A stretch of DNA of 64,000 nt, taken from NCBI GenBank assembly GCA_015660915.1, contig JACTTZ010000010.1:7513-71512 (forward strand), in the 5' to 3' direction. Positions 1 to 64,000 of this stretch are shown here, piece by piece. Both the position numbers and the translations under genes were made by a program. Positions within the stretch are counted from its first letter, which is position 1. Each line of letters begins with the position of its first letter. The notes below the pieces were generated by a model. That model searched no databases, was not told the origin of the DNA, and worked only from the letters and a program-made list of their open reading frames with translations. The stretch is from Methanomicrobia archaeon (GTDB lineage Archaea > Halobacteriota > Bog-38 > Methanoflorentales > Methanoflorentaceae).

Positions 1-1327
1 GCCCAGAGGGGTTCCACAAAAGCAGAAACAGGGCGATAATAATCGAGCCGCATACGCTCTTTACGACGAATCCGCCGTTCACGTCAAACTTAAAGTATCT
101 AGATGAATAGATTGCAGTCAACACGAAAGCGAGCAGGAATGCAAGGAAAGTGGTCAATGCAGCACCTATGAGGCCTAGATAGGGAATAAGTACCAAGTTT
201 AAACCGAAATTTAACGCGGCGCTCAGTATCCAGATCGTGCCAATGATGGCGGTCTTCTTTTTTAATGCGATTATCGTAACAAGCACCGAGTACGCTCCGA
301 TCAGCGCAGTTCCTGCAGCAACAAACGGAGTAACTAAGTAGCCGTTTGTTGCAATCTGCTGCGTGGTTAGCACAAGCAAAATCGGCTTTGATAAGACCGA
401 TAAGGCAAACACGCACGGGAGGGCAATTCCGATATAGTACTTCAGCGAGTATGTCATGATCGTGCGTACATCCGCTATGTTGTTCTCGTCGTAGTGTTTC
501 GATAGAACCGCAGGAAGCAGTGTCGCTAACGGTGCTGCGATCATGCTGATGGTAACCCCTGCAGTGTATGCCGGCGAATAATAGCCCACCGCTGCGGTAC
601 CTAAAAAAAGCGCAATGAGATAACGATCGCTTGAATTTACGATCCAACCAGATAGACTGCCCGGGACTAGTGGTAGGCCGTAGTTGAGATATTGCCTCAC
701 GTACGTAAGTTTAGGGATAGCAAAACCAATCTCCGCGACGATGAGATACATCATAACGGAGAGCACCACAAGCTGCTGGATTAAGAGTGCTATCACGGCG
801 CCCTCCAATCCGTGACCCGCGAGGACAAAATAGGCTACGAGGGCCGTATTCAAGTACGCATTAAAAAGGTTTAAGTAAGTGTACCTTTTGATCTGCTGGA
901 ACGTTACAAAATACTGCCAAGCAAAAAAAATCAGGCACGCAATTAAGACGTTCGGTACAAGCAGCAAGGCTGTGGTGAGATTGTTTTGAAACAAGCTCGC
1001 CGCTATTTGCGGCACAAACAAAAGAAGCAGCCCAGAAACAGCCACGCTCGCAACGAAAACGATTAGTCCCGTGGAGTAGAACAACTCTCGGATGTCACGT
1101 TTGTCCTTTGCTGCAGCGCCAAACCGAATCAAGGAATTGTGGAGCCCTAAGGTCACAAGCGGGGGTAATAGGGCGAGTGTAATCATTATCAAAGCAAAGG
1201 CCCCGTAATCAGCTATGACCAGGTTCCTTGTTAGGATAGGGAGCAGAATGATATTGCTGAGAGTTACTAGAGGAGTTATTACTGCGCTCAATCCTATTCG
1301 CCGAACAGTGAGTGTGTATTTCCCCAT
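1..1327 (-). CDS. Wzx-like oligosaccharide flippase (polysaccharide biosynthesis/MATE-like exporter); runs off the left edge of the window
   Basis: Not in the ORF track because there is no stop in the window. Manual translation from ATG 1327 (MGKYTLTVRRIGLSAVITPLVTLSNIILLPILTRNLVIADYG...YGLPLVPGSLSGWIVNSSDRYLIALFLGTAAVGYYSPAY) stays open to base 1, with many TM helices and typical Wzx motifs. Confidence 0.88.
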   Translation of the reverse strand, partial: MGKYTLTVRRIGLSAVITPLVTLSNIILLPILTRNLVIADYGAFALIMITLALLPPLVTLGLHNSLIRFGAAAKDKRDIRELFYSTGLIVFVASVAVSGLLLLFVPQIAASLFQNNLTTALLLVPNVLIACLIFFAWQYFVTFQQIKRYTYLNLFNAYLNTALVAYFVLAGHGLEGAVIALLIQQLVVLSVMMYLIVAEIGFAIPKLTYVRQYLNYGLPLVPGSLSGWIVNSSDRYLIALFLGTAAVGYYSPAYTAGVTISMIAAPLATLLPAVLSKHYDENNIADVRTIMTYSLKYYIGIALPCVFALSVLSKPILLVLTTQQIATNGYLVTPFVAAGTALIGAYSVLVTIIALKKKTAIIGTIWILSAALNFGLNLVLIPYLGLIGAALTTFLAFLLAFVLTAIYSSRYFKFDVNGGFVVKSVCGSIIIALFLLLWNPSG

Positions 1328-1531
1328 TTACGTGGCTCTTCCTGTGTGATACATGAGCTTGACTGTTGCACGGCCGTTTTTCAACTTGCCGGTGCCGTGT
1401 AGCGCTCGTGCTAGGTCGCAAAAAACGGCTTAGTTGACCTTTGATCCGTCTTAGGTATTACTTTAATCGTCTCTAAACAATGTTGTTGACTGTCTCGCGC
1501 GTGGCACTTTTAAAAGGGGATTCCGAGTAAT

Positions 1532-2347
1532 TCAGCTCTCCGCATCTGACTGTAGCGATAACAAAATGGCGCTTGCTATTTTTCGCATCGCGCTAGTCAT
1601 TTGTTGCAGAGCGATCGGCGACGAGGTACTCCAGTCTCCAAAAACGGTGTGGATTTTCGATACGTTGTTCTTATGCTTCTTTATAACTCTTTTTAGTGCC
1701 ACATAGTATTCTTTCGGCAGGAATGTTGACCCTGTCATCGGACAACGGGAAATCAATCGGTCGACGGGCTCCGTTGGCGTTGAAGAAGTCCCTTCTGAAA
1801 GATGATACGTATGCAAAGGCAACACGTAAAGGGCAAAGCCGAGCAGCGTGCTGCTTACGCAATACTCCACCGCGTATAAATGCCAACCATCGCACGTTAT
1901 CTCGTCAAACTGCAGGACATTGAATACGTCGCGCGGAACGATCGTAAGACATTCGTCTAAAGTCTGTACAGTGACGGGTTCTGCTCCAACTATCTGTGTG
2001 CCTGCGGCGCTTGGAGGAGTACCATTTGTCAGGTTGGCTAAAATACAGCCACCCTCTCTCCTGCCTGCGATTCCAGCAACTCCGAGGTTTGGCAGGGAAT
2101 CCAGCATCCTTTCGGCGTCGTGTAGCCACTTAGCGTTGCACAAGCGAATATCCTGATGAACAAACATAACATACTTTCCGCGTGCCTTTCGACCACCAAA
2201 GTTTAAAGCCTGCGCTGCTGATGAGAACTCATTTTCAGTATTATCGATCGCAATTAACTCGTGAGGTACCGTTTGACGACTAAGGCTGTCCAATAAGAAA
2301 TCGGCAAGCAGATGCTCATTGTTGTAGACACACACGATTGATATCAT
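1532..2347 (-). CDS. GT2-like glycosyltransferase
   Basis: MISIVCVYNN...AIDNT...SAAQALNFGG...YVMFVHQDI (DxD-like) and TLDECL...FDE...DGWHLY. Start moved to ATG 2347. Confidence 0.8.
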   Translation of the reverse strand: MISIVCVYNNEHLLADFLLDSLSRQTVPHELIAIDNTENEFSSAAQALNFGGRKARGKYVMFVHQDIRLCNAKWLHDAERMLDSLPNLGVAGIAGRREGGCILANLTNGTPPSAAGTQIVGAEPVTVQTLDECLTIVPRDVFNVLQFDEITCDGWHLYAVEYCVSSTLLGFALYVLPLHTYHLSEGTSSTPTEPVDRLISRCPMTGSTFLPKEYYVALKRVIKKHKNNVSKIHTVFGDWSTSSPIALQQMTSAMRKIASAILLSLQSDAES

Positions 2348-3282
2348 TACTTCCTTGAGTCTCGAAGTTGTTTTCAAAGCCCCAGTTACACTCGCGGCTC
2401 GAACGCGGGATTTTGACAGTTCAGCAGTGCAGCCAGTGAGGTTAAGCGAACATGTGCGAACAAAAGCGATCTTTTCACGCGTTTCTTAGGTCAATTCGTG
2501 CCTTTCAGATCCCCGGCGGCAATCTATTGGTGCGTGACGAGGTAATCAAACACATCTGACGTGAGCCTTTATGTCGAAATAGTTTAGAATATGATGCTAA
2601 ATAGCTTTTTCACCGGAGGTCGCACCGGTTGCTGCCTGTTTGCACGCGCAATGATTCGGTCAGAAGATCACGGACGGCCAAGAGACGAAGTTAACTGCGT
2701 CATTATCAGAGGGCCCGACGCAAACGCTGCGCGAATGGCCAAAGCGCTGGACATAGAAGGCAGCAGCTGCGACGTACGTGACTGGGATGCTCCGTGCTCC
2801 AAAGCGACCGGAAGCTAGATATGACCGTCACGCGGCCGACCGTGCCTATTAAATGAGCCGTGCTGATCGTACGAAGTCCATCGTTTTTAGAACAAAGCGA
2901 CCTGGACCACGGCAAATGCATTGACGAAGAAAATCACCGAAATTGCCACTGAACCATCTGCACGCGTGCTTTGCTGCTTTACTTTGCGCAGTAGCAAAAG
3001 CAGCTTAGAAGTCGTGCTTATCGATTGACCGAGACGCTCTAGAGCCAGTCGAAGTCCGGACATTTGAGAAATTGGCGCCATTCGACTTTTTGTAAAACGG
3101 CCGTGCCCTTCCGCGTGCCAGACTCTTCCACGTGCTAAGTTGCCTAGGTCGCAAAGCTTATTGTGGGGCGATCAAGCCGATTCAGAAGCGTGTGGTCCCA
3201 CCCGTCCTTGGTTTTATTCCGTGCTCGCGTAGTAGCTAGGCACCAGAGTAGATACCTAAGTGGCCTTTTATACAAAAGCTGT

Positions 3283-4566
3283 TCATGGGTTTGTTTGCTC
3301 TAGCAGACGACAAATCACTTGAAATACTCGCTCTGAGTTGTTGCTGTCTTTAAACTTGTTGAAACGCGCACACACTTCTCTTCGCTCAGCTTTCCACGAG
3401 TCTTTTTCGACCGCCTCGCGCAGCAGGCGGAGCACGTCGGGCCAGTCTTTTGCTTTAGGCCCAGGCGTCACTTGGTCATAATCGTAGAACAGCTCGCGGT
3501 CTGCTGTTATGTATTGCTGGATGTCAAAAGGCGCAAAAACAATCGGACGATCTAGAAGCAAATAGTCGAAAAATACACTGGAATAGTCCGTTATGAGTAC
3601 ATCGGTCTCTCTCAACAGCGGGTAAATGTCTGGAAGATCTTCATCAGATAGGGTAAATATCCTCTCGAAGCCCGCTCCGTCCGAATCAGGATCTGCATGT
3701 CCGTCGTAAGGACGTGCCCTGAAGTACAGATGTGTCTTGATGATTAGGATTGCGCCCAACTCGCGGAGAGTTTGGTTCACGGTGTCAGCTTCGAACCCGT
3801 AGCGCGTAAACAAGTCAAGTTCTCGGCTGGCTTCTTGTCGGTAGGTGGGAACGTACAAAAAAAGGAATTGAAAATCTACTTCTCGTTTGATGCGTCTGAC
3901 ATACTCGTCGTCGAGTTTATTTAACCAAGGAGCGCCGAGCAAGCCATCATTTCTAGGATATCCGGTGACGGCTATCTCTCTTGCGTCGTTAAAAACGGTT
4001 TTCATGGTCTGTTTACTTTCATCAGACGTCGCGATGACGACGTCATAGTTCTTGTTAGGGCGAAGTCCCTCATCTATGAGCCGCCGTGCATATGAGCTCC
4101 TACGCATCGGCGTCTGACGGCCTTGGGCAGGAAACTTCTTTAATGGAGTTCCGTGCCATAACTGCACTGATTTTGTCCCTTTTGTTGTGTACAGATTAAC
4201 GTCAGATACGCCCACTGAAAAGATGATACAGCTGGCCCTCATTGAATAAAGGATGCCCCGGAGACTGTGCATGTAGTAGGCTTTATTTCCACTCGCTCGC
4301 AAGTCGGCTAGGATTGTTTTGTTGCGCGAGAGCCAAACGCCAGTAATTTCGGGCTGTTTGTGATGGATATAAAGGAATAGATATTTCGGGTTGTCAGCGA
4401 ATTTCTTTCCGTCCCAAGAGCCGAAGATCCAAATGTTTTTTCTGCGCGGAACAAAGCCGGAGATCAAATAAATCGTCCTGGTTGCGACTGCGACGGCCAG
4501 CTCGCCTAAGGACAACAACCACGCCTGCAAAAGGAGCTTAACTCTAGTCGTCTTTCTTTGGTTCAA
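3283..4566 (-). CDS. CDP-glycerol:glycerophosphate glycerophosphotransferase family protein (TagB/TagF-like)
   Basis: WIFGSWDGKKFADNPKYLF, VQLWHGTPLKK, VTGYPRND, LYVPTYR and DVLITDYSSVFFDYLLLDRPIVF are characteristic Glyphos_transf motifs. Confidence 0.9.
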   Translation of the reverse strand: MNQRKTTRVKLLLQAWLLSLGELAVAVATRTIYLISGFVPRRKNIWIFGSWDGKKFADNPKYLFLYIHHKQPEITGVWLSRNKTILADLRASGNKAYYMHSLRGILYSMRASCIIFSVGVSDVNLYTTKGTKSVQLWHGTPLKKFPAQGRQTPMRRSSYARRLIDEGLRPNKNYDVVIATSDESKQTMKTVFNDAREIAVTGYPRNDGLLGAPWLNKLDDEYVRRIKREVDFQFLFLYVPTYRQEASRELDLFTRYGFEADTVNQTLRELGAILIIKTHLYFRARPYDGHADPDSDGAGFERIFTLSDEDLPDIYPLLRETDVLITDYSSVFFDYLLLDRPIVFAPFDIQQYITADRELFYDYDQVTPGPKAKDWPDVLRLLREAVEKDSWKAERREVCARFNKFKDSNNSERVFQVICRLLEQTNP

Positions 4567-4696
4567 TCGCGGTTCTCACCCCAGCGTGCATCTGCCGCTT
4601 CATCTGCCAAATCAGCCACGTTTTCGGAGATTAATCTTGCGGTACGCTCAGCCAGACAGGAGATGAGGTGAGACGCTAGCTATCGCAGCAGGCATT

Positions 4697-5818
4697 CTAC
4701 GGAGCGAGAGGCTCTTTTGCCGTTTGGCATCGTGCGCTACGTGCTTCTTTGTCACAAATGACGTCAGCGATTTTTTCCGCCATCAGTCGCGCCGTCGTCA
4801 GTTTCCCGCCTATGACGTGGAAGGCATTCTTCGGAGCCTGTATCACTCGAAAATCGCGAGATTTTCGGCGTCCGTTCTCGAAATGGCTATCATTTTTGGC
4901 ACTTTCTGGATGATTGTCATCGGCGAGTGCCCGGACGCCGGCAAACGTGCTTAGCGTGGGTTGGTCCTTGACGCCGGGAAGAATCTGCGCAAATTCTTTC
5001 TTAAGATATGCGTCAGCCCAAGGCTGTGGATTCGCTTCTTCCGGGTTGTTAATCGTTGTTGACGTCGTTCCGAGCCACCCGTATCCATCGTGCACGATGT
5101 ATGCATCTGCGTCGGAGGGTTGGCGCAAATGCTGTATCCCGCGCGGAGATAATGCCTTTTGAACTATAATAGTGCCTTGGCTGTAAGTCACTGGGATGCT
5201 CGTATCGAGTTTGGCAGCTACCGTGTTGACCCACGGCCCCGTCGCGTTAATTATGTACGTAGTGCGCAAGTCGCCGTGGTTAGTCTTGATGCGGAATCCG
5301 TCATTGAGTTGGGTGATCGCACGTACCTCCGTTCCCTGGAAGAGACTGCCTCCGCAGAGCTCTGCAGAAGCACAATTGAGCCAGCAAAACCGTTGAGCAT
5401 TTATGTTTCTGTCGGTCGTTTCGACCGCAACAGCGAGATCTATGTTTAACGAGGGAATTTCTCTGAATACATCGCGTAAATCGAGTTCGGTCGCTTTGAC
5501 GTGAAGCTTCTTCGCTGCCCGGAGAGCGCCCCACGCGTACTCGGTGCTAAATCCAACGAAGTAGTTCTGCAACTCGCCGACGACTTCCGGAGCTATCGCA
5601 CTGATAATCGCGTTCTCCTCGGCGCACTCTTGTGCCACGATAGGGTCGCTGAGAACGTATCGCAGGCCACCGAGCAGATTCTGGTGGGACGCAGACGTCG
5701 TGCCACTGGCGATAGTGCGTCGTTCTAAGAGGGCCACTGAGAAGCCTCTCATCGCCAGATCGCGAAACGTCGAGGTGCCGGTTGCACCGCCCCCAAAGAT
5801 TACTACCTCGTATCGCAC
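4697..5818 (-). CDS. FAD-dependent glycerol-3-phosphate dehydrogenase-like oxidoreductase (GlpA/GlpD family, short form)
   Basis: GGGATG Rossmann motif, RDLAMRG, ASGTTSASHQNLLGGLRY, INATGPW, FAGVRAL, GGKLTTARLMAE. Ends where the GlpA C-terminal Fe-S domain would begin. Confidence 0.82.
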   Translation of the reverse strand: MRYEVVIFGGGATGTSTFRDLAMRGFSVALLERRTIASGTTSASHQNLLGGLRYVLSDPIVAQECAEENAIISAIAPEVVGELQNYFVGFSTEYAWGALRAAKKLHVKATELDLRDVFREIPSLNIDLAVAVETTDRNINAQRFCWLNCASAELCGGSLFQGTEVRAITQLNDGFRIKTNHGDLRTTYIINATGPWVNTVAAKLDTSIPVTYSQGTIIVQKALSPRGIQHLRQPSDADAYIVHDGYGWLGTTSTTINNPEEANPQPWADAYLKKEFAQILPGVKDQPTLSTFAGVRALADDNHPESAKNDSHFENGRRKSRDFRVIQAPKNAFHVIGGKLTTARLMAEKIADVICDKEARSARCQTAKEPLAP

Positions 5819-5821
5819 AGT

Positions 5822-6574
5822 TCACTTCTCGTGCTTTTTGATTTGCTGATACAGTGCTCTTGCGTAGAGCAGATCTTCATAGGTGTCGATTTCACAGCGG
5901 AGTAGCCCATTGGTATAAATAACGTGCAGCGTTGATGAATGTTGCATCAGGAGTCTGTCGAGCGGTTCCGAATACCATTCAGGGCGAGCTCTCGGCTCTT
6001 TGAGTGCGCGAGTGAACGCTTTCAGGAAGTCAGTACTGAGTTTGATCATGCTCGTATAAACAACGTTTCCTCGTACTCGCTTGCCGATACGTGCAGCGGT
6101 ATTGTTTGTCACTACGACTTTACAATCCTCGGGTTGAATGTCTATGCTGTTGTCGACGATGCAGGCGTTGTCGTACGGCGATTTGATAAGTTCCTTTAAA
6201 AGAGCCAGCTCGAAAAGTATGTCTCCGTCTAAAACAAGTACTGTGTCGTTTTCCGCATCAATGTGTTCTAACGCAAGCGAGAGACTGAAAGCGTTATCGG
6301 TTTGTTCGAACAGCTCGTTGTTGACGATAGAGACTGGAAGGCCCGTCTTGACGTTCGCGATGTGCTCTTGTACCAACACGCGCTTGTAACCGGCCACGAC
6401 AAAAACGTGGTTGACCGCAAGTCGCGCCAAGCACCGAATCTGGTGATCGATGATGGTATCCTCGTTGAGGGGCAACAAACATTTCGGCAAATCCTCAGTC
6501 AGAGGTCGCAATCTCGCAGAAGTGCCTGCTGCTAAAATTATTGCTTTTGTTTCCTTGCTTTTTTGATGCGTCAT
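5822..6574 (-). CDS. GT-A-fold nucleotidyltransferase, LicC/phosphocholine-cytidylyltransferase-like
   Basis: AIILAAGTSARLRPLTEDLPKCLL, VVAGYK, N..F..TDNAFSL, VLDGDILF and C-terminal EIDTYEDL. Confidence 0.85.
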   Translation of the reverse strand: MTHQKSKETKAIILAAGTSARLRPLTEDLPKCLLPLNEDTIIDHQIRCLARLAVNHVFVVAGYKRVLVQEHIANVKTGLPVSIVNNELFEQTDNAFSLSLALEHIDAENDTVLVLDGDILFELALLKELIKSPYDNACIVDNSIDIQPEDCKVVVTNNTAARIGKRVRGNVVYTSMIKLSTDFLKAFTRALKEPRARPEWYSEPLDRLLMQHSSTLHVIYTNGLLRCEIDTYEDLLYARALYQQIKKHEK

Positions 6575-6761
6575 CTGTTCTTAGCCGATATGCGGTCTCT
6601 GATCAGGCTCTTGAGTAGCGCCGCGTCGTGCGCTCCATAAGCCCTTGGTAGGTACAGTATTCTGAGAGAGCGACGAGTGAAACGGTGATTCCGATGGCTA
6701 TATTGCTAGGACCTAAGGCCGCGAGCAGAACAGTGATGCAGAGATCTGCTAATAAGACTTT

Positions 6762-6837
6762 TGATGTAGTTCTCGCGGCAAACACCCTTTAGAGCTCAGA
6801 CCAGGGTTCAAATCCAGACCCGGACGCTCATTTTTTT
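6762..6837 (+). pseudogene. Degenerate tRNA-like remnant followed by a T7 tract
   Basis: gatgtagt...ccctttagagctcagaccagggttcaaatcc...cggacgctca-ttttttt contains a TPsiC-like GGTTCAAATCC and a D-arm-like TGTAGT, but the stems do not pair. Confidence 0.3.
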
Positions 6838-6900
6838 AACATAAGATAACTAGAGCAGTTATTTGCTTCTATCAATTGTAAAATAGTATTAGTTTTTGAT

Positions 6901-7461
6901 TTGATGGACGATATGCGATTTCTATGTCGCCCATCCCTCGTTGCGGCGCTGCTCGTGTGGGTATCTCGGGTGGTTCGACGCGATAATCTTCACGGAGAGT
7001 CGAACTGGTCGGTGCATCGTCCCTCGCTACTTTTTTCAAGTGCCGATAGGGGCCCGGGCCTACGTGTTCATAGATGCTACGTGGCCGTGAGCGCTTCGGG
7101 AACCCAACGAGAGCTCTGTGGGATGGTCGGTATTTTTTGTACTACCCTTTGTCATCATCGCTTGGTTCTACACAGCGTGTATACTCAACCCCAGTGACGG
7201 ACGTTCCTAGTGCTGATCGCCATCCTCGCCCTCGACAATTTCACGAGTAAGTACGGCGTCTTCTCCTGCATTCTTATCGTCATCGTTCCTCTACCCGACG
7301 GTGATGTAGAACACGGTCGGGTCTTTTACGAGTTTCTACCTACCGGAGGCGCTAGTTTCTACGAGCCTTTCAGAATGGGTGGTCACAATCTCAGCAGGTG
7401 CATTTCTGTTGTGGGCCTAGGAGTTGAAGCGACAGCTTGGACACGGCTGGCGTTCGGATAG
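6901..7461 (+). pseudogene. Decayed integral membrane protein gene (possibly GT-C/GT87-like)
   Basis: Hydrophobic segments are spread over different frames (LLVW / GYLGWFDAIIF / GWSVFFVLPFVIIAWFY / LIAILALDNFTSKYGVFSCILIVIVPL) and separated by stops. Confidence 0.3.
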
Positions 7462-7589
7462 CGCACTGTAATCTGAGATTCCGCATCTCAAATTGGCAAA
7501 AGCAGGCCGCACAACGAAAAAGCAGACCCGGTAAAAAAGCGAAGATTCATACCTACGCGCCGTTGCACCTTTGATTCCGCGTGCTTTAG

Positions 7590-7633
7590 TTAAATCAAGC
7601 GTGAAGCCCCCTGCGAGAGCTAGGAGGTAGTCG
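7590..7633 (+). mobile_element. Possible IS200/IS605-family right-end remnant
   Basis: ttaaatcaagcgtgaagccccctgcgagagctaggaggtagtc: imperfect hairpin with a GNRA loop followed by tagtc, resembling tnpB-element ends (recalled pattern). No transposase or tnpB in the window. Confidence 0.3.
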
Positions 7634-7804
7634 CTGCAATGATGGTACCTAGTGTTCTGCGTGCCCCGAAAGCGGTGCTGCCGTAACGGCTTCCATCCGC
7701 GATAATACTCTCTTTGACCTACGCCTCACAAAGCAGCACAAACCGAAAGCCTTATCTCCCTTCTTTTTGCATTGCTGGCGTAACCAAACGTTCCGGCAGA
7801 CATT

Positions 7805-9679
7805 ATGAACGCTTATGGGCTTGCTGCTGTACTTATTGTGATCCTTCTTTCGTCCGCTGCTGGTCTTCCGACTGTCCGGGCTGCGGACGCCACAGTCAAT
7901 AAGAGCCTCCCCACCGCGGGGGGAGATTCCAACTACTCCCAGGCTCTGAGCAATGCCGCTATCGTGAACGCTTCCGCGACCCAGAAGAAGTACATCGTAT
8001 TTCGGGATGACGATATAGCACCGGACTATCCGAACCCCCATTATCTGGACACATTAAAAGCCGTCAATCAGGTGCACATTGATGAAAACGTCCCTGTGAC
8101 GCTAGCGGTCATTCCACATCCGGATCCGAATCTCAGCGCAAGCACGAACGAGTTGCTGGGAGACACATTGCTCCTCGACTATTTGCGCTCGATTGTGAAC
8201 AGCCCGCTGTTCGAATTCGCGCAGCACGGCTACACGCACCAAGAATACTCGCAAAAAACCGTGAGCACCGTGGAGCTTACCGGGGCAGCTCCACTTTTGG
8301 GTAGCGGCGGGCTGGCCGATGATTTCCCTGGGCTAACATCTGCGGCTCCGCTTGTTGGGCAGTCGCCGAGCGAGTTCTACGGGAGGCCATACGCTGATCA
8401 ATACAACATTATCAAACAAGGACGTGACGATATCAAGGGGGCGTTCGGGGTACAGCCAACGACCTTTGTTCCGCCTTGGAATACCGGTGACAGCAACACT
8501 CTGAAAGCTGCGAACGCACTCGGGTTCACGCTGTATAGCACATCGCCAGCGGACTTTAACACATACGATGCGATCTTGCAGGGGATCCGTGTCCAGGGCG
8601 TGCCCCTTTCGCTCGGCTGGGCAAGCGACACTGATTGGCAGGCGGGAATGTCGCAACTCAACCAGCAGACCGACAGCCTATTGAACGCAGCAAATGGCGG
8701 CGGAACTTTTGTGGTACTCTACCATTTCAAGGATTTTATGAACCCTGACGGATCGCCGGATCCGGCCCGAATAGCACTGTTCACGCAGTACATCGACCAT
8801 CTAAAAGGCCGCGGCGATGTGCTCTTCAGCACGCTTAGCGGTCAATCGGTGCTGAACCCCTCTCCAGCGCCAGCTGTGTACTCGCAGGATGGGAATAGTC
8901 TTGACGTCTTTGCACAAGGCGTATACCATGCCCTCTGGCACAAGGATTGGAATGGCACGACGGGCTGGTCCAGCTGGGAATACCTCGGCGGGTACCTGAC
9001 GTCGTCACCCGTTGTGACGTCATCGGGTAATGGTGCGATTGACGTCTTTGTGCGCGGCACCGACGGCGCCCTCTGGTCGAAGTATACCACGGATGGAGGG
9101 ACCAGCTGGTCCAACTGGATCTCTCTCGGCGGGCAGATTGCTGCCGGCACAGGACCAGCAGCGTGCTCATGGGGCTCAGGCCGTCTCGACGTCTTTGTAG
9201 AGGGTACGGATGGTGCTCTGTGGCATAAAGGAGGTACCGGCACGTGGTCAAGCTGGCAATCCCTCGGCGGGGTTCTTACGTCGTCACCCGCAGCGGCGTC
9301 ACAGACGACCAATAGCATTAACATCGTCGTACGCGGCAACGACGGTGCTTTGTGGCATAAGTGGTGGTCGAACGGATGGTCAAGCTGGCAATCATTGGGC
9401 GGAAAGATTGCCTCCGGTACAGGACCGGCGGCCAGCTCATGGGGCTCAGGCCGTCTCGACGTCTTTGTAGAGGGTACGAACGGCGCCCTGTGGCATCGAC
9501 CGTATAGCGGCAGCTGGGGAGGCTGGGACTCCCTTGGGGGGTACCTAACCTCGTCACCTACAGCAGCGTCATCGACTAGCGGTAAGATTGACGTCTTTGT
9601 CCGCGGCGGCGACAACGGCCTCTGGCAGAAGACCTATAACAACGGGTGGGTATCCTGGACTTCCGTCGGCGATATGTAA
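7805..9679 (+). CDS. Secreted NodB/CE4-type polysaccharide deacetylase (DUF2334-like) fused to a six-repeat Trp-rich PLL-like lectin beta-propeller
   Basis: Signal peptide; VFRDDDI, QHGYTH and FVPPWN motifs; six repeats of PA..SW..GRLDVFV.GTDGALWHK..W..W.SLGG. Confidence 0.85.
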   Translation: MNAYGLAAVLIVILLSSAAGLPTVRAADATVNKSLPTAGGDSNYSQALSNAAIVNASATQKKYIVFRDDDIAPDYPNPHYLDTLKAVNQVHIDENVPVTLAVIPHPDPNLSASTNELLGDTLLLDYLRSIVNSPLFEFAQHGYTHQEYSQKTVSTVELTGAAPLLGSGGLADDFPGLTSAAPLVGQSPSEFYGRPYADQYNIIKQGRDDIKGAFGVQPTTFVPPWNTGDSNTLKAANALGFTLYSTSPADFNTYDAILQGIRVQGVPLSLGWASDTDWQAGMSQLNQQTDSLLNAANGGGTFVVLYHFKDFMNPDGSPDPARIALFTQYIDHLKGRGDVLFSTLSGQSVLNPSPAPAVYSQDGNSLDVFAQGVYHALWHKDWNGTTGWSSWEYLGGYLTSSPVVTSSGNGAIDVFVRGTDGALWSKYTTDGGTSWSNWISLGGQIAAGTGPAACSWGSGRLDVFVEGTDGALWHKGGTGTWSSWQSLGGVLTSSPAAASQTTNSINIVVRGNDGALWHKWWSNGWSSWQSLGGKIASGTGPAASSWGSGRLDVFVEGTNGALWHRPYSGSWGGWDSLGGYLTSSPTAASSTSGKIDVFVRGGDNGLWQKTYNNGWVSWTSVGDM

Positions 9680-9692
9680 CGCTGTCACCACG

Positions 9693-10172
9693 GGCGTTGT
9701 TTGCGCACAAAGCACGAGGCGACGCAAAGACCAACGCCACCGGCTGGTATTCGCTCACCTCGAGTGAGCTATACACCCGCATCTTCGAGTTCCTCACGAA
9801 GTATTTAGCGAATGCCACCTACGCCCCCCTCGACCGCGACACGATATGCTGCAGTGACGCTGAAGGCGAGTTAGGAGGTTACTGAGATAGTACAGCAATC
9901 TATTCTTTTTTCGATTTCAAGGCCTTAGAACGCGCTGAGTGCGGCCTCTCGTCGTCAGTTTCAGATCGGAGCCTTTATTTATCTGGCACGTTCTTGGGCG
10001 TCTAAGAACATTGCAAGAGGCGACGGTGCGCGTAAACAAGATCATCTCATTTTCTCTAGTCATCATTTCCATTGCTGTCTTATTCGCGGGCGCTGTAACC
10101 GTTCCTGCCGCCGCGCAAAGCGATACGATGCAGTTCCGCTACAATGCCCAGCGCATCGGTGATTACAGCCCC
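9693..10172 (+). repeat. Upstream block U, copy 1 (Ig-like remnant + promoter region + signal peptide + start of mature protein)
   Basis: Aligns colinearly with 12396-12892, from ggcgttgtttgcgcacaaagcacgaggcgac through ggtgattacagccccgt. Confidence 0.9.
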
Positions 10173-12053
10173 GTGGCGGGGAAAAACGCATGGAGTGGCA
10201 ACACGTGGAGCTTTACGACCAGAGGCTATGTATTCTCTTCCCCCGCCGTCGCCAACGGCGTCGTCTACGTGGGGAGCGAGGATAACAACGTCTACGCCCT
10301 CGACGCCACCACCGGCGCGAAGCTGTGGACCTACACGACCGGAAGCAGCGTGTACTCCTCTCCGGCCGTCGCCAACGGCGTGGTCTACGTGGGAAGCTAT
10401 GACCACAACGTCTACGCCCTCGACGCCACCACCGGCGCGAAGCTGTGGACCTACACGACCGGAAGCAGCGTGGGGGGCGCCCCCACTGTCGCCAACGGCG
10501 TCGTCCCCGAGGGGAGCTATGACCAAAACGTCTATGCGACCGGAAGTGCCGTGTTCTCCTCTCCGGCCGTCGCCAACGGCGTCGTCTACGTGGGAAGCTA
10601 TGACCACAACGTCTATGCCCTCAACGCCATCACCGGGGCCAAGCTGTGGAGCTTCACGACCGGAAGCAGCGTGCACTCCTCTCCGGCCGTCGCCAACGGC
10701 GTCGTCTACGTGGGGAGCGATGACGGCAACGTCTACGCCCTTAACGCCACCACCGGCGCGAAGCTGTGGACCTACACGACCAGGCTCTACGTGGGCGGCG
10801 CCCCCGCCGTCGCCAACGGCGTCGTCTACGTGGGGAGCGATGACGGCACCGTCTATGCCCTCAACGCCATCACCGGGGCCAAGCTGTGGAGTTTCACGAC
10901 CGGAGGCTACGTGGGCGCATCCCCCGCCGTCATCAACGGGGTGGTCTACGTGGGGAGCTGGGACAACAACGTCTACGCCCTCGACGCCACCACCGGGGCC
11001 AAGCTGTGGAGCTTCACGACCGGAGGCTATGTTGACTCATCCCCTGCCTTCGTCAACGGCGTCGTCTACGTGGGGAGCCTTGACCACAACGTCTACGCCC
11101 TCAGCGCCATCACCGGGGCGGAACTGTGCTACTACACGACCGGAAATGCTGTTGTTTCCTCCCCCGCCGTCGTCAACGGCACGGTGTACGTGGGGAGCGA
11201 CAAGATCTATGCCATAGGCAACCCCCCCACGCTCACGCTCGCCTCGTCACCTGCCGCCGTCTCATGGGGCAATGGGCGAATCGACATAGTTGCGCGCGGC
11301 GGCGACGGCGCCCTCTGGCATAAGTACTACCAGAACGGCTGGTCCGGCTGGGAATCCCTCGGGGGAATCATTTACCCCGGCACAGGGCCCGCCGTGAGCT
11401 CATGGGCTGCGGGGCGGCTCGACATCTTTGTTGTAGGCACGGACCACGCCCTCTGGCACAAGTACTGGCAGAACGGCTGGTCCGGCTGGGAATCCCTCGG
11501 CGGGATCCTCACCTCATCACCCGCGGCGGCCTCACCGGCCTCTGGCAAGATCGACGTCTTTGTGCGCGGCACCGACAGCGGCCTCTGGCAGTTGGAGTAT
11601 AACAACAACGGGTGGGGAAGCTGGACCTCTCTCGGCGGGATCCTTTACCCCGGCACAGGACCGGCGGCCAGCTCATGGGGCTCAGGTCGTCTCGACGTCT
11701 TTGTCGTAGGCACGGACCACGGCCTGTGGCATCAAGGGTATAACGGCGCGTGGTCCGGCTGGGAATCCCTCGGCGGAATCCTCACCTCGTCACCCGCGGC
11801 GGCGTCATCGACTAGTGGCAAGATCGACGTCTTTGTGCGTGGCACCGACGCCGGCCTCTGGCAGGTGGAGTATTCCAACAACGGATGGCTTTCCTGGACC
11901 TCTCTCGGCGGAATCATCTACCCCGGCACAGGACCAGCGGTCAGCTCATGGGGCTCAGGTCGTCTCGACGTCTTTGTCGGGGGTACGGACCTCGCTCTGT
12001 GGCACAAGTACTGGCAGAACGGCTGGTCCGGCTGGGAATCCCTCGGCGGGTAA
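10026..12053 (+). CDS. Secreted PQQ/BamB-like beta-propeller + PLL-like lectin beta-propeller protein (C-terminus cut by nonsense codon)
   Basis: Likely GTG start at 10026 after aagagg; signal peptide; nine 40-aa SSPAVANGVVYVGS units (one defective); six lectin repeats; TAA replaces the TAC of GGYLTSSP. Confidence 0.87.
   Translation: MRVNKIISFSLVIISIAVLFAGAVTVPAAAQSDTMQFRYNAQRIGDYSPVAGKNAWSGNTWSFTTRGYVFSSPAVANGVVYVGSEDNNVYALDATTGAKLWTYTTGSSVYSSPAVANGVVYVGSYDHNVYALDATTGAKLWTYTTGSSVGGAPTVANGVVPEGSYDQNVYATGSAVFSSPAVANGVVYVGSYDHNVYALNAITGAKLWSFTTGSSVHSSPAVANGVVYVGSDDGNVYALNATTGAKLWTYTTRLYVGGAPAVANGVVYVGSDDGTVYALNAITGAKLWSFTTGGYVGASPAVINGVVYVGSWDNNVYALDATTGAKLWSFTTGGYVDSSPAFVNGVVYVGSLDHNVYALSAITGAELCYYTTGNAVVSSPAVVNGTVYVGSDKIYAIGNPPTLTLASSPAAVSWGNGRIDIVARGGDGALWHKYYQNGWSGWESLGGIIYPGTGPAVSSWAAGRLDIFVVGTDHALWHKYWQNGWSGWESLGGILTSSPAAASPASGKIDVFVRGTDSGLWQLEYNNNGWGSWTSLGGILYPGTGPAASSWGSGRLDVFVVGTDHGLWHQGYNGAWSGWESLGGILTSSPAAASSTSGKIDVFVRGTDAGLWQVEYSNNGWLSWTSLGGIIYPGTGPAVSSWGSGRLDVFVGGTDLALWHKYWQNGWSGWESLGG
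10230..11220 (+). repeat. Tandem 120-bp repeats encoding PQQ-like blades
   Basis: gtcgtctacgtggggagc...aacgtctacgccctc...accggcgcgaagctgtgg recurs with a 120-nt period; unit 3 is shortened by 39 nt. Confidence 0.92.
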
Positions 12054-12320
12054 CTGACCTCGTCACCCGCTGCGGTCACTTGTAATGGGCGAATCGACGT
12101 CTTTGTCAGCGGCAACGACGGCGCCTTCTGATAAAAAGACCATTCAGTGGGCAGACTGCCTAGACGCCCATCGCTACGTATCGTTGTCACCACACGCCCG
12201 CTCTGGGTAGTACACAGAGCGTATGAGCCGCCCGGCCCTACTACTTCCGCGCCTACTACGCCGGCAGCTCCGCGGACCGCAAGGCCTTCAGCCCAACCGT
12301 GAAGGGCACAGTGGCCTAGT
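12054..12320 (+). pseudogene. Decayed seventh lectin blade and Ig-like domain remnant downstream of the stop
   Basis: In frame after TAA: LTSSPAAVTCNGRIDVFVSGNDGAF** . Further on, PYYFRAYYAGSSADRKAFSPTVKGTVA* resembles the end of an Ig-like domain. Confidence 0.7.
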
Positions 12321-12391
12321 AGAGTCAACTGGTATACAACATCGACGAGCGCTGTCGTGACGATCACCGTTCATTAGTCCCGACTCGCGAG
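12252..12391 (+). repeat. Downstream block D, copy 1 (140 bp)
   Basis: Near-identical to 14069-14208 (cctactacgcc...gtggcctagtagagtcaactggtatacaacatcgacgagcgctgtcgtgacgatcaccgttcattagtcc.gactcgcgag). Confidence 0.92.
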
Positions 12392-12395
12392 CAAT

Positions 12396-12892
12396 GGCGT
12401 TGTTTGCGCACAAAGCACGAGGCGACCGCGAAGACCAACGCCACCGGCTGTATTCGCTCGCCGCGAGAGAGCTATATGCTGGCATGCACCGGCATCTTCG
12501 AGTTTCTCACGAAGTATCAATAGAGTGCCACCTACGCCCCCTTCGACTCCGACACGGCATACTGCAGTGACGGTGAAGGCGAGTTAGTAGAGGTCGCAGG
12601 GATAGCACAGCAATCTAATCTTTTTGCAATTTCAAAGCCTTATAACGCGCTGAGTGCGGCCTCTCGTGGTCAGTTTCAAACCGGAGTCTTTATAGTACCT
12701 ACGAGATTTTGTTAGGCGTCTAAGAACATTGCAAGAGGCGATGGTGCGCGTATACAAAATCATCTCATTTTCTATAGTGATCCTCCTCATTGCTGTATTA
12801 TTCGCAGGCGCTGTAACAGTTCCTGCAGCAGCACAGACCGATACAGTGCAGTTCCGCTACAACCCTCAGCACACGGGTGATTACAGCCCCGT
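12396..12892 (+). repeat. Upstream block U, copy 2
   Basis: Colinear with 9693-10172; begins 4 nt after block D copy 1 ends. Confidence 0.9.
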
Positions 12893-14015
12893 AGCCGGGA
12901 GCGAAACGGGCAAGCTGACGTGGAGCTTCAAGACTGGAAACTACGTGGGGGGCGCCCCCGCCGCCGTCAATGGGGTGGTCTACATAGGGAGCGATGACGG
13001 CAACGTCTACGCCCTCAACGCCACCACCGGGGCGAAGCTGTGGAACTTCACGACCGGAGGCTACGTGGGCTCATCCCCTGCCGTTGTCAACGACGTCGTC
13101 TACGTGGGGAGCTTTGACCACAACGTCTACGCCCTCAACGCCACCACCGGGGCGAAGCTGTGGAACTTCACGACCGGAGGCCAGGTTGACTCATCCCCTG
13201 CCGTTGTCAACGGGGTGGTCTACGTGGGGAGCCTTGACCACAACGTCTACGCCCTTGACGCTGCCACCGGGGCGAAAGTGTGGAACTTCACGACCGCAGA
13301 CAAGGTGTTCTCCTCTCCTGCCATTGCTAACGACGTCGTCTACGTGGGGAGCCTTGACAACAACATCTACGCCCTCAACGCCATCGCCGGGACGAAGCTG
13401 TGGAATTTCACGACCGGAAGCAGCGTGTTCTCCTCTCCTGCCGTCGCCAACGGCGTCGTCTACGTGGGAAGCTGGGACAAAAACGTCTACGCCCTCAACG
13501 CCACCACCGGGGCGAAAGTGTGGAACTTCACGACCGGAAGCAGAGTGTTCTCCTCTCCTGCCGTCGCCAACGGCGTCGTCTATGTGGGGAGCGACGACGG
13601 CAACGTCTACGCCCTCAACGCCACCACCGCGGCCAAGCTCTGGAACCACACGACGGCAGACAAGGTGTTCTCCTCTCCTGCCATCGCTAACGGCGTCGTC
13701 TACGTGGGGAGCTTTGACCACAACGTCTACGCCCTCAACGCCACCACCGGGACGACGCTGTGGAACCACACGACCGGAAGCAGAGTGTACGCCTCTCCTG
13801 CCATCGCTAACGGCGTCGTCTACGTGGGGAGCGTTGACCACAACATTTACGCCATCGGCAACGCAGCTCCGGCCCCAAGTCAGGGTACGAGCAACGCAGC
13901 TCCGGCCCCAAGTCAGGGTGCGCCGCCCGACGTCCTCGTCATGCTCGTTTTTGTCGGACTCATCTTTGTCGGACTCGTAATCGCAGCTTACGCAGTGAAA
14001 ACATACCGATACTGA
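12741..14015 (+). CDS. Membrane-anchored eight-bladed PQQ/BamB-like beta-propeller surface glycoprotein
   Basis: Signal peptide paralogous to the 10026 gene; eight 40-aa units; duplicated NAAPAPSQG linker; C-terminal TM helix and KTYRY tail. ATG 12741 or GTG 12744 start. Confidence 0.88.
   Translation: MVRVYKIISFSIVILLIAVLFAGAVTVPAAAQTDTVQFRYNPQHTGDYSPVAGSETGKLTWSFKTGNYVGGAPAAVNGVVYIGSDDGNVYALNATTGAKLWNFTTGGYVGSSPAVVNDVVYVGSFDHNVYALNATTGAKLWNFTTGGQVDSSPAVVNGVVYVGSLDHNVYALDAATGAKVWNFTTADKVFSSPAIANDVVYVGSLDNNIYALNAIAGTKLWNFTTGSSVFSSPAVANGVVYVGSWDKNVYALNATTGAKVWNFTTGSRVFSSPAVANGVVYVGSDDGNVYALNATTAAKLWNHTTADKVFSSPAIANGVVYVGSFDHNVYALNATTGTTLWNHTTGSRVYASPAIANGVVYVGSVDHNIYAIGNAAPAPSQGTSNAAPAPSQGAPPDVLVMLVFVGLIFVGLVIAAYAVKTYRY
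12940..13860 (+). repeat. Eight tandem 120-bp repeats
   Basis: Sequence lines 12961, 13081, 13201 ... 13801 align in register every 120 nt. Confidence 0.93.
13860..13919 (+). repeat. 27-bp direct repeat (33-nt period) encoding the NAAPAPSQG linker twice
   Basis: aacgcagctccggccccaagtcagggt occurs twice, separated by acgagc. Confidence 0.9.
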
Positions 14016-14068
14016 ATGGGCGATGTATGTTGGTTAAAAGAATACTGATGCGCCGGAGCTTGCGTTGC

Positions 14069-14208
14069 CCTACTACGCCGTCAGCTCCGTGGACCGCGAG
14101 GCCTTCAGCCCAACCGTGAAGGTCACAGTGGCCTAGTAGAGTCAACTGGTATACAACATCGACGAGCGCTGTCGTGACGATCACCGTTCATTAGTCCAGA
14201 CTCGCGAG
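14069..14208 (+). repeat. Downstream block D, copy 2
   Basis: Near-identical to 12252-12391. Confidence 0.92.
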
Positions 14209-14372
14209 AGTCTGTTGTCGGTCCGAGCTGAAACCAGAAGATGAGACGTCGGCCAAAGCGTAAACGCCGGAAACGTTTTCTATGCCGCTTCTCAAGCCAC
14301 TTTCACGGGCCGCGACGATTAACAACGTCTCAAAACCACAACCCCTATGTATCGTGGCGTAGACGTCTGCGC

Positions 14373-15925
14373 GTGGAAGTAGCAGGGCGAACGATAACCA
14401 AGTATAGCATCGCCTTGTTGGGCATTGTGCTCGCCGGCGCTTTTTTCAGGGTCTATCACTAGGCACACAAAGCCTGTGGCTCGATGAAGTCATATCCGTG
14501 CGTTGGAGCCTGTTGAGCGTGCCTCAAATGGTGCAAGTTACAGCGCAGGATGTGCATCCTCCCCTCTATTACTTCCTGCTACACTACTGGATGACGATTT
14601 TTGGCACCTCAGAGTTCGGTGTGAGGCTTCTATCGGCTCTTTTTGGGATCCTCGCGATACCGATGATCTACGTGGTGGGCCGTCAGCTCTTCAACAAGCA
14701 GGTAGGGCTGGTGGCTGCGCTCAATCTCGCGCTGTCATCGTTCAACATTATGTACTCCCAAGAGGCGCGGATGTATACCCTTATGGTCCTCTTGGCCCTT
14801 CTCTCTATGTACTTTTTCTGGCGCTTCTTACAGCAGGGGAATCTTGTTTCGTCTATCGGCTATGTTCTCTCAACAACGCTTTTGGTGTGGACGCACAATT
14901 ATGGCTGGTTTATCGTCATTGCTCAGAACATCTACGTCGTGATTTTGCTAGCGCTGTCAACGGATCGCACATTTCTGCTGAAGCGCTGGGCCGTGCTGCA
15001 AGCGATCGTTGTAGCGCTTTTTGTTCCGTGGATGGCCGTCTTGATCCAACAAATCTTGCGGCACTTAGCAACGGGATCCAGTTTAGCAGTCCCTACAATA
15101 GCCGATTTTATTTACACCTTTTCTGGCTATTCCGGCACGGTAGTGTTGTTAGTGCTCTTTCTGGGGTTGTCGGTAGTCTCCTTATTCGGGATTCAAAAAG
15201 TACGCGGTTCGATGGATTGGAAAGCTCCTTTGAAAGCTCTCGAAGGCTACGCTTGGGAAGTGCGTATTCAAGGTGCAGCACCGGTGCACTTTCTCGCGGT
15301 GTGGGTGCTCACCATCAACCTCATACCGTTCATTATTTCTCGCTTTTCCACCCCGATATACCTCGACAAATACACGATCGCAGCTTCAGTGGCGCTTTAC
15401 ATACTAGTCGCCAAGGGGATACGAAATATCAACTATAGGTACGCCCAGATCGCTGTTATCGGCATCATCGTCGTATTGTCTATGGCGAATTTGCAAGTGT
15501 ACTATACTTCGATAACAAAGCCGCAAGCGCGACAGGCGATTAGTTTCATTGACACAAATCTCAAAAGCGGAGATGTTGTTTTAATTTCTCCCGACGGCCA
15601 TAGCATAGTTTTTGACTACTACAACAACGGGATAGATGCTGTTGTCAAACCACTCCATTATTGGGGTGTTGTCGGCAACACAACCAACTCTTCGGCAACA
15701 CCGTCAGTCAAGGACAAAATAAACGGAATTCAGTCAGATGTGAGTGGTCACGACAGAGTATGGCTTTTCGCTTCAAACTTCATAGCTGGAAAGGCTGCGG
15801 AGAATTTCACATTACGCATTCTCAATGAATCATACGTGAACATTGAAACTAAGACTTACGCAGGTGGGAGCTCGCTTTTCACATCATATGGCTATGACGT
15901 GTACTTGTTTGAGAAACGCGCGTGA
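14373..15925 (+). pseudogene. GT-C fold (PMT/ArnT, GT39-like) lipid-phosphate-sugar transferase with a 1-nt deletion near 14459
   Basis: Frame 1 ...GAFFRVYH* joins frame 2 LGTQSLWLDEVISVRW if cac-cta is restored from cacta. Downstream motifs: DVHPPLYY, RLLSALFG, YSQEARMY. Confidence 0.85.
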
Positions 15926-15989
15926 ACTTCCTCGAGCCTTGACGTATCGCAGACAGGATCAATCAACGATCCGTCTGACGAACGACAAA

Positions 15990-16180
15990 ACTTGGCATTC
16001 GTTGGTGCAGTCGCTGAGCAACGAACAGATGAGATATCAAGTTCCTGGATGCCCGACGATATACACCAACGCGAGCGGCACGGCTAGGTTCACACAGACG
16101 TGGACGCAAGCCGGCACACTCCCTATTAAGCCTCCTTCGCTGGTGACACGTGGTATAAGGCATCGTCGGTCGCTATCTGA
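15990..16180 (+). pseudogene. Remnant of an Ig-like surface-protein domain
   Basis: TIYTNASGTARFTQTWTQAG, then in a shifted frame SFAGDTWYKASS. No start codon or signal peptide. Confidence 0.4.
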
Positions 16181-16647
16181 TGACTCCAGATCTGGTTGAT
16201 TGCATCAAATGCGCTACGCTTGCAACGCGGGCCAAGTTGCGGCTTATTGATGCCGTGCGCTTGCTTCGTCAGGAGCGAGATGTCTACGCGCACGCGATAG
16301 AGGGCTTGAGGTGTGACGCCGGAGACAAAATTGGCTTTACAGAGCAGTCATTGATTTTGCTCTCCAATGGGCTCATTTGTACGGGAAATACAACAGTATT
16401 TGGAAAAGAAAATCTCCAAACCACCAGCAGATGCTGAAGGAACGTCAGCGGAGAACTAACCAGCGCGTCTTTTTCCACATTTGAGGTAAATCGTTGGCAG
16501 CTCGTTAATGATGGAGTTTGAATCGCGCTATTGTCCTTCGCGTGACGTCTTACAGGGTAGCGGAGGGGGTCTCGCACACAAACGCTTGAGCGATGATCGA
16601 GCACTGTGTGGCCGGGGACAGTTGCTAACATAACGCAGGCCGCACAA

Positions 16648-16656
16648 GCTTTAAGT
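16648..16656 (+). promoter_or_regulatory. TATA-like element upstream of the nucleotide-sugar dehydrogenase/GT cluster
   Basis: caagctttaagta about 25-30 nt upstream of ATG 16680. Confidence 0.35.
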
Positions 16657-16679
16657 AAGCCCCAGCAAACCTCAAGTGG

Positions 16680-18084
16680 ATGCAGGCAATCTCAATCGTT
16701 GGCACCGGATACGTCGGACTAAGTACGGCCGTTTGTTTTGCCTCACGTGGTTTCCGCGTCATTGCATCTACTCACGACAAAGAAAAGGCTGAAACGATTA
16801 ATTCGAAAAGGGCGCCTTTTTATGAGCCAACGACTCGAAGAAATGCTCCGGAAAAGCGTCGAGTCGAAAATGCTGCGTGCGGTCGATACCCGCGATGAAG
16901 CGGTGCGTCAGACTAACGTGACGTTTCTTACGGTGGAGACTCCCGAGACTGCAGACGGACGAATCGACCTCCGCCACGTCGTTCGAGCCTGCGAGGAGAT
17001 CGGCCGTGCGCTTAAGAAGAAAAACGCCTACCATCTCGTCGTCATCAAAAGCACTGTCGTGCCTGGGACAACTCGTGATGTGGTGAAACCTATCCTTGAG
17101 AGGACAGCGGAGTTGAGCGCAGGCCCCGATTTTGGGTTGTGCATGAATCCCGAATTTTTGCGACAGGGCTCAGCAATCGCCGATACATTGCGTCCTGATC
17201 GCGTTGTGATAGGTGAAAACGACGAGCGCTCCGGCAAAATGCTCGAGGACCTGTTTGACAGTTTTTACGGGCACAAGGTCCGTACACTCAGGATGAACCT
17301 TGAATCGGCGGAAATGGTGAAATACGCCAGCAACGCATTTCTCGCAACGAAGATATCATACGCGAACGAGATCGCAAATATCTGTGAGAAGGTGTCTGGT
17401 GTCGACGTCTCACACGTTATGGCGGGAGTCGGGCTAGACGTGAGGATAAATCCGAAGTTCCTCAACGCAGGAGCCGGGTTTGGCGGGTCCTGTTTACCGA
17501 AGGATGTAAAAGCCGTGCGGGCGTTTGCAGCCTCTCATAGCTACGAAACGCCGCTGTTGCGCGCGGTGATCGCCGTGAATGACGCTCAAGCGCTTCACGT
17601 CGCTGAGCTCGCACTTGCGAAGCTCGGGCAGCCGAAAGGCAAAAAAGTAGCGCTTCTTGGCCTCGCTTTCAAGTCCAATACTGATGACGTGCGGGAAGCC
17701 CCCTCTTTGAAAATCGCTAAAGCGCTCCTCTACGCGGAAGCGTACGTCAGCGCGTTTGATCCAGTCGTCAAGAAGATCTCGCTCCCGGGATTTGAAGCGC
17801 TCGAATGTGCAGATTCGATCCCCGCCTGTCTGTCCGGCGCTCACTGCTGCGTCGTCATAACTGAGTGGGAAGAGTTCAAAGCCCTCACGCCTGACGACTT
17901 CATCAAATACATGGCACAACCCGTCGTGGTCGATGCTCGACGGATTTTTGATCCGCGACAGTTTCGCCAAAGGTTGGAGTTCAGCGCGGTCGGTCTGGGT
18001 GGCGGTGAGACCTTTGACGGAGTCCCGTGCGCCGTGACATCCAAACCGCGCACAGAACCGCCTGATGCGCTTAGGGTTGAATAG
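16680..18084 (+). pseudogene. ugd: UDP-glucose/GDP-mannose dehydrogenase family gene with a +1 insertion at about 16830
   Basis: Frame 1: IVGTGYVGL...APFYEP. Frame 2: RLEEML...IKSTVVPGTT, NPEFLRQG, KYASNAFLATKIS, GFGGSCLPKD, GLAFKSNTDDVREAP. The sequence cca-a-cga has one extra A. Confidence 0.88.
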
Positions 18085-18132
18085 CAACCTTTATGTCGCT
18101 AGCACAGACAGGATACAGAAACGAACAAGCAC

Positions 18133-19116
18133 ATGCGCGAAGCAATGACATCGGAGAGACTGGAGCAGAATTCACCGAAAAGCGGGCGACGAAACGACGT
18201 GTCAAGGGATTCCGACCGGCTTACGGTCATGGTGGGTATTCCGTGCTACAACGAGGAGGTAGCGATCGGCAGCCTCGTCGTACGTGCCTCTCAGTACGCG
18301 GACAGAATCGTCGTGCTCGACGATGGGTCCACTGACAAAACTGCGGAGGTCGCACGTCTCGCAGGTGCTGACGTGCTCGAACACAGCGCCAACTGCGGCA
18401 AAGGGGCCGCCGTGCGCGACCTTTTTAAGTACGCGGCACAATGCGGCGTTGATATCCTTGTTATTCTCGACGGAGATGGGCAACACAACCCCGATGACAT
18501 TCCGAAGCTCACACAGCCGCTGCTGCTCGATGAAGCCGATGTAGTTAACGGCAGCCGCTATCTGAACGGGGCCGGCAGAGAGACCCCCCGCTACCGCCGG
18601 TTCGGACAGATCGTTCTTGACACGTTTACGCGTCTGGGCTTCGGTCGTGACGTCAAGGTGACGGATACGCAGAGCGGCTTCCGCGCATACTCGATGAAAG
18701 CCGCTCGCGTTTTTAGATTCACCTCTGACCAGCTGGCGATCGACAGCGAGATGCTTATGGACGCAGGGAAGGCCGGACTGCGGATCAAGGAGGTGGACAT
18801 CAGCGTCCGCTATGACGTCGGACACTCCTCTAGGCACCCTGTCATGCACGGCATGCAGGTTCTCGTGGGAGTCCTGCGCAATATCGAGTTTAAGAAGCCC
18901 CTGCTCGCCTTCACTGTGCCTGGACTCATACTCATTGGCACTGGCGTCGCCTTGGCGGTGTACGTGGTGCGAGGATTCTACTTGTGGGGGCACGTTCCCA
19001 ACGGGCCCGCGATACTTATGCTCCTTCTCACGCTCGTCGGGACCTTCTTGGTGCTCACTGGCATTATCCTCGACTCCATGGCCTCGCTCATCACGTCACT
19101 AGGTGCGCGGCGTTAG
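18133..19116 (+). CDS. GT2 polyprenol/dolichol-phosphate glycosyltransferase (DPM1-like) with C-terminal TM helices
   Basis: IPCYNEE, VLDDGSTD, GKGAA, LDGDGQHNPDDI, GSRY, DTQSGFRAY and two C-terminal TM segments. Confidence 0.88.
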   Translation: MREAMTSERLEQNSPKSGRRNDVSRDSDRLTVMVGIPCYNEEVAIGSLVVRASQYADRIVVLDDGSTDKTAEVARLAGADVLEHSANCGKGAAVRDLFKYAAQCGVDILVILDGDGQHNPDDIPKLTQPLLLDEADVVNGSRYLNGAGRETPRYRRFGQIVLDTFTRLGFGRDVKVTDTQSGFRAYSMKAARVFRFTSDQLAIDSEMLMDAGKAGLRIKEVDISVRYDVGHSSRHPVMHGMQVLVGVLRNIEFKKPLLAFTVPGLILIGTGVALAVYVVRGFYLWGHVPNGPAILMLLLTLVGTFLVLTGIILDSMASLITSLGARR

Positions 19117-19411
19117 ATTTTTTAGGGCGTTAGAACGTTGTTCATTGTCAACCTACGGCTGAGTGTTATCGACTACGTCGTTCATGGAGTCACCGCCGGT
19201 TGCTTATACGTCCACGTCCGCTTTGAAAGGGCCGCGAAGCAAGAAGATAGGTTTATACTTCCTGCGCTATTTTGATACACGCACTTGCTCCTTTTGCTCT
19301 TCAGCAAATGCGGCATCGGAAGGACGTATACCTACACGTTCTCTGAGTCGCTCGGCAGTGTTGAGCGTTAAAGTAGTGTCTGAGGCACGGCTGGCGCAGA
19401 TTTACCGGATC

Positions 19412-20542
19412 ATGAAAATTGCGTTTATCGACATCTATAAAAGGATCCCTATTAGCAGCGGCGGTGATTGGTGGGTGTTCCAGCTGTTAGCAGGTTTAGC
19501 GCGAAATAATAGTGTAAGCACGTTTTATACGTCTGAAAAAAGTTCAGAAGAGGGTTATCTGCCAAAAGACATCAGTTTTGACACGCACTTTCTTCCATCA
19601 CGAGTCAAGTGGAGTCGCTTGTCGACGTGGCTCGACATCATCAGGCCCGATATGTTGTGGGACAAAGCACAGCTCCGCGATATCGAGGCGGATTGTGTGT
19701 TCGCGTTGATCTATGGGTATCACATAGCTGCGTACATCGCCAGAAAAAACGACGCGCCCCTTGTCCTCGTCATGCACAACGTTGAATGGCAGTACGTGGA
19801 AAGCGTGGGTTCGGCCTGGTACCTCCCAATTCGCATACTCGAAAACTGGATTCTCAAGAGGGTTGACGCTGTCATAACGATTAGTCCGCAAGATTACGAC
19901 TACGCGGTCAAGCACGCTTCCAGCCGCGTTTTTTACATACCACCAAAACCCGATGCCCACATCTTCAATCCCGATGGCGCCCGTTATGATTACGACAGCG
20001 ATCGCTTCAATGTAGTCTTTTACGGGAGTTTGGATCGATACCAAAACCAGGTTGCATTGACCTTTATCGCGAACGAGCTGGTTCCGGCACTCGCACGTGA
20101 GCGCTCGGGCGAGGCCTTCAAGGTGCACGTATTTGGTTCAGGAAAAGCTCCCGATGGCCTGTTTTCAGAAACTGGGATCAATTTCATTGGCGCTGTAAGC
20201 GATCCAGGACTGTACATTAGGGGGGCGGACGCGATCATCATACCTATCCAGAATGCGAGCGGTATGAAACTGCGAGCGGTAGAGTCGCTCGCCTGCGGAA
20301 AGCCCGTTGTGGCGACGCCCGAAGCTGTCCAAGGACTTCCTGAGGAGTTGAGAGCTATGACCTACGTGGCCAGCACGGCAGACGAATTCGTCGAAGTGCT
20401 CAAAGGCATTCGCGACGGGAGGTCGGCAAACAAGACGGATCCATCCGCCGTGCTCCGGTATGTGCACGGCGATACCGTGGATGACGTTATTAACTACGCG
20501 TTAAAGAAGACACGGAAACGCATCATTCTTCAAGAGCAATGA
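19412..20542 (+). CDS. GT4-like glycosyltransferase
   Basis: MKIAFID start; GMKLRAVESLACGKPVVAT motif. The ORF-track start (19163) appears over-extended. Confidence 0.8.
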   Translation: MKIAFIDIYKRIPISSGGDWWVFQLLAGLARNNSVSTFYTSEKSSEEGYLPKDISFDTHFLPSRVKWSRLSTWLDIIRPDMLWDKAQLRDIEADCVFALIYGYHIAAYIARKNDAPLVLVMHNVEWQYVESVGSAWYLPIRILENWILKRVDAVITISPQDYDYAVKHASSRVFYIPPKPDAHIFNPDGARYDYDSDRFNVVFYGSLDRYQNQVALTFIANELVPALARERSGEAFKVHVFGSGKAPDGLFSETGINFIGAVSDPGLYIRGADAIIIPIQNASGMKLRAVESLACGKPVVATPEAVQGLPEELRAMTYVASTADEFVEVLKGIRDGRSANKTDPSAVLRYVHGDTVDDVINYALKKTRKRIILQEQ

Positions 20543-21618
20543 AAATTTTGATTATTGCCCCCCTTCCACCTTACCATCGCGGTGGCATTGAAAAAGTCGT
20601 TGGCGAGGTTGCAAAGCGCTTATCTCAGAATCCCAGCGCTGACGTGAACGTATGGTCCGGAACGCTCGGCGAAGCTCAAGCTGGCGACTGGAACGGTGTG
20701 AGCGTTCAAACATATCGCACGAGCAAGCGAGTGGGGTATGCATCTTTCAGAATGTTCGCAGATCTCAAGCGGTTCGCGCGTGACTTTGACGTTGTCCACG
20801 CGCACGGTTTGGGCACTTTGATCCCGTTCGTGGCCGCATTGACCGCCGGTCGCACGCCGCTCGTTATTTCACCGCATTTCCATCCGCAGGCGTCGACCCA
20901 GCTCCTGGGCATGATGAAGCCATTCTATGAACGCGTTGTTGATCGTTACACGTTGGACAAGGCCAACAAGGTCATCTGCGTTTCTGAAACCGAGACCGAC
21001 ATGATCCGCAGACGTTTTGCTATCACGGACAAAGTGGTCACAATCTACAACGGGGTGAACGCTGATGAGATCCGAACCGCAAAGCCCTATGATTTTGATG
21101 GAACGCTCGTTCTCTACGTCGGTCGGCTGGAGCGATACAAGAACATACATCGCGTTGTAGAAGCTTTCGCACACCTGCCAAAGCGATTCGCGTTTTATAT
21201 CGTGGGTGAGGGCCCTTACAAGAGTCAGCTTGAAGCGCTTGTTCATCACCGCGGTCTTTCGGAACGTGTGAAGCTGCTCGGAGCGTGTACTGATACAGAG
21301 TTATATAGGTGCATGAGAACGAGTGCGCTGCTTGTTAATCTCTCTGAAATCGAGGCTTTTGGCATAACGGTGCTAGAAGCACTTGCTGCGGGAACTCCGG
21401 CGCTTGTCAATGAAAAGCTCGGCCTGCGCGAGCTTGCACGGCGCTTCGACCGCGCCGTGTTTTCGATACCCGTAGAAGCACTCAGCGCCCGTGAACTAGC
21501 TCAAACGATACACGATGTCGCTGGGACAGACATCGGCTTGGTCGATCTGAACGATTTTCGGTGGGACAGGATCGCGGCGCGAACGTTCGACGCATACAAG
21601 GAAGCCCGCAACGCGTAA
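20539..21618 (+). CDS. GT4 glycosyltransferase
   Basis: GGIEKVV, DVVHAHG, YVGRLERYKN, EAFGITVLEALAAG. Overlaps the previous stop (ATGA). Confidence 0.88.
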   Translation: MKILIIAPLPPYHRGGIEKVVGEVAKRLSQNPSADVNVWSGTLGEAQAGDWNGVSVQTYRTSKRVGYASFRMFADLKRFARDFDVVHAHGLGTLIPFVAALTAGRTPLVISPHFHPQASTQLLGMMKPFYERVVDRYTLDKANKVICVSETETDMIRRRFAITDKVVTIYNGVNADEIRTAKPYDFDGTLVLYVGRLERYKNIHRVVEAFAHLPKRFAFYIVGEGPYKSQLEALVHHRGLSERVKLLGACTDTELYRCMRTSALLVNLSEIEAFGITVLEALAAGTPALVNEKLGLRELARRFDRAVFSIPVEALSARELAQTIHDVAGTDIGLVDLNDFRWDRIAARTFDAYKEARNA

Positions 21619-21734
21619 GCGAGAGCGTAAGGACGTCGCTTTGAGTTGAGCTCGCGTTTTCAATCGAAGTCGAGCGTCGGACAGCTCACGTCAAAAGGAT
21701 GAGTATAAAGAACTTAACAGATATCCTTTAAGCC

Positions 21735-22877
21735 GTGGATGAGAGGCGTATGAACAGCGCAATGAACTCGGTGAGGGCTGCTGTCTATGCCCCGTACATT
21801 TATCGATGGATGTTGGACTTTGTCCGCGAGCTGTCGGACTTGTTGGGGGAAGTTCGGTTCTACTCGCGCGGCACTTATGGGAACTATCCGTGGAAGCAGT
21901 ACGAGCAGTGCGTGCGTTTGATGAATAAACAACGCCTTTTCAGCGCTGTCATAGATTATCTACGCTACCGGCCAGATTTCATTATACTGCTCGGCTCAGA
22001 AACGCCCCTCTCGCTTATCCTTTACCTGTTATCTAAGATTGTACGAACGAACCTGGTGCTTATCGTGGAAGAGAATCGTGAAAAGACGTTTGCGAGCGTC
22101 ACGGTGCGCTGTCTTGCACACGTGAAACGGCTCCTTGTCGTCGCCGCGCACAGGAACGCGGCTGTGTTGGTCGCCGAATCTGAACCGGCTAAGGAGTACT
22201 TGCTCAGGATGGGCTGCGCGTCTGAACGCGTAAACGTCATTCCGCACGGCACGAATACAGTTGATTTTCAACCAGGCCCGAAGAGCGAGCGACTAGCGAA
22301 ATTGCTAGGCCTTTCGGCGAACGACTTACGTGCGAGCATCATTCTCTTCGTGGGGGAATTTAGCGAGTATAAAGGAGCGGAGTTCATGGCGCAGGCGATC
22401 CTCACGTTCCCGAATCCAGGCGAGGCTATTTTCTTAATTCCCTCGCAAGGATCTGTTTTTTTGAAGCACGAGTCGCATTTTAGCGCAATGAAAAATGTTC
22501 ATCCCTATCCATCGCTTGACGATGAATGCATGCCGCATCTTTACAATCTCTCTGATATCGTTGTCGTGCCGTCAAAGCAGTGCGAAACGGGGAGCAGCGA
22601 TCGCTCTCCAAACTCGCTGATAGAAGCAATGGCGTGCGGAAAGGCCGTCATAGGGACAGCAGTCGGCGGAATCCCCGCAATTATGGACCAGACGGGGCTG
22701 CTTATACGGCCCAACGACCCGGCTGCGATAGTTCAGGCTATCTCAGCGTTGACTGCGGATACGCAGCTGCGTGAAATACTGGGCAAGGAGGCGCGGACGC
22801 GCGCAGTTACCACGTTAAACAACAACGTTTACGCGAGGCGCATCTTCGAGCTTTGGAAGCGAGCGGCACATGGATAA
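21735..22877 (+). CDS. GT4 glycosyltransferase
   Basis: VIPHGTN, FVGEFSEYKG, PNSLIEAMACGKAVIGTAVGGIP. Confidence 0.85.
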   Translation: MDERRMNSAMNSVRAAVYAPYIYRWMLDFVRELSDLLGEVRFYSRGTYGNYPWKQYEQCVRLMNKQRLFSAVIDYLRYRPDFIILLGSETPLSLILYLLSKIVRTNLVLIVEENREKTFASVTVRCLAHVKRLLVVAAHRNAAVLVAESEPAKEYLLRMGCASERVNVIPHGTNTVDFQPGPKSERLAKLLGLSANDLRASIILFVGEFSEYKGAEFMAQAILTFPNPGEAIFLIPSQGSVFLKHESHFSAMKNVHPYPSLDDECMPHLYNLSDIVVVPSKQCETGSSDRSPNSLIEAMACGKAVIGTAVGGIPAIMDQTGLLIRPNDPAAIVQAISALTADTQLREILGKEARTRAVTTLNNNVYARRIFELWKRAAHG

Positions 22878-24030
22878 CGACAGCAAGGACGAGTCACGGC
22901 GGGGTCGCTGGTCGGTGCTTCACTTGATCAACGTGTTTGATGCGCGATACCAACGTGATCAGCAGCAGATTGTAGACCTGCAGCGCCGAAGGGGGTATGA
23001 CGTTACCGTTGTCACCTCTCGCTACGACGATGAGTTGAACCGACGCGACGCGCGCTTTTTTCAGGACGCCGAAAAACACCTTGGCGGAGTGAAGATCTTC
23101 CACACACAAAGCTGTAAAATTCCTCTAGGCACCTCACAGCCCGCTGTTATCTATCGCCCAAACTCAGCGGTATTCAAACCGTACGACATCACGCACATCC
23201 ACGGACTAACGTCCTACTCGTGCGTCCTCGGCTGTTTGTCCAAGAGGGTCAATGGCACAAGGTTGGTGACTCGCTCGGACCTCTCGCAAGAGGGTTACGC
23301 TCTTCTGAAGAATAATGTTGCTTGGAGAGCCGTTTTTCTTAAGTTGCTTAGATCAATCGATGCAGTGTACGCATACACAGAGTTGGAAAAAGCCGTCTTA
23401 GTCGATGTGGGAATCCGGGAAGACGATGTTTGGGTTGTCCCTCTAGGCGTGCGGCTCGAGCAGTTTTGTGAATGCGCCTCACGCGAAGATGCGGGCCAAA
23501 CGCTGACGATCGGCTATATCGGTCGCTTCGATCAGGTGAAAGGCGTGCACCGACTCGTTGAACCACTTAGTAAGATACTGCGGGAATACGAATTTGTAAG
23601 AGTCGCATTTGCTGGGCCCAAACACGACGTGGGGTACGCGAATAAGGTCTTGAGTCGAATGCGTGCCCTCCCTAATTTCTCTTACCTAGGACGTCCCGCC
23701 GAAACACCGCCGTTCTATACCAGATGTGATATCATCGTTATTCCATCGCTTTATGACACAGGCACGATTGTTGCGCTCGAGGCTATGGCGTCGGGCAAAG
23801 CTATTATTGCATCAAACGTGCGCCCGTTAAACGAGTATCTCGAACACGAAGTCTCAGCGCTACTGGTAGAAACAGAAGAAGAGATCTATAGCTCCTGCAA
23901 ACGGCTGATTGAAGACGCCGACCTCCGAGCGAAACTCGGCGTGGCAGCACGAAAAGAGTCAAGTAAGTACAGTGACCAAGCAATGATCAGAAAGCTGGAA
24001 CAGGTCTACGCTTGCGTCAGTGAGCGGTGA
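22870..24030 (+). CDS. GT4 glycosyltransferase
   Basis: DITHIHG, YIGRFDQVKG, GTIVALEAMASGKAIIAS. Confidence 0.85.
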   Translation: MDNDSKDESRRGRWSVLHLINVFDARYQRDQQQIVDLQRRRGYDVTVVTSRYDDELNRRDARFFQDAEKHLGGVKIFHTQSCKIPLGTSQPAVIYRPNSAVFKPYDITHIHGLTSYSCVLGCLSKRVNGTRLVTRSDLSQEGYALLKNNVAWRAVFLKLLRSIDAVYAYTELEKAVLVDVGIREDDVWVVPLGVRLEQFCECASREDAGQTLTIGYIGRFDQVKGVHRLVEPLSKILREYEFVRVAFAGPKHDVGYANKVLSRMRALPNFSYLGRPAETPPFYTRCDIIVIPSLYDTGTIVALEAMASGKAIIASNVRPLNEYLEHEVSALLVETEEEIYSSCKRLIEDADLRAKLGVAARKESSKYSDQAMIRKLEQVYACVSER

Positions 24031-24084
24031 ACGGCGATCGTAAGTTAGCCGTTCGAAGAGGAAACGACGAGGAGTATTCAACGC

Positions 24085-26052
24085 ATGAGAGTTCCCCAAT
24101 CATTTTACGCGGGCCTAGCACGCGCGTTGGATTCGGTGACACGAATTTATTTAGCGACCATTGGTTTGATCGTATCCGCGGCCGTGTGCGTCGTCAACCT
24201 CTTGACGTTCAGCTCATATTACGTCTTTGTCACGTCCCTTGCCTTGTTCGCTGGATGTGCTCTGTATATTGGGCTGCGCAAAAGACTCACGTCGAGAGCC
24301 GCCGCATCCGCGGTCCATCTGAGCGCAGTAGGAGAAAGCCGGGCCCATAAGAGTGTCAACATCGTTTTCGTCTGTTTCGCGAGCGTATGTGTCGTCGTGC
24401 TCAGCGCGGCGGTTTATTCTCGTCCCGTGCTTTTTCTCGTTCTGGTCTCTGTTTTGGCAGCGCTCATTGCAATAGAGATCGCGGTTACCACGGATTCTCG
24501 GCACGTTCCCAGCGTGCTGTTTAAGATCATCATCTTGGGTGTACTCGTCCGGGCCAGCGCGTATTTTGAGTTTCCTAGCGCGATAGCGGTCGATCCGTAT
24601 TATCATGTCGGCTTTATCCAGTTCGTTCTCGACCACGGCTACATTCCCGCGCACGCTGCCCCGTATGCCCTCACCGAGTACCCGAGTCTGCCGATTTTGC
24701 ACATGTTAGTCGCGGCTTTATCGTTAATTACCGGATTCAGCGTGTATAACAGCTACTTTTTCGTCGGCATCATTGAATGTATTAGCGTGGTATTCATCTT
24801 CCTTATCGGCAGGGCAGTATTGAATGTGCGCAGCGGCCTGCTAGCAGCTCTCCTGCTTATGCTCGCGAATCAGTTCCTGCTGTGGGGCACTATTATCACG
24901 CCAGAGACGCTCGGCATCGTGCTGACACTCGTTGTGGTCGCTGCGTTATTCCTCGTTCCGCGAAATGATATGGTAAGTTTTGCGATCCTCCTAGTCGTCC
25001 TGTTTGCGGGCATACTCTTTACGCATGAAGGGACGTCGGCGTATACAGCTTTGGTAATCATCATCGTCGTAAGCTCTTTTGCGTTGGTCAGCAAGATATT
25101 CGGCTTGGCGGAGGCCCGACACGAAAAACAGGATGTGAAGGCTCTCTCTCTACACTTGCGATCCCTCGCGCTCTTGGTAGTATTATTTGGCGCGAGCATC
25201 ATAACCTATTGGATGTTAACAGGCGGTTCAGCCTTGAACCGGGCTTTAGCGATCGTGCGCGGAGGCATCTCGCCGACGAGCACCCTCACACAGCCAGTAG
25301 CATCCTTAGCAGGGACGGCAGCGGTGCCTACCCTACCGTCTTCAACACTTCCGATCTGGTCTGATTTGCCTGTGCTGATTCTCATTTTCCTTGCCACGTT
25401 TGGATTTCTTTACATTCTGAGCGCAAAAAGAAAGAAAGCGCTAACGGTCGCCTGGATTGGTGCGTCAGCTCTCGTATTGGCCCTTACGACGGGCAGCTAC
25501 TTTTTAGGCCCAGCCGTGTCGCAACCCGAGCGATGGATCGTGTATCTTCAGGTGTTCATGGTGATCCCTGCAGCAGTCGGCATTCTGACCCTCGGCTCTC
25601 TAGTAAATACGCGAAAAGGCATTGCTGTGATTTTTTCGGCGGTGCTTTTCCTCGGCTTTATTAGCGTAACGCACCCAAATGTAAAGGTCGTGAACGAATT
25701 GCCATGGGATCAAATCCCTCGGATTGCTCTCCTGCCATCAGAAGTAGCAGCTGCACAGACGATCGCAAATAAGACAGATGGGCGGCAGGTATACACAGAT
25801 CTTGCGTATGCGCCGAGCTTCAAATATCAATACAAAATGTCGAACGTCACCGTGTTCTCCCCATTATCGGCCATCACTCAGCTGTCCAACAACAACAGCA
25901 GTTGGGTTTTACGGCTCGAGATTGCCAATAATCCATACATGGCGAGCAAGGGCCCGGTGCCTAAGCTCGGAGTGGGTGCATACGAATCCATTGAAGCTGC
26001 CCAAAACGTAATCTACGATGCCGGTACCGTCCAGGTCGTGAGCACGAAATAG
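24085..26052 (+). CDS. Multi-pass membrane protein of archaeal glycan loci (DUF2206/DUF6541-like; GT-C-like or polymerase candidate)
   Basis: More than 10 TM helices; loop DPYYHVGFIQFVLDHGYIP...YPSLPILH; soluble C-terminal domain ending IYDAGTVQV. Confidence 0.6.
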   Translation: MRVPQSFYAGLARALDSVTRIYLATIGLIVSAAVCVVNLLTFSSYYVFVTSLALFAGCALYIGLRKRLTSRAAASAVHLSAVGESRAHKSVNIVFVCFASVCVVVLSAAVYSRPVLFLVLVSVLAALIAIEIAVTTDSRHVPSVLFKIIILGVLVRASAYFEFPSAIAVDPYYHVGFIQFVLDHGYIPAHAAPYALTEYPSLPILHMLVAALSLITGFSVYNSYFFVGIIECISVVFIFLIGRAVLNVRSGLLAALLLMLANQFLLWGTIITPETLGIVLTLVVVAALFLVPRNDMVSFAILLVVLFAGILFTHEGTSAYTALVIIIVVSSFALVSKIFGLAEARHEKQDVKALSLHLRSLALLVVLFGASIITYWMLTGGSALNRALAIVRGGISPTSTLTQPVASLAGTAAVPTLPSSTLPIWSDLPVLILIFLATFGFLYILSAKRKKALTVAWIGASALVLALTTGSYFLGPAVSQPERWIVYLQVFMVIPAAVGILTLGSLVNTRKGIAVIFSAVLFLGFISVTHPNVKVVNELPWDQIPRIALLPSEVAAAQTIANKTDGRQVYTDLAYAPSFKYQYKMSNVTVFSPLSAITQLSNNNSSWVLRLEIANNPYMASKGPVPKLGVGAYESIEAAQNVIYDAGTVQVVSTK

Positions 26053-26301
26053 GACGCTGTTACGTGAACCGCCGGCGACGCTCTCGTTTGTGCTCACCAT
26101 CAGGCAAGGAAGGTCTTGCGCCACGACGCACATTAGCGCGGTGAACACGGCTGCCGAGCTGGCTGTGACATTGTTTGCGTTCGCTCGCGCGGGTACCATA
26201 ACCGTTATATGAACGTCAGGCGTGTGCTAGCTTAGAGCACCCCGCCGTTCTCTTGCGCTACAACGAGGCCTCTACACACGAACGAAACGTCCGGACAAGC
26301 C

Positions 26302-27390
26302 ATGCAGGTTTGCGCTATCACGGTTGCTTTCAACCATCCGAAGGAGCTCGCGCGCTTGCTGCGTTCGCTGCACGGTCAGACGAGCCTGAACGGTTTAATC
26401 GTGCTCGACAACTCGCGCGAAGAGTATCTCAAAGAAAATGAGGCAATATTCCGAACGCACGCGGACCGTTACCAATTCGCTCGCTTCGTCCACCCGAGAG
26501 AAAACATCGGCTCGGCAGGAGCCTTTTGTCAAGGAATGAAAATCGCGCACGAAAAAGGGTTTGATTGGATCTGGCTGCTTGATCAGGACGGTACTGTTGA
26601 AAACGGCTGTTTAGCCTCTCTGCTGCGAAACACAGGACGGGCAGACATCCTATGTCCTCAAATCGTAGATATTGACAATCCAGCCATCGTGCTGCCTCAA
26701 TCTGGAGCAATACAGAATTTTTGGGGTCGAATGGTCTGGATCGCATTCACCGTAAGTCGCAATATATCTTTTTTTGCGACGCACGGAGCGTTAATTTCGA
26801 AGTCCGTACTCGACCGGATCGGATACTACGACTCGCGCAACTTCTTTGTCGGCTCTGAGGACAGCGATTTTGCGTTTCGGTCAACTACTGAACACATGGT
26901 GATCCGTCTCGTCGTTGAAGCCAAAGCTCGGCATCCTGATGCCCGTCAGAGGAGTATCGAAAAAAGACGCGGTTTGATTGACGCAGGGCTCATTGACAAC
27001 ATTTCTGCCGAACGCGGTGGAGCCGGCGACCATTTGCGCACGCGTCTACTTTTGAGGCTTCAGCAGTCAACTCTCCGTGGTTCGCGTTTGCTTCCCGAAC
27101 ACTTAGGCTACGTGGATAGGAGGCTTTTTGGGGATAAAAACTGCCGTAAGACACAAGGTTTTGCCAGCTTGTCTTACGCGTACTTGGCAACGAAACGTTT
27201 GACCTCAGTCCAGTTCGGAGCCGCGTGCCTATACTCTCTTCTCATTGCATTGTTTCGCAAGCTCATAAGCGACGGGAGAATCAGTTTAAAGGGAACAGTC
27301 TCGATGTACGCGATCTGCCTGCGAAGCAAGCTGCAAAAGGAGTGGCCCTTTGAATCCATTGAACAGTTTTGTATACGTCTTGCCGAATAG
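26302..27390 (+). CDS. GT2 glycosyltransferase (rhamnosyl/galactofuranosyl transferase-like)
   Basis: ITVAFN, VLDNS, ENIGSAGAF, WIWLLDQDG, FFVGSEDSDF. Confidence 0.82.
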   Translation: MQVCAITVAFNHPKELARLLRSLHGQTSLNGLIVLDNSREEYLKENEAIFRTHADRYQFARFVHPRENIGSAGAFCQGMKIAHEKGFDWIWLLDQDGTVENGCLASLLRNTGRADILCPQIVDIDNPAIVLPQSGAIQNFWGRMVWIAFTVSRNISFFATHGALISKSVLDRIGYYDSRNFFVGSEDSDFAFRSTTEHMVIRLVVEAKARHPDARQRSIEKRRGLIDAGLIDNISAERGGAGDHLRTRLLLRLQQSTLRGSRLLPEHLGYVDRRLFGDKNCRKTQGFASLSYAYLATKRLTSVQFGAACLYSLLIALFRKLISDGRISLKGTVSMYAICLRSKLQKEWPFESIEQFCIRLAE

Positions 27391-27692
27391 CACCTTAATC
27401 GTATAGGTATCGCCATTCGTGCGACCGCTTGTCAAGTTCAAGACGCTTTGGCCGCGGATACGGGAGCGCGTCAAAAAGGCCCTCTGCGTGCTTCAATCCG
27501 TGAACTATCGTTTTCCTTTTTTGCTAGGAGTGGAGGCGCTTGGTCTTTCTGCAGCGCCTTAAAGGCCTGCAAATAATCACTGCCACAACAACGCTCGAGG
27601 GTTGCGCCAAACATATAAAGCATTCACGACGTCATGCGGTAAGACAGGCGACCAATCAAGCGAGTCCCGACACGCAATTTAGCACCTAGGCA

Positions 27693-28577
27693 ATGAAAGA
27701 GCAAATGAAGTCCATTAGCACCTTCGCAGATCTTATCCTTGTATTTGGTCTCGCGCTCGCAGCGTTCGTAGTCGCTAGTGTTCCAGCGTTAAGCGTAACG
27801 GCCGCTCGTCCCATCATTGGCACTATAGCCGTCCTTTTCGTCCCCGGGTACGCATTCATTGCAGCGCTGTTTCCCCAAAAGGCGACGTTAGGAAACGGCA
27901 TCAGGCTGGCGCTCTCTTTTGGCCTCAGTATCGTCGTCGTGCCGCTCCTTGAAATAGCCCTCAACTATTCCAGGTGGGGCGTCCGACTGGGCCCGACACT
28001 TGTCGCTCTTGTCGTTTTTACGCTTGTGTGTGTCGTCGTTGCGAGCGTTCGCCGGCATCAACTCCCACCAGAACACCGCTTCGTTGTCAATTGGCCGGTA
28101 TGGCACCATTTGGGCGACCGAAAGGCGACCCGGCCAGCAACGTCCGATCGAATGCTCTCAGTCGTACTCGTTGTCGCGATAATAGCGTCGGTTGCTGTCG
28201 TGAGTTATGCTTTGGTAATGCCGAAATCGGAAGAGCACTTCACTGAGTTTTACCTTCTTGGAGCTAACGATACGCTCAGCAATTACACAACGCAGTACAA
28301 GATGGGGACCCCAAATCCTGTGACGGTCGTTATTGTCAACGACGAAGGGCGAAACGTTACTTACAATCTGGTCGTCTCGGCGAACAACAGCACGCAACGT
28401 GGCGTCGTCTATTCGGAAGAGGTGGTCATCCCTAACGGCCAACGGTGGGAGAAGCAGATCGACCTCGTCCTTAATCAACCAGGGGACAACGTTAAACTTG
28501 ATTTTTCTCTTTATGCGGACCATACGACCGCCGATCCATATCGGGATGCCCACCTGTGGGTGAACGTCACGGCATAA
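27693..28577 (+). CDS. DUF1616 domain membrane protein
   Basis: LFVPGYAFIAALFP, RLALSFGLSI, EHFTEFYLLG and a C-terminal beta-rich extracellular domain. Confidence 0.85.
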   Translation: MKEQMKSISTFADLILVFGLALAAFVVASVPALSVTAARPIIGTIAVLFVPGYAFIAALFPQKATLGNGIRLALSFGLSIVVVPLLEIALNYSRWGVRLGPTLVALVVFTLVCVVVASVRRHQLPPEHRFVVNWPVWHHLGDRKATRPATSDRMLSVVLVVAIIASVAVVSYALVMPKSEEHFTEFYLLGANDTLSNYTTQYKMGTPNPVTVVIVNDEGRNVTYNLVVSANNSTQRGVVYSEEVVIPNGQRWEKQIDLVLNQPGDNVKLDFSLYADHTTADPYRDAHLWVNVTA

Positions 28578-28915
28578 AGAAAGGCGATAAGGGAGCGCTT
28601 TCACGACAAGTTCGCAGCTAAAAATGTAGAGGGTTGTACGCATAGGCACCGACTGCTGCGTGATGGGTGCCGCTCACTCATCGCTTGCTTTGGCTGCTTC
28701 AGATGGCTCCTATCGTTTGGACATTTCGCCTTCTGCACAACAAGAAATGGTAGATAGCTTCCGCAAGAAGAGTGAATCGCCGGCGCCAAAATCGTGCGTC
28801 CCTCGGGGCGGCCATGCGTTTTAGCTAGAAACGATGCTGCGTGCTTGCTCAGTCGTATGGCCAGTGAAGTGCCGAAGCAAACATTTATGGCCACGCAAGT
28901 AAGACTCAACGCGAC

Positions 28916-29338
28916 GTGAATCGCACCAACATTCTCACCGCAGCGCTTGCAATCCTTTTAGCAGCTGCAATTGTCGGAACCGTCGTGATCGTTGTATTTC
29001 CGCAGCCCGGCGAGTCGTTCACCGAGCTGTACCTCTTAGGCCCGGAAGGAAAGGCAAGCAACTATCCCACAAATTTGACCGTTAATCAAACGGCCAATGT
29101 CACGGTTGGGGTCGTAAATCACGAGAACACAAACGCTGACTACACCCTGGTCGCCACCCTCGCCAACAAGACGATCAATACCACATCGTTCAGCTTAGCG
29201 AATAACCAAACGTGGCAAAACGCCATCTCATTCATGCCGACCCAGCGGGGTGTGGGGCAAAAAATGCAGTTCGACCTCTACAAAGCGGGCACCGCAAGTG
29301 TGTACCGTTCGGTTTACCTTTACCTCAGCGTCACGTGA
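28916..29338 (+). CDS. Short DUF1616 paralog (one TM helix + extracellular domain)
   Basis: ESFTELYLLGPEGKASNYPT, VGVVNHE, YRSVYLYLSVT. Confidence 0.82.
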   Translation: MNRTNILTAALAILLAAAIVGTVVIVVFPQPGESFTELYLLGPEGKASNYPTNLTVNQTANVTVGVVNHENTNADYTLVATLANKTINTTSFSLANNQTWQNAISFMPTQRGVGQKMQFDLYKAGTASVYRSVYLYLSVT

Positions 29339-29555
29339 TCAAACCGCGCTTTTTTTCCGCAGCGTTCGGCAGAAGTAATAGCCGGTCTTCATGGGAATTC
29401 ATTCAGGCCTTTCGGTTCCGACAACTGTTGCCCCACGAAAAAGCTTGCTCGAGCCACAAGCGCTGCGATCGTCGTATGGCGCTCTTAGCAGCACATTCTT
29501 ATAAAGGGAACGCGATGAAGGATAACAGCAATTTCGACAACAGCACGGTGAGATA

Positions 29556-30548
29556 ATGCGAACAGCGCTCATAACCGGTATCACTGGACAAGACGGATCA
29601 TATCTTGCAGAGCTCTTGCTCGAAAAGGGCTATGAGGTCTATGGCCTTGTCCGAAGGTTGAGCACACCCAATCAATCCCGCATTGACAATATTGTTGACC
29701 GACTTGTACTGTTGGAGGGGGATCTCACCGATCAGTCATCGCTCAACGTCGCCATGCAGACCGCGATGCCTGACGAGGTGTATAATCTTGCAGCTCAGTC
29801 ATTCGTCGCGACGTCGTGGAACCAACCGGTGTTGACTGGGGACGTGACCGGACTCGGCGTCGTTCGCGTTCTGGAGGCGGTGAGGCACCTTTGCCCAACG
29901 GCACGGTTCTACCAGGCATCAAGCAGCGAAATGTTTGGAACGGCGCTGCAACCGTTGAAAAACGAGACCACCCCATTCCATCCCAGGAGCCCCTATGCCG
30001 TAGCAAAGGTCTATGGGCATTACACGGCGCTCAACTATCGCGAGAGTTATGGGCTTTTCTGCTGCAACGGAATTTGCTTCAATCACGAGTCGCCGCGGCG
30101 TGGCATAGAGTTTGTGACGAAAAAGATATCAGATGGTGTCGCGCGGATTCATCACGGTCGTGCGAAGGAGCTGCGGCTGGGGAATCTTGAGGTTAAGCGT
30201 GACTGGGGCTTTGCCGCGGACTACGTGAAGGCGATGTGGCTTATGTTGCAACAGGATGAGCCTGACGATTACGTCGTCGCCACGGGAGTAAGTCACTCGG
30301 TGAAGGAGTTTGCCGAGCTCGCCTTCAATGCCGTCGGCTTGAATTGGGAGGACTACGTGATCGTGGACGAGCGGTACCTGCGACCCGCAGAGGTACCCGA
30401 CCTGCGGGGGGATGCCTTAAAAGCCCGCACTAAGCTGGGCTGGACACCCGATACCTCGTTTGAGGAGCTGGTAAGGATAATGGTCGCTGCAGACGTTGAG
30501 AAATATAGCAGATCTATCACCGAGCGTCGGCCGCTCGAAGAGACGTGA
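29556..30548 (+). CDS. gmd: GDP-mannose 4,6-dehydratase
   Basis: [62 protein letters not shown]. Confidence 0.96.
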
Positions 30549-30619
30549 CCTGAGCTGCAATTGGCACACCGCCATGGCTTCACGACCCGCGAGGCAGCGG
30601 GGCAAGCGGCGGCACTTTG

Positions 30620-30893
30620 TCCCGATTTACGCGGACGCATCGTCAAACGTTGTTCGACCGTTTCGATGCAGTGATCCGCCACGTACTTCCTCAAGCCGAA
30701 CTCGTATCTCTACTTCGGCACGTTCAACTTGGAGCTAGGGCAGGTCGCGCAAGTCGCTGCGACAACGCTCATGAAGGGAACCGAAATAAGCTATTTTGAT
30801 TTGCGCGGCCTGACCGAGCTCGTAGTAAGATCTTTGATGACGGAGGGGCCACCGTTTATCACCGTCGCACAACGTGACGCTTGCCCCCGCTGA
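30620..30893 (+). pseudogene. Possible remnant of the C-terminal domain of a DUF2206-like membrane protein
   Basis: PIYADASS, then in a shifted frame YFLKPNSYLYFGTFN. Compare QVYTD in the 24085 protein. Confidence 0.25.
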
Positions 30894-31020
30894 GGGGGTT
30901 TAGCCTCACCCGACGTCGCGACCATCGAACCGCCGTGTGTCCACCTGTAGCTGACCGAGATTATATTTAGGGCTATTAACATGGAGGGTAACGCACTGTC
31001 ACTGCGAGGGTGAGATAAAC

Positions 31021-31785
31021 GTGAAGATCGGCTGGCGGGTGCGTTTCGGGCTCCTTCTTATTGCGCTCTCTGTAATCCTCTATCTAGTTCACTTCTCCGT
31101 ATTCCACGATTTGACTTATGTCGAGACCTACGCACTTGGCGACCTTGCTTTTCTTCCGATCGAGGTGCTTCTTGTCGTCCTCGTCGTTGACTGGGTGATA
31201 ACCCGGCAAGAAAAGAGGAGTCAACTCACCAAACTCAACATGGTAATCGGCGTCTACTTCAGTGAGGTCGGCACCCCACTCCTGAAGGCGTTATCGGAAT
31301 TTGACCCGCACGTCGGGAGGATTCGCGACGAGCTTTTAGTGAAGGGCACCTGGACCACCCGCGATTTCGCCGAGGCAAGCTTACGCATAAAAAAGCACGA
31401 ATACAAGCTCGTTTGCGACAAGGGCGACCCGAAAGCGTTACAATTTCTCGAAAACCTGCGCACTTTCCTCATATCAGAGCGGATGTTTTTGCTCCGCCTC
31501 CTCGAAAATCCGAACCTCCTCGAACAGGAATCCTTCACCGAACAGCTTTGGGCGGTCTTCCACGTCGCTGATGAGCTGCAGCACCGACCCGACTTGGCGC
31601 ACCTGCCCGGCGGCGATTACCGGCACCTCGCTGTTGACGCAGGACGGGCGTACAGTGCGCTCACCGCCGAGTGGCTCAAGTATATGGCGCACCTCTTGCA
31701 GCGATATCCGTACCTCTTCTCCTTAGCACTGCGCACAAATCCGTTTGATCCGACCGCTTCGCCCGTGATCACAGACGTAGGCTGA
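31021..31785 (+). CDS. Conserved hypothetical membrane protein
   Basis: Two N-terminal TM helices (DLAFLPIEVLLV) and LLENPNLLEQESFT...W..Y..HL...YPYLFS. Coherent coding sequence. Confidence 0.7.
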   Translation: MKIGWRVRFGLLLIALSVILYLVHFSVFHDLTYVETYALGDLAFLPIEVLLVVLVVDWVITRQEKRSQLTKLNMVIGVYFSEVGTPLLKALSEFDPHVGRIRDELLVKGTWTTRDFAEASLRIKKHEYKLVCDKGDPKALQFLENLRTFLISERMFLLRLLENPNLLEQESFTEQLWAVFHVADELQHRPDLAHLPGGDYRHLAVDAGRAYSALTAEWLKYMAHLLQRYPYLFSLALRTNPFDPTASPVITDVG

Positions 31786-31861
31786 TAGCCTGCGACAGCA
31801 CCAAAGACGTCGTGCAGACGGTACTGCAAACGCAGGAAGTGCACGCGTCGCGCCCAGAAAT

Positions 31862-33085
31862 TTATTCGACGTCGATCATCTCGAGCTCCGACGCCAGCGC
31901 AGGTAAAAAGGTTCCCACGTCGGTCACGACCCCGATTGCCTGTGCCGTGCCGCGATCGATGAGCTTTGTCACGGTAGCTGGATTAATGTCGACGCAAATC
32001 GTCTTCACGTACGAGGGCAGCATGTTCCCAACAGCGATCGAGTGCAACATGGTGGCCATCATAAGCACAAGGTCAACGCCTTTGAGGAGATCACGCATGG
32101 CGTCCTGTGCGGCCATGATGTCAGTAATGACGTCGGGCAATGGACCATCATCGCGGATAGACCCGGCGAGCACGAACGGCACGTCATTGACCACGCTTTC
32201 GAACATGATGCCACTTTTGACGAGTCCCTGGCGCACAGCCGCCGTAATCGATCCGCACCGGACCACTTCGCTGATGGCGTAGAGGTGGTTCTTGTGCCCC
32301 TCGCTTACCAGCTCTGCCGTTTTGATGTTGAGGCCAAGCGACGTGCCATAGAGATCACGCTCGATGTCGTGCACCGCAAGCGCGTTGCCGGCGAGCAAGG
32401 CATCGACGTACCCTCGATGGACAATTCTCGAAAGTGCCTCGGCAGCACCGGTGTGCGACACTGCCGGTCCTGCAACGACGGCGATCTTCTTTCCCTGCAC
32501 CTTTGCGTTCACCATTTCTACGGCGATTTTGTGGATGAGGGTCGCCGAGGGGCGCTCAGAGGACACAGCGCCACCCATAAACTCAAAAAGGGAGCGCGTG
32601 CGCGGGCGTTCGGGAGGCATGACGCGCACGCCGCGCTGCCCGAGCACGACCAGATCTCCTGCCATGACGTGATGGAGCGGCGTGCACACCGCGCGGTCGT
32701 CGCGGACGACGATCATGCAGTCCATTTCGATATCCTCTACCGGAATCCAGGCGCCGTTCTGGTGAACAAAAGTGGGGTGATTCGTAGTCGAATAGAACCC
32801 CCCTGGAACGGCCTTGTCCTTATCTGCAGCTCCGAGTCGAACGTCTTCAATCTCGGGAACTTGCGCACCGAGCCGATGAAGGTCGCTCATAATTGCGTCG
32901 AGATGTGCCTCGTCGCGCCCCTTGACCGCAAGCCGTACGTAGCTCGGATCGCTCTTGTGCGCTCCTATCTTGAATGTGATGATCTCAAACTCGCCGTCAA
33001 GATCCATGATCTTGTCGAGCACCCGTGTTAATGTCAGCGAATCAATAATGTGTCCCTGTAGTTCCACTTCACGAATCGTCGTCAT
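31862..33085 (-). CDS. TIGR00300 family protein (LOR/SDH-like, putative ornithine cyclodeaminase)
   Basis: EVELQGHIIDS, FYSTTNHPT, FEFMGGAVSSER, GNALAVHDIE, LAGSIRDDGPLP, TMLHSIAVGNMLP. Confidence 0.87.
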   Translation of the reverse strand: MTTIREVELQGHIIDSLTLTRVLDKIMDLDGEFEIITFKIGAHKSDPSYVRLAVKGRDEAHLDAIMSDLHRLGAQVPEIEDVRLGAADKDKAVPGGFYSTTNHPTFVHQNGAWIPVEDIEMDCMIVVRDDRAVCTPLHHVMAGDLVVLGQRGVRVMPPERPRTRSLFEFMGGAVSSERPSATLIHKIAVEMVNAKVQGKKIAVVAGPAVSHTGAAEALSRIVHRGYVDALLAGNALAVHDIERDLYGTSLGLNIKTAELVSEGHKNHLYAISEVVRCGSITAAVRQGLVKSGIMFESVVNDVPFVLAGSIRDDGPLPDVITDIMAAQDAMRDLLKGVDLVLMMATMLHSIAVGNMLPSYVKTICVDINPATVTKLIDRGTAQAIGVVTDVGTFLPALASELEMIDVE

Positions 33086-33124
33086 GCGTTCCGTCCGTGA
33101 GCGCCAGCTATGCGGTCCGCTCGC

Positions 33125-34003
33125 TTACCTTCTTACAATCATCGTTCCGATACCTTCGTCAGTAAACAGCTCAAGCAGGAGCGCGTGATGAACGTTACCG
33201 TTGATGATGTGCGTATTCTCTACCCCGGCTTCGAGAGCCTTTATGCACGCGTGCACTTTTGGAATCATGCCTCCACTGATGCTTCCCGATTCGATCGCAC
33301 GCTGGGCCTCAGCGAACGTCATGCGGGAGATGACCGTCTGGGGGTCGCTCGAGTCGCGCTGAATGCCGTTGACGTCGGTCAGGGCGATAAGCTTGCCGGC
33401 CATAAGCGCCGCGGCTATGTCTCCCGCGACGGTGTCAGCATTGAGATTGAGGCTGTGACACGCGCTATCGACGGCGATGGGGGCTATCACAGGGATGTAT
33501 CCCTTGCCGGCCATAATCATAAGGATCTCTGGGTTGATGACTTCGGTCTCGCCGACCCAGCCAAGGTCAACCTCGCGTTCGACGCCTTCATATACGACGC
33601 GCTGGGGGCTTTTTTTCCGAGCGGCGATCATGCGGCCATCTTTTCCGGACAGGCCTACCCCTTTGCCGCCGTGCTTGCCGATCAGTGCTACAAGACGCGT
33701 ATTGATGTTCCCGACGAGGACCATGCGGGCGATTTCGAGGGTCTCTTCGTCAGTGATACGCAAGCCTGCTGCAAATTCGGGCTTTTTGCCCATTCGCTCC
33801 ATCTTCTCGCTGATTTCCGGTCCGCCTCCGTGAACGAGCACTGGCTGCATACCAACGTAACGCAAGAGCACGATGTCTTCGATAATACCCTCCATGAGGC
33901 GCTTGTCGATCATCGCGTGCCCGCCAATTTTGATAACGACGAACGATCCGTAAAACTCGCGAATGTAAGGCAACGCTTCGATAAGGATCTGCTCCCGCTT
34001 CAT
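33125..34003 (-). CDS. argB: Acetylglutamate kinase
   Basis: LIEALPYI, VIKIGGHAM, VHGGGPEI, GLRITD, LNLNADTVAG, GGMIPKV. Start at ATG 34003. Confidence 0.95.
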   Translation of the reverse strand: MKREQILIEALPYIREFYGSFVVIKIGGHAMIDKRLMEGIIEDIVLLRYVGMQPVLVHGGGPEISEKMERMGKKPEFAAGLRITDEETLEIARMVLVGNINTRLVALIGKHGGKGVGLSGKDGRMIAARKKSPQRVVYEGVEREVDLGWVGETEVINPEILMIMAGKGYIPVIAPIAVDSACHSLNLNADTVAGDIAAALMAGKLIALTDVNGIQRDSSDPQTVISRMTFAEAQRAIESGSISGGMIPKVHACIKALEAGVENTHIINGNVHHALLLELFTDEGIGTMIVRR

Positions 34004-34172
34004 TGACCTGTAGTTCCGACTGAGAATAGAAATATCTTCCTGCGCGCGCACCAGAAGACGTCCGATTGTCGTCGTGAACGCTAGGGAAAGTCTGCCCCTC
34101 AAGGCTATATGCCGCGAAGACCATGAAACAGGTGGCGAACGTCAGGTTTTTCGCTTGCGAGTGGCGGATCAT

Positions 34173-34934
34173 ATGAGGTACAAGGCGGCGTGTATACAGA
34201 TGGGTGCGTTCGGCACGCGATTGGAAAACGTTGACCGCGCGGTCGCCTTGATCGACGAAACGGATGCTGACCTTGTCGTTCTCCCAGAGCTGTTCGCCCA
34301 CTGCAAAGATTTCAAGGCCGGAGAGCACATTCCGGGGCCGACAACTGAGGTCTTTAAGCGGCTTGCTCGCGAAAAGGGAAGCTTCATCCTGATGGGGAGC
34401 ATGCTGGAGCTGGACGAGCAGGGACGGATGTTCAACACAAGCGTGCTCATTGATAAACACGGCACGATTTGCGCACGGTACCGCAAGATTCATCTGTTCT
34501 CCTATCGTTCGAAGGAGAAACGTTCATTGAATGCAGGAACTGACGTTGTCGTTACGCCGACCGAGCTCGGCGTCATAGGGTTTTCGATCTGTTATGACAT
34601 TCGCTTTCCTGAGCTCTATCGGGCTCTGGTCAAAAAAGGGGCTGAAATTATCGTCTGTCCTGCGGCATGGCCTTCCCCACGCCTTGAACATTGGATCGTG
34701 CTAAACAGGGCCCGAGCTATCGAAAACCAATGTTACTTCATCGGTTGCAATCAGGTAGGCACGCCGGTGCCCTCGACGACTTTTGTCGGCGGCAGCATGA
34801 TTACCGACCCGTGGGGAGAGACGCTTGTCGCGGCGGGTGACTCTGAAGCTATCATTACCGCGGTAATCGACGTTGGCGTGGTTAACCGGATCAGAAAGGA
34901 GTATACTTCTCTCAACGACGTGGTCCCACTTTGA
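34173..34934 (+). CDS. Carbon-nitrogen hydrolase (nitrilase superfamily amidase)
   Basis: Catalytic triad contexts LPELF, YRKIHLF and ICYDIRFPE; RAIENQCY. Confidence 0.9.
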   Translation: MRYKAACIQMGAFGTRLENVDRAVALIDETDADLVVLPELFAHCKDFKAGEHIPGPTTEVFKRLAREKGSFILMGSMLELDEQGRMFNTSVLIDKHGTICARYRKIHLFSYRSKEKRSLNAGTDVVVTPTELGVIGFSICYDIRFPELYRALVKKGAEIIVCPAAWPSPRLEHWIVLNRARAIENQCYFIGCNQVGTPVPSTTFVGGSMITDPWGETLVAAGDSEAIITAVIDVGVVNRIRKEYTSLNDVVPL

Positions 34935-35025
34935 CGGCGGCAGCACACGGTGCGCGTGCGCTTCCGGCAGAATGCGTTCGATCTGTAAATCGACTGGACC
35001 ATTTGATGACCGTTCCGTGGCGCCA

Positions 35026-35038
35026 GCAAAGCTTAAGA
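35026..35038 (+). promoter_or_regulatory. BRE/TATA-like promoter of tRNA-Glu
   Basis: gcaaa-gcttaaga centred about 28 nt upstream of the tRNA 5' end. Confidence 0.45.
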
Positions 35039-35062
35039 GCCGGTGTGTTATAGTAGACTCGG

Positions 35063-35137
35063 GCTCCGGTAGTGTAGTCCGGCCAATCATGGGGGACTCT
35101 CACTCCCTCGACTTGGGTTCAAATCCCAACCGGAGCA
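35063..35137 (+). tRNA. tRNA-Glu (anticodon CTC)
   Basis: Acceptor stem GCTCCGG/CCGGAGC + A; D arm TAGTGTAGTCCGGCCAATCAT; anticodon loop CTCTCAC; T arm TTGGGTTCAAATCCCAA; no encoded CCA. Confidence 0.95.
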
Positions 35138-35145
35138 TATTTTTT
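35138..35145 (+). terminator. Oligo-T archaeal terminator
   Basis: tatttttt immediately after the tRNA. Confidence 0.5.
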
Positions 35146-35278
35146 GATTCGCCGGCGGCCTCCGACCGTTCTCTAAAGATCCTTCAAGCGGCTATGTACG
35201 TAACGCGTCCGCTTCGTTATTCTCGGAGAAAAAAAGCGCTGGTAGGGCGGCGTTTTCAAGACGAAGCTCAGCCAATGG

Positions 35279-35650
35279 TTACTCACGGGGCAAAATTTCG
35301 CGTGCGATCTGCATCCCTTTGATCGCGACCGGAAAGCCTGCATAAACTGCCATCATGAGGATGGTTTCGACAAGCTCCTGTCGCGTGCACCCGATATTGA
35401 GAGCTGCTCGAATGTGGTCGCGAAGTTGATCCTCTCGATTGCCGAGGGCGGTGAGAGCGGCGACGATACAGAGCTCCCGCTGCTTCGCAGGTAGTCCCGG
35501 ACGGGTGTAGATATCCCCGTAAGCAAATTCAATAACGTAGCGCGCAAGGTCGGGAGCAACGGCGTCCATACTCCGAATGAGGTTTGTGACACCCTCCTCG
35601 TTCACCCTTCGCAGCGCTTCGATCCCGCGCCTATATCGTTCGTTTTCCAT
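35279..35650 (-). CDS. Carboxymuconolactone decarboxylase/AhpD-like family protein
   Basis: EFAYGDIYTRPGL..KQREL, HIRAALNIG, YAGFPVA. Confidence 0.88.
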   Translation of the reverse strand: MENERYRRGIEALRRVNEEGVTNLIRSMDAVAPDLARYVIEFAYGDIYTRPGLPAKQRELCIVAALTALGNREDQLRDHIRAALNIGCTRQELVETILMMAVYAGFPVAIKGMQIAREILPRE

Positions 35651-35782
35651 GCTATCTTCACACGCATGGCGCCGCGTCGATATAAGCCCTGCTATCTGCC
35701 AGCGACACCCAAATGCAATCCGTGTGGCCAGGCAGCGTCATTACCTTTTTATAAACCCGTGGAAGTGTTGTAACCGATCATA

Positions 35783-36253
35783 GTGGCTGGATTCTTATCG
35801 TTGCTTTTCATCAACAACTACGGCTTGCTTGAACTGTTTCTCGTCAGCGCCACCTCATCGGTGCTTCCTATCCCCACAGAGCCGACAATAGCACTGCTGC
35901 TGAGCGAGAACGTGCGTCCGCTAGTCATCCTCATCGTGCTGATCCCGGCGTCAGTTCTAGGCGCTTCAATCGGATACCTTTTGGGAAAATACGGGATACG
36001 CAGAATAATCCCCTTTCATAATCCCGAACGCGAAAAGAGGGTTCATGCTTGGTTTGGCAAATATGGGGCTGCGCTGCTTATAATCTCGCCGTGGATCCCC
36101 TTTGCTGGCGATTTGGTGCCCATCGTCGCGGGAATCGAAGAGTTTAACCCGGCCACTTTTCTCATAATAATGTTCGTGGCCAAAGCGATCAAAGGCACTG
36201 CAATAGTCTATTTCCTCTCCTTTTTCGTCCAGCTAGTCGGCCTCCATCTTTAA
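35783..36253 (+). CDS. DedA/VTT (YqaA-like) membrane protein
   Basis: SSVLPIPTE, ASVLGASIGYLLG, WFGKYG...PWIPFAGD, AG, KAIKG. Confidence 0.85.
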   Translation: MAGFLSLLFINNYGLLELFLVSATSSVLPIPTEPTIALLLSENVRPLVILIVLIPASVLGASIGYLLGKYGIRRIIPFHNPEREKRVHAWFGKYGAALLIISPWIPFAGDLVPIVAGIEEFNPATFLIIMFVAKAIKGTAIVYFLSFFVQLVGLHL

Positions 36254-36361
36254 TTGGTGAAGGAAAAGAAATGAGCTGCTCGAACAAAGGACAAACTGGC
36301 GGCGGAGCGTGTAGCCAACGCGATAGACAAAAAAAAGAGTGACGTCGTGCGGAAACGTGTG

Positions 36362-36568
36362 TCACTCTTCGGCGAAGGTTATCGCCTCCGTCGGACAGCT
36401 GTCCGCGGCTTCTTGACACTCGCATTCGCTACACGCAGTCGCATCAATGACGTGCGATAGCCCGTCATCTTGAAGCTCAAAGACGTCGGGGCACACATCT
36501 TCGCACGCCCCGCAGCCGACACAGAGCTCAACATCAATTTTCGGTACTAGCATGGTCATTCTAACCAT
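36362..36568 (-). CDS. Monocluster ferredoxin
   Basis: CVGCGACEDVCP...CQEAADSCPTEAI. Exact start uncertain. Confidence 0.9.
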   Translation of the reverse strand: MVRMTMLVPKIDVELCVGCGACEDVCPDVFELQDDGLSHVIDATACSECECQEAADSCPTEAITFAEE

Positions 36569-36714
36569 GCTGCTTACTCTCCACGTTTATAACTATCGTT
36601 TGCTCGCTTGGTAACCCGTTTCACCCCTCGCACAGCAACGCTGACTAAATTGACGACCTGGCCCGCAGGGACGTCTGCACAACACATAAGGCCGAGGAGT
36701 GCTCTTATGCACTC

Positions 36715-37455
36715 GTGTTTGACACGCATACGCACATGGATACGCGTCCGTTTGAGGACTTTGAGTTGATGGGCGTGGCCGGTGTGACCGATGTGCTCAC
36801 GCTCGCACACGACCCGATGCGAATGTCAACAGCAGACGTTCTAGTTGACCACTTTTACAAGCTCATTTACGGTGAAGTGCGGCGAGGCGCCGAAAATGGC
36901 GTTAGCGTACACGTGGGTCTTGGCGTGCACCCGCGTTCGATCAACGACCAAGTTGACACGACTTTGGCAGCGCTCCCCGATTACCTCGAGCACCCCGCTG
37001 TCGTCGCGATCGGAGAAATTGGGCTCGAAAGGTGCACCGACGTCGAGGAGCGGGTCTTTCGTAGACAGCTCGGGATCGACTATTATCCCAAAGTTATCCA
37101 CACGCCTCGGCGCGAGAAGCGAGAGGCACTTGAGCGAATCATCGCGATCGTTGACGAAGTCGGGGCCAAGGATGTGGTGATTGATCACATCGATCCATCA
37201 ACGGTCGATATCGCACTGGAGGCGGGGGCATACGTTGGCCTTACCGTCCAGCCGGGCAAAGCGTCAGTGCGCGACGCGGTTGAACTGATCATTGAATACG
37301 CTGAAGCGAAGTTTGTCGTTAATAGTGACTTGAGCGCCCAGCGCTCAGACTGTCTGTCTGTCGCGCGGGTCATGCATGCACTCACGATCGAGGGATACGC
37401 CGATCGTGCATATAAGGCGTGCGTGCAGAACGGTCGCGACCTGTTTCTGCGGTAA
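36715..37455 (+). CDS. TatD-family metal-dependent hydrolase
   Basis: DTHTH, GVHPR, AIGEIGL, IHTPR, DH, NSD. Confidence 0.88.
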   Translation: MFDTHTHMDTRPFEDFELMGVAGVTDVLTLAHDPMRMSTADVLVDHFYKLIYGEVRRGAENGVSVHVGLGVHPRSINDQVDTTLAALPDYLEHPAVVAIGEIGLERCTDVEERVFRRQLGIDYYPKVIHTPRREKREALERIIAIVDEVGAKDVVIDHIDPSTVDIALEAGAYVGLTVQPGKASVRDAVELIIEYAEAKFVVNSDLSAQRSDCLSVARVMHALTIEGYADRAYKACVQNGRDLFLR

Positions 37456-37543
37456 GCGTTCTCGTCGTAAAGGCCGCCCTTCAACTGTTTTTTCCTTGCG
37501 TATGCTTTATTACCTCCGATGCTGTACTTAGTCTGATGATCCT

Positions 37544-38035
37544 ATGACCGACGAAAAGAAAGACGAAGAGAAGCGAATGACGCCGAGAGACTACTGGATG
37601 CGCGACCCCTTTTCTGAAATGCGCCGGATGCTTGATACGTTCCGCAGCAACATGGAGGACACCCTCGAGCGTGTTTTCCCCTCACAGGCGATGCTGCCAG
37701 CTCTGAAACAACCCCGCATCGACATCCTTGACCTAGGCGATGCCCTTCAGGTCGTCGCTGACATGCCGGGAGTAAAGAAGGAAGACATCGAGATTAACCT
37801 CACTCCCGAGCGGATCGAGATCAGCGCCGAATCGAGCACCGAAACCGAACGTAAAGAGGAGGAGTACACCTATCGCGAGCGCGGCTACGCATCGTACCGG
37901 CGGATGCTCGACCTCCCCGCTGCCGTGCTGCCAGATAAGGCCGCAGCAACGTTCACTGACGGCGTACTTGAGGTCAAGGTGCCGAAGAAGGAACCTACCG
38001 AGGCGGAAAAGAAAACGCGAGTGAACGTCAAGTAG
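37544..38035 (+). CDS. Small heat-shock protein (Hsp20/alpha-crystallin)
   Basis: ADMPGVKKEDIEI, RER...YRR..LP, ATFTDGVLEVKVPK. Confidence 0.93.
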   Translation: MTDEKKDEEKRMTPRDYWMRDPFSEMRRMLDTFRSNMEDTLERVFPSQAMLPALKQPRIDILDLGDALQVVADMPGVKKEDIEINLTPERIEISAESSTETERKEEEYTYRERGYASYRRMLDLPAAVLPDKAAATFTDGVLEVKVPKKEPTEAEKKTRVNVK

Positions 38036-38040
38036 TTCAG

Positions 38041-38706
38041 GTGTCTATGGAAGAACGACACAAGTATCCCTTTGAGGTAACTGTCGCACCGGAGGCGCTC
38101 GACCGAGGCCGCCATTGGATTACCGTGCAGCTGAGGAACGTGTCAGCCGAGCTGCTTACCGACGTGAGTGCGACGCTGTTTACCTACAACTCGCACGATC
38201 TCGATGTGTTGCAAAGCGGATCCTTTCATTTTGTAAAAGAACTGCGACCTCAAGACACCACAGCGCTCAACTTTCACGTTTTTGCGAACCACAGCGGCCG
38301 GGTCTATCTCCACGTCACCGCGTACCGCAACGGCGCCCTCGTAAGCTGGTACTCCCCCGATCAGGAGCTCCGCCTCACCGAAGATCCGGCCGAGATTCAG
38401 ACCTTCTTCGCGAACCGTCCGTACTGGGCGTACGAAGAGACGATCGAAGCGGAAACCGTCGTGCACGCTCACCGTGACGTGCCGAGCCTTCGTCTTGAAG
38501 TCGCCGCGCGCCCTCCATCGAAAGCGCACACGCTCATGGACGTGATTGACATTGACTTCATCGCAGAAGGTGGTACGAAACGGTTTGTAAGCGAGCTCTA
38601 CGCGAGCGAAGAAGGCACGTATCTCCTCACCGCGCGCCTGTTCCACGAACAGAAACTGATTAGCAGCAAGTACGCGTCCTGCTATGTCGCGCCCTTTGAA
38701 GAGTGA
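38041..38706 (+). CDS. Hypothetical beta-rich protein (possibly two Ig-like domains)
   Basis: 221-aa ORF starting 5 nt after Hsp20; alternating beta-strand pattern; no signal peptide. Confidence 0.6.
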   Translation: MSMEERHKYPFEVTVAPEALDRGRHWITVQLRNVSAELLTDVSATLFTYNSHDLDVLQSGSFHFVKELRPQDTTALNFHVFANHSGRVYLHVTAYRNGALVSWYSPDQELRLTEDPAEIQTFFANRPYWAYEETIEAETVVHAHRDVPSLRLEVAARPPSKAHTLMDVIDIDFIAEGGTKRFVSELYASEEGTYLLTARLFHEQKLISSKYASCYVAPFEE

Positions 38707-38776
38707 ATCGCGCGCTTTTTTTGCTCTTGGCGCTTTCCGTAGCGCATCGCACACCAAAGACATCGGCCGAGGTATC

Positions 38777-39724
38777 ATGAACAGAAATGTGCGGGCCCTT
38801 CGAGGCTATCTATCTAACTACGTGCGAAACGATTTTGATAATCCATTTTACGCCTCATTTAAGATTACGCACCGCTGCAACCTACGGTGCGGCTTTTGCA
38901 ACGTTTGGGCCGACAAGATTCCCGACCTTAAAACGAGCGACGTGCTCACCGTTATCGATAATCTGTCGCGAGCGAGCACGTTTACCATAAGCTTTGAGGG
39001 GGGTGAACCCCTACTACGCAAGGATATAGGTGATGTCCTCCGCTACACGCACGACTGCTCAAACTATATTCTATTTACCACCAACGGGCTTCTTATCGAT
39101 CGCCGGCCCTTTGCCGAGTACGCGAAGTATTTCGATTTTCTACAGCTGTCGATTGACGAGGGGCACGACAACGTGCACCTGTTTGACCGGCTCGATTACT
39201 TCACCGATCTTGGCATTAAGACGACGGTGCAAACGGTCGTGACAAAGCACGATCTTGATAAGATCGAGGAAAAAGTAGAAAAAGTGCACGCGCACGGCCA
39301 CAAGATTCTCATAATGCCTGCGTTCAACTTTGACGGCACTGAAGACCTCACGCCAGATCTCTTGATTCTTCGCGAGATAATTACCCGCCTTAAGCGCGAG
39401 TACGGAAACACGCTCACGACAAGTCGTTCGTACATCGAGAGCTTTGACCAACCGTACACGTGCCGAACACTTAGCGTTATGATCGAGCCGAATGGCGATA
39501 TTATCTACCCGTGCATGCCGATCGGCACGAAGCTCGGCAACCTCCTCGAAAACGACCTGCAGACGCTCATGACCTCAGAACAGGCACAAGCTGACCGTCA
39601 ACAAATGCTGCGTTGTAACAAACACTGTCTCATCTACTGCCACGCTGAGACGTCTCACCTTATGTCGTTGCGCAAGCTCGCTCCATACGCGCAGAACCTC
39701 ATAAGCTTCCGGTTGTTTGGCTAG
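38777..39724 (+). CDS. Radical SAM protein with a Twitch/SPASM-like C-terminus
   Basis: CNLRCGFC (CxxxCxxC), GGEPLLR, C...PNGDIIYPC...C..HC...C. Start at ATG 38777. Confidence 0.88.
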   Translation: MNRNVRALRGYLSNYVRNDFDNPFYASFKITHRCNLRCGFCNVWADKIPDLKTSDVLTVIDNLSRASTFTISFEGGEPLLRKDIGDVLRYTHDCSNYILFTTNGLLIDRRPFAEYAKYFDFLQLSIDEGHDNVHLFDRLDYFTDLGIKTTVQTVVTKHDLDKIEEKVEKVHAHGHKILIMPAFNFDGTEDLTPDLLILREIITRLKREYGNTLTTSRSYIESFDQPYTCRTLSVMIEPNGDIIYPCMPIGTKLGNLLENDLQTLMTSEQAQADRQQMLRCNKHCLIYCHAETSHLMSLRKLAPYAQNLISFRLFG

Positions 39725-39906
39725 CAGACGGACGACGACCTCAATAATTTCACGCGTGGCAGTGGGGCTTGCTTGAGGAGTGAGCTACCCGAATAGGAAA
39801 GGAAATCACGCTCGCGCGATGACAAGCGGCAAATGGAGCTAGCTGCACAGCGAGTAACACGTAACTGTCAGGTAGACTTAGCAGAAGAACCAACAGGGGT
39901 CTTGTC

Positions 39907-40899
39907 GTGATAAAAGATGCGATGCTGTGGGAGCCAATTGCAGACGAGGGCGTTCACTGTTTCGCGTGCGCTCACGAGTGCAAGATCAAGAAATGGGATC
40001 GCGGAATCTGTCACGTGCGGCAGAATCTGGACGGTAAGCTCGCGACCCTCATCTACGCCGAGGTGAGCTCTATGAACGTCGATCCCATCGAAAAGAAACC
40101 GCTGTTCCATTTTTACCCGGGATCGAAAGTGTTTTCGCTTGGTTCAGTGAGCTGCAATTTCAAGTGTGAACACTGCCAGAATTATGACATCTCGTTCGCG
40201 GAAGTCGGAGAGATGGGTACCACCGAAGTCCTGCCAGAGCGTTCAGTACAGCTCGCTCTCGAGCGTAACTGCCGCGGGATCGCTTGGACGTACAATGAGC
40301 CGACGATCTGGTTTGAGTACACCTACGATTCCGCGATCCTTGCTAAGGAAGCCGGCCTGTACACCGTGTACGTCACCAATGGCTATATGACGCCGCAGGC
40401 GCTCGAAAAGATTGGCCCCTATCTTGACGCGGCGAACGTTGATGTAAAGGGCTTCAGCAAAAAGTTTTACAACGGCGTCTGTAAGGCGCGCCTCGATCCC
40501 GTGCTCCACACGTGCGAGCGCATGCACGAGAGCGGCATCCATCTCGAGCTGACGTATCTCATTATTCCCGGCCTCAACGACGACGAAGAGCAGCTCGGTG
40601 CGTTTAGCGAGTGGGCGGCAGGGGTCGACCGTGACATACCAGTGCACTTCTCACGTTTTCATCCGGATTGGCGCATGCTCGACCGTCCAGCAACGCCCAT
40701 GGAAACCCTAAAAAAAGCGCACCACGTCGCGACACAGGCCGGACTGCGCTATATCTATCTAGGAAACGTCGCAAGTCAGTACGAAAACACGTTTTGCCCG
40801 GACTGCGGGGCGATTATCATCAACCGCACAGGCTATCGGATCAGCAAACGAGGGAAGACGTGTCCACGGTGTGGCTACGTCGCACCCATTATCGATTAG
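39907..40899 (+). CDS. AmmeMemoRadiSam-system-type radical SAM enzyme (PFL-activase-like)
   Basis: CFACAHEC, DPIEKKPLFHFYPG, CNFKCEHCQN, TYNEPTIW, HFSRFHP, CPDCG...CPRCG. Confidence 0.92.
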   Translation: MIKDAMLWEPIADEGVHCFACAHECKIKKWDRGICHVRQNLDGKLATLIYAEVSSMNVDPIEKKPLFHFYPGSKVFSLGSVSCNFKCEHCQNYDISFAEVGEMGTTEVLPERSVQLALERNCRGIAWTYNEPTIWFEYTYDSAILAKEAGLYTVYVTNGYMTPQALEKIGPYLDAANVDVKGFSKKFYNGVCKARLDPVLHTCERMHESGIHLELTYLIIPGLNDDEEQLGAFSEWAAGVDRDIPVHFSRFHPDWRMLDRPATPMETLKKAHHVATQAGLRYIYLGNVASQYENTFCPDCGAIIINRTGYRISKRGKTCPRCGYVAPIID

Positions 40900-41132
40900 T
40901 ACGCCTTCCGGGTGATAGTGAGGCATACCCTGAGAATTTTTTTCAGGCGGTCGATGCTGAGCTCTTTGCGGGCCATTAAAATGTCGCTCATCAAGTCCTT
41001 CCCGCTCATGCGTTAGAAATGCCCATTTCTTTCTATTTAAATACTTCGAAATGAGTGCTGCGGGAAAAGATCGACGCAAACAGCTTACCCATAAAGGTTA
41101 ATACCCTTTCGTGTCCTATCGGTTGTGATGCC

Positions 41133-42401
41133 ATGATCTGCAAACGCTTATCTGAGGTAACCGATGCCGAATTTGACCGCCTGCTCGACCGCGGCGCTGC
41201 TGTGCGCGAGGTTATGGATCACGTACAGAAAATCGTCAGCGACGTGAGAGAAAACGGCGACACCGCCGTTATGGAGTACACGCTGCAGTATGACAAGGCC
41301 GATATCGTCAACCTTCGAGTGACAGAAGGGGAGCTCCTTGCAGCGTACGAAAACGCCTCGCAGGACGTCATCGACGCGTTGTATACCCTGTCAGACAATA
41401 TCACCTCGTACCACGTACGGCAGGTGCAAAGTGACTTGTGGCTTCACGAGGTGGCACCGGGAGTCGTCTTTGGGCAAAAGACAACACCACTGGATCGCAT
41501 CGGTGCGTACGTGCCAGGAGGGTTTGCAGTTTACCCCTCAACGGCACTCATGAATATCATTCCGGCCAAGGTCGCCGGCGTCCGGGAGGTAATTGTCTGC
41601 ATCCCACCAATGCCCGACGGCACGGTGCCTGTGGCAACGCTCCTTGCGGCTGACATCGCTGGGGCGAACGCGATCTATAAGATTGGGGGGGCACAGGCGA
41701 TTGCGGCAATGGCATTTGGGACGCAGAGCGTCGCGAAGGTAGATAAGATCGTCGGACCCGGCAACGTGTATGTGACCGCGGCCAAGCTCCTCGTGCAAAG
41801 TGAGGTGGAAATCGATTTCCCTGCGGGCCCCAGCGAAATCGCGGTGCTCGCCGATGAGGGGGACGCTACGTTTATCGCCGCTGACATAATTGCCCAACTC
41901 GAGCACGGCCCAAAATCATCCGGGTTCCTGCTTACCCCCTCAGCGGAACTCGCACGCGAGGTCGAAAAAGAGCTCAATGCGCAGCGTGAGGCTGCAGCGC
42001 GGAAGGATCTCATCGATCTGAGCGGCAGCGCCATCCTCGTTGGCGAAAGTTTGGACGCGTGCGTCGAATTCGTAAATGATCTCGCTCCTGAGCATCTCGA
42101 ACTCATGGTGCGAGATCCGATTAACGTCCTCGAAAAAATACGCAACGCAGGAACGATTTGCGTCGGTGAATATACGCCCGCAGCCGTGGGGGATTACGCT
42201 ACCGGAACGAGTTCGACGTTGCCAACAGGGGGGTTCGCTAAGTATGCGAGCGGACTCAACGTGGGCCACTTTACAAAGACGACGAGCGTTCAAGTGCTGA
42301 CGAGGGACGGGCTCGAGAGCCTTTCGGACCTTGTCCGCTCTCTAGCGCAGATCGAGGGGTTGCCTGGACACGCAGCGTCCGTGCTGCGGAGGCTTCAATG
42401 A
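41133..42401 (+). CDS. hisD: Histidinol dehydrogenase
   Basis: [51 protein letters not shown]. Confidence 0.95.
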
Positions 42402-43660
42402 AGGTGACGCGCTCAAGCGCCATCGTCCCAGAAACCGATGTTACTGTTGCGGGGTGGGTGCATGAGCTTCGCGACCTCGGCGGCATCAGCTTTCTTTTGC
42501 TCCGTGATCGCGATGGCATCATGCAAATCACCATACCAAAGAAGAAGGTCCCTCTAGAACTCGTTGAATGCGTGCGAAGCCTGAGCAGGGAATCTGTGGT
42601 GCGCGTGGAAGGGCACGTCAAGGCTGAACCGAAGGCGCCGCAAGGCTATGAGATCATTCCGTACAAGGTTGAGCTACTGAGCGCTGCGGAATCACCGCTT
42701 CCGCTCGACGTCACGGGAAAGGTGCCAGCCGAACTCGACACGCGGCTAGACGCACGCTTTATGGACGTGCGTCTTCCTGCAACGCGGGCCATCTTTTTCA
42801 TTCGCGCGGCGGTGCTTAACGAAGTGCGTGCGTTTCTCGTTGCTCGCGATTTTATCGAGATTCAGACGCCCAAGATGGTGGCAACCGCGACCGAGGGCGG
42901 GACACAACTCTTTCCCATATCGTACTTCGACCGCGAGGCTTTTTTAAATCAGAGCCCGCAGCTCTATAAGCAGATCATGATGGCGGCCGGGCTGGAACGG
43001 GTGTTTGAGGTTGGCCCTATCTTTCGCGCCGAGGAGCACGATACGCGAAAACACCTCAACGAGGTCACATCGATTGATGTCGAGGCCTCGTTTATGGACG
43101 ACCGCGAGGTTATGGGACTCCTTGAGGAGCTCATCCGGCACGTCTATGTGGCAGTCGCCGAGCGCTGTAGCGCTCAGCTTCAAGCGCTAGGGGTTACGCT
43201 GTCCGTTCCGCATACCCCCTTTCGCCGGATCACGTACGCAGAGGCTATTGAAATTGCCGATATTCCGTGGGGAGACGATCTTGACACTGCGGCTGAGAGA
43301 GCGGTTGGCGAGGAGATCGGAGAGCACTACTTTATCGTTGACTGGCCCGTTGAACTGAAGCCCTTCTACGTGCAGCCGCGCAACAACCTCTGCTACGCAT
43401 TTGACCTCATGCACCCGCGGATGGAGCTCGCGTCGGGCGCGCGACGGATTCACGACTACAGGCTCTTGTCTGAACAGCTTGCTAATAAATCGCTTGCTTC
43501 TGAGAGCTTTGCATTTTATCTCGACGCGTTTCGCTATGGCATGCCGCCGCACGCGGGGTGGGGTCTCGGAGCCGAGCGTCTTCTTGTGACTATGCTCGGC
43601 CTCGCCAACATTCGAGAAAGCGTCCTTTTTCCTCGCGATCGTCGCCGGATTACGCCGTGA
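42398..43660 (+). CDS. aspS: Archaeal-type aspartyl-tRNA synthetase, probably non-discriminating (Asp/Asn)
   Basis: [42 protein letters not shown]. The His in WVHE and Pro in KAPQG are typical of the non-discriminating type. Confidence 0.95.
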
Positions 43661-43740
43661 ACTGAATTACGCAGCTTGTGGTTCGATCACATACCATAAA
43701 GTTTAAGGTGCGGACCCTGCACTACAATATGAGGTAGGGT

Positions 43741-44109
43741 ATGCGCTATCAGGACGATCTAGATGCGATACCGCGTCGCTTAAGGCTCAAAGAGGGGGCT
43801 CCCCGGTCGACGCTCGAACAACGCGTGACAGTGCTCGAGCGTAGGGTATCCGAGCTCTCTGCTACCCTCAACGGGATCACCCAACAACTCGTTGACGTCA
43901 GTTCATCCGTTCACGATATGACACACCTTCCGGGCGTGTACGGACAAGGTGAGCTTTCGAGCGATGCGGAACCGGTCGATGAGCCTTCCTCACTTCGCCA
44001 ACAACGGAGACGAAAAAAGACCGCTTACGTCATCGCGGACAACGATTATCCTCCGGAACCTGAACGGCGCCTTGGGGACGACATAATCATTGCCGATCGC
44101 GATCTGTAA
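43741..44109 (+). CDS. Small coiled-coil protein directly upstream of smc
   Basis: LEQRVTVLERRVSELSATLNGITQQL heptads; C-terminal DDIIIA; stop lies 24 nt before the smc start. Confidence 0.7.
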   Translation: MRYQDDLDAIPRRLRLKEGAPRSTLEQRVTVLERRVSELSATLNGITQQLVDVSSSVHDMTHLPGVYGQGELSSDAEPVDEPSSLRQQRRRKKTAYVIADNDYPPEPERRLGDDIIIADRDL

Positions 44110-44133
44110 GCGGAAACGCGGCCCGATGGACCG

Positions 44134-47100
44134 ATGTTTATCAAAGAACTGGAGATTCACAATTTCAAGTCATTTGGAAAAAGGGTGAAGATCCCCTTTT
44201 TTGACGATTTCACGGCTGTCTCCGGACCGAACGGCTCGGGAAAGTCCAACATCGTTGACAGCGTTCTCTTTTGTCTGGGGCTTTCGACGTCGCGGACGAT
44301 GCGCGCCGAGAAGCTCACAGATCTTATTTTCAACGGTGACGGCGCCAACGAGGCGATGGTTAAGGTCAGGTTTGACAACGCAGACGCCGAACTCCCCGCT
44401 GACACGGAGGTAACGGTCGCGCGTAAGGTGCGCCGCACCGCGAGCGGGTACTATAGTTACTATTATCTCGACGGCAAGCCGTGCACGCTCGCAGACATCC
44501 ACGAGCTTCTCTCAAAAGCATGTATCACGCCAGAAGGCTACAACGTCGTGCTGCAGGGGGATATAACCCGTATCATTGAGGTGAGCCCGCTGGAGCGTCG
44601 GAAGATTATCGACGAGATCGCCGGCGTCGCTGAGTTCGACCGGAGGCGCGATCGGGCACTCGATGAGCTCGAGGTGGTGCGCGAACGCGTTGAACGCGTC
44701 GACATTATATTGAACGAGGTGGCGCTCCGGCTCGAGCAGCTCAAGGTCGAGCGCGAATACGCCCTCAAGTACCAGGAGCTCAAAGCGAAGAAGCACGACT
44801 ATGAAAAGATGGTTTTTGCGTCAAAGCTCAGCAAGCTCGCACACGACATCAAGGCGATCGAAGGCGATCTTGAACGCAGGCAACGGAGCAAGGACAAGGC
44901 AGTCAATGAACTCGCCGCGACTCGGGAAGCGATCTACGACCTTGAGGGGCAGTTGAGTGCACTCAACAGTGCGGTGTCCGAAAAAGGCGAAAACGAGCAA
45001 TTCGAATTGGCAAGGCATATTGAAAACATCAAGGGGGATATCGCTCAACACCAGAACCGGGTTGATCTTGTAAGCAAGGAGGTTGAGCACCTCGAAACGC
45101 AGAAGCGCAAGGCGTTCATAGAGGTGAACGCCCTGAAGCAGAAACACGAGGCGCTGCAGAGCGATCTCGCGGCAGAAACGGTCCGCCGGGCAAGCCTAGC
45201 AAGCGAGCTTGACGAGCAGGAGCGAGAACTCAACGCACTTAAAGAGCAGCTATCCAACTTCGACTCAGATGTCACCAAAGCGCGCGACGACCTCTTTGAG
45301 AAGCGCAAGGCACTCGGCGAAGAGAAGGACAAGCGCGGAGACGTCGTACGTGCACGAGACCGCGTGCTTGACATCATCCGCCGTGCTTCAACGGACGTGC
45401 AAGCAGTCGAGCGGGAGATTGACGCCGCGCGCACGGAGGTTGGGACCGCTCAAAGTGACCTAGAGACGCTTCATCAGAACCAGGCCGAATTGACGCGAAA
45501 ACTAGAGGATGCGCGTGAGGACATCAAAGACCTTGAGGCTCGACGTGAGGACCTCAAGCTTGCCATCGAAACGGTCGAACGGCGGCTCAATCAAGCGCAC
45601 CAAGATTTCGTTCGGGCGGAAACACGTCTCAAAGAGAGCTTCGGCAAAGCGGTCGAAGCGATAATGGCCGCACAGTTACCGGGGGTGCGAGGCGTCGTCG
45701 CTGAGCTCGGACGTGTCGATCCGCGATATGCTACTGCGCTCGAGATCGCGGCCGGCCCCCGTCTGCGCAACATTATCGTTGATACTGACGCCGACGCGGC
45801 GCGCGCTATCGCGTATCTGAAAGAAAACAACGCGGGGCGGGCGACCTTTTTGCCGCTCAACAAGATGAAGCCCGTCCACCGGGAGACGCTTCAGGTGTGT
45901 GACGGCGTCATCGATTACGCGATCAACCTCGTTCAGTTCGATCCCGAGTACGCAGCGGCGTTTTCGTACGTTTTTGGCAGGACCGTCGTGGTAACGGAGC
46001 TCGAGGCGGCGCGCCGGCTTATTGGCACCTACCGTATGGTGACCCTCGAGGGCGAACTGCTCGAGGTGAGCGGTGCGATGACAGGGGGCATCGACCGAAG
46101 GGCACTGAAGTTTATCGCTGGTGAAGAACAGGAACTGCACAGGCTCGGTCGGCAGATACGTGAGTACGAGAAGGAACGTGCGCGCTCACAGCAGGAATTC
46201 AGCCAAGTAGACGATCTTCTGCTCCAGGCACGGCACGAGCTCGTTGCCAGCGAAGGCGAGCGGGAACGTTTGGTACGGGAGGCTACGGCCCTCGAGGCGC
46301 GAAAGGCCCAGGCCGAAGCGTCGGCGGATGAAAAAGTAGTCAAGCTCGCTGCGATGCGGCAGGAGAAAGAGCAGGCGGGCGCGCAGATTAATGAGCTCGA
46401 GGAGCAGGAAGTGCTGCACGGCGCGGAAATTGTGTCTCTCGAGCGGGATATCGCCGACCTTGAGAAGCGGCTCAAGGGTACCGATGCGTCGACGCTCACG
46501 GAGGATATCAGTCAGATCGCAGACGAGGTCCGGCGGCTCCAGAACCGTGTGAGCAGATGCGACGCCACCGTCACTGAATTCCGTCTTCATGAAGACTATA
46601 ACGAGAAGAAGCTGGGCGACGCCAAGGAGCACTTGGAAACGACGGATGGGCGGATCAAGGAGCTTCGCAGCAGCATCCGTGAACATACCGAGGCCGCTAC
46701 GCGTTTAGAGCACGAGCTGGACGACGTTTGTGGCCGCGAACGCGATCTCGCGCGCGAGCTTTCGGAATTGCGGGAAGGACGCGACGCGCTGCTAGCACAG
46801 ATTAGCGTGAAGGAGACGGCGAAAGCGGGCCTCCAACGCCAGATTGACCGCACTGAACAAGCTATCGACGCGCTCGACTACCAGCGGCTTGAGCTCGAAG
46901 CTCGGCGCGATGAACTCAAAGCAGAGGCCGGCGAGATCGATGAAATGCCGTTCAATGAGCCGTATGAGGCTGTTGTAGCCGGGTTGCGAACGCTCGAATC
47001 ACAACTCGAGTCGATGAACGACGTGAACATGCGAGCCATCGAGGACTATGATAACGTCGAACGACGGCAGCAAGATCTCAGCTCGCGCAAGGAGACGCTC

Positions 47101-47604
47101 TTTAACGAACGGGTTGAGATTCTCGAACGCATCGACCGGTACGGCCAGATGAAAAAGGAGGCATTGCTGACGGCGTTTAACAGCATCAACGCGAACTTCA
47201 AGGACATCTATGCCGACCTCTCAGGGGCCACTGGTGAGCTCGCCTTAGAGAACTATGAGGACCCCTTCGACGGCGGCCTCTTTATCAGATCGTGGCAACA
47301 AGGCAAACACGTGCAGCGAATCGAGGGGATGTCCGGTGGAGAGAAGAGCCTTGCCGCGCTCGCGATGATCTTCGCCATTCAGCGGTATCTGCCGGCGCCG
47401 TTCTACATGTTTGATGAGATCGACATGTTCTTAGACGGTGCAAATGCTGAGCGCGTCGCACGGATGATCAAAAAGCTCTCGGTCAACGCTCAGTTTATCG
47501 TTGTCTCGCTCCGAAAACCCATGATCGAAGCAGCCAGTCGGACGATTGGCGTCTCGATGCAAGAAGGTAACATCTCGAGCGTCACCGGGGTGAAGTTGAA
47601 TTGA
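44134..47604 (+). CDS. smc: Chromosome segregation protein SMC
   Basis: Walker A GPNGSGKSN, coiled coils, hinge GRATFLPL, signature MSGGEKSL, Walker B FDEID. Confidence 0.98.
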   Translation: MFIKELEIHNFKSFGKRVKIPFFDDFTAVSGPNGSGKSNIVDSVLFCLGLSTSRTMRAEKLTDLIFNGDGANEAMVKVRFDNADAELPADTEVTVARKVRRTASGYYSYYYLDGKPCTLADIHELLSKACITPEGYNVVLQGDITRIIEVSPLERRKIIDEIAGVAEFDRRRDRALDELEVVRERVERVDIILNEVALRLEQLKVEREYALKYQELKAKKHDYEKMVFASKLSKLAHDIKAIEGDLERRQRSKDKAVNELAATREAIYDLEGQLSALNSAVSEKGENEQFELARHIENIKGDIAQHQNRVDLVSKEVEHLETQKRKAFIEVNALKQKHEALQSDLAAETVRRASLASELDEQERELNALKEQLSNFDSDVTKARDDLFEKRKALGEEKDKRGDVVRARDRVLDIIRRASTDVQAVEREIDAARTEVGTAQSDLETLHQNQAELTRKLEDAREDIKDLEARREDLKLAIETVERRLNQAHQDFVRAETRLKESFGKAVEAIMAAQLPGVRGVVAELGRVDPRYATALEIAAGPRLRNIIVDTDADAARAIAYLKENNAGRATFLPLNKMKPVHRETLQVCDGVIDYAINLVQFDPEYAAAFSYVFGRTVVVTELEAARRLIGTYRMVTLEGELLEVSGAMTGGIDRRALKFIAGEEQELHRLGRQIREYEKERARSQQEFSQVDDLLLQARHELVASEGERERLVREATALEARKAQAEASADEKVVKLAAMRQEKEQAGAQINELEEQEVLHGAEIVSLERDIADLEKRLKGTDASTLTEDISQIADEVRRLQNRVSRCDATVTEFRLHEDYNEKKLGDAKEHLETTDGRIKELRSSIREHTEAATRLEHELDDVCGRERDLARELSELREGRDALLAQISVKETAKAGLQRQIDRTEQAIDALDYQRLELEARRDELKAEAGEIDEMPFNEPYEAVVAGLRTLESQLESMNDVNMRAIEDYDNVERRQQDLSSRKETLFNERVEILERIDRYGQMKKEALLTAFNSINANFKDIYADLSGATGELALENYEDPFDGGLFIRSWQQGKHVQRIEGMSGGEKSLAALAMIFAIQRYLPAPFYMFDEIDMFLDGANAERVARMIKKLSVNAQFIVVSLRKPMIEAASRTIGVSMQEGNISSVTGVKLN

Positions 47605-48299
47605 CGAGCGGGGAAAGCCCCGATACCGCCGCCAACGGTGCAGCGCCGGAAGACTTCGATGAACGATCGATCGACATCTTGGTATCCCTCGCGAAAAACG
47701 GCGAGATCGATCCGTGGGACATCGATATCGTCGACGTTACCGATAAGTTTCTCGCGCGGGTCGCCGAGCTCGAGAAGCTTGATCTGCGGGTGTCGAGCAG
47801 AACGCTTCTTTTCGCGTCAATACTGCTCAGAATGAAGTCTGACATCCTCGAGGAATCGGAACCGGAAGACGTCGACGAAGAAGAACCGGTCGAAGATGAC
47901 CTTCAGGCGTGTTTCCCCGCGCTCAGCCCGAAGGTGCGACGGCACGCGAAACGGCGCGTTAGTCTCTCAGAGCTCATCCAAGAGCTTAAAAAAGCGACAA
48001 AGCGCAAGGAAAGGTCTGATGTTCGGCGGTTCGTGCAGCTTCAAGCGCAAGAGTTTGACGCACTCGCAGTGGCACATAGTGAGGACATCGAAAGACAGGT
48101 GAAACGTGTGAAGCGTGAGCTCAAGCGACGCTTCGCGGTGCGTGATCAGGTTCTTTTCAGCGAGCTCATTGTCGACAACACGGTTGAAGCCATCGTCCAA
48201 ACCTACATACCGTTGCTCTTTATGGCAACCCGGCGGCAGATCCAGCTTGAGCAAAAGGAGCTGTTTGGCGACCTCTCCATCAAATGCAAAAACCTTTAA
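47601..48299 (+). CDS. scpA: Kleisin ScpA
   Basis: GEIDPWDIDIVDVTDKFL, LLFASILLRMKS, YIPLLFMA...LEQKELFGDL. Confidence 0.93.
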   Translation: MTSGESPDTAANGAAPEDFDERSIDILVSLAKNGEIDPWDIDIVDVTDKFLARVAELEKLDLRVSSRTLLFASILLRMKSDILEESEPEDVDEEEPVEDDLQACFPALSPKVRRHAKRRVSLSELIQELKKATKRKERSDVRRFVQLQAQEFDALAVAHSEDIERQVKRVKRELKRRFAVRDQVLFSELIVDNTVEAIVQTYIPLLFMATRRQIQLEQKELFGDLSIKCKNL

Positions 48300-48325
48300 C
48301 GCTCGTGTAGTATTCATGAGCGGTA

Positions 48326-48814
48326 ATGAACGATCGAGACCTCATCGAAGCAGCGCTGTTTGTCGCAGGCAGACCTCTGACTCTCCTTGAGCTGGAATCT
48401 ATCGCGAGCATCGACGCCGACGTAGAAGATCTTGTTGAGTCACTCGTTGCGGAATATCGAGAGAAAGGCCCTCTCGAGATCGTTCAGACCGATGAAGACG
48501 TGGTCATGCAAGTAAAGGGTGAGTACGCTGACGCCGTGCGGACGATCGCCCAGCGCGATCTCGAAACGCCAGTGTTGCGCACGCTTGCGGTCATTGCGTT
48601 CCACCAACCGGTCACGCAGTCGAAAGTAGCGGAAATTCGGGGAAACAAGGCGTATGGTCACGTGCATGAACTTGAGGCGCGCAAGCTTGTCGAATCCGAG
48701 CCCTACGGAAGAACAAGGCTACTGCGAACCACGAAAGCGTTCGCTGACTATTTTGGTTTCGAAACGGATAGCCTCGAGGAGATAAAGCAAAGAATTGGGC
48801 TGCTTTTGCGTTAG
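48326..48814 (+). CDS. scpB: Kite subunit ScpB
   Basis: IEAALFVAG, LRTLAVIAFHQPVTQS, IRG, TTKAFADYFG. Confidence 0.93.
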   Translation: MNDRDLIEAALFVAGRPLTLLELESIASIDADVEDLVESLVAEYREKGPLEIVQTDEDVVMQVKGEYADAVRTIAQRDLETPVLRTLAVIAFHQPVTQSKVAEIRGNKAYGHVHELEARKLVESEPYGRTRLLRTTKAFADYFGFETDSLEEIKQRIGLLLR

Positions 48815-48870
48815 CACAAGTCGTTTCTTGAGGCGCGCGGACGGAACAGGCGAGACGTGCGTCGCGCTTG

Positions 48871-49647
48871 TCAGCGATCGAGCTCCCGAGAATAGGCGGC
48901 TCGGTTGGCGATTTTTGCCGCGAAAGCGCCGGCCACGAAGCCCGCATCCACATTAACAACAGTTAGCACGGAGCACGACTGCAGCATCGCGAGTAGCGCA
49001 GCTTCTCCACGACCTCCAAAGCCGTAACCGGTGGAGACCGGTACGCCGATGACAGGAATGTCAGTCAAACCGGCAATGACGGTCGGAAGTGCTCCTTCCC
49101 TTCCAGCTAAGACGATGAGCACGTCAGCGTCAAGCAGTTTCTGAAGCTCCGGGAATAACCTGTGAATGCCTGCAACCCCGACGTCATACGATTTGAGCGT
49201 CTGACATCCAAATTCCTCTGCAACGACGCGTGCTTCTTCGGCGACTGAAACGTCGGCTGTACCCGCACAAATAATGCCGACCAAGCCGCAGGGATGGTTA
49301 AATTCAGGCCTTTTTCCGATAACTGCAATGCGAGCTCGCTCGTGCCACTCGGGTTCAAAGTGCTGAAGTGCCTCGAACTGCTGGGCGGAAACTCGCGTAA
49401 GAACCGTCCGCCCTTCCGCCTTGAGCTGTGCTTCAACGATAGCAACGAGATCGCGCGTCGTCTTGCCCTCAGCTAGGACGACTTCCGGAATTCCAACCCG
49501 GTGCGTTCGTGCAGTATCGAGCTTTGCAATGTCGGCAACCCTGATATACTCGTCAATTTTGAGCTCGCGCCGGATGAGCCGCTCGGCATCGTCGTAAGAA
49601 ATCTCTCCGGTCGTGAGTTTTCTGAGAATTGTCTCAACGGAAGGCAT
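48871..49647 (-). CDS. larB: Nickel-pincer cofactor biosynthesis protein LarB (PurE-like)
   Basis: RVGIPEVVLAEGK, AGTADVSVAEEA, DVGVAGIHRL, AGREGALP, PVSTGYG, VNVDAGFVAG. Confidence 0.9.
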   Translation of the reverse strand: MPSVETILRKLTTGEISYDDAERLIRRELKIDEYIRVADIAKLDTARTHRVGIPEVVLAEGKTTRDLVAIVEAQLKAEGRTVLTRVSAQQFEALQHFEPEWHERARIAVIGKRPEFNHPCGLVGIICAGTADVSVAEEARVVAEEFGCQTLKSYDVGVAGIHRLFPELQKLLDADVLIVLAGREGALPTVIAGLTDIPVIGVPVSTGYGFGGRGEAALLAMLQSCSVLTVVNVDAGFVAGAFAAKIANRAAYSRELDR

Positions 49648-50046
49648 CAGCTATAGTTTGTTTTAGCAACGATAATAAACTTGTACCTTCGGTGCGGTCG
49701 CAGCGTGCAATTAAAGTGACCGTTGCACCGCGCGGCAGGCGAGACAGCGAAGCGCATAGCAGTCGACCGGGGCAGCAGAAGTAACACCGTGCGTGTCCGA
49801 CGCCGACTGACGCGGACAGGCGAAGCAACAGCGACGAAGATGTCCGCTGTCTTTGGCGACGACAAGTGCAATTGAGTGAGGTGCAATGCTGATTGGTAAG
49901 AGACGCAAGTTGTCTTCTCTCTCGTGCGTAATGCCGCGCGGTCTTTGCACTTGAATCACAAAGCTTATGAGACGTTTCCTTCACGTTACGCGTGAGGGCA
50001 TAGCGCGAGACCTTCATACGCGCCACGCGGTAAAGAGGGGATAGTT

Positions 50047-51183
50047 GTGAACGAGAGAAGCGAAATCCTCATACTCGTCGCTGTCTCGATCGTGTCGTCG
50101 CTGCTCTTGTACCTTCCCTTCGCCCTCAATGTGACCGCTGTGTTGGGGGTGCAGCTCCCGGCCACAGGAATACAGGTGTTGGAACGGTACTACGACGGAC
50201 CGTTATACGTCGTTGTGTCAAAGACGTTTTACGCCGGAGCTTCCCCACTTTATGGCGCGTCGCTCTTGCCGGCGCAATACTATGCCGCCCACCTGCCTGG
50301 CTACCCGACTGCGATCTGGGCCTTTTCGCTCGCGACGCCGCCATTCGTAGCGATGCTCGTCGCGAACCTTGTTATCTCTGCGGCAGCAGTCGTCGCTTTC
50401 TACCTCCTCACAGCGAGGTTCAAACTCGTGCACGATCCTTTTTCCTCGGCGCTCTTGTTTCTCTTCTTTCCACCACGGTGGTTCCTCTACCGGAGTGTCG
50501 GTGCATCAGAACCGCTCTTCATCCTGCTCACGCTGTTGATGCTTTACTTCTTAAAAAAGGACGAATCGACAAAATCCACCCTTTTGGGCGCCTTCGCGAC
50601 GCTCACGAGAATATGGGGCATCATCACCTTCCCCGTGTTGATTGGCGTGTGGCTGTGGAACAAGAAATTGACCGTGAGGAGGTTTGTGTTGGCTCTCGCC
50701 ATTCCGGCATCGCTGTTGCTGCTGTTCTCGTTTTATGCGTACTCGCTTGGCGACTTCTTCGCTTATTTCGCTGTGAATCAGGCCTTTCTGACGAATATAC
50801 CATTGCTCACCATCCCTATGATGGCTCTGACGAGCGGCGCGGCCGGCTCTGAGCTCTACGTCATCCTGTTTTTCATCTATGCCGTTGGCATCGTCCAACT
50901 CTACTTGAAGGGATACCTGGAGCTCTTTTTATACGCACTCTTCATGTTCGTGCCGGTGCTGTTCGTGGTCCATAATGATATTAGCCGATACTTGCTGCCT
51001 ATTGCGCCCTTCGCTCTGATCATCGGCTTCGATGCGCTTATGCCGAAGAAGCGCCGCTACTTCCTTATACCCCTCGCACTGTTATGCGTTGCGGGGTATT
51101 TGTACTGTCTCGCCGTCTTGCCGACGAACTTGATGCCGCTCCCCCTGTTTGAACACTTGTTCCAGGTGATAGGGGTTCGTTAG
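50047..51183 (+). CDS. GT-C-like multi-pass membrane glycosyltransferase (PIG-V/mannosyltransferase-like)
   Basis: ERYYDGPLY, AHLPGYP, SEPLFILL, LTRIWG, ISRYLLP and many TM helices. Confidence 0.6.
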   Translation: MNERSEILILVAVSIVSSLLLYLPFALNVTAVLGVQLPATGIQVLERYYDGPLYVVVSKTFYAGASPLYGASLLPAQYYAAHLPGYPTAIWAFSLATPPFVAMLVANLVISAAAVVAFYLLTARFKLVHDPFSSALLFLFFPPRWFLYRSVGASEPLFILLTLLMLYFLKKDESTKSTLLGAFATLTRIWGIITFPVLIGVWLWNKKLTVRRFVLALAIPASLLLLFSFYAYSLGDFFAYFAVNQAFLTNIPLLTIPMMALTSGAAGSELYVILFFIYAVGIVQLYLKGYLELFLYALFMFVPVLFVVHNDISRYLLPIAPFALIIGFDALMPKKRRYFLIPLALLCVAGYLYCLAVLPTNLMPLPLFEHLFQVIGVR

Positions 51184-51340
51184 TGTGGCTGCTGCCAACG
51201 AGCCTAAACAAAGGCGCCGGTAGCCCACCGCGACGTCGGCAGCTAAAATCTCCGCTAAGCAACACAAAAGCCATAATCATTAAGCAGTCTAAGTGTTCTT
51301 AGGTTCATATCGTTTGATTGCGTGCCAGAGGGGAGAGCAT

Positions 51341-52597
51341 GTGAAGGTGACCGATCCGAAAGTGACTGCAGGGAAAAACACGCCGCTCGCGCGGCCTCGT
51401 GGCACGCGAGACCTCTTGCCCGCGGAAATGAAACGGCGTCGCTTCGTTGAATCGCGCTTGAGAGACGTTGCAGAACGGTGGGGGTATCAAGAGGTCGCCA
51501 CGCCGGCTTTCGAACCGCTAGAGCTTTTTACCCTCAAATCAGGTGAGGCGATCGTCGACGAGCTTTATAGCTTCACCGACAAAGGGGGCAGACCTCTAGC
51601 GTTGCGACCTGAACTTACCGCCCCGGTTGCCCGCCTATATGTTAACGAGCTCCAGTCTGCCCCCAAGCCGCTCAAGCTCTACTACTTTGGTGATTGCTTT
51701 CGGTATGAGCGGCCGCAATCAGGGCGATATCGGCAGTTCTGGCAGTTTGGAATCGAGCTTATTGGGAGCGCCCTGCCAGAAGCGGACGCAGAGGTCATTG
51801 CGCTCGCACAACGCATGCTTCGGAGCGTCGCGCTCGATGTCGACATGCACGTCGGTTCGCTCGACGTGCTCAGAGTGATGTTTTGTGACCTCGACGACGA
51901 AACGTGCGCGCTTGCCATGCGCCTCATCGATAAAGGGGACTTCGATCGCCTCGGGGAACTCCCGGGCGGAGACCGCGCAATCGACCTCATCACGGCCGAG
52001 GATCCTTTAAGCGAAGCACAAAACTTCGTCGCGCTTGACCACCTGCTACGAGTTCTTGAGCTGCTCGATACCCTCGCGGTTTCGTACACCGTTGATTTCG
52101 GCATAGCGCGGGGCTTGGAGTACTACACGGGAACCGTTTTCGAGGCTTACGCTGGCACTCTCGGCGCTCAGAATCAAGTGTTGGGTGGGGGCTCGTATCG
52201 GCTCTCCCACCTCTTTGGCGGGCAGGAGGTGCCGTCGACCGGCTTTGGCATCGGATTTGATAGGATTATGGACGCCGTTAACCCTTCGGTGCCTGAACCG
52301 CCACGGCTCTTAGTAGTGCCTACCGGCGACGCACGCATTTACGCGCTTCAAGTCGCCAATGAGCTGCGATCCCGTTTTGTAACGGATATCGACGTTATGG
52401 GCCGCTCGGTGCGCGCGCAGTTGACGTACGCGAACAGCGCAGGCTTTGATTACGCGATTATCATCGGAAAGAAGGAGATGGAGACATCCAAACCAACGCT
52501 GCGGAATCTGAAAACTGGCGAGCAAGAATCGTTCAGCGTTCAGCAGATTATAGACCGCGTCCTGAGTAGCGTAGAGGTGTCACAACCATCTAGGTAG
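51341..52597 (+). CDS. hisS: Histidyl-tRNA synthetase
   Basis: RPRGTRD, LALRPELTAP, FRYERPQSGRYRQFWQ, RGLEYYTG, GGGSY, GFGIGFDRI. Confidence 0.96.
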   Translation: MKVTDPKVTAGKNTPLARPRGTRDLLPAEMKRRRFVESRLRDVAERWGYQEVATPAFEPLELFTLKSGEAIVDELYSFTDKGGRPLALRPELTAPVARLYVNELQSAPKPLKLYYFGDCFRYERPQSGRYRQFWQFGIELIGSALPEADAEVIALAQRMLRSVALDVDMHVGSLDVLRVMFCDLDDETCALAMRLIDKGDFDRLGELPGGDRAIDLITAEDPLSEAQNFVALDHLLRVLELLDTLAVSYTVDFGIARGLEYYTGTVFEAYAGTLGAQNQVLGGGSYRLSHLFGGQEVPSTGFGIGFDRIMDAVNPSVPEPPRLLVVPTGDARIYALQVANELRSRFVTDIDVMGRSVRAQLTYANSAGFDYAIIIGKKEMETSKPTLRNLKTGEQESFSVQQIIDRVLSSVEVSQPSR

Positions 52598-52608
52598 GGG
52601 AGAACTTC

Positions 52609-53085
52609 ATGAATGTCATACAGACAGCGCTATGGAAACTAATAAACCCGATAGCAATCGTTACGGCCCACTATAACGAGAATATGAGTGGTTTCATCGC
52701 AAGCTGGATAACGCAGGCATCCTTTGTCCCGCAGTTGGTCATGGTTGCCGTGAATCCACTGCATTACACGTACGAGCTCATCACAAACAGTAATGCGTTT
52801 GCCATCAACGTTCTTAGAACCGATCAGGCGGAGCTTGTCGATCTTTTCGGCAAGAGTTCGGGCAGGAAAGTCGAGAAGTTCGCGACGATCCCTTACGAGC
52901 TCGGGCGCACCGGTTCGCCTCTCCTCAAGGACTGCTTAGCGTTTCTCGATTGCAACGTCGCGTGGAGCAAAGAGGCCGGTGATCATGTCGTCGTTATCGG
53001 CAGCATTGCCGAAGCCGGCGTTATGTCTGATGGCGAAACCCTTCAGGAGGCACGGTCAATGTACACTAAGCGTGCATCAAGCTAA
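52609..53085 (+). CDS. Flavin reductase-like domain protein
   Basis: ASWITQASFVP, FAINVL, GSPLL, AGDHVVVIG. Confidence 0.88.
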   Translation: MNVIQTALWKLINPIAIVTAHYNENMSGFIASWITQASFVPQLVMVAVNPLHYTYELITNSNAFAINVLRTDQAELVDLFGKSSGRKVEKFATIPYELGRTGSPLLKDCLAFLDCNVAWSKEAGDHVVVIGSIAEAGVMSDGETLQEARSMYTKRASS

Positions 53086-53106
53086 GCACGTCGCGAGGAA
53101 TCAAGC

Positions 53107-53472
53107 ATGGTGGAGCTTAATTTTAAAAATGGCCTCATTCCGGTCGCTGCACAGGACAATGAGACCGGAGAGGTGTTGATGATCGCCTTCATGAACGAGG
53201 ATGCGTTCGAGATGACCCGTAAAACCGGTTGTGTTCACTATTGGAGCCGAACAAACCGGCGCGTTTGGAAAAAGGGCGAGGTATCGGGCCACTTTCAGTG
53301 GGTGAAGGAGATCTTAGTTGACTGTGACAGCGATGCTCTCGTAATAAAGGTGGATCAAGTTCAAGCAGCGTGCCACATGGGCTTCCGGTCGTGCTTCTTT
53401 AGGACTATCGACGGGACTACAATCGGAAAAAAAGTGTTCGATCCTGGCGTAGTCTACAAAGACGGCGGTTAA
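53107..53472 (+). CDS. hisI: Phosphoribosyl-AMP cyclohydrolase
   Basis: GLIPVAAQD, HYWSRT..W.KGE.SG, DCDSDA, ACHMGFRSCF. Confidence 0.95.
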   Translation: MVELNFKNGLIPVAAQDNETGEVLMIAFMNEDAFEMTRKTGCVHYWSRTNRRVWKKGEVSGHFQWVKEILVDCDSDALVIKVDQVQAACHMGFRSCFFRTIDGTTIGKKVFDPGVVYKDGG

Positions 53473-53630
53473 GGCGCCCAGAAGTTCGTCCGCAATGTCA
53501 TAGAAATAATCTCTAAATAACTGGAAGGCGCTCGAGAAGGCGTCAAACGTCTCGAGAGTGTATATCGTGCTCCCTTAGTACGCAAGCAGGCGTGATCGAT
53601 GGCGCCGAAGTGTCGTATGCGCGGGCAGTA

Positions 53631-54677
53631 TCACTTTGTCCCGCACACGATAATGACCCCTTCAGCTGAGTGAACGTCGGTCACGTCGGAAAATCCCGCG
53701 TCACGCAGCGCTGTAATCAGGTCAGCGCGCGTAAAGCCAGCCCTGCCGCGTCGTGCGTACCGCTCGAGCGTGCTCACAGCTGACCAAACGTCCGGCGTGC
53801 TGTCAGATACGAAGCTTCGGAGGATGACAATGCCGCGGTCGCTTAGGAAACTACGGGATCTGTTGAGCAACAAACGCAGTTCATCTGCTGACGGCGTGAC
53901 ATTGCTCAAGAAAACCGCGTCAAACTTGCTAGTTGGTCTGAAGGCGTGAAAGTCTCCGGCAACAACGTCCACCCTCCCACCCGCATTGTGCCGCTTGATG
54001 TTTTCATTAGTCACGTCGATGACCTGAGGTAAATCGAGGATGCACGCTCGTAATTCCGGGTACTTCCTCGTAAAGAAGATGCTGTACAGCCCGTGCCCGC
54101 CGCCGATGTCAAGTAAGCGTTTACGGCCAGCGAGATTGACGTGTTTCACAGCACTTTGTACTCCGCCGAGCAAGGCCGCTAATTCGAGTTTCTTAATTAT
54201 CTCTCGTGTCCAATAGTCCGCGGAGATAACTTCATCGGAAGGCCCCTCTTTTACGTAGCGCTCAAGCAGCTTACCGGTCTCTCCGTCTTGAAATTGTTCT
54301 TGGCCGAGGTACAAGAGGCTCTCTCGACTCAAATATTGACGCGCTACCGCAGCGCTTTGGTACGCCGACGAACCCGAATCACCCTCTACGCGTACTACAA
54401 GTCCGATTCGCTGCAATGTTTCGAACAGGTATGTAAGAAAACGCTCATCGACTCCGAGCGACAGTGACAGGCGGCGCGCTGTCAAAGGACTCGTGATGCG
54501 CGTGTAGATATCGAGGTCAAGAGACACCTTTAAAATTTCAAAGAGTTTTCTGTAGTTCAGGATTAGCCTGATGGCGTCCGGCTCCAATTCAATATCAAGC
54601 ACTATGCCACCTTCACAACTTGATATGATGTCATCTTTGTTGAACAGCGCGCTTTTATGTTCAGTTTCTCGTTGCAT
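53631..54677 (-). CDS. Class I SAM O-methyltransferase with N-terminal winged-helix dimerisation domain
   Basis: LLDIGGGHGLYS, ILDLPQV, VVAGDF. Confidence 0.85.
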   Translation of the reverse strand: MQRETEHKSALFNKDDIISSCEGGIVLDIELEPDAIRLILNYRKLFEILKVSLDLDIYTRITSPLTARRLSLSLGVDERFLTYLFETLQRIGLVVRVEGDSGSSAYQSAAVARQYLSRESLLYLGQEQFQDGETGKLLERYVKEGPSDEVISADYWTREIIKKLELAALLGGVQSAVKHVNLAGRKRLLDIGGGHGLYSIFFTRKYPELRACILDLPQVIDVTNENIKRHNAGGRVDVVAGDFHAFRPTSKFDAVFLSNVTPSADELRLLLNRSRSFLSDRGIVILRSFVSDSTPDVWSAVSTLERYARRGRAGFTRADLITALRDAGFSDVTDVHSAEGVIIVCGTK

Positions 54678-54892
54678 GAAAGTCGCCCGATACTATGCTT
54701 AATCTCTGCGGTGTCACCCGGGGTCCATCTAGTTGCTCCTGACTTTCGCGTTGCGCTGAATGTCTCATGGCATCTGCAGCTGCATCTTCGTTTTGTAAGT
54801 CGCACCTGAGACAAGCGCAGATTACTCATGCTGCAATGGGGGGCGCACGGGGGGCAAATGTTTAGACAAATGGAATCAAATGATAGGCTAGC

Positions 54893-55093
54893 ATGACGCG
54901 TAAATGCATCGAAAAAAGCTGCCTGCATCACGCAGAGTGTGCGAGCTACTTTGAGGATCAGAATTTGACCGATTTCAAGAAATCAAAGTCGGCAACTGGC
55001 GAAGAGCTCTGCGTGTTCCACTGGGGCATCGGGTTTATGCGCGCGATGAAAAAATGTTCGGCCGAGCAAGGCCATGAAGCGCAACCGATGTGA
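54893..55093 (+). CDS. Small Cys/His-rich hypothetical protein
   Basis: 66-aa ORF with CIEKSCLHHAEC and CVFHW, preceded by atagg. Confidence 0.4.
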   Translation: MTRKCIEKSCLHHAECASYFEDQNLTDFKKSKSATGEELCVFHWGIGFMRAMKKCSAEQGHEAQPM

Positions 55094-55111
55094 GAGCCCA
55101 ACGGCAACGAG

Positions 55112-55777
55112 CTACGACGATCGCGAGCGAGCACGCATCCTTTTTGCTTGTCTTTCAAGCTCCGCGCTTGCGCCGTAACGGCCAACTGCCGCGTTAATAT
55201 CAGCCATCAGTAGGTAAGTCTGAGCTGCCTCGTCGTCGAGGGCACAGTCGGTAAATCCGCGTACAGCGCACTCTAAAATAGCAAGTGCTTCGTCTTTGCG
55301 GTTTCTCGACTGCAGGGTGCGTCCTAAAGCCATATCACATTTTGCGACTTCGGCCTTCAGCCGCGCTTTTTCAAACAAGCACTTAGCTGCTTCGTAATAA
55401 CATAAAGCGTCGTCATATTTCTCAAGCTCGGCAAGCGCATCGCCTAGTCCTCTCGCACACAGCGCTGCATCCACTCGTCGGTCCCACCGCGTCTTGTAAT
55501 ACCCGTAAGCCTTCGCCAGCTCGGCGCTGGCCTGCTCGTAGCGCTGCGTTTCAAGAGAGGCGGCTCCTATATATTGGGCGATGTCTGCGAGTGACGAGCT
55601 GTTTCCCGACGCCTCGCAGATGGTTCGCGCTTCTGAAAAACGTGCTATCGCCAGCGTGTACTGTCTTTTTTGATAGTGGCGCAACCCCTCATTCAGTTTC
55701 GCCGTTGCGCGCTTCTGACTAGTTATGGCGAGTCTATCGCGGCTGCGCTGACGATTGGGTATTCTTCGAGGCCACAT
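55112..55777 (-). CDS. TPR-repeat protein
   Basis: Helical repeats with A..G..Y/L patterns (LAIARFSEA, AQYIGAA, ARGLGDAL, CDMALG). Exact start uncertain. Confidence 0.72.
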   Translation of the reverse strand: MWPRRIPNRQRSRDRLAITSQKRATAKLNEGLRHYQKRQYTLAIARFSEARTICEASGNSSSLADIAQYIGAASLETQRYEQASAELAKAYGYYKTRWDRRVDAALCARGLGDALAELEKYDDALCYYEAAKCLFEKARLKAEVAKCDMALGRTLQSRNRKDEALAILECAVRGFTDCALDDEAAQTYLLMADINAAVGRYGASAELERQAKRMRARSRSS

Positions 55778-56237
55778 CTGCTTTTCCGGTGTTTATTTGG
55801 GTCGAGTCCCTGCAACAAGATAGATTGTGGTGCACCGTTCTTAAATTGTTGCGTACTGGTTCTCTCCACACAATCGGTTGCCTCTCGTTTGTGCAACCGT
55901 TACCGTTACTTACATATAAGCTGCAGGAAACTGCGAAAAGAGTCAAATTGATCCCCGTCGCCATAGGTTTGTAGACACTCGTCAATTGTAAATTGACCAT
56001 TGTGCCAACTCCTCCGCGTTTGCCGCTGAAAGCTTGAGCGACTTCATAGATAAACGCAGCTCCACAGTCGTTAAGCGAGTCGGCGCGTCACATTCACATA
56101 TGGGATCTGCATCCGGTACGGTTAGGCAGCGGAAGATGGGAGAGGGTGGGTTAGGCCCAAGTTCAAAAAAAAACAGGTCGGGGCAGGCGCGCCATCAGGC
56201 TTCAGGTTTAAGAGGAACAGATTCATATCCTACTACT

Positions 56238-56651
56238 ATGCAGGGCAAGACGTATTCGATGAACGTGTCAGATATGAGCGAGGACGAAATCGATGAAGCG
56301 GTATCAGATGCGTTGCACGGGATCATCAAGGCTACAGACCTGTGGCAAGAGAAAAAGTCCTTTCACCGGGAGGTCACTGACGCGCTGTTTGACATATTGA
56401 GACGCAGGGATCTCACCATTTTCGACGTGCTTATCAAACGCGATGAGAAGGTATGTGAGATTCTAGATGAACCGACGAAAGGCGTCCCTGAGGGGAGGGT
56501 GCTTGAAGGTTCGATCGACACAGAGACGGTCAAGGTCTATAACCTGCGGTCCAAGGATCCCGACGGCAATTTTGAGCTGCTCTACAACAACGAATTTAGA
56601 AGGGACATCCAAATGACTCTGTATACTGAACGAAAAAGAATAAAAATGTAA
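56238..56651 (+). CDS. Hypothetical protein
   Basis: Globular-looking, acidic 137-aa region from ATG 56238. The ORF-track N-terminal extension is low-complexity. Confidence 0.5.
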   Translation: MQGKTYSMNVSDMSEDEIDEAVSDALHGIIKATDLWQEKKSFHREVTDALFDILRRRDLTIFDVLIKRDEKVCEILDEPTKGVPEGRVLEGSIDTETVKVYNLRSKDPDGNFELLYNNEFRRDIQMTLYTERKRIKM

Positions 56652-56726
56652 CAAGGTCATGTTCGTCAAGTCAAACGGAGCGTCGGGTTTCGCTTTGTAT
56701 CAGTTTTCAACTTGGAGGTTTCATTA

Positions 56727-57470
56727 ATGCCTTTATCCGAATACGATCGCGTGCGATATCGCAGGCAAATAATGATTCCTGGATTCGGCGAAAAGGCGCA
56801 GCTACGTTTGAAAAGGGCGACGGCTCTCATAGCCGGCCTGGGGGGGCTTGGCTCTCCTCTTGCGCTCTACCTCGCGGCAGCGGGAGTTGGGCACCTTAAG
56901 CTGGTTGACATGGACAACGTAGAACTCAGTAATCTGAACCGACAGGTTCTGCACTGGGATGAGGACGTGGGCGAATCGAAAGTCAACTCAGCATTGCAGA
57001 AAGTGCAAAGGATCAATCCGACAACGCGCGTTGAAGGATTTAATCTAGCCATCGACGACAAAAACGTCTTCGAGCTAGCAAAGAATTGCGACGTTATTTT
57101 AGACGCTATGGACAACTTTGCGGTTCGGTACTTGCTCAATGCGGCGGCTATTGCACACTGTGTTCCGTTGATTCACGGAGCAGTATACGGTTACGAAGGG
57201 CGACTTGCCAGCGTGGTGCCTGGCAAGACGGCATGCTTGGAGTGCATCTACCCTCACGCTCCGCCGCGCGCCGTGTTTCCTGTGCTGGGCACGACTCCGG
57301 GCGTAATAGCCTTGCTCCAAGCGACGGAGGCCATAAAGTCACTGACCGGCGCAGGAGTCGTTTTGGAAAACGAAATGCTCATCTATGACGGCGAAATGAT
57401 GAACTTCGATAAAGTCAGGATTTCGCGCAACCCGCAGTGCACGTCGTGCGCTGGACTCGGTAAGAGGTAA
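56727..57470 (+). CDS. ThiF/MoeB/E1-like (UbaA-like) adenylyltransferase
   Basis: ggaggt RBS; RYRRQI, GLGGLGS, DMDNVELSNLNRQVLH, CLEC and C-terminal CTSC zinc pair. Confidence 0.92.
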   Translation: MPLSEYDRVRYRRQIMIPGFGEKAQLRLKRATALIAGLGGLGSPLALYLAAAGVGHLKLVDMDNVELSNLNRQVLHWDEDVGESKVNSALQKVQRINPTTRVEGFNLAIDDKNVFELAKNCDVILDAMDNFAVRYLLNAAAIAHCVPLIHGAVYGYEGRLASVVPGKTACLECIYPHAPPRAVFPVLGTTPGVIALLQATEAIKSLTGAGVVLENEMLIYDGEMMNFDKVRISRNPQCTSCAGLGKR

Positions 57471-57627
57471 CTAGCCAGCAGAAACTGAATGATCAATGCC
57501 GTGGCGAGCGATGGAGAAGTCCGTTCTTGATTGCTAATCCAACGCTTGATATTATCTCGGCAATGAGCCGAGAACGAGCTTGTATCTAACGTTATGGAGA
57601 ACTAATCAATGAGGAGAGACACGCATC

Positions 57628-58139
57628 GTGAAGCCGACGATGAGTGAATCAAAAGGCCCCATAGCCGAAGTGGCCGTTACCCCGACGCCGGTCGACCAGT
57701 TCAGGAGTTTGACGCCGATCGAGGACTTGCTTGCGCCGCTCTCGGCTCGGTTTTTTGCGGCGCTCATTGACAGTTTGCTCATTTGCTTTGCCTTCGTCCC
57801 TCTATTCTTGCTCGTTAGCACGGACACGCTAAACGGTAACGTCACACCTCTTACTGTCACGTTTATCTTCACTTTGCCATCGTATTGATCATCTATTATA
57901 CCCCTTTAGAAGGCATAAAATGCGTAACGCTAGGCAAGTGGCTCTTACAGATAGCTGTGGTGGGTGAAGATTTCACCGCCCCGGGATTGCGCGGTTCAGT
58001 AATCAGAAATGGCATACGCGTCGTTGATGCGCTACCATTCGTCGTGCCATATATACTCGGCACAATCATCGCTCGGAGCAACGCAAAATGGCAGCGGCTA
58101 GGGAACCAGGTAGCGAGAAGCATCGTCATCAACGTCTGA
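57628..58139 (+). pseudogene. RDD-family membrane protein split by a frameshift at about 57885
   Basis: RFFAALID in frame 1; Y...LEG..TLGK, IRN..R..D, QRLGN..A in frame 2. Confidence 0.78.
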
Positions 58140-58174
58140 TGGAAACTGGCAAGGTGCTGAACGTTGCTGCGGTT

Positions 58175-58435
58175 TCACTTCTGTGGTGGCCGAATTCGCT
58201 GGATGCGGTCCAAGTCGAGGTCAATATCTACCGGTTTTTGTTCTGAGACTGTCGGCGGGTTTCTTGTGAGACTAAAGATGCGCCAAAAAACGAGGACAAG
58301 GGCTAATAGTGCTATGCCGAGTATCCCGATGAATTTTTTGTTGCCTGCGTAGAGTGCGAACGAGCTAGCACCAATGCCGATCAGTACGAGGATAAGCAGC
58401 ACGAGATTCGTTTTTAAAAGGCGGTTGTAGGCCAT
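58175..58435 (-). CDS. Small two-TM membrane protein
   Basis: MAYNRLLKTNLVLLILVLIGIGASSFALY...FIGILGIALLALVLVFW. Confidence 0.55.
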   Translation of the reverse strand: MAYNRLLKTNLVLLILVLIGIGASSFALYAGNKKFIGILGIALLALVLVFWRIFSLTRNPPTVSEQKPVDIDLDLDRIQRIRPPQK

Positions 58436-58739
58436 AGCTTCCTTTTGTCGCGGCGTCCGCGTGAAATAGCTGATGATAGGACATGGGTAGAAACTACATA
58501 AAGCTTGTTTGTCGGCGCTGCGGTGAGTTCTTGCTGCGCATCGAGGTTCGCTCGAACTTTCGCTTCTAAGCAAGGAGCACGGCTATTGTGCTAGACAGAA
58601 AAACCCCATCAAAGGTCCCGGCGCCTCCAATAGAAGCAATAGGCGCTATGATTTCTTGAACAGCTCCTAAATTCGTTAAATCAGCTCCGATGAGAGTGCC
58701 GAGCACTCCTCAGACGTACGCCAAGGCAAAGGCGTTGTC

Positions 58740-58982
58740 GGCGCTTGGAAACAGCGCTATCCCGATATCCCGGCCAAGCTCGTTATCCACGGCAGGCGGG
58801 CGTTTGAATACGGGAATCTCCTTGAACAGGCACGAAGCCTGAGCGTGGCAGATGACGTGACATTTGCCGGCAGCGTGCCGCAAGACAAGCTCGTCGAAGC
58901 GTACAACGCGCTCGATGTCTTCCTCCTCGCAAGCGACTGTGAAGGTTTCGGGTTCCCCATCTTAGAGGCGCAGAGCCAATAA
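58740..58982 (+). pseudogene. Internal fragment of a GT4 glycosyltransferase
   Basis: ...DVTFAGSVPQDKLVEAYNALDVFLLASDCEGFGFPILEAQ then stop. No start codon; not in the ORF track. Confidence 0.8.
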
Positions 58983-59711
58983 CGTAGCCCATTGGCATTA
59001 GAAGTTGTTCAATAGCGCCCAATTCTTCTTCGGTAAGGCACTCGAATATGATATCTGGCCGTTGTCGGCGAAGTATCTGGATGCCCCTTTTTAACACTTC
59101 TACTTCGGCTCCTTCAACATCTATCTTGATGAGATTACTTTGCACGTTTCTCGTCTCTATAATGGGGTTAAGTGTATCCACTTGAACCACTTGCCCGTGT
59201 AACGTCTGCATTTGCTTAAGCGTAAGCCTGGACTTCACTACGGGGTTTTTAGGATCAGCAAAGAGCGGTAACTTACCCTCTTCGCGCCAAAGCCATAAAT
59301 TGTGTAGGATGACATTGTTCATGCCGTTTAAATGCACATACACTTTCAAGATCTCAAAATTGCTGCGATCAGGTTCAAAAGCGATAACACGGCTGTCGCG
59401 GTCTAGTTTTCTAGCCATTATGACCGTGTCCAATCCAATATTTGCCCCTACGTCAATGAAATCTCCCTTGGCACCGTCATGAAGTATTCTCTCAATGCGT
59501 GCTCAAAGAAGAGTATAATTGAAAGACCTCCTGATGCTTGTCTACAAAAAAGGGTGCCGTTATGGGTTTTAACAAGTACATCTGCGATTAAATAGTTGCG
59601 ATAAATCATAGACTGGTTTTTTAGCAATCTTCTCTCAAAGAACAAGCCAACCGTTCCGATTTCTAAACTCACAAGGATGACAACCTTATCTCGCAACCGT
59701 ACTCCGCTCAT
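58978..59711 (-). pseudogene. FkbM-family methyltransferase, frameshifted (about 59465-59485) and 3'-truncated
   Basis: ...EHALREYF / DFIDVGANIG...VIAFEP...IKIDVEGAEVEVL. The 3' end runs into the GT4 fragment on the opposite strand. Confidence 0.82.
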
Positions 59712-59964
59712 GGTATAGATGAATAAGTTGTTGAAGGATCTGAGAACCTGTTATTCACAACGTGAATTTAGCTCGTGCCTAGGGGTCATTGGGCGCCTTA
59801 TCCCCAAAAATGCTTTGAGCGATGAACACAGCTCTTCCCGTTATTACACCTACAAAATATTTATAGTATTGGTGCACGTTGATATATCATAATAATATTT
59901 ACATATTTTTGCAACGTAGAAAGAAGTTTCAATCCGCCGCAGAAGTTGTGTCGGTAGCACACGC

Positions 59965-61125
59965 ATGAAGATACTTGTGACATCGATCGTCGATCTGACA
60001 GCTTCGCAGCATAACAGACCGCACCAGTTTGTGCGACACTTAGCGCAAAACCACGACGTTACCGTTTTAAGCATAAACGATTGGTGGAAGAGGGCTCACG
60101 CTGGCCCCCGCGCCGACGATGGCGGATCGAACGGTTTTTTGAACGGCGTTGAATACCGATACTTGACCGAGCGGAAAGTAAGCCCGGTCGTGCAAGAAGT
60201 GTTCTTCCGAAAGGCGAGGACTGAGTTTTCACGAGACGGGTTCGACGTTCAGTTGAACTATAACAGCTTAATCTCGGGGTACGAGATATCAAAGCACGTG
60301 AGGACGGTCTTTGACATTGCAGATGATCTCGCTGCGATGATTAGCACCTCACCGCAGATTCCGTTGCCGCTGAGACCCGTCGGACACGCGTTGGGAGTTC
60401 ATTATCTGCACAAACAGATCGCGCAGGCGCACCATGTGACGCTGACGTGCGGGGGATTAAAGCGGTTGTATCGCATTTCCGACGCAAAGTCAGATCTTCT
60501 TCCGAACGGAGTGGACGTGGACTTTTTCACGCGAGCCGCCACAACAAAAGCTGAGATCGGTTTAGACGGATTCGTCGTCGGCTATGTCGGGGCGTTGAGA
60601 GAATGGGTTGATCTCGAGCCGGTGTTTCGGGCTTTGAATAAGCTTGATCAGCGGATCAAGATGCTCGTCGTAGGCAGCGAGGGCCAGTTCCGCGAGACGG
60701 TTGAACTCGCGCAGAGATGCGGCATAGCAGACCGAGTCGTATTCACGGGACAGGTGAGTTACGCCGATGTGCCGCGCTACATAGCGGCAATGGACGTGTG
60801 CGTGATTCCATTCAAATCTGGTCAGATTTCGTGCCACGCGCTTCCGCTCAAGTTGTTCGAGTATATGGCGTGCGGGAAACCCGTCATCTCGTCGGAGCTT
60901 GATGAAGTCAAAGCGGTCGCCGGCGACGTCGTTCGGTATTGTTCGAGCGTCGATGATTACGTGCAGACCATAACGGCTCTTTATGAGGATGAAGCGCTAA
61001 AGCGGCGACTCGGGGCGGCGGGCAAGAGGCTCGTCGAGGCAGGCTATAGCTGGGACGGTATCTGTCGGAAACTCGAAGCCATATTGACGTGCGCTGCGAA
61101 AGAGCGCCCTAGCACACACACGTAG
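59965..61125 (+). CDS. GT4 glycosyltransferase
   Basis: PNGVD, GYVGALREW, MDVCVIPF, PLKLFEYMACGKPVIS. Confidence 0.9.
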   Translation: MKILVTSIVDLTASQHNRPHQFVRHLAQNHDVTVLSINDWWKRAHAGPRADDGGSNGFLNGVEYRYLTERKVSPVVQEVFFRKARTEFSRDGFDVQLNYNSLISGYEISKHVRTVFDIADDLAAMISTSPQIPLPLRPVGHALGVHYLHKQIAQAHHVTLTCGGLKRLYRISDAKSDLLPNGVDVDFFTRAATTKAEIGLDGFVVGYVGALREWVDLEPVFRALNKLDQRIKMLVVGSEGQFRETVELAQRCGIADRVVFTGQVSYADVPRYIAAMDVCVIPFKSGQISCHALPLKLFEYMACGKPVISSELDEVKAVAGDVVRYCSSVDDYVQTITALYEDEALKRRLGAAGKRLVEAGYSWDGICRKLEAILTCAAKERPSTHT

Positions 61126-61460
61126 CCCGTTCTGGGTTGCGCGATCGAAATGCGTGCTCGTTACGTGAGGCCAGATTAGCGGATTTCAGAAGCATCGGCC
61201 ATTGAGCCACAGTAGTGATAGGTCCTCATTAAGTGGACTAGGGCGTCGTGACGGTGCTGCGCACTAGTGCTGGAAGCGCCAACTCTCGCGACGTTCACTG
61301 GAAGAATCAAAAAAAAGGACCGTGATCAGGCTGGAAGAGGTGCTACTGAGGGTTCGCGACGCATAAACGATAGTGCTCGCTATCAATACTACGAGAAACG
61401 TTCTAAATCGAGCAAGCATATATTTGAGAAGAAGAACATAATCAAGCAATAAGATGTTTT

Positions 61461-62945
61461 ATGAAGGTCTATCTGCTCAATCCCCCTTTTGTCCCTCATT
61501 TTGTCCGGTGTGGACGATGGCAAGGCGCTGCTGCCCGTGGCGCGACTCTCTACTATCCGATCTGGCTATCATATGCGACTGGAGTGTTGAAACAAGAATT
61601 TGGCAAGCGTGTTAGGCTGGTCGATGCTCCGGCGTGGCAATGGGATCGTGAGGACGTCATCAACGACGTTAAGAAATTCAAACCGGACTTAGTCATCGTT
61701 GAAACAAACTTCTCAAGCGTCAAGAATGACACTGATGTGATAGCGGAGCTTAAGAGCGAGTCTGACCCATCAAAAATCGTGCTTGTTGGACCGCCAACGT
61801 CGCAGTTTCCCGATCAAATGCTGCAGAATAGTCAAGTCGACGCTGTCGCCCGATTTGAATACGATTTTGCTGTTAGAGACTACGCGAAGGCGATGGAAGA
61901 AAATACGCCTCTCGGAAATGTTCTTGGACTTTCATACAAAGAGGATGGAAGGATAATGCATAATGCAAACAGGCCATACATCAGTTCTGAAGACCTTGAC
62001 TCCATCCCTTTTGTTTCACGCGTGTATCAAAGACACCTCAGCGTGTGGGATTATCGCCTTGATCACGCGCTTTATCCAATGGTTCAAGTATTCACGGGAA
62101 GGGGGTGCCCCAATTTCTGTACCTTCTGCTCGTGGCCAGTCACGTTGATGGGTCGACAATACCGCGCAAGAAGCGTCACAAACGTTGTCGATGAGTTTGA
62201 GTTTATCGTCAACGCCTTGCCTGACGTCAGAGAGATCTTTATCGAGGATGATACGTTCACGATAAATAGAACACGAATACGGCAATTGTGCAATGAAATA
62301 AAGCGAAGGGATATTCACGTGCCGTGGTCGTGTAATGCACGGGCGAATCTCGACTACGAGTCGATGAAACTAATGAAGGAGGCCGGATGCAGGCTTCTGG
62401 ATGTCGGCTACGAATCAGGAAGCGACGAGATACTGAAGGACATCAAAAAGGGTGTGACGACGGCTGACAGCAGACGGTTCACGAGAGATGCGCGACGAGC
62501 CCGCCTCATGGTTCTGGCAGATGTTATCATCGGCATGCCTGGCGAGACGGCAGAGACAGCAAATCAAACCTTGCGGTTTATTCGAGAGATCAAGCCGAAT
62601 ATAGTGCAATATGCCGTGGCGACGCCGATACCAGGAACCGAGTTTTATGCTTGGGCGAAGGAGAACGGCTATCTGCTCGTTGACGATCTTGCAGAGTCTA
62701 TCGATCAGAACGGGTTCCAAAAGTGCATCGTTTCGTATCCTGAGTTCACTAACAAGGACATCGAGAAATACGTGAACCGTGGTCTGAGGGAATATTACTT
62801 AAACGTCTCGTTTCTGCCTACGGCGATCAGAAACGTGCTTCGAAAACAAGGGCTGCACGAGTTCATTGGGATGCTCAGATCCGCGAAAGTTTTTTTGGAG
62901 TACATCCGTCACGCTGATGAAAAAGGAGAAGAAACCGCAGAGTAG
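61461..62945 (+). CDS. Cobalamin-binding-domain radical SAM protein (HpnJ/BchE-like)
   Basis: N-terminal LLNPP...YYPIWLSYA B12-binding domain; GRGCPNFCTFC; IFIEDDTF; GYESG; IGMPGET; ATPIPGTE. Confidence 0.9.
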   Translation: MKVYLLNPPFVPHFVRCGRWQGAAARGATLYYPIWLSYATGVLKQEFGKRVRLVDAPAWQWDREDVINDVKKFKPDLVIVETNFSSVKNDTDVIAELKSESDPSKIVLVGPPTSQFPDQMLQNSQVDAVARFEYDFAVRDYAKAMEENTPLGNVLGLSYKEDGRIMHNANRPYISSEDLDSIPFVSRVYQRHLSVWDYRLDHALYPMVQVFTGRGCPNFCTFCSWPVTLMGRQYRARSVTNVVDEFEFIVNALPDVREIFIEDDTFTINRTRIRQLCNEIKRRDIHVPWSCNARANLDYESMKLMKEAGCRLLDVGYESGSDEILKDIKKGVTTADSRRFTRDARRARLMVLADVIIGMPGETAETANQTLRFIREIKPNIVQYAVATPIPGTEFYAWAKENGYLLVDDLAESIDQNGFQKCIVSYPEFTNKDIEKYVNRGLREYYLNVSFLPTAIRNVLRKQGLHEFIGMLRSAKVFLEYIRHADEKGEETAE

Positions 62946-63018
62946 CACTAGTAGTGCAAACTTTTGGAGCCGACGCACTGGTTTTTTTAGCCGAGTCGAA
63001 GCTCCGGTAAACCAGCCA

Positions 63019-64000
63019 TGAAAATACTGCAAGTCTTCGAGCGGTTTTATCCTCGGGTAGGCGGAGCAGAAAATCACGTCTATAACATATCGAAAGAGCT
63101 GGGCAAGCTCGGCCACGAGGTGACCGTAGTTACCTCGACCTCAATCGCACCGAATGATGTCCGAGGCCTCTCAAAGAGAGGGTTAAGTCTGCACGTTTCG
63201 CTGCCAGATCTTCCCCCTAACGAGACGACGGAAGAGAACGTTAAGATTTGCAGATTTGAGCCGAAACTCGGCTTTTACACGTTGCTGTTTACGCCCGGCC
63301 TCATCGCTTACCTATATCGCCATCTTCGCGAGTTTGATATTGTCCACGTTCACGGATACCTGCACGCTGAGCCTGCCATTGTAGCAGGCATCGCGACATT
63401 AAAAAAGAAACCTTTCATTCTCACTGCACACGATTTGAAGTCGTCATATGGCGGCATTCTAGGATTAACCAAGAAGATGGCGGATCTCACTGTAGGCAAC
63501 CTTATTCTTAACGCAGCCAGCGTGCTGATCGCGCTAACTCCGATCAACCGGGACGAGTATCTGAGACTGGGGGCGCACCGTGAAAGGATCAGAATAGTTC
63601 CAAATGCTATCAGAACGCAGGATTTTGCAAGTTTGAGGGACTCAGACAGTTCTTCCGAGGGCTTCAAACAAGATAAAATGGTGCTCTTTGTGGGTCGTTT
63701 TGTTGCGTATAAGGGAGCCCAGCACATCATCAAGGCGATTAAAGACATCGCCACCGATTATCCGTTCACGAGGTTCGTATTTGTGGGCCAGGATGACGGG
63801 TACCTGAGCTCGCTCATAGGGCTAGCGCGCAGCCTGGCAGTTTACGAAAAATGCTCATTCTTGACCCTTGTATCTGACACAGAGCTGCGACAACTCTACG
63901 CGAACGCAGACGTCTTCATTTTGCCTTCGACGTGCGAGGCATTTGGGATTACCGCGCTGGAAAGCATGGCCGCAGGAACGCCCGTCGTGTTAGCAAACGC
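63019..64000 (+). CDS. GT4 glycosyltransferase; runs off the right edge
   Basis: Manual translation: MKILQVFERFYPRVGGAENHV...DIVHVHG...FVGRFVAYKG...EAFGITALESMAAGTPVV. Confidence 0.9.

Follow-up and report, generated by a model that had tools for sequence, protein, structure and literature searches.

In Gram-positive bacteria, the glycerol-phosphate branch of wall teichoic acid synthesis runs through GpsA, then TagD/TarD and then TagB/TagF/TarF. TarI/TarJ (S. aureus) and Bcs1 (H. influenzae) combine a reductase with a GT-A cytidylyltransferase to make CDP-ribitol, and LicC (S. pneumoniae), IPCT (T. maritima, A. fulgidus) and PntC are small GT-A cytidylyltransferases acting on CTP and alcohol or phosphonate phosphates. 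To our knowledge, the characterised GlpA, GlpD and GlpO flavoenzymes all oxidise sn-glycerol-3-phosphate (G3P). The pneumococcal route to CDP-2-glycerol reportedly begins with dihydroxyacetone and glycerol and uses different enzymes. TagF-like side-chain transferases are also present in Wzx/Wzy-type glycan systems, such as pneumococcal WchX, whose locus also carries the gtp1-3 genes for CDP-2-glycerol, and Paenibacillus alvei WsfC with its TagF-like domain (PMC1391919, PMC2943079). These systems set a precedent for the decoration of a lipid-linked repeat unit with a single glycerol-phosphate-type group whose precursor genes lie in the same locus (PMC1391919, PMC2943079); they are bacterial, whereas the host of the locus described here is an archaeon.

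The archaeal locus follows the same predicted logic as wall teichoic acid synthesis, from dihydroxyacetone phosphate (DHAP) through G3P and CDP-glycerol to transfer by a PF04464 GT-B enzyme, and its TagF-like protein retains the WHGTPLK catalytic-histidine motif of TagF. The first two enzymes, however, are non-homologous to their wall teichoic acid counterparts, with an FAD-containing GlpA-like flavoprotein in place of the NAD(P)H-dependent GpsA and a GT-A nucleotidyltransferase (NTase) of LicC/IPCT type in place of the HxGH-fold TagD. Furthermore, export is represented by a Wzx flippase and not by a TagGH-type ABC exporter among the genes annotated around the trio, the TagF-like protein scores under the TarF, TarL and TarB equivalog cut-offs, and the host is an archaeon with sn-glycerol-1-phosphate (G1P) as its own glycerol phosphate. 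As in TarI/TarJ and Bcs1, the predicted arrangement is two-part, with a dehydrogenase making the polyol phosphate and a GT-A cytidylyltransferase activating it, but the dehydrogenase is a GlpA-family flavoprotein instead of an NADPH-dependent MDR alcohol dehydrogenase, and the predicted polyol is glycerol instead of ribitol. The cassette also lacks a kinase/phosphotransferase gene of the pneumococcal type. The NTase shares the size (~230-250 aa) and N-terminal G-rich loop of LicC, IPCT and PntC, whereas its partners indicate glycerol phosphate and not choline-P, inositol-1-P or 2-aminoethylphosphonate. The flavoprotein resembles GlpA, the catalytic subunit of GlpABC, and GlpD in its FAD and substrate domains, with the motifs GGLRY, PSDAD, GTT, GVRxL, GGKLTTxRLMAE and CxT in common. 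Unlike GlpA, it stops after the CxT motif, and therefore lacks the BFD-like [2Fe-2S] domain, belongs to an archaeal clade of its own and has no GlpB/GlpC neighbours. Its context is biosynthetic and not catabolic, so that its predicted direction is the reverse of that of GlpA.

A three-gene cassette in a surface-glycan island

The cassette lies within an island of cell-surface sugar genes in the genome of a peat methanogen, an archaeon in which a gene search identified McrA (Table 1; the window is the whole stretch of 64,000 nucleotides that was analysed). All three ORFs are intact and in the same orientation, and their coordinates and Pfam matches agree with the co-oriented LicC-like NTase, GlpA/GlpD-like FAD protein and TagF-family transferase described in an earlier note on this DNA. 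The TGA stop codon of the NTase gene is followed by 'act' and then by the GTG start codon of the flavoprotein, which hence begins, as the note had stated, 3 nt further on. The same note had placed the trio just upstream of a GT2 and a Wzx-like flippase gene. Both genes are present nearby, and they are downstream of the trio in transcription, with ~900 bp devoid of long ORFs in between. The flippase matches PF01943 with 83 bits and PF13440 with 75 bits and has orthologues, 76-85% identical, within the islands of related genomes, while an orthologue of the GT2-like protein (43% identity) occupies the same relative position in one of them (L001). No TagO/TagA linkage-unit enzymes or TagGH ABC exporter were found among the genes annotated over the initial 20 kb of the window and the 7.5 kb to its left, a region that does contain a Wzx flippase and a GT-C enzyme.

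Table 1. Features of the cassette and its surroundings, in window coordinates.
Feature	Position	Strand	Match
LicC/IPCT-like GT-A nucleotidyltransferase (NTase), 250 aa	5822..6574	-	PF00483, PF12804
Short GlpA-like FAD flavoprotein, 373 aa	4697..5818	-	PF01266, TIGR03377
Predicted TagF/TarF-family CDP-alcohol (glycerol-phosphate) transferase, 427 aa, hydrophobic N-terminus	3283..4566	-	PF04464
GT2-like glycosyltransferase	1532..2377	-	PF13712 Glyco_tranf_2_5
Wzx/MOP-family flippase (Polysacc_synt), runs off window start	2..1327	-	PF01943, PF13440
PMT_2 GT-C transferase, UDP-glucose/GDP-mannose dehydrogenase, GT2, GT4 (surface-glycan island; context only)	14498..20542	+	Pfam
81.6% nucleotide homology block with closest species (L008)	3267..6786	.	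blastn

The genome contains exactly one TagF-family (PF04464) gene, adjoining the NTase-flavoprotein pair. No GpsA C-domain, GlpK or TagD/TarD (TIGR01518) orthologue was detected in the genome, absences that are not absolute because the assembly is ~91% complete; the best TagD matches, ~150-aa ORFs elsewhere in the genome, score 44.7 and 29.3 bits (cut-off 165.4). This gene content is in line with the proposed non-orthologous replacement of GpsA and TagD. The 44.7-bit match, a CTP_transf_like ORF (C7:105769), could be an alternative glycerol-phosphate cytidylyltransferase, since a passage in PMC8262930 (citing Rodrigues 2017) ascribes such activity to an Aquifex member of the FAD-synthetase family.

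Conservation of the NTase-flavoprotein pair

With thresholds of >400 bits for the NTase, >560 bits for the short GlpA and >188 bits for the TagF-like protein, the three genes showed one and the same distribution across 61 related genomes, each being present in the same five and located there within ~4 kb of a single contig. Within the genus, the cassette is present in 5 of 18 genomes and absent from the 13 others, two of which are single-contig assemblies. All three genes are under purifying selection (dN/dS of 0.12-0.21 against the closest species) and recur with 99-100% identity on an independent metagenome contig (L099). Given this co-occurrence, these dN/dS values and the independent copy, the arrangement is not due to chance. 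A blastn comparison of window positions 1-9000 with the closest species delimited a homology block consisting of exactly the three genes and ~210 bp upstream, with unmatched flanks.

The expectation that the trio would be conserved as a unit holds for these related genomes, but only in part beyond the genus. In the gene-neighbourhood survey that the earlier note had proposed, covering 78 loci, the NTase gene lies directly upstream of the flavoprotein gene in 64 of 65 testable loci, usually within Wzx/glycosyltransferase clusters. The pair was identified in methanogens, ANME-1, a Methanomassiliicoccales MAG and contigs with proteins labelled as Thorarchaeota by NCBI. Among loci with flanks of at least 3 kb, the consumer beside the pair is TagF-like in 31, CDP-OH_P_transf in two, LicD in two and lacking in one. 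The conserved core is the pair and not the trio, the TagF-like gene is often swapped outside this genus, and the neighbour of the pair varies among three families (TagF-like, LicD and CDP-alcohol phosphotransferase), all of which use CDP-alcohol donors.

The flavoprotein as a predicted source of glycerol-3-phosphate

The flavoprotein matches the DAO family (PF01266) with 120 bits, and its best NCBIfam model is GlpA (TIGR03377), which it matches along profile positions 1-376 of 530 with a score of 255.7 bits, below the equivalog cut-off of 552.8 bits; other DAO subfamilies reach at most 54 bits. Its AF2 model (pLDDT 91.9) superimposes on E. coli GlpD with a TMq of 0.82-0.83, and the GlpD motifs GGLRY, GVRPL and GGKLTT are aligned. 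The flavoprotein has 49 positions in common with full-length GlpA and the ETF-linked short GlpA family, among them H45, R53, Y54, D238, T251, T252, R296, R321, K339 and R344, and all residues conserved in genuine GlpA are kept, which bears out the earlier assignment to the FAD-dependent GlpA/GlpD type. The protein ends at residue 373 with no PF04324 match, and in this locus its gene adjoins those of the NTase and the TagF-like protein, not glpB or glpC; true GlpA loci (L021, L063) encode 500-549-aa proteins followed by 400-440-aa ORFs. The phylogeny places the flavoprotein in an archaeal clade that is monophyletic (SH-aLRT 100). Among other short proteins, its closest relatives are encoded in glpF-dhaKL-glpK-etfBA operons, so that short GlpA enzymes do act on G3P/DHAP and have a soluble redox partner. 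In DPANN archaea, members of the clade adjoin CarS, two CDP-alcohol phosphatidyltransferases and a PHP phosphatase, a head-group context in which glycerol phosphate is also required.

The flavoprotein is hence predicted to supply G3P from DHAP, although we only infer its reductive direction, its electron donor and the stereochemistry of the G3P; the genome encodes no ETF and the cassette contains no gene for a partner, so that no donor is identifiable. An unlikely alternative is that the NTase activates the G1P of the host to CDP-1-glycerol, leaving the flavoprotein to oxidise stray G3P or glycerol-P, or to act as a redox-neutral G1P/G3P epimerase via enzyme-bound DHAP. G1P would be available from a G1PDH-like gene in the genome, and an epimerase role would account for a flavoprotein that needs no electron-transfer partner, in agreement with its lack of a C-terminal domain, of adjacent GlpB/GlpC and of ETF. 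In addition, a passage in PMC8262930 (citing Rodrigues 2017) reports a glycerol-phosphate cytidylyltransferase activity preferring Gro1P in Archaeoglobus fulgidus extracts, the gene for which was then unidentified. A G1P substrate, however, would need no dedicated dehydrogenase, yet the flavoprotein is tied to the NTase in 64 of 65 loci, and its active-site residues are those of the G3P-specific GlpA. We are also aware of no earlier example of a GlpA-type epimerase.

Predicted activation and transfer of glycerol phosphate

The NTase matches PF00483 (60.2 bits) and PF12804 (55.4 bits) and presents the N-terminal G-rich loop and metal-binding DGD of the NTP_transferase fold. The motifs LAAGxSxRL, KCLL, DGD (LDGDI) and EWYSEPL are kept across 10 orthologues. 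The folds closest to its AF2 model (pLDDT 92.8) are T. maritima IPCT (4jd0), LicC (1jyk) and PntC (6pd2); these enzymes are its best matches in structure and sequence, with E values of 1e-15 to 1e-17 and TMq of 0.77-0.85 at an identity of only 17-24%, in agreement with the GT-A cytidylyltransferase type suggested before. We predict that this protein is a CTP:glycerol-phosphate cytidylyltransferase. Its use of CTP is deduced from the partner genes, because the TagF-like, LicD and CDP-OH_P_transf consumer families all use CDP-linked donors; its substrate is not readable from sequence, and the GlpA-like and TagF-like genomic partners point to glycerol phosphate.

The TagF-like protein matches PF04464 with 220.3 bits (cut-off 22.1; E 5e-65) over profile positions 4-366 of 367. 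NCBIfam scores are below the respective equivalog cut-offs for TarF (129.1 against 550), TarL (54.2 against 1000) and TarB (29.4 against 500), and by this test the protein belongs to the family but is the orthologue of no characterised enzyme. A phmmer alignment with S. epidermidis TagF (3l7i, residues 354-701) shows that the WHGTPLK histidine, which we take to be the catalytic H444, and the ITDYSSVFFDY motif, whose ITDYSS is presumably nucleotide-binding, are kept. The region of the second active-site histidine of TagF (H584) reads 'IIKTHLYF' in the window and 'LLRMHYLI' in TagF; the aligned residues are shifted by two positions there, and the alignment confidence is low. CDP-glycerol is the predicted donor of this enzyme, with indirect support from the adjacent supply genes and from a homologue fused to a TagD-type domain (see below), and members of the TagF family are also able to accept CDP-ribitol. 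The profile comparisons place each protein in the family expected in the earlier note, and the parts of its hedged inference that are testable in silico are all supported.

It is more doubtful still that the pair makes a different CDP-alcohol for the TagF-like enzyme, be it CDP-ribitol, another polyol derivative or, as database names suggest, CDP-choline. NCBI and JGI name homologues of the NTase phosphocholine cytidylyltransferase ('phosphocholine cytidylyltransferase family protein' in NCBI) or choline kinase, and LicC (1jyk) is its best PDB match by sequence (E 3.5e-15). The CDP-ribitol user TarL is also a member of PF04464, in genome G038 a related NTase has a TarJ-like Zn-ADH as its partner, in the manner of TarI/TarJ, and LicD is the partner in some lineages. 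Against this, the dehydrogenase scores specifically as GlpA-like among DAO subfamilies and keeps the GlpA residues, no choline uptake/kinase genes (LicA/LicB) or LicD are present in the cassette or its immediate flanks, and the cassette encodes no transporter-type protein. The TagF-like protein, moreover, scores higher with the glycerol-phosphate transferase TarF (129 bits) than with TarL (54), and a homologue 41% identical to it (P0330) is fused to a TagD-type cytidylyltransferase domain (PF01467).

A proposed route to glycerol-phosphate-decorated glycans

Most likely, the cassette serves to produce activated glycerol phosphate through a pair of unusual enzymes and to transfer it to a glycan of the cell surface. 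In a first step, the short GlpA-like flavoprotein would supply G3P, most likely through the reduction of DHAP by some electron donor; GpsA and glycerol kinase were not detected in the genome, and the glycerol phosphate of the host, G1P, is the opposite enantiomer. The translationally coupled NTase, standing in for the HxGH-type TagD, would then convert CTP and glycerol phosphate into CDP-glycerol. Finally, at the cytoplasmic face, the TagF-family enzyme would move glycerol phosphate from CDP-glycerol to a lipid-linked oligosaccharide built by the neighbouring GT2/GT4 enzymes. Flipped by Wzx, the decorated oligosaccharide would be delivered to a surface protein or to some other glycan of the envelope. 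The addition may be a single residue or a short chain of poly(glycerol-phosphate); the sequence does not distinguish the two, and the support for a teichoic-acid-like polymer is no stronger than that for decoration with one glycerol phosphate.

We regard as probable the full reading of an exchangeable accessory cassette leading from DHAP through G3P and CDP-glycerol to glycerol phosphate on a lipid-linked glycan. That the CDP-glycerol is destined instead for a soluble phosphodiester (diglycerol phosphate or glycerophosphoinositol-type compatible solutes) or a lipid head group (archaetidylglycerol) is very improbable: the DPANN neighbourhoods, the CDP-OH_P_transf gene that follows the pair in ANME-1 and other contigs and the same pairing of NTase relatives in Alicyclobacillus would fit such a product, but the partner is TagF-like and set in a GT2/GT4/Wzx/deacetylase island both here and at each of the 28 close loci whose flanks are long enough, and the accessory distribution of the cassette in the genus suits variable surface structures and not core lipids or osmolytes.

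A more far-reaching possibility, which we put forward only tentatively, is that the pair constitutes a previously unrecognised archaeal CDP-sn-3-glycerol synthase, in which a GlpA-type flavoenzyme has been re-purposed for biosynthesis, either reducing DHAP with a novel low-potential donor or epimerising G1P to G3P without a partner. The earlier note did not recognise a described archaeal module here, and a literature search found no report of such a module, or of teichoic-acid-type chemistry, in archaea. If this possibility were true, archaea with G1P membranes would deliberately make the 'bacterial' enantiomer of glycerol phosphate for use on surface glycans and, in the case of DPANN, in lipid head groups, and the cassette would represent the first teichoic-acid-type phosphodiester chemistry in archaeal envelopes.

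Three co-oriented genes in a surface-glycan island

ORF calling and domain searches bore out the earlier note's description of the cassette as three co-oriented genes, including its claim that the flavoprotein starts 3 nt past the stop codon of the nucleotidyltransferase (NTase); all three ORFs are intact and on the minus strand.

Genes of the cassette, with window coordinates
Gene	Family	Coordinates	Strand	Remarks
NTase	NTP_transferase/NTP_transf_3	6574..5822	minus	250 aa; profile match
Flavoprotein	DAO	5818..4697	minus	373 aa; GTG start
TagF-like gene	full-length PF04464 (Glyphos_transf)	4566..3283	minus	427 aa; E 5e-65

Two more genes on the same strand, one GT2-like and one for a Wzx-type flippase, were identified by domain searches ~900 bp beyond the TagF-like gene, and Pfam annotation of the surrounding 25 kb outlined a surface-glycan island encoding a methyltransferase, GT2 and GT4 enzymes, a UDP-sugar dehydrogenase, a PMT_2 GT-C enzyme, a secreted deacetylase-lectin and propeller surface proteins. 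The ~900 bp between the TagF-like and GT2-like genes (2378-3282) contain no ORF of at least 80 aa. In a related island (L001), the matching place is filled by a GT2 gene (10853-11878), of which tblastn detected no remnant in the window interval; the gap may reflect a deletion or the replacement of a segment. To the immediate left of the window, a contig segment of the same genome (L088, G000:C8:1-7800) encodes on its minus strand (3-2270) a protein of more than 756 aa that combines papain-family cysteine protease and lectin-like domains, continues past the contig end and adjoins the glycan island.

The host genome (2.04 Mb, ~91% complete) encodes McrA and a G1PDH-like enzyme, indicating a methanogen-type archaeon, and its nearest public relatives are peat (bog, fen) MAGs labelled Methanobacteriota, Euryarchaeota or Halobacteriota. 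A whole-genome profile search identified the TagF-like gene as its only PF04464 gene. The encoded protein is nearest to TarF, scores below all equivalog cut-offs, and retains both the WHGTPLK histidine and the ITDYSS motif found in Staphylococcus epidermidis TagF. Its homologues of similar length number more than 1,700. Annotations of TagF-family genes in Methanobrevibacter are long-standing (e.g. mru_1079; PMC5816558). In a metagenomic protein of 551 aa (P0330), a TagD-type cytidylyltransferase domain (PF01467) is naturally fused to a PF04464 domain sharing 41% identity with the TagF-like protein of the window.

Searches for the enzymes that canonically make the donor of TagF-type transferases returned no convincing matches. 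PF01210 proved unspecific for GpsA, matching 14 of 14 control genomes as well as a 449-aa ORF at 23.5 bits, and the GpsA-specific C-domain PF07479 was used in its place. Neither PF07479 nor glycerol kinase had a match in the ~91% complete host genome. No TagD-type cytidylyltransferase scored above the cut-off in this genome, the best match (44.7 bits versus 165.4) lying in a ~150-aa ORF elsewhere. The donor for the TagF-like enzyme, if any, thus needs a non-canonical maker, and the two genes ahead of it are the obvious candidates.

Distribution of the cassette and conservation of the NTase-flavoprotein pair

Co-occurrence was analyzed in 61 genomes: that of the window, 17 others from its genus, and a further 6 from its family and 37 from its phylum. 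Strong matches to the NTase family (>400 bits), the short flavoprotein family (>560 bits) and PF04464 (>188 bits) were detected in an identical set of 5 of the 61 genomes, always on one contig and within ~4 kb. All three genes are absent from 13 other genomes of the genus, two of them single-contig assemblies, and one incomplete genome (G006) presents a weak, partial PF04464 match (55 bits). This co-occurrence indicates an accessory cassette whose genes are inherited together or lost together. Nucleotide similarity to the closest species (L008) is confined to positions 3267-6786 (81.6%), encompassing the three genes and ~210 bp upstream, with unrelated flanks, a pattern consistent with such joint inheritance or loss. 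The ~1.2 kb upstream of the NTase (6575-7804) hold only short ORFs (83-130 aa), and a cassette border is placed inside this segment because the homology with L008 ends at 6786. dN/dS values of 0.12-0.21 indicate purifying selection on all three genes.

A broader set of 78 loci was assembled by scanning all of GTDB and metagenomes and by looking up sequences by identity. Of the 65 loci in which the gene order was testable, 64 have the NTase directly upstream of the flavoprotein. Genes for potential consumers were counted only in loci with at least 3 kb of flank on both sides. Among these, the TagF-like gene was also present in all 28 loci from two peat-methanogen clades, and the 8 loci from more distant lineages carried a TagF-like gene (3), a CDP-alcohol phosphotransferase (2), LicD (2) or none of these (1). 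In particular, Pfam searches confirmed the order Wzx-NTase-flavoprotein-CDP-OH_P_transf-GT4 in ANME-1 and a LicD neighbor at L013, and no PF04464 gene was detected anywhere in the genomes of L012-L015. Conserved adjacency of NTase and flavoprotein with a changing third gene defines the pair as the conserved core. The three transferase families it serves are unrelated, and their common property is a CDP-activated alcohol donor. This variety of consumers is the strongest in silico argument for the NTase being a cytidylyltransferase and for a role of the pair as a CDP-alcohol supply module.

Among proteins of solved structure, the NTase is closest in sequence to pneumococcal LicC (1jyk; E 3.5e-15), a CTP:phosphocholine cytidylyltransferase, and the structural model of the NTase (pLDDT 92.8) is closest to the inositol-1-phosphate cytidylyltransferase (IPCT) of Thermotoga maritima, LicC, PntC and the A. 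fulgidus IPCT. Distant homologues are partnered with CDP-OH_P_transf (in Alicyclobacillus and others) or with a TarJ-like Zn-dependent alcohol dehydrogenase, and these pairings fit a general scheme whereby the polyol is set by a dehydrogenase and activated by a GT-A enzyme. Three loci on Alicyclobacillus and related contigs (L089, L090 and L094) share a conserved unit of three genes, encoding an NTase with 35% identity to that of the window, a CDP-OH_P_transf protein and a glycosyltransferase (Glyco_trans_1_2/1_4). The unit recalls IPCT/DIPPS-type CDP-alcohol pathways. At L096 (G038:C2:238500-248500, 3602-5446), a LicC-like NTase gene immediately precedes one for a Zn-dependent alcohol dehydrogenase in a TarI/TarJ-like arrangement adjoining asparagine synthase and methyltransferase genes, which may constitute another archaeal CDP-polyol module.

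The flavoprotein family and the identity of the alcohol

GlpA is by far the best curated family for the flavoprotein (255.7 bits, below the equivalog cut-off), the match covering profile positions 1-376 of 530. The flavoprotein family forms an archaeal clade (SH-aLRT 100) set apart from full-length GlpA and from a bacterial short GlpA-like family. Its profile matches GlpD and the B. halodurans G3PDH with E-values of 1e-28 to 2e-33, with GGLRY, GVRxL and GGKLTT in register, and its AF2 model (pLDDT 91.9) superposes best on Escherichia coli GlpD (TMq 0.82-0.83). The archaeal clade, full-length GlpA and the bacterial short family have 49 positions in common, including H45, R53, Y54, D238, T251/T252, R296, R321, K339 and R344, some of which we take to be substrate-binding residues of GlpD; only 7 positions carry substitutions specific to the archaeal clade.

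Some candidate short GlpA proteins were discarded on ORF length, since the bacterial matches of the GTDB scan (Smithella, 500 aa) and the Lokiarchaeum match (549 aa) are full-length GlpA. In Smithella and Lokiarchaeum, these genes are followed by two ORFs of 400-440 aa consistent with GlpB and GlpC. The bacterial short family (386-387 aa, 33% identical) was found in glpF-dhaK-dhaL-glpK-etfB-etfA-shortGlpA operons (L091, L092 and L093). Its members are apparently G3P dehydrogenases coupled to electron-transfer flavoprotein (ETF), in which loss of the GlpA C-terminal domain would have been an event separate from that in the archaeal clade. The operon setting indicates that a GlpA core devoid of this domain and of GlpB/GlpC works on G3P/DHAP with a soluble redox partner. 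Furthermore, a basal DPANN sub-clade of the archaeal family lacks the NTase and adjoins CarS, two CDP-alcohol phosphatidyltransferases and a PHP phosphatase. At L007 (a Woesearchaeota MAG), at L151 and on the contig encoding P0056, the two transferases and the phosphatase come after the short GlpA-like gene, with CarS nearby. This compact lipid head-group cluster implies a putative dedicated glycerol-phosphate supply. What all these contexts have in common is thus glycerol phosphate.

Proposed pathway

In the pathway we propose, the flavoprotein would reduce DHAP to sn-glycerol-3-phosphate (G3P), the NTase would convert CTP and G3P into CDP-glycerol, the TagF-like enzyme would transfer glycerol phosphate, singly or as an oligomer, onto a lipid-linked oligosaccharide, and Wzx would flip the product. 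Judged from genomic evidence, we regard this route from DHAP to a glycerol-phosphate-bearing lipid-linked glycan as reasonably probable, and the analysis supports in silico the hedged interpretation of the earlier note, which had envisaged a CDP-polyol made by two non-orthologous enzymes for a teichoic-acid-like transfer. To our knowledge, every characterised GlpA, GlpD and GlpO enzyme runs oxidatively. ETF, suggested as electron partner by the bacterial short family, was rejected because the host genome encodes none, and the cassette contains no partner gene, so that the electron donor for DHAP reduction is not evident. A speculative alternative is that the flavoprotein acts as a redox-neutral epimerase of sn-glycerol-1-phosphate (G1P) and G3P.

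The pneumococcal CDP-2-glycerol route (gtp1-3/wchX; PMC1391919) serves here only as a precedent for CDP-glycerol synthesis by a LicC-like enzyme. It was rejected as a model for the cassette, which lacks a gene of the kinase/phosphotransferase type and has a GlpA-like dehydrogenase. According to PMC8262930 (citing Rodrigues 2017), non-TagD glycerol-phosphate cytidylyltransferases exist in Aquifex, and that of A. fulgidus is described there as still unidentified. A literature search covering a minority of subscription journals returned no description of a GlpA-like and LicC-like supply pair and no report of glycerol-phosphate-bearing archaeal glycans, and a 2018 review of archaeal surface biogenesis makes no mention of phosphodiester-linked glycerol on surface glycans.

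Implications

The comparative genomic data predict an archaeal glycerol-phosphate transfer of the teichoic-acid type fed by two non-orthologous enzymes, which extends known chemistry and introduces no new principle. If true, archaeal surface glycans can bear phosphodiester-linked glycerol, a negatively charged, teichoic-acid-type modification. A function would also be provided for two widely mis-annotated families, now labelled 'phosphocholine cytidylyltransferase' or 'choline kinase' (NTase type) and 'FAD-dependent oxidoreductase' or 'glycerol-3-phosphate dehydrogenase' (flavoprotein type). Furthermore, a GlpA-type flavoenzyme in a biosynthetic setting would be a G3P source for organisms with G1P-based membranes, with a bearing on the 'lipid divide' debate and on the supply of head-group precursors in DPANN. 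Being patchy within one genus of peat methanogens, the cassette may add to strain-level surface variation, for instance in recognition by viruses or predators.

Follow-up and report, generated by a model that had tools for sequence, protein, structure and literature searches.

The closest described relatives of the locus studied here come from several directions. Methanogen 'cell surface proteins' carry eight-blade propellers of the PQQ-like or BamB-like type (PDB 3hxj); these are natural relatives of Cake and Bagel, which are designed proteins. In the Vsp/Vlp-type families of mycoplasmas, multigene surface proteins combine conserved 5' ends with variable 3' modules. Two further reference points are the proteins sorted by PGF-CTERM and archaeosortase A, and the Photorhabdus PLL-family lectins (PLL, PHL, PLL2-5; PropLec7A, PF26607). 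In PHL, the fucose site includes Thr194, Trp199 and Trp214 (PMC5584973). We compared these systems with a tandem surface-protein locus on contig JACTTZ010000010.1. The source organism is a peat-bog methanogen with a genome of 2.04 Mb, probably of the Methanoflorentaceae; the nearest named records are MAGs of Methanomicrobia or Halobacteriota from the SPRUCE and Stordalen bogs.

The tandem locus and its two genes

The stretch of DNA that we analysed (the window, 64,000 nt) contains two units in tandem, at 9693-12391 (unit 1) and 12396-14208 (unit 2). Each consists of a common 5' block (U), a PQQ-like propeller and a common 3' block (D), and only the four bases CAAT (12392-12395) lie between D1 and U2 (Table 1). 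The original prediction had described this layout, with its U block, PQQ core, 140-bp D block and 4-nt gap, and all of these elements were found where it had placed them. The most likely start codons are GTG 10029 for unit 1 and either ATG 12741 or GTG 12744 for unit 2. With starts at 10029 and 12741, ~335 nt of each upstream block are non-coding. On the left, the deacetylase gene has a shortened 3' UTR, as U1 begins 13 nt past its stop codon. On the right, a gene island for surface glycans continues, its right-hand portion opening with the PMT_2-type gene, and the flanking glycosyltransferase genes are syntenic with those of the relative G013.

Table 1. Features of the tandem locus and its neighbours (window coordinates)
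Feature	Position	Strand	Basis or remark
Upstream neighbour, secreted DUF2334/CE4-like deacetylase with six-blade PLL-type lectin	7805-9679	+	PF10096, PF01522, DUF346; blade count
Lectin of the deacetylase gene			PF26607 Beta-prop_PLL (precomputed annotation)
U1, non-coding	9693-10028	+	alignment with U2; genus copies
U1, 3'-flank element common to Ig-like genes of the genus	9693-~9790	+	
U1, T6	9906-9911	+	likely archaeal terminator of upstream gene
U1, TATA-like TTTATT	9974-9979	+	putative promoter
U1, GAGG	10017-10020	+	
Unit 1 CDS, 674 aa	10029-12053	+	domain searches, alignment, structure model
Unit 1 signal peptide	10029-10121	+	
Unit 1 PQQ-like array, 9 repeats	10221-11222	+	
Unit 1 third PQQ repeat, truncated	10461-10541	+	27 aa instead of 40; VVPEGS where other repeats have VVYVGS
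Two PQQ blades (240 nt) missing in contig L149	10610-10849	+	L149 otherwise identical
Unit 1 linker and six-blade PLL lectin	11223-12050	+	
88-nt run identical to lectin of paralog C15 (4984-5071)	11720-11807	+	switch point of chimeric gene, contig L150/L156
Unit 1 stop TAA	12051-12053	+	
In-frame fossil of extra lectin blade past unit 1 stop	12054-12143	+	LTSSPAAVTCNGRIDVFVSGNDGAF then two stops; homologous blade intact in relative G002
Tail of 3' UTR common to lectin-ending genes	12144-12251	+	GTCACCAC...CTCTGGGTAGTACAC...GAGCCGCCCGGC; blastn against paralogs and relatives; in-frame read-outs past stops; G002 alignment
D1, downstream block	12252-12391	+	135/140 identical to D2
U2, non-coding	12396-12740	+	U-start element 12396-~12490
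U2, T5	12621-12625	+	
U2, TATA-like TTTATA	12689-12694	+	
U2, GAGG	12735-12738	+	
Unit 2 CDS, 424 aa	12741-14015	+	domain searches, alignment
Unit 2 signal peptide	12741-12836	+	
Unit 2 PQQ-like blades, eight of 40 aa	12936-13862	+	
Unit 2 linker (Pro/Ala/Ser/Gln)	13863-13931	+	
Unit 2 hydrophobic anchor	13932-13997	+	then basic tail KTYRY
D2, second downstream block	14069-14208	+	96% identical to D1; no U-start after D2
Downstream neighbour, PMT_2-type glycosyltransferase	14498-15925	+	Pfam

Both reading frames match PF13570 (231.9 and 291.8 bits; Pfam cut-off 133) as well as PF13360, with scores well over the thresholds of both families. The propeller matches Cake10 with a phmmer E-value of 6.6e-109, and further PDB matches include 3hxj and BamB propellers. 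An assignment as quinoprotein dehydrogenase was rejected, as TIGR03075 scored 129-132 bits against a cut-off of 480. We found the propeller in 14 of 18 genomes of the genus, mostly in anchored forms of 410-450 aa. Across the genus, the same signal peptide and PQQ core most commonly lead into a PGF-CTERM anchor; in other members, an Ig-like domain, a PLL lectin or a different tail takes its place.

Unit 2 has the canonical layout of this family, in which a flexible linker connects eight blades to a membrane tail. The equivalent tails of the anchored forms in four relatives (G002, G013, G017 and G008) carry PGF, except for PNF in G002. The unit 2 tail is a descendant of a PGF-CTERM sorting signal in which the PGF motif is gone. 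Among four tails scored with TIGR04126 (PGF-CTERM; cut-off 24.5 bits), those of paralog C9b (34.2 bits) and relative G017 (27.6 bits) passed, and the unit 2 tail gave no match to this model. It is probably a plain membrane anchor that is retained, and unit 2 would then display its propeller tethered to the membrane.

In unit 1, a lectin replaces the anchor tail exactly where the propeller ends (after YAIGN). Its six ~45-aa repeats match solved PHL/PLL lectins (E = 3.8e-110), and these matches, together with the tail sequence of unit 2, bear out the predicted difference between a lectin end in unit 1 and a linker plus transmembrane anchor in unit 2. The AlphaFold model of the module has a pLDDT of 94.9 and a pTM of 0.92. 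In Foldseek searches the best E-values were to PHL/PLL, and the best TM-scores (0.83-0.86) were to six-bladed AAL-type lectins. The PHL fucose-site residues align to the conserved T-D..LW and W..W positions in five of the six blades. The module has 17 matches in its own genome and is fused to at least nine proteins besides unit 1, with partners that include the deacetylase, a papain-like peptidase, and thioredoxin-like and other domains. It is abundant within the genus and was not found in the other families of the phylum. These features point to a portable module that is predicted to bind sugars. A released unit 1 protein could be held or targeted when its lectin binds glycans, such as those of the envelope that the surrounding glycosylation island would make. 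The adhesin role in the original prediction is putative.

The DNA shared by the unit 1 lectin and the deacetylase gene was recovered as a 34-nt motif that occurs twice in each (9165 and 9435; 11671 and 11944). The unit 1 lectin is closest to dispersed paralogs on another contig (80-83% identical at the amino acid level), versus 60-65% for the deacetylase lectin next door, and the original interpretation gains no support from this.

History of the locus and of its shared blocks

Block U (9693-~10175 and 12396-~12900) is ~87% identical between the units; over its non-coding part (9693-10028 versus 12396-12743), 288 positions match and 44 differ (86.7%). Identity is 96% in the first 55 nt and 83% in the signal-peptide codons, and a ~25-nt promoter-proximal patch of U2 has diverged from U1 and from the relatives. 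In order, the block would contain the 3' flank of the gene before it with that gene's terminator, and then the propeller gene's own promoter, leader and signal-peptide codons. D1 is a frame-broken fossil. It preserves the final ~40 codons of a gene for an Ig-like surface protein (from YYAGSS to NWYTTSTSAVVTITVH and its stop) plus 15 nt, and the second half of D can be aligned to the codons nearest the stop in intact Ig-like genes.

In G013, G002, G017, G006 and other relatives, D runs directly into the start of U, so that D and the first ~100 nt of U are an old intergenic spacer and not a duplication joint. A search of the 2.04-Mb genome found U and D solely at this locus, and they are therefore no dispersed repeat. 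All block identities are far above chance expectation. At 96% each, D and the opening 55 nt of U are more alike than the remainder (83-86%), and D and U-start are 85-92% identical to G013 where flanking coding DNA is 77-79% identical. These values hint at function or conversion in the spacer, which goes beyond our best explanation. The first base of U1 and the last base of D2 fall within 4 nt of one spacer point, a coincidence that the best explanation leaves aside.

In the phylogeny, unit 2 pairs with the syntenic gene of G013 (support 99/94), and the sister of this pair is unit 1. As the nearest species has an ortholog of unit 2 and unit 1 lies outside that pair, the duplication is older than the split from this species. 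Like the old D-U joint, this age does not support the original interpretation. The history may have begun with this tandem duplication. Fusion at the domain boundary would have followed, either through a deletion that merged a PQQ-anchor gene with the lectin gene behind it or at the duplication joint. Homologous exchange with dispersed lectin paralogs and a nonsense mutation that cut the lectin to six blades would complete the series. A simple origin at the duplication joint requires later conversion, because the unit 1 lectin is so distant from that of the deacetylase. The order of duplication, fusion and conversion admits more than one arrangement. Fossils remain at the joints, namely the dead lectin blade past the TAA stop and the Ig-gene 3' end within D.

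In our reading, the two units are tandem paralogs of long standing within a genus-wide surface-protein family whose members are secreted, and they were shaped by ordinary, homology-driven recombination that is not programmed. We give this explanation as a whole (history, function and mode of recombination together) a probability of roughly 75%. The idea of a modular kit reshuffled by recombination stands on the evolutionary scale, with genus-wide swaps of tails and partners, the fossils and rare variants at exact repeats. Comparison of module order among relatives likewise revealed varied tails and lectin partners. The locus is a case of ordinary evolutionary domain shuffling within a large surface-protein family and no new kind of system.

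Variation in the population and alternative explanations

We read 23 contigs from several metagenome assemblies (JGI, ENA k141 and NCBI MAG). Unit-level architecture was identical in most of them, the outcome named beforehand as refuting active reshuffling, and that part of the original prediction is not supported. Six contigs (JGI, ENA and NCBI) were 100% identical over 7001-16000 of the window or over their own extent, and one of the six had 3 SNPs. Exact matches to the window from several assemblies rule out misassembly and frequent shuffling. Two variants were seen, in samples JGI 3300009548 and ENA ERZ27249763. The blade deletion in L149 lies between exact direct repeats of 42 nt, with copies at 10610-10651 and 10850-10891. 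In contig k141_321572 (L147, L150, L156), the 5' part of the signal-peptide-plus-lectin gene C15 is joined to the 3' part of the unit 1 lectin inside the 88-nt identical run, and the other end carries the deacetylase gene and the 5' part of unit 1. This chimera could be either an inversion or an assembly chimera.

These variants raise the possibility, which we regard as tentative, of ongoing surface variation. Dispersed lectin modules and repeated blades would be substrates of RadA-type recombination and would occasionally switch the architecture. Blade number would change, and ~27 kb between inverted lectin repeats would be inverted, with two new chimeric genes as the outcome. The clean loss of two blades between exact repeats in an otherwise identical contig agrees with this, as do the end-to-end geometry of k141_321572, which is what an inversion would give, and, in one assembly, two SNPs (13036 and 13156) whose spacing is exactly one blade period. 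Repeats of 42 nt are shorter than the k-mers usual for such assemblies. However, repeats can lead assemblers to build chimeras, and joins made at low k may persist in iterative-k assemblies. Each variant occurs in one of 23 contigs, just one recorded contig has the chimeric product, and most contigs have the reference form.

It is less probable still, and in our view unlikely, that unit 1 is a decaying by-product of recombination that has lost its function. The gene shows wear that may put its full function in doubt. The third PQQ repeat is truncated and of low confidence in the single-sequence structure model (residues 145-177 have low pLDDT), the structural Trp of blade 8 is now Cys, the last blade is shortened, and a lectin blade intact in G002 was lost to a nonsense codon. 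The population also contains the variant with a different blade number. Nonetheless, the 674-codon frame is unbroken and identical across many samples. The stop falls exactly at a blade boundary and leaves six blades, the blade count and end point shared by the intact deacetylase and C6 paralogs, and this six-blade module is modelled with high confidence as a closed propeller that keeps its sugar-site residues.

A programmed system comparable to integrons, shufflons or pdif modules, with the D/U boundary as the site at which a site-specific recombinase moves U-gene-D cassettes, is very improbable. It would account for both ends of the duplication (9693 and 14208) lying within 4 nt of one D-U spacer point, for other genus copies losing homology within ~20 nt of that point, for spacer conservation above that of neighbouring genes and for the multiple spacer copies in some genomes (16 matches in G017, 12 in G008). 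However, what G017 carries is just the 3' ends of tandem Ig-like genes with their flanks. The 13-nt stub past the deacetylase stop matches the start of the common lectin 3' UTR, and therefore a plain ~210-nt deletion explains the left boundary. There was no tyrosine recombinase on the contig of the locus (the two in the genome sit on other contigs), no recombinase domain among the neighbouring genes scanned, no integrase on the contig and no reverse transcriptase in the genome. Thirteen aligned spacer copies contained no conserved hairpin (covariation -0.05 kcal/mol; the fold is weak), and the architecture is fixed in the population.

That the tandem repeat is an assembly artefact of collapsed or chimeric paralogs can be dismissed as extremely improbable: the region is highly repetitive and many assemblies break within unit 1 or U2, but contigs of several samples and different pipelines (JGI, ENA k141, NCBI MAG) are base-for-base identical throughout, and relatives independently show the orders lectin-D-U-PQQ-anchor and PQQ-anchor-D-U.

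Comparison with known systems

The family resembles the Vsp/Vlp-type families in being multi-copy, in its conserved promoter, leader and signal peptide, and in recombination among paralogs and internal repeats. It differs in that the locus has no signs of high-frequency switching, with an architecture fixed in nearly all sampled contigs, and no invertible promoter or dedicated recombinase. The unit 2 tail is homologous to those of PGF-CTERM proteins by its position, its hydrophobic part and its basic part, whereas it has PPD in place of PGF and a longer hydrophobic stretch.

The archaeal lectin module shares with the Photorhabdus PLL family its W-motif blades, with repeats ~40-50% identical, and the fucose-site Thr and two Trp in most blades. 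In contrast to that family, it has six blades (four in some paralogs) rather than seven, it forms the C-terminal part of multidomain secreted proteins rather than a stand-alone lectin, and its ring geometry is nearer to six-bladed AAL/AFL lectins (TM 0.83-0.86). The methanogen 'cell surface proteins' are strongly alike in their 40-aa blades and are likewise secreted and C-terminally anchored, whereas unit 1 has an extra, truncated repeat and a lectin in the place of the anchor.

Tandem propeller genes with shared flanking blocks

Self-comparison of window positions 6000-18000 bore out every feature of the original prediction of a tandem cassette with shared blocks and a swapped C-terminus. The two upstream blocks (U1 and U2) are collinear, and their non-coding part has 288 matches and 44 mismatches (86.7% identity between copies); identity is 96% over the first 55 nt and 83% over the signal-peptide codons. 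The downstream blocks (D1 and D2) agree at 135 of 140 positions, and CAAT makes up the sole bases between D1 and U2. The most likely start of unit 1 is a GTG codon that has a GAGG 9 nt ahead of it and whose homolog begins unit 2. For unit 2, public gene calls also use the start at 12741. The signal peptides of the two units are almost identical and are followed in both by a PQQ-like propeller. The lectin part of unit 1 also has DNA stretches in common with the upstream neighbour, a secreted DUF2334 deacetylase-lectin gene, in the form of a 34-nt motif that occurs twice in each gene.

A genome-wide search (2.04 Mb, 27 contigs; the window is C8:7513-71512) detected no further U or D copies. We rejected a dispersed repeat or MITE, given that the blocks are confined to the locus in this genome and that the part repeated in other genomes belongs to the 3′ end and flanking DNA of tandem Ig-like genes.

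Coordinates of the locus features (window positions) and of related genes in the same genome (contig:positions)
Feature	Position	Strand	Remark
U1	9693 to ~10175		
U2	12396 to ~12900		
D1	12252-12391		
D2	14069-14208		
D/U core	~12330-12484		
Unit 1 CDS	GTG 10029 to TAA 12051-12053	+	674 aa
Unit 2 CDS	12741-14015	+	424 aa
34-nt motif, deacetylase gene	9165, 9435		
34-nt motif, unit 1	11671, 11944		
T6/T5 tract of U	9906, 12621		
TATA-like box of U	9974, 12689		~50 nt before start codon
PLL-type lectin module	C15:4400-5929		same signal peptide as units 1 and 2, then lectin directly
PLL-type lectin module	C15:48089-49237		
PLL-type lectin module	C18:1242-3362		
PLL-type lectin module	C6:1861-3252		
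PLL-type lectin module	C9:196032-198050		PQQ and lectin, joint different from unit 1
PLL-type lectin module	C8:0-2270		
Propeller gene	C9:27659-28594		PGF-CTERM form

Propeller domains and the probable anchor of unit 2

Both units belong to the PQQ-like (BamB-type) propeller proteins, with about eight 40-aa blades and Pfam matches above the gathering score (PF13570, 231.9 bits for unit 1 and 291.8 for unit 2 against a cut-off of 133; PF13360 also matches). The propeller of unit 2 consists of eight 40-aa blades and that of unit 1 of nine repeats, eight full and the third cut to 27 aa. Unit 1 also shows wear: repeat 8 has a Cys for the blade Trp and the last PQQ blade is shortened. The best matches among solved structures were the designed Cake and Bagel propellers, the natural methanogen relative 3hxj, and BamB. 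The units are not PQQ-dependent dehydrogenases (quinoproteins), scoring 129-132 bits with TIGR03075 (cut-off 480) and 65-73 bits with TIGR03074 (cut-off 833). A single-sequence AlphaFold model of the whole of unit 1 was poor (pLDDT 50.5) and was left out of the fold search.

The propeller is 60-71% identical over ~350 aa to proteins from MAGs of peat Acidobacteriaceae, Terriglobales, and Bathyarchaeia (loci L028, L030, L034, L046, and others), no more distant than certain proteins from within the genus. Gene transfer between domains in the peat community, or consensus-like repeats that converged, may lie behind this similarity.

The C-terminus of unit 2 is a Pro/Ala/Ser/Gln linker followed by a hydrophobic stretch and KTYRY. 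Among the relatives that were examined, the homologous tails have ...TPGF(D/E)V..., with PNF in genome G002. Four tails were scored against the PGF-CTERM model TIGR04126 (cut-off 24.5 bits). Those of C9b, an anchored propeller paralog in the same genome (34.2 bits), and of G017 (27.6 bits) passed, the tail from the nearest species (G013) had no match, and that of unit 2, with PPD in place of PGF, had none even at E ≤ 10. The coding sequence of unit 2 contains 12 N-X-S/T sequons and that of unit 1 contains two, so the anchored protein is probably heavily N-glycosylated.

A six-bladed PLL-type lectin ends unit 1

To our knowledge, the PLL-type lectins characterised so far are all seven-bladed, stand-alone proteins from insect pathogens. 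The last 271 residues of unit 1 match the Photorhabdus lectins PHL (5mxe, E = 3.8e-110) and PLL (5c9l, E = 3.5e-89) in a phmmer search of the PDB, and the similarity covers the whole module, as expected of a PLL-family sequence. An alignment-based AlphaFold model of the module was compact and confident (pLDDT 94.9, pTM 0.92). The top 22 Foldseek matches of this model were all PHL or PLL (E about 1e-22), the highest TM-scores (0.83-0.86) came from the six-bladed lectins AAL, AFL, and AOL, and PLL and PHL reached 0.74-0.77. Six sequence repeats precede the stop, not the seven blades of the PLL family. Given the PLL sequence match and the six-bladed superposition, we assign the module to the PLL sequence family with six blades rather than seven.

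Thr194, Trp199, and Trp214 hold fucose in PHL (PMC5584973). These residues align to G-T-D..L-W and W..W of the module; blades 2-6, five of the six, keep these positions, and blade 1 has a Gly where the fucose-site Thr is expected. The Thr and two Trp fall between blades as in the family and make up a predicted fucose site; binding of fucose or O-methylated sugars is a trait of the family. The PLL propeller family already has a Pfam entry (PF26607), and its listed occurrence includes archaea (PMC11186620).

In a large protein collection, over 5,000 proteins match the module at E ≤ 1e-20, fused to peptidases, tyrosinases, GH18, DUF2334 deacetylases, thioredoxins, or PMT transferases. Fusions of a PQQ propeller with a PLL lectin are few (P0004, P0026, and P0030). 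Neither the lectin module nor the PQQ-plus-PLL architecture is new. In one further protein, P0071, a PLL lectin propeller is joined to a glycosyltransferase of PMT type (PF02366, PF13231), a fusion of note because a PMT_2-type gene is the immediate neighbour of unit 2.

Right past the unit 1 stop, the frame reads on as LTSSPAAVTCNGRIDVFVSGNDGAF and two stop codons, a dead lectin blade whose homolog in G002 is intact and terminates its gene. Exactly six blades remain ahead of the stop, which matches the intact paralogs in the deacetylase gene and on C6 in both number and end point. Beyond the dead blade lies a 3′ UTR common to lectin-ending genes.

D and the start of U form an old intergenic spacer

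D and U-start (the first ~100 nt of U) are contiguous in relatives, which marks their junction as an old spacer and not a joint made by this duplication. The order is PQQ-anchor gene, D, and U-start in G013:C8; lectin gene end, the same 3′-UTR tail, D, U, and PQQ-anchor gene in G002:C21; and PQQ, U, PQQ-anchor, D, and lectin gene in G008:C14. In G017, there are five Ig-like genes in tandem, each with the D/U core behind it.

When 19 copies were aligned, the second half of D corresponded to the last codons of these genes (...STSAVVTITVH, then the stop), and the sequence after D to their 3′ flank. The D/U core covers the region next to the stop codon and the 3′ flank in a family of tandem genes for Ig-like surface proteins (loci L132, at G017:C1:1160001-1180000, L133, and L134), which encode 700-1030 aa and end in ...YYATFAGD..Y..STS.V.TI.VH before the stop. 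The core has 16 matches in G017, 12 in G008, and 7 in G005, and our genome keeps only the fossil. From the alignment with Ig-gene ends and the contiguity in relatives, we infer that D is a fossil of an Ig-gene 3′ end and D/U an old spacer.

Both U copies carry a T6/T5 tract, a TATA-like box, and GAGG. By archaeal promoter and terminator rules, U would comprise the 3′ UTR and terminator of the upstream gene and then the promoter and leader of the propeller gene. Between the TATA-like box and the leader of unit 2, about half of the positions in a ~25-nt patch (12695-12720) differ from U1, G013, and G002, which are alike there. Judged from this patch, units 1 and 2 may be regulated differently.

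Readings of the D/U core as an sRNA or an attC-like element were dropped because covariation is absent: RNAalifold on 13 copies gave -9.07 kcal/mol with a covariation term of -0.05. Rfam gave no match in 9000-15000 at E ≤ 1.

U1 begins and D2 ends within 4 nt of one ancestral D.U spacer point, and in other copies (L134, L137) homology stops within ~20 nt of that point. At the locus, D ends in an 8-nt palindrome, CTCGCGAG. Read directly from the sequence, the 13 nt past the deacetylase stop match the start of the lectin 3′ UTR and then jump to U-start. Since this UTR stub abuts U-start, a plain ~210-nt deletion explains the left edge of U1; the clustering of ends as a whole goes beyond what that deletion explains.

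Age of the duplication and stability in populations

A tree built from the 150 residues at the N-terminus groups unit 2 with its syntenic counterpart in G013 (support 99/94) and places unit 1 as sister to that pair (81/73). Site patterns in the coding part agree with this tree, and the ~25-nt promoter-proximal patch does not. The flanking glycosyltransferase genes are syntenic with G013 at ~77% DNA identity, and the candidate for a unit 1 ortholog, G013:C32, is not syntenic. On these comparisons, the duplication is old. D and U-start are 85-92% identical to G013, against 77-79% for the neighbouring coding DNA; their higher identity, seen inside the genome and across species alike, suggests conversion or constraint.

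The population evidence consists of exact-protein look-ups in public assemblies, which hide rare variants. Records were found for the deacetylase (56 blocks) and unit 2 (57 blocks), and most of the 23 contigs read have the reference arrangement as far as each reaches. Six contigs from JGI, ENA, and NCBI assemblies were compared over window 7001-16000 or their reach, and five were 100% identical. Because matching contigs came from several assemblies, we rejected misassembly of the tandem pair, and frequent reshuffling is improbable among the contigs compared. The sixth contig (L145) has three SNPs, including A>T at 13036 and 13156, exactly 120 nt apart and at the same position in consecutive blades of unit 2, which suggests conversion between blades or a repeat-related assembly effect.

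Two contigs are recombinant. The first, L149 (JGI 3300009548), differs from the window only by a clean 240-nt deletion that removes two blades (10610-10849) and is flanked by exact repeats of 42 nt; searches by exact product and junction pattern gave no further match to this form, and near-identical records may be hidden among metagenome contigs. The second, ENA contig k141_321572, carries a 285-aa gene whose 5′ part is the C15 signal-peptide-plus-lectin gene and whose 3′ part is the unit 1 lectin. The switch lies inside the longest identical run of the two (88 nt, window 11720-11807), and the far end of the contig holds the deacetylase and the 5′ part of unit 1, stopping 15 nt before that run. 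The geometry of this single contig fits a ~27-kb inversion between inverted lectin repeats, or an assembly chimera.

A module kit in the genome and genus

The nearest named records are Methanomicrobia, Methanobacteriota, and Halobacteriota MAGs of the SPRUCE and Stordalen ('bog_38') peatlands, and their isolate names make Methanoflorentaceae the probable family. The genome has four signal-peptide-plus-PQQ genes (units 1 and 2, C9:196038-198050, and C9:27659-28594) and a fifth gene, C15:4409-5929, with the same signal peptide. The lectin module has 17 matches in the genome and follows deacetylase, papain-like peptidase, thioredoxin-like, and other domains. The modules have four or six blades and come in two circular permutations: one form opens with strand A and closes with ...SLGGM at the stop, and the second opens with a solitary D strand (W.AWSNLGG) and closes with ...LWQREY.. 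at the stop, past which the old ending persists as a fossil. Both have one ancestral 3′ UTR in common. The genus is rich in this module; the other families sampled in the phylum lack it.

Across the genus, the propeller gene mostly encodes an anchored protein of 410-450 aa; alternative tails are an Ig-like domain (L031, L049) or an Ig-like domain with a one-blade lectin stub (G003). Since tails and lectin partners vary across genome and genus, the picture of a module kit is right. Just downstream of the syntenic locus in G002:C21 (L136) lies a separate near-identical tandem gene pair (4604-5710 and 6086-7195; 368 and 369 aa), both members of which start with MKMNTKRTIAITLTLLMTASAVGTL and end in an Ig-like ...SPVLTIQVG.

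Interpretation and comparison with known systems

The tandem pair is real and old, and its genes belong to a modular surface-protein family. The exchange of membrane anchor for lectin probably took place at a clean domain boundary, by ordinary recombination. Unit 2 would then tether its propeller to the membrane, and that of unit 1 would be lectin-targeted or lectin-retained, a functional reading supported by the location inside a glycan-synthesis island.

We consider it unlikely that the dispersed PLL lectins, near-identical blades, and 5′ and 3′ blocks form a homology-driven surface-variation system with a functional D/U spacer kept by selection. RadA-type recombination would in that case change blade number in natural populations, the ~27-kb inversion would swap lectin tails among N-terminal domains, and the spacer would act as a terminator, a 3′-UTR signal, or a recombination hotspot. 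Only the two rare recombinants and the good conservation of the D/U spacer could add weight to the locus, and save possibly for those recombinant contigs it opens no new mechanistic question.

As an old tandem pair, the locus is a clear, dated example of an archaeon assembling varied surface proteins from a few portable modules (signal peptide, PQQ-like propeller, PLL lectin, Ig-like domain, and PGF-CTERM anchor), recombined via duplication, deletion, and homologous exchange, with fossils remaining at the joints. In this peat methanogen, many secreted enzymes end in a PLL-type lectin module of four or six blades, which bears on how the dominant methanogens of acidic peat meet the glycans of their own envelope, their neighbours, and plant litter.

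Integron and shufflon readings were rejected for want of a tyrosine recombinase on contig C8 and of structured sites: tyrosine recombinase (PF00589) matches lie only on C9 and C7, no recombinase gene adjoins the tandem pair, whose neighbours are glycan-synthesis genes, and a fold and covariation test of 13 copies of the D/U core detected no structured imperfect-palindrome recombination sites. A diversity-generating retroelement was dismissed, as a search of the 90.8%-complete genome for reverse transcriptase (PF00078) gave no match. Integron-like and other site-specific cassette arrays have an adjacent recombinase and structured end sites, whereas this locus has neither. Phase-variable loci show alternative arrangements at appreciable frequency within one population; the 23 contigs read here, from assemblies that hide rare variants, include one deletion contig and one chimera contig. 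The lectin of unit 1 resembles the PLL family (PF26607/PropLec7A) in sequence and fucose-site residues but differs in having six blades instead of seven.
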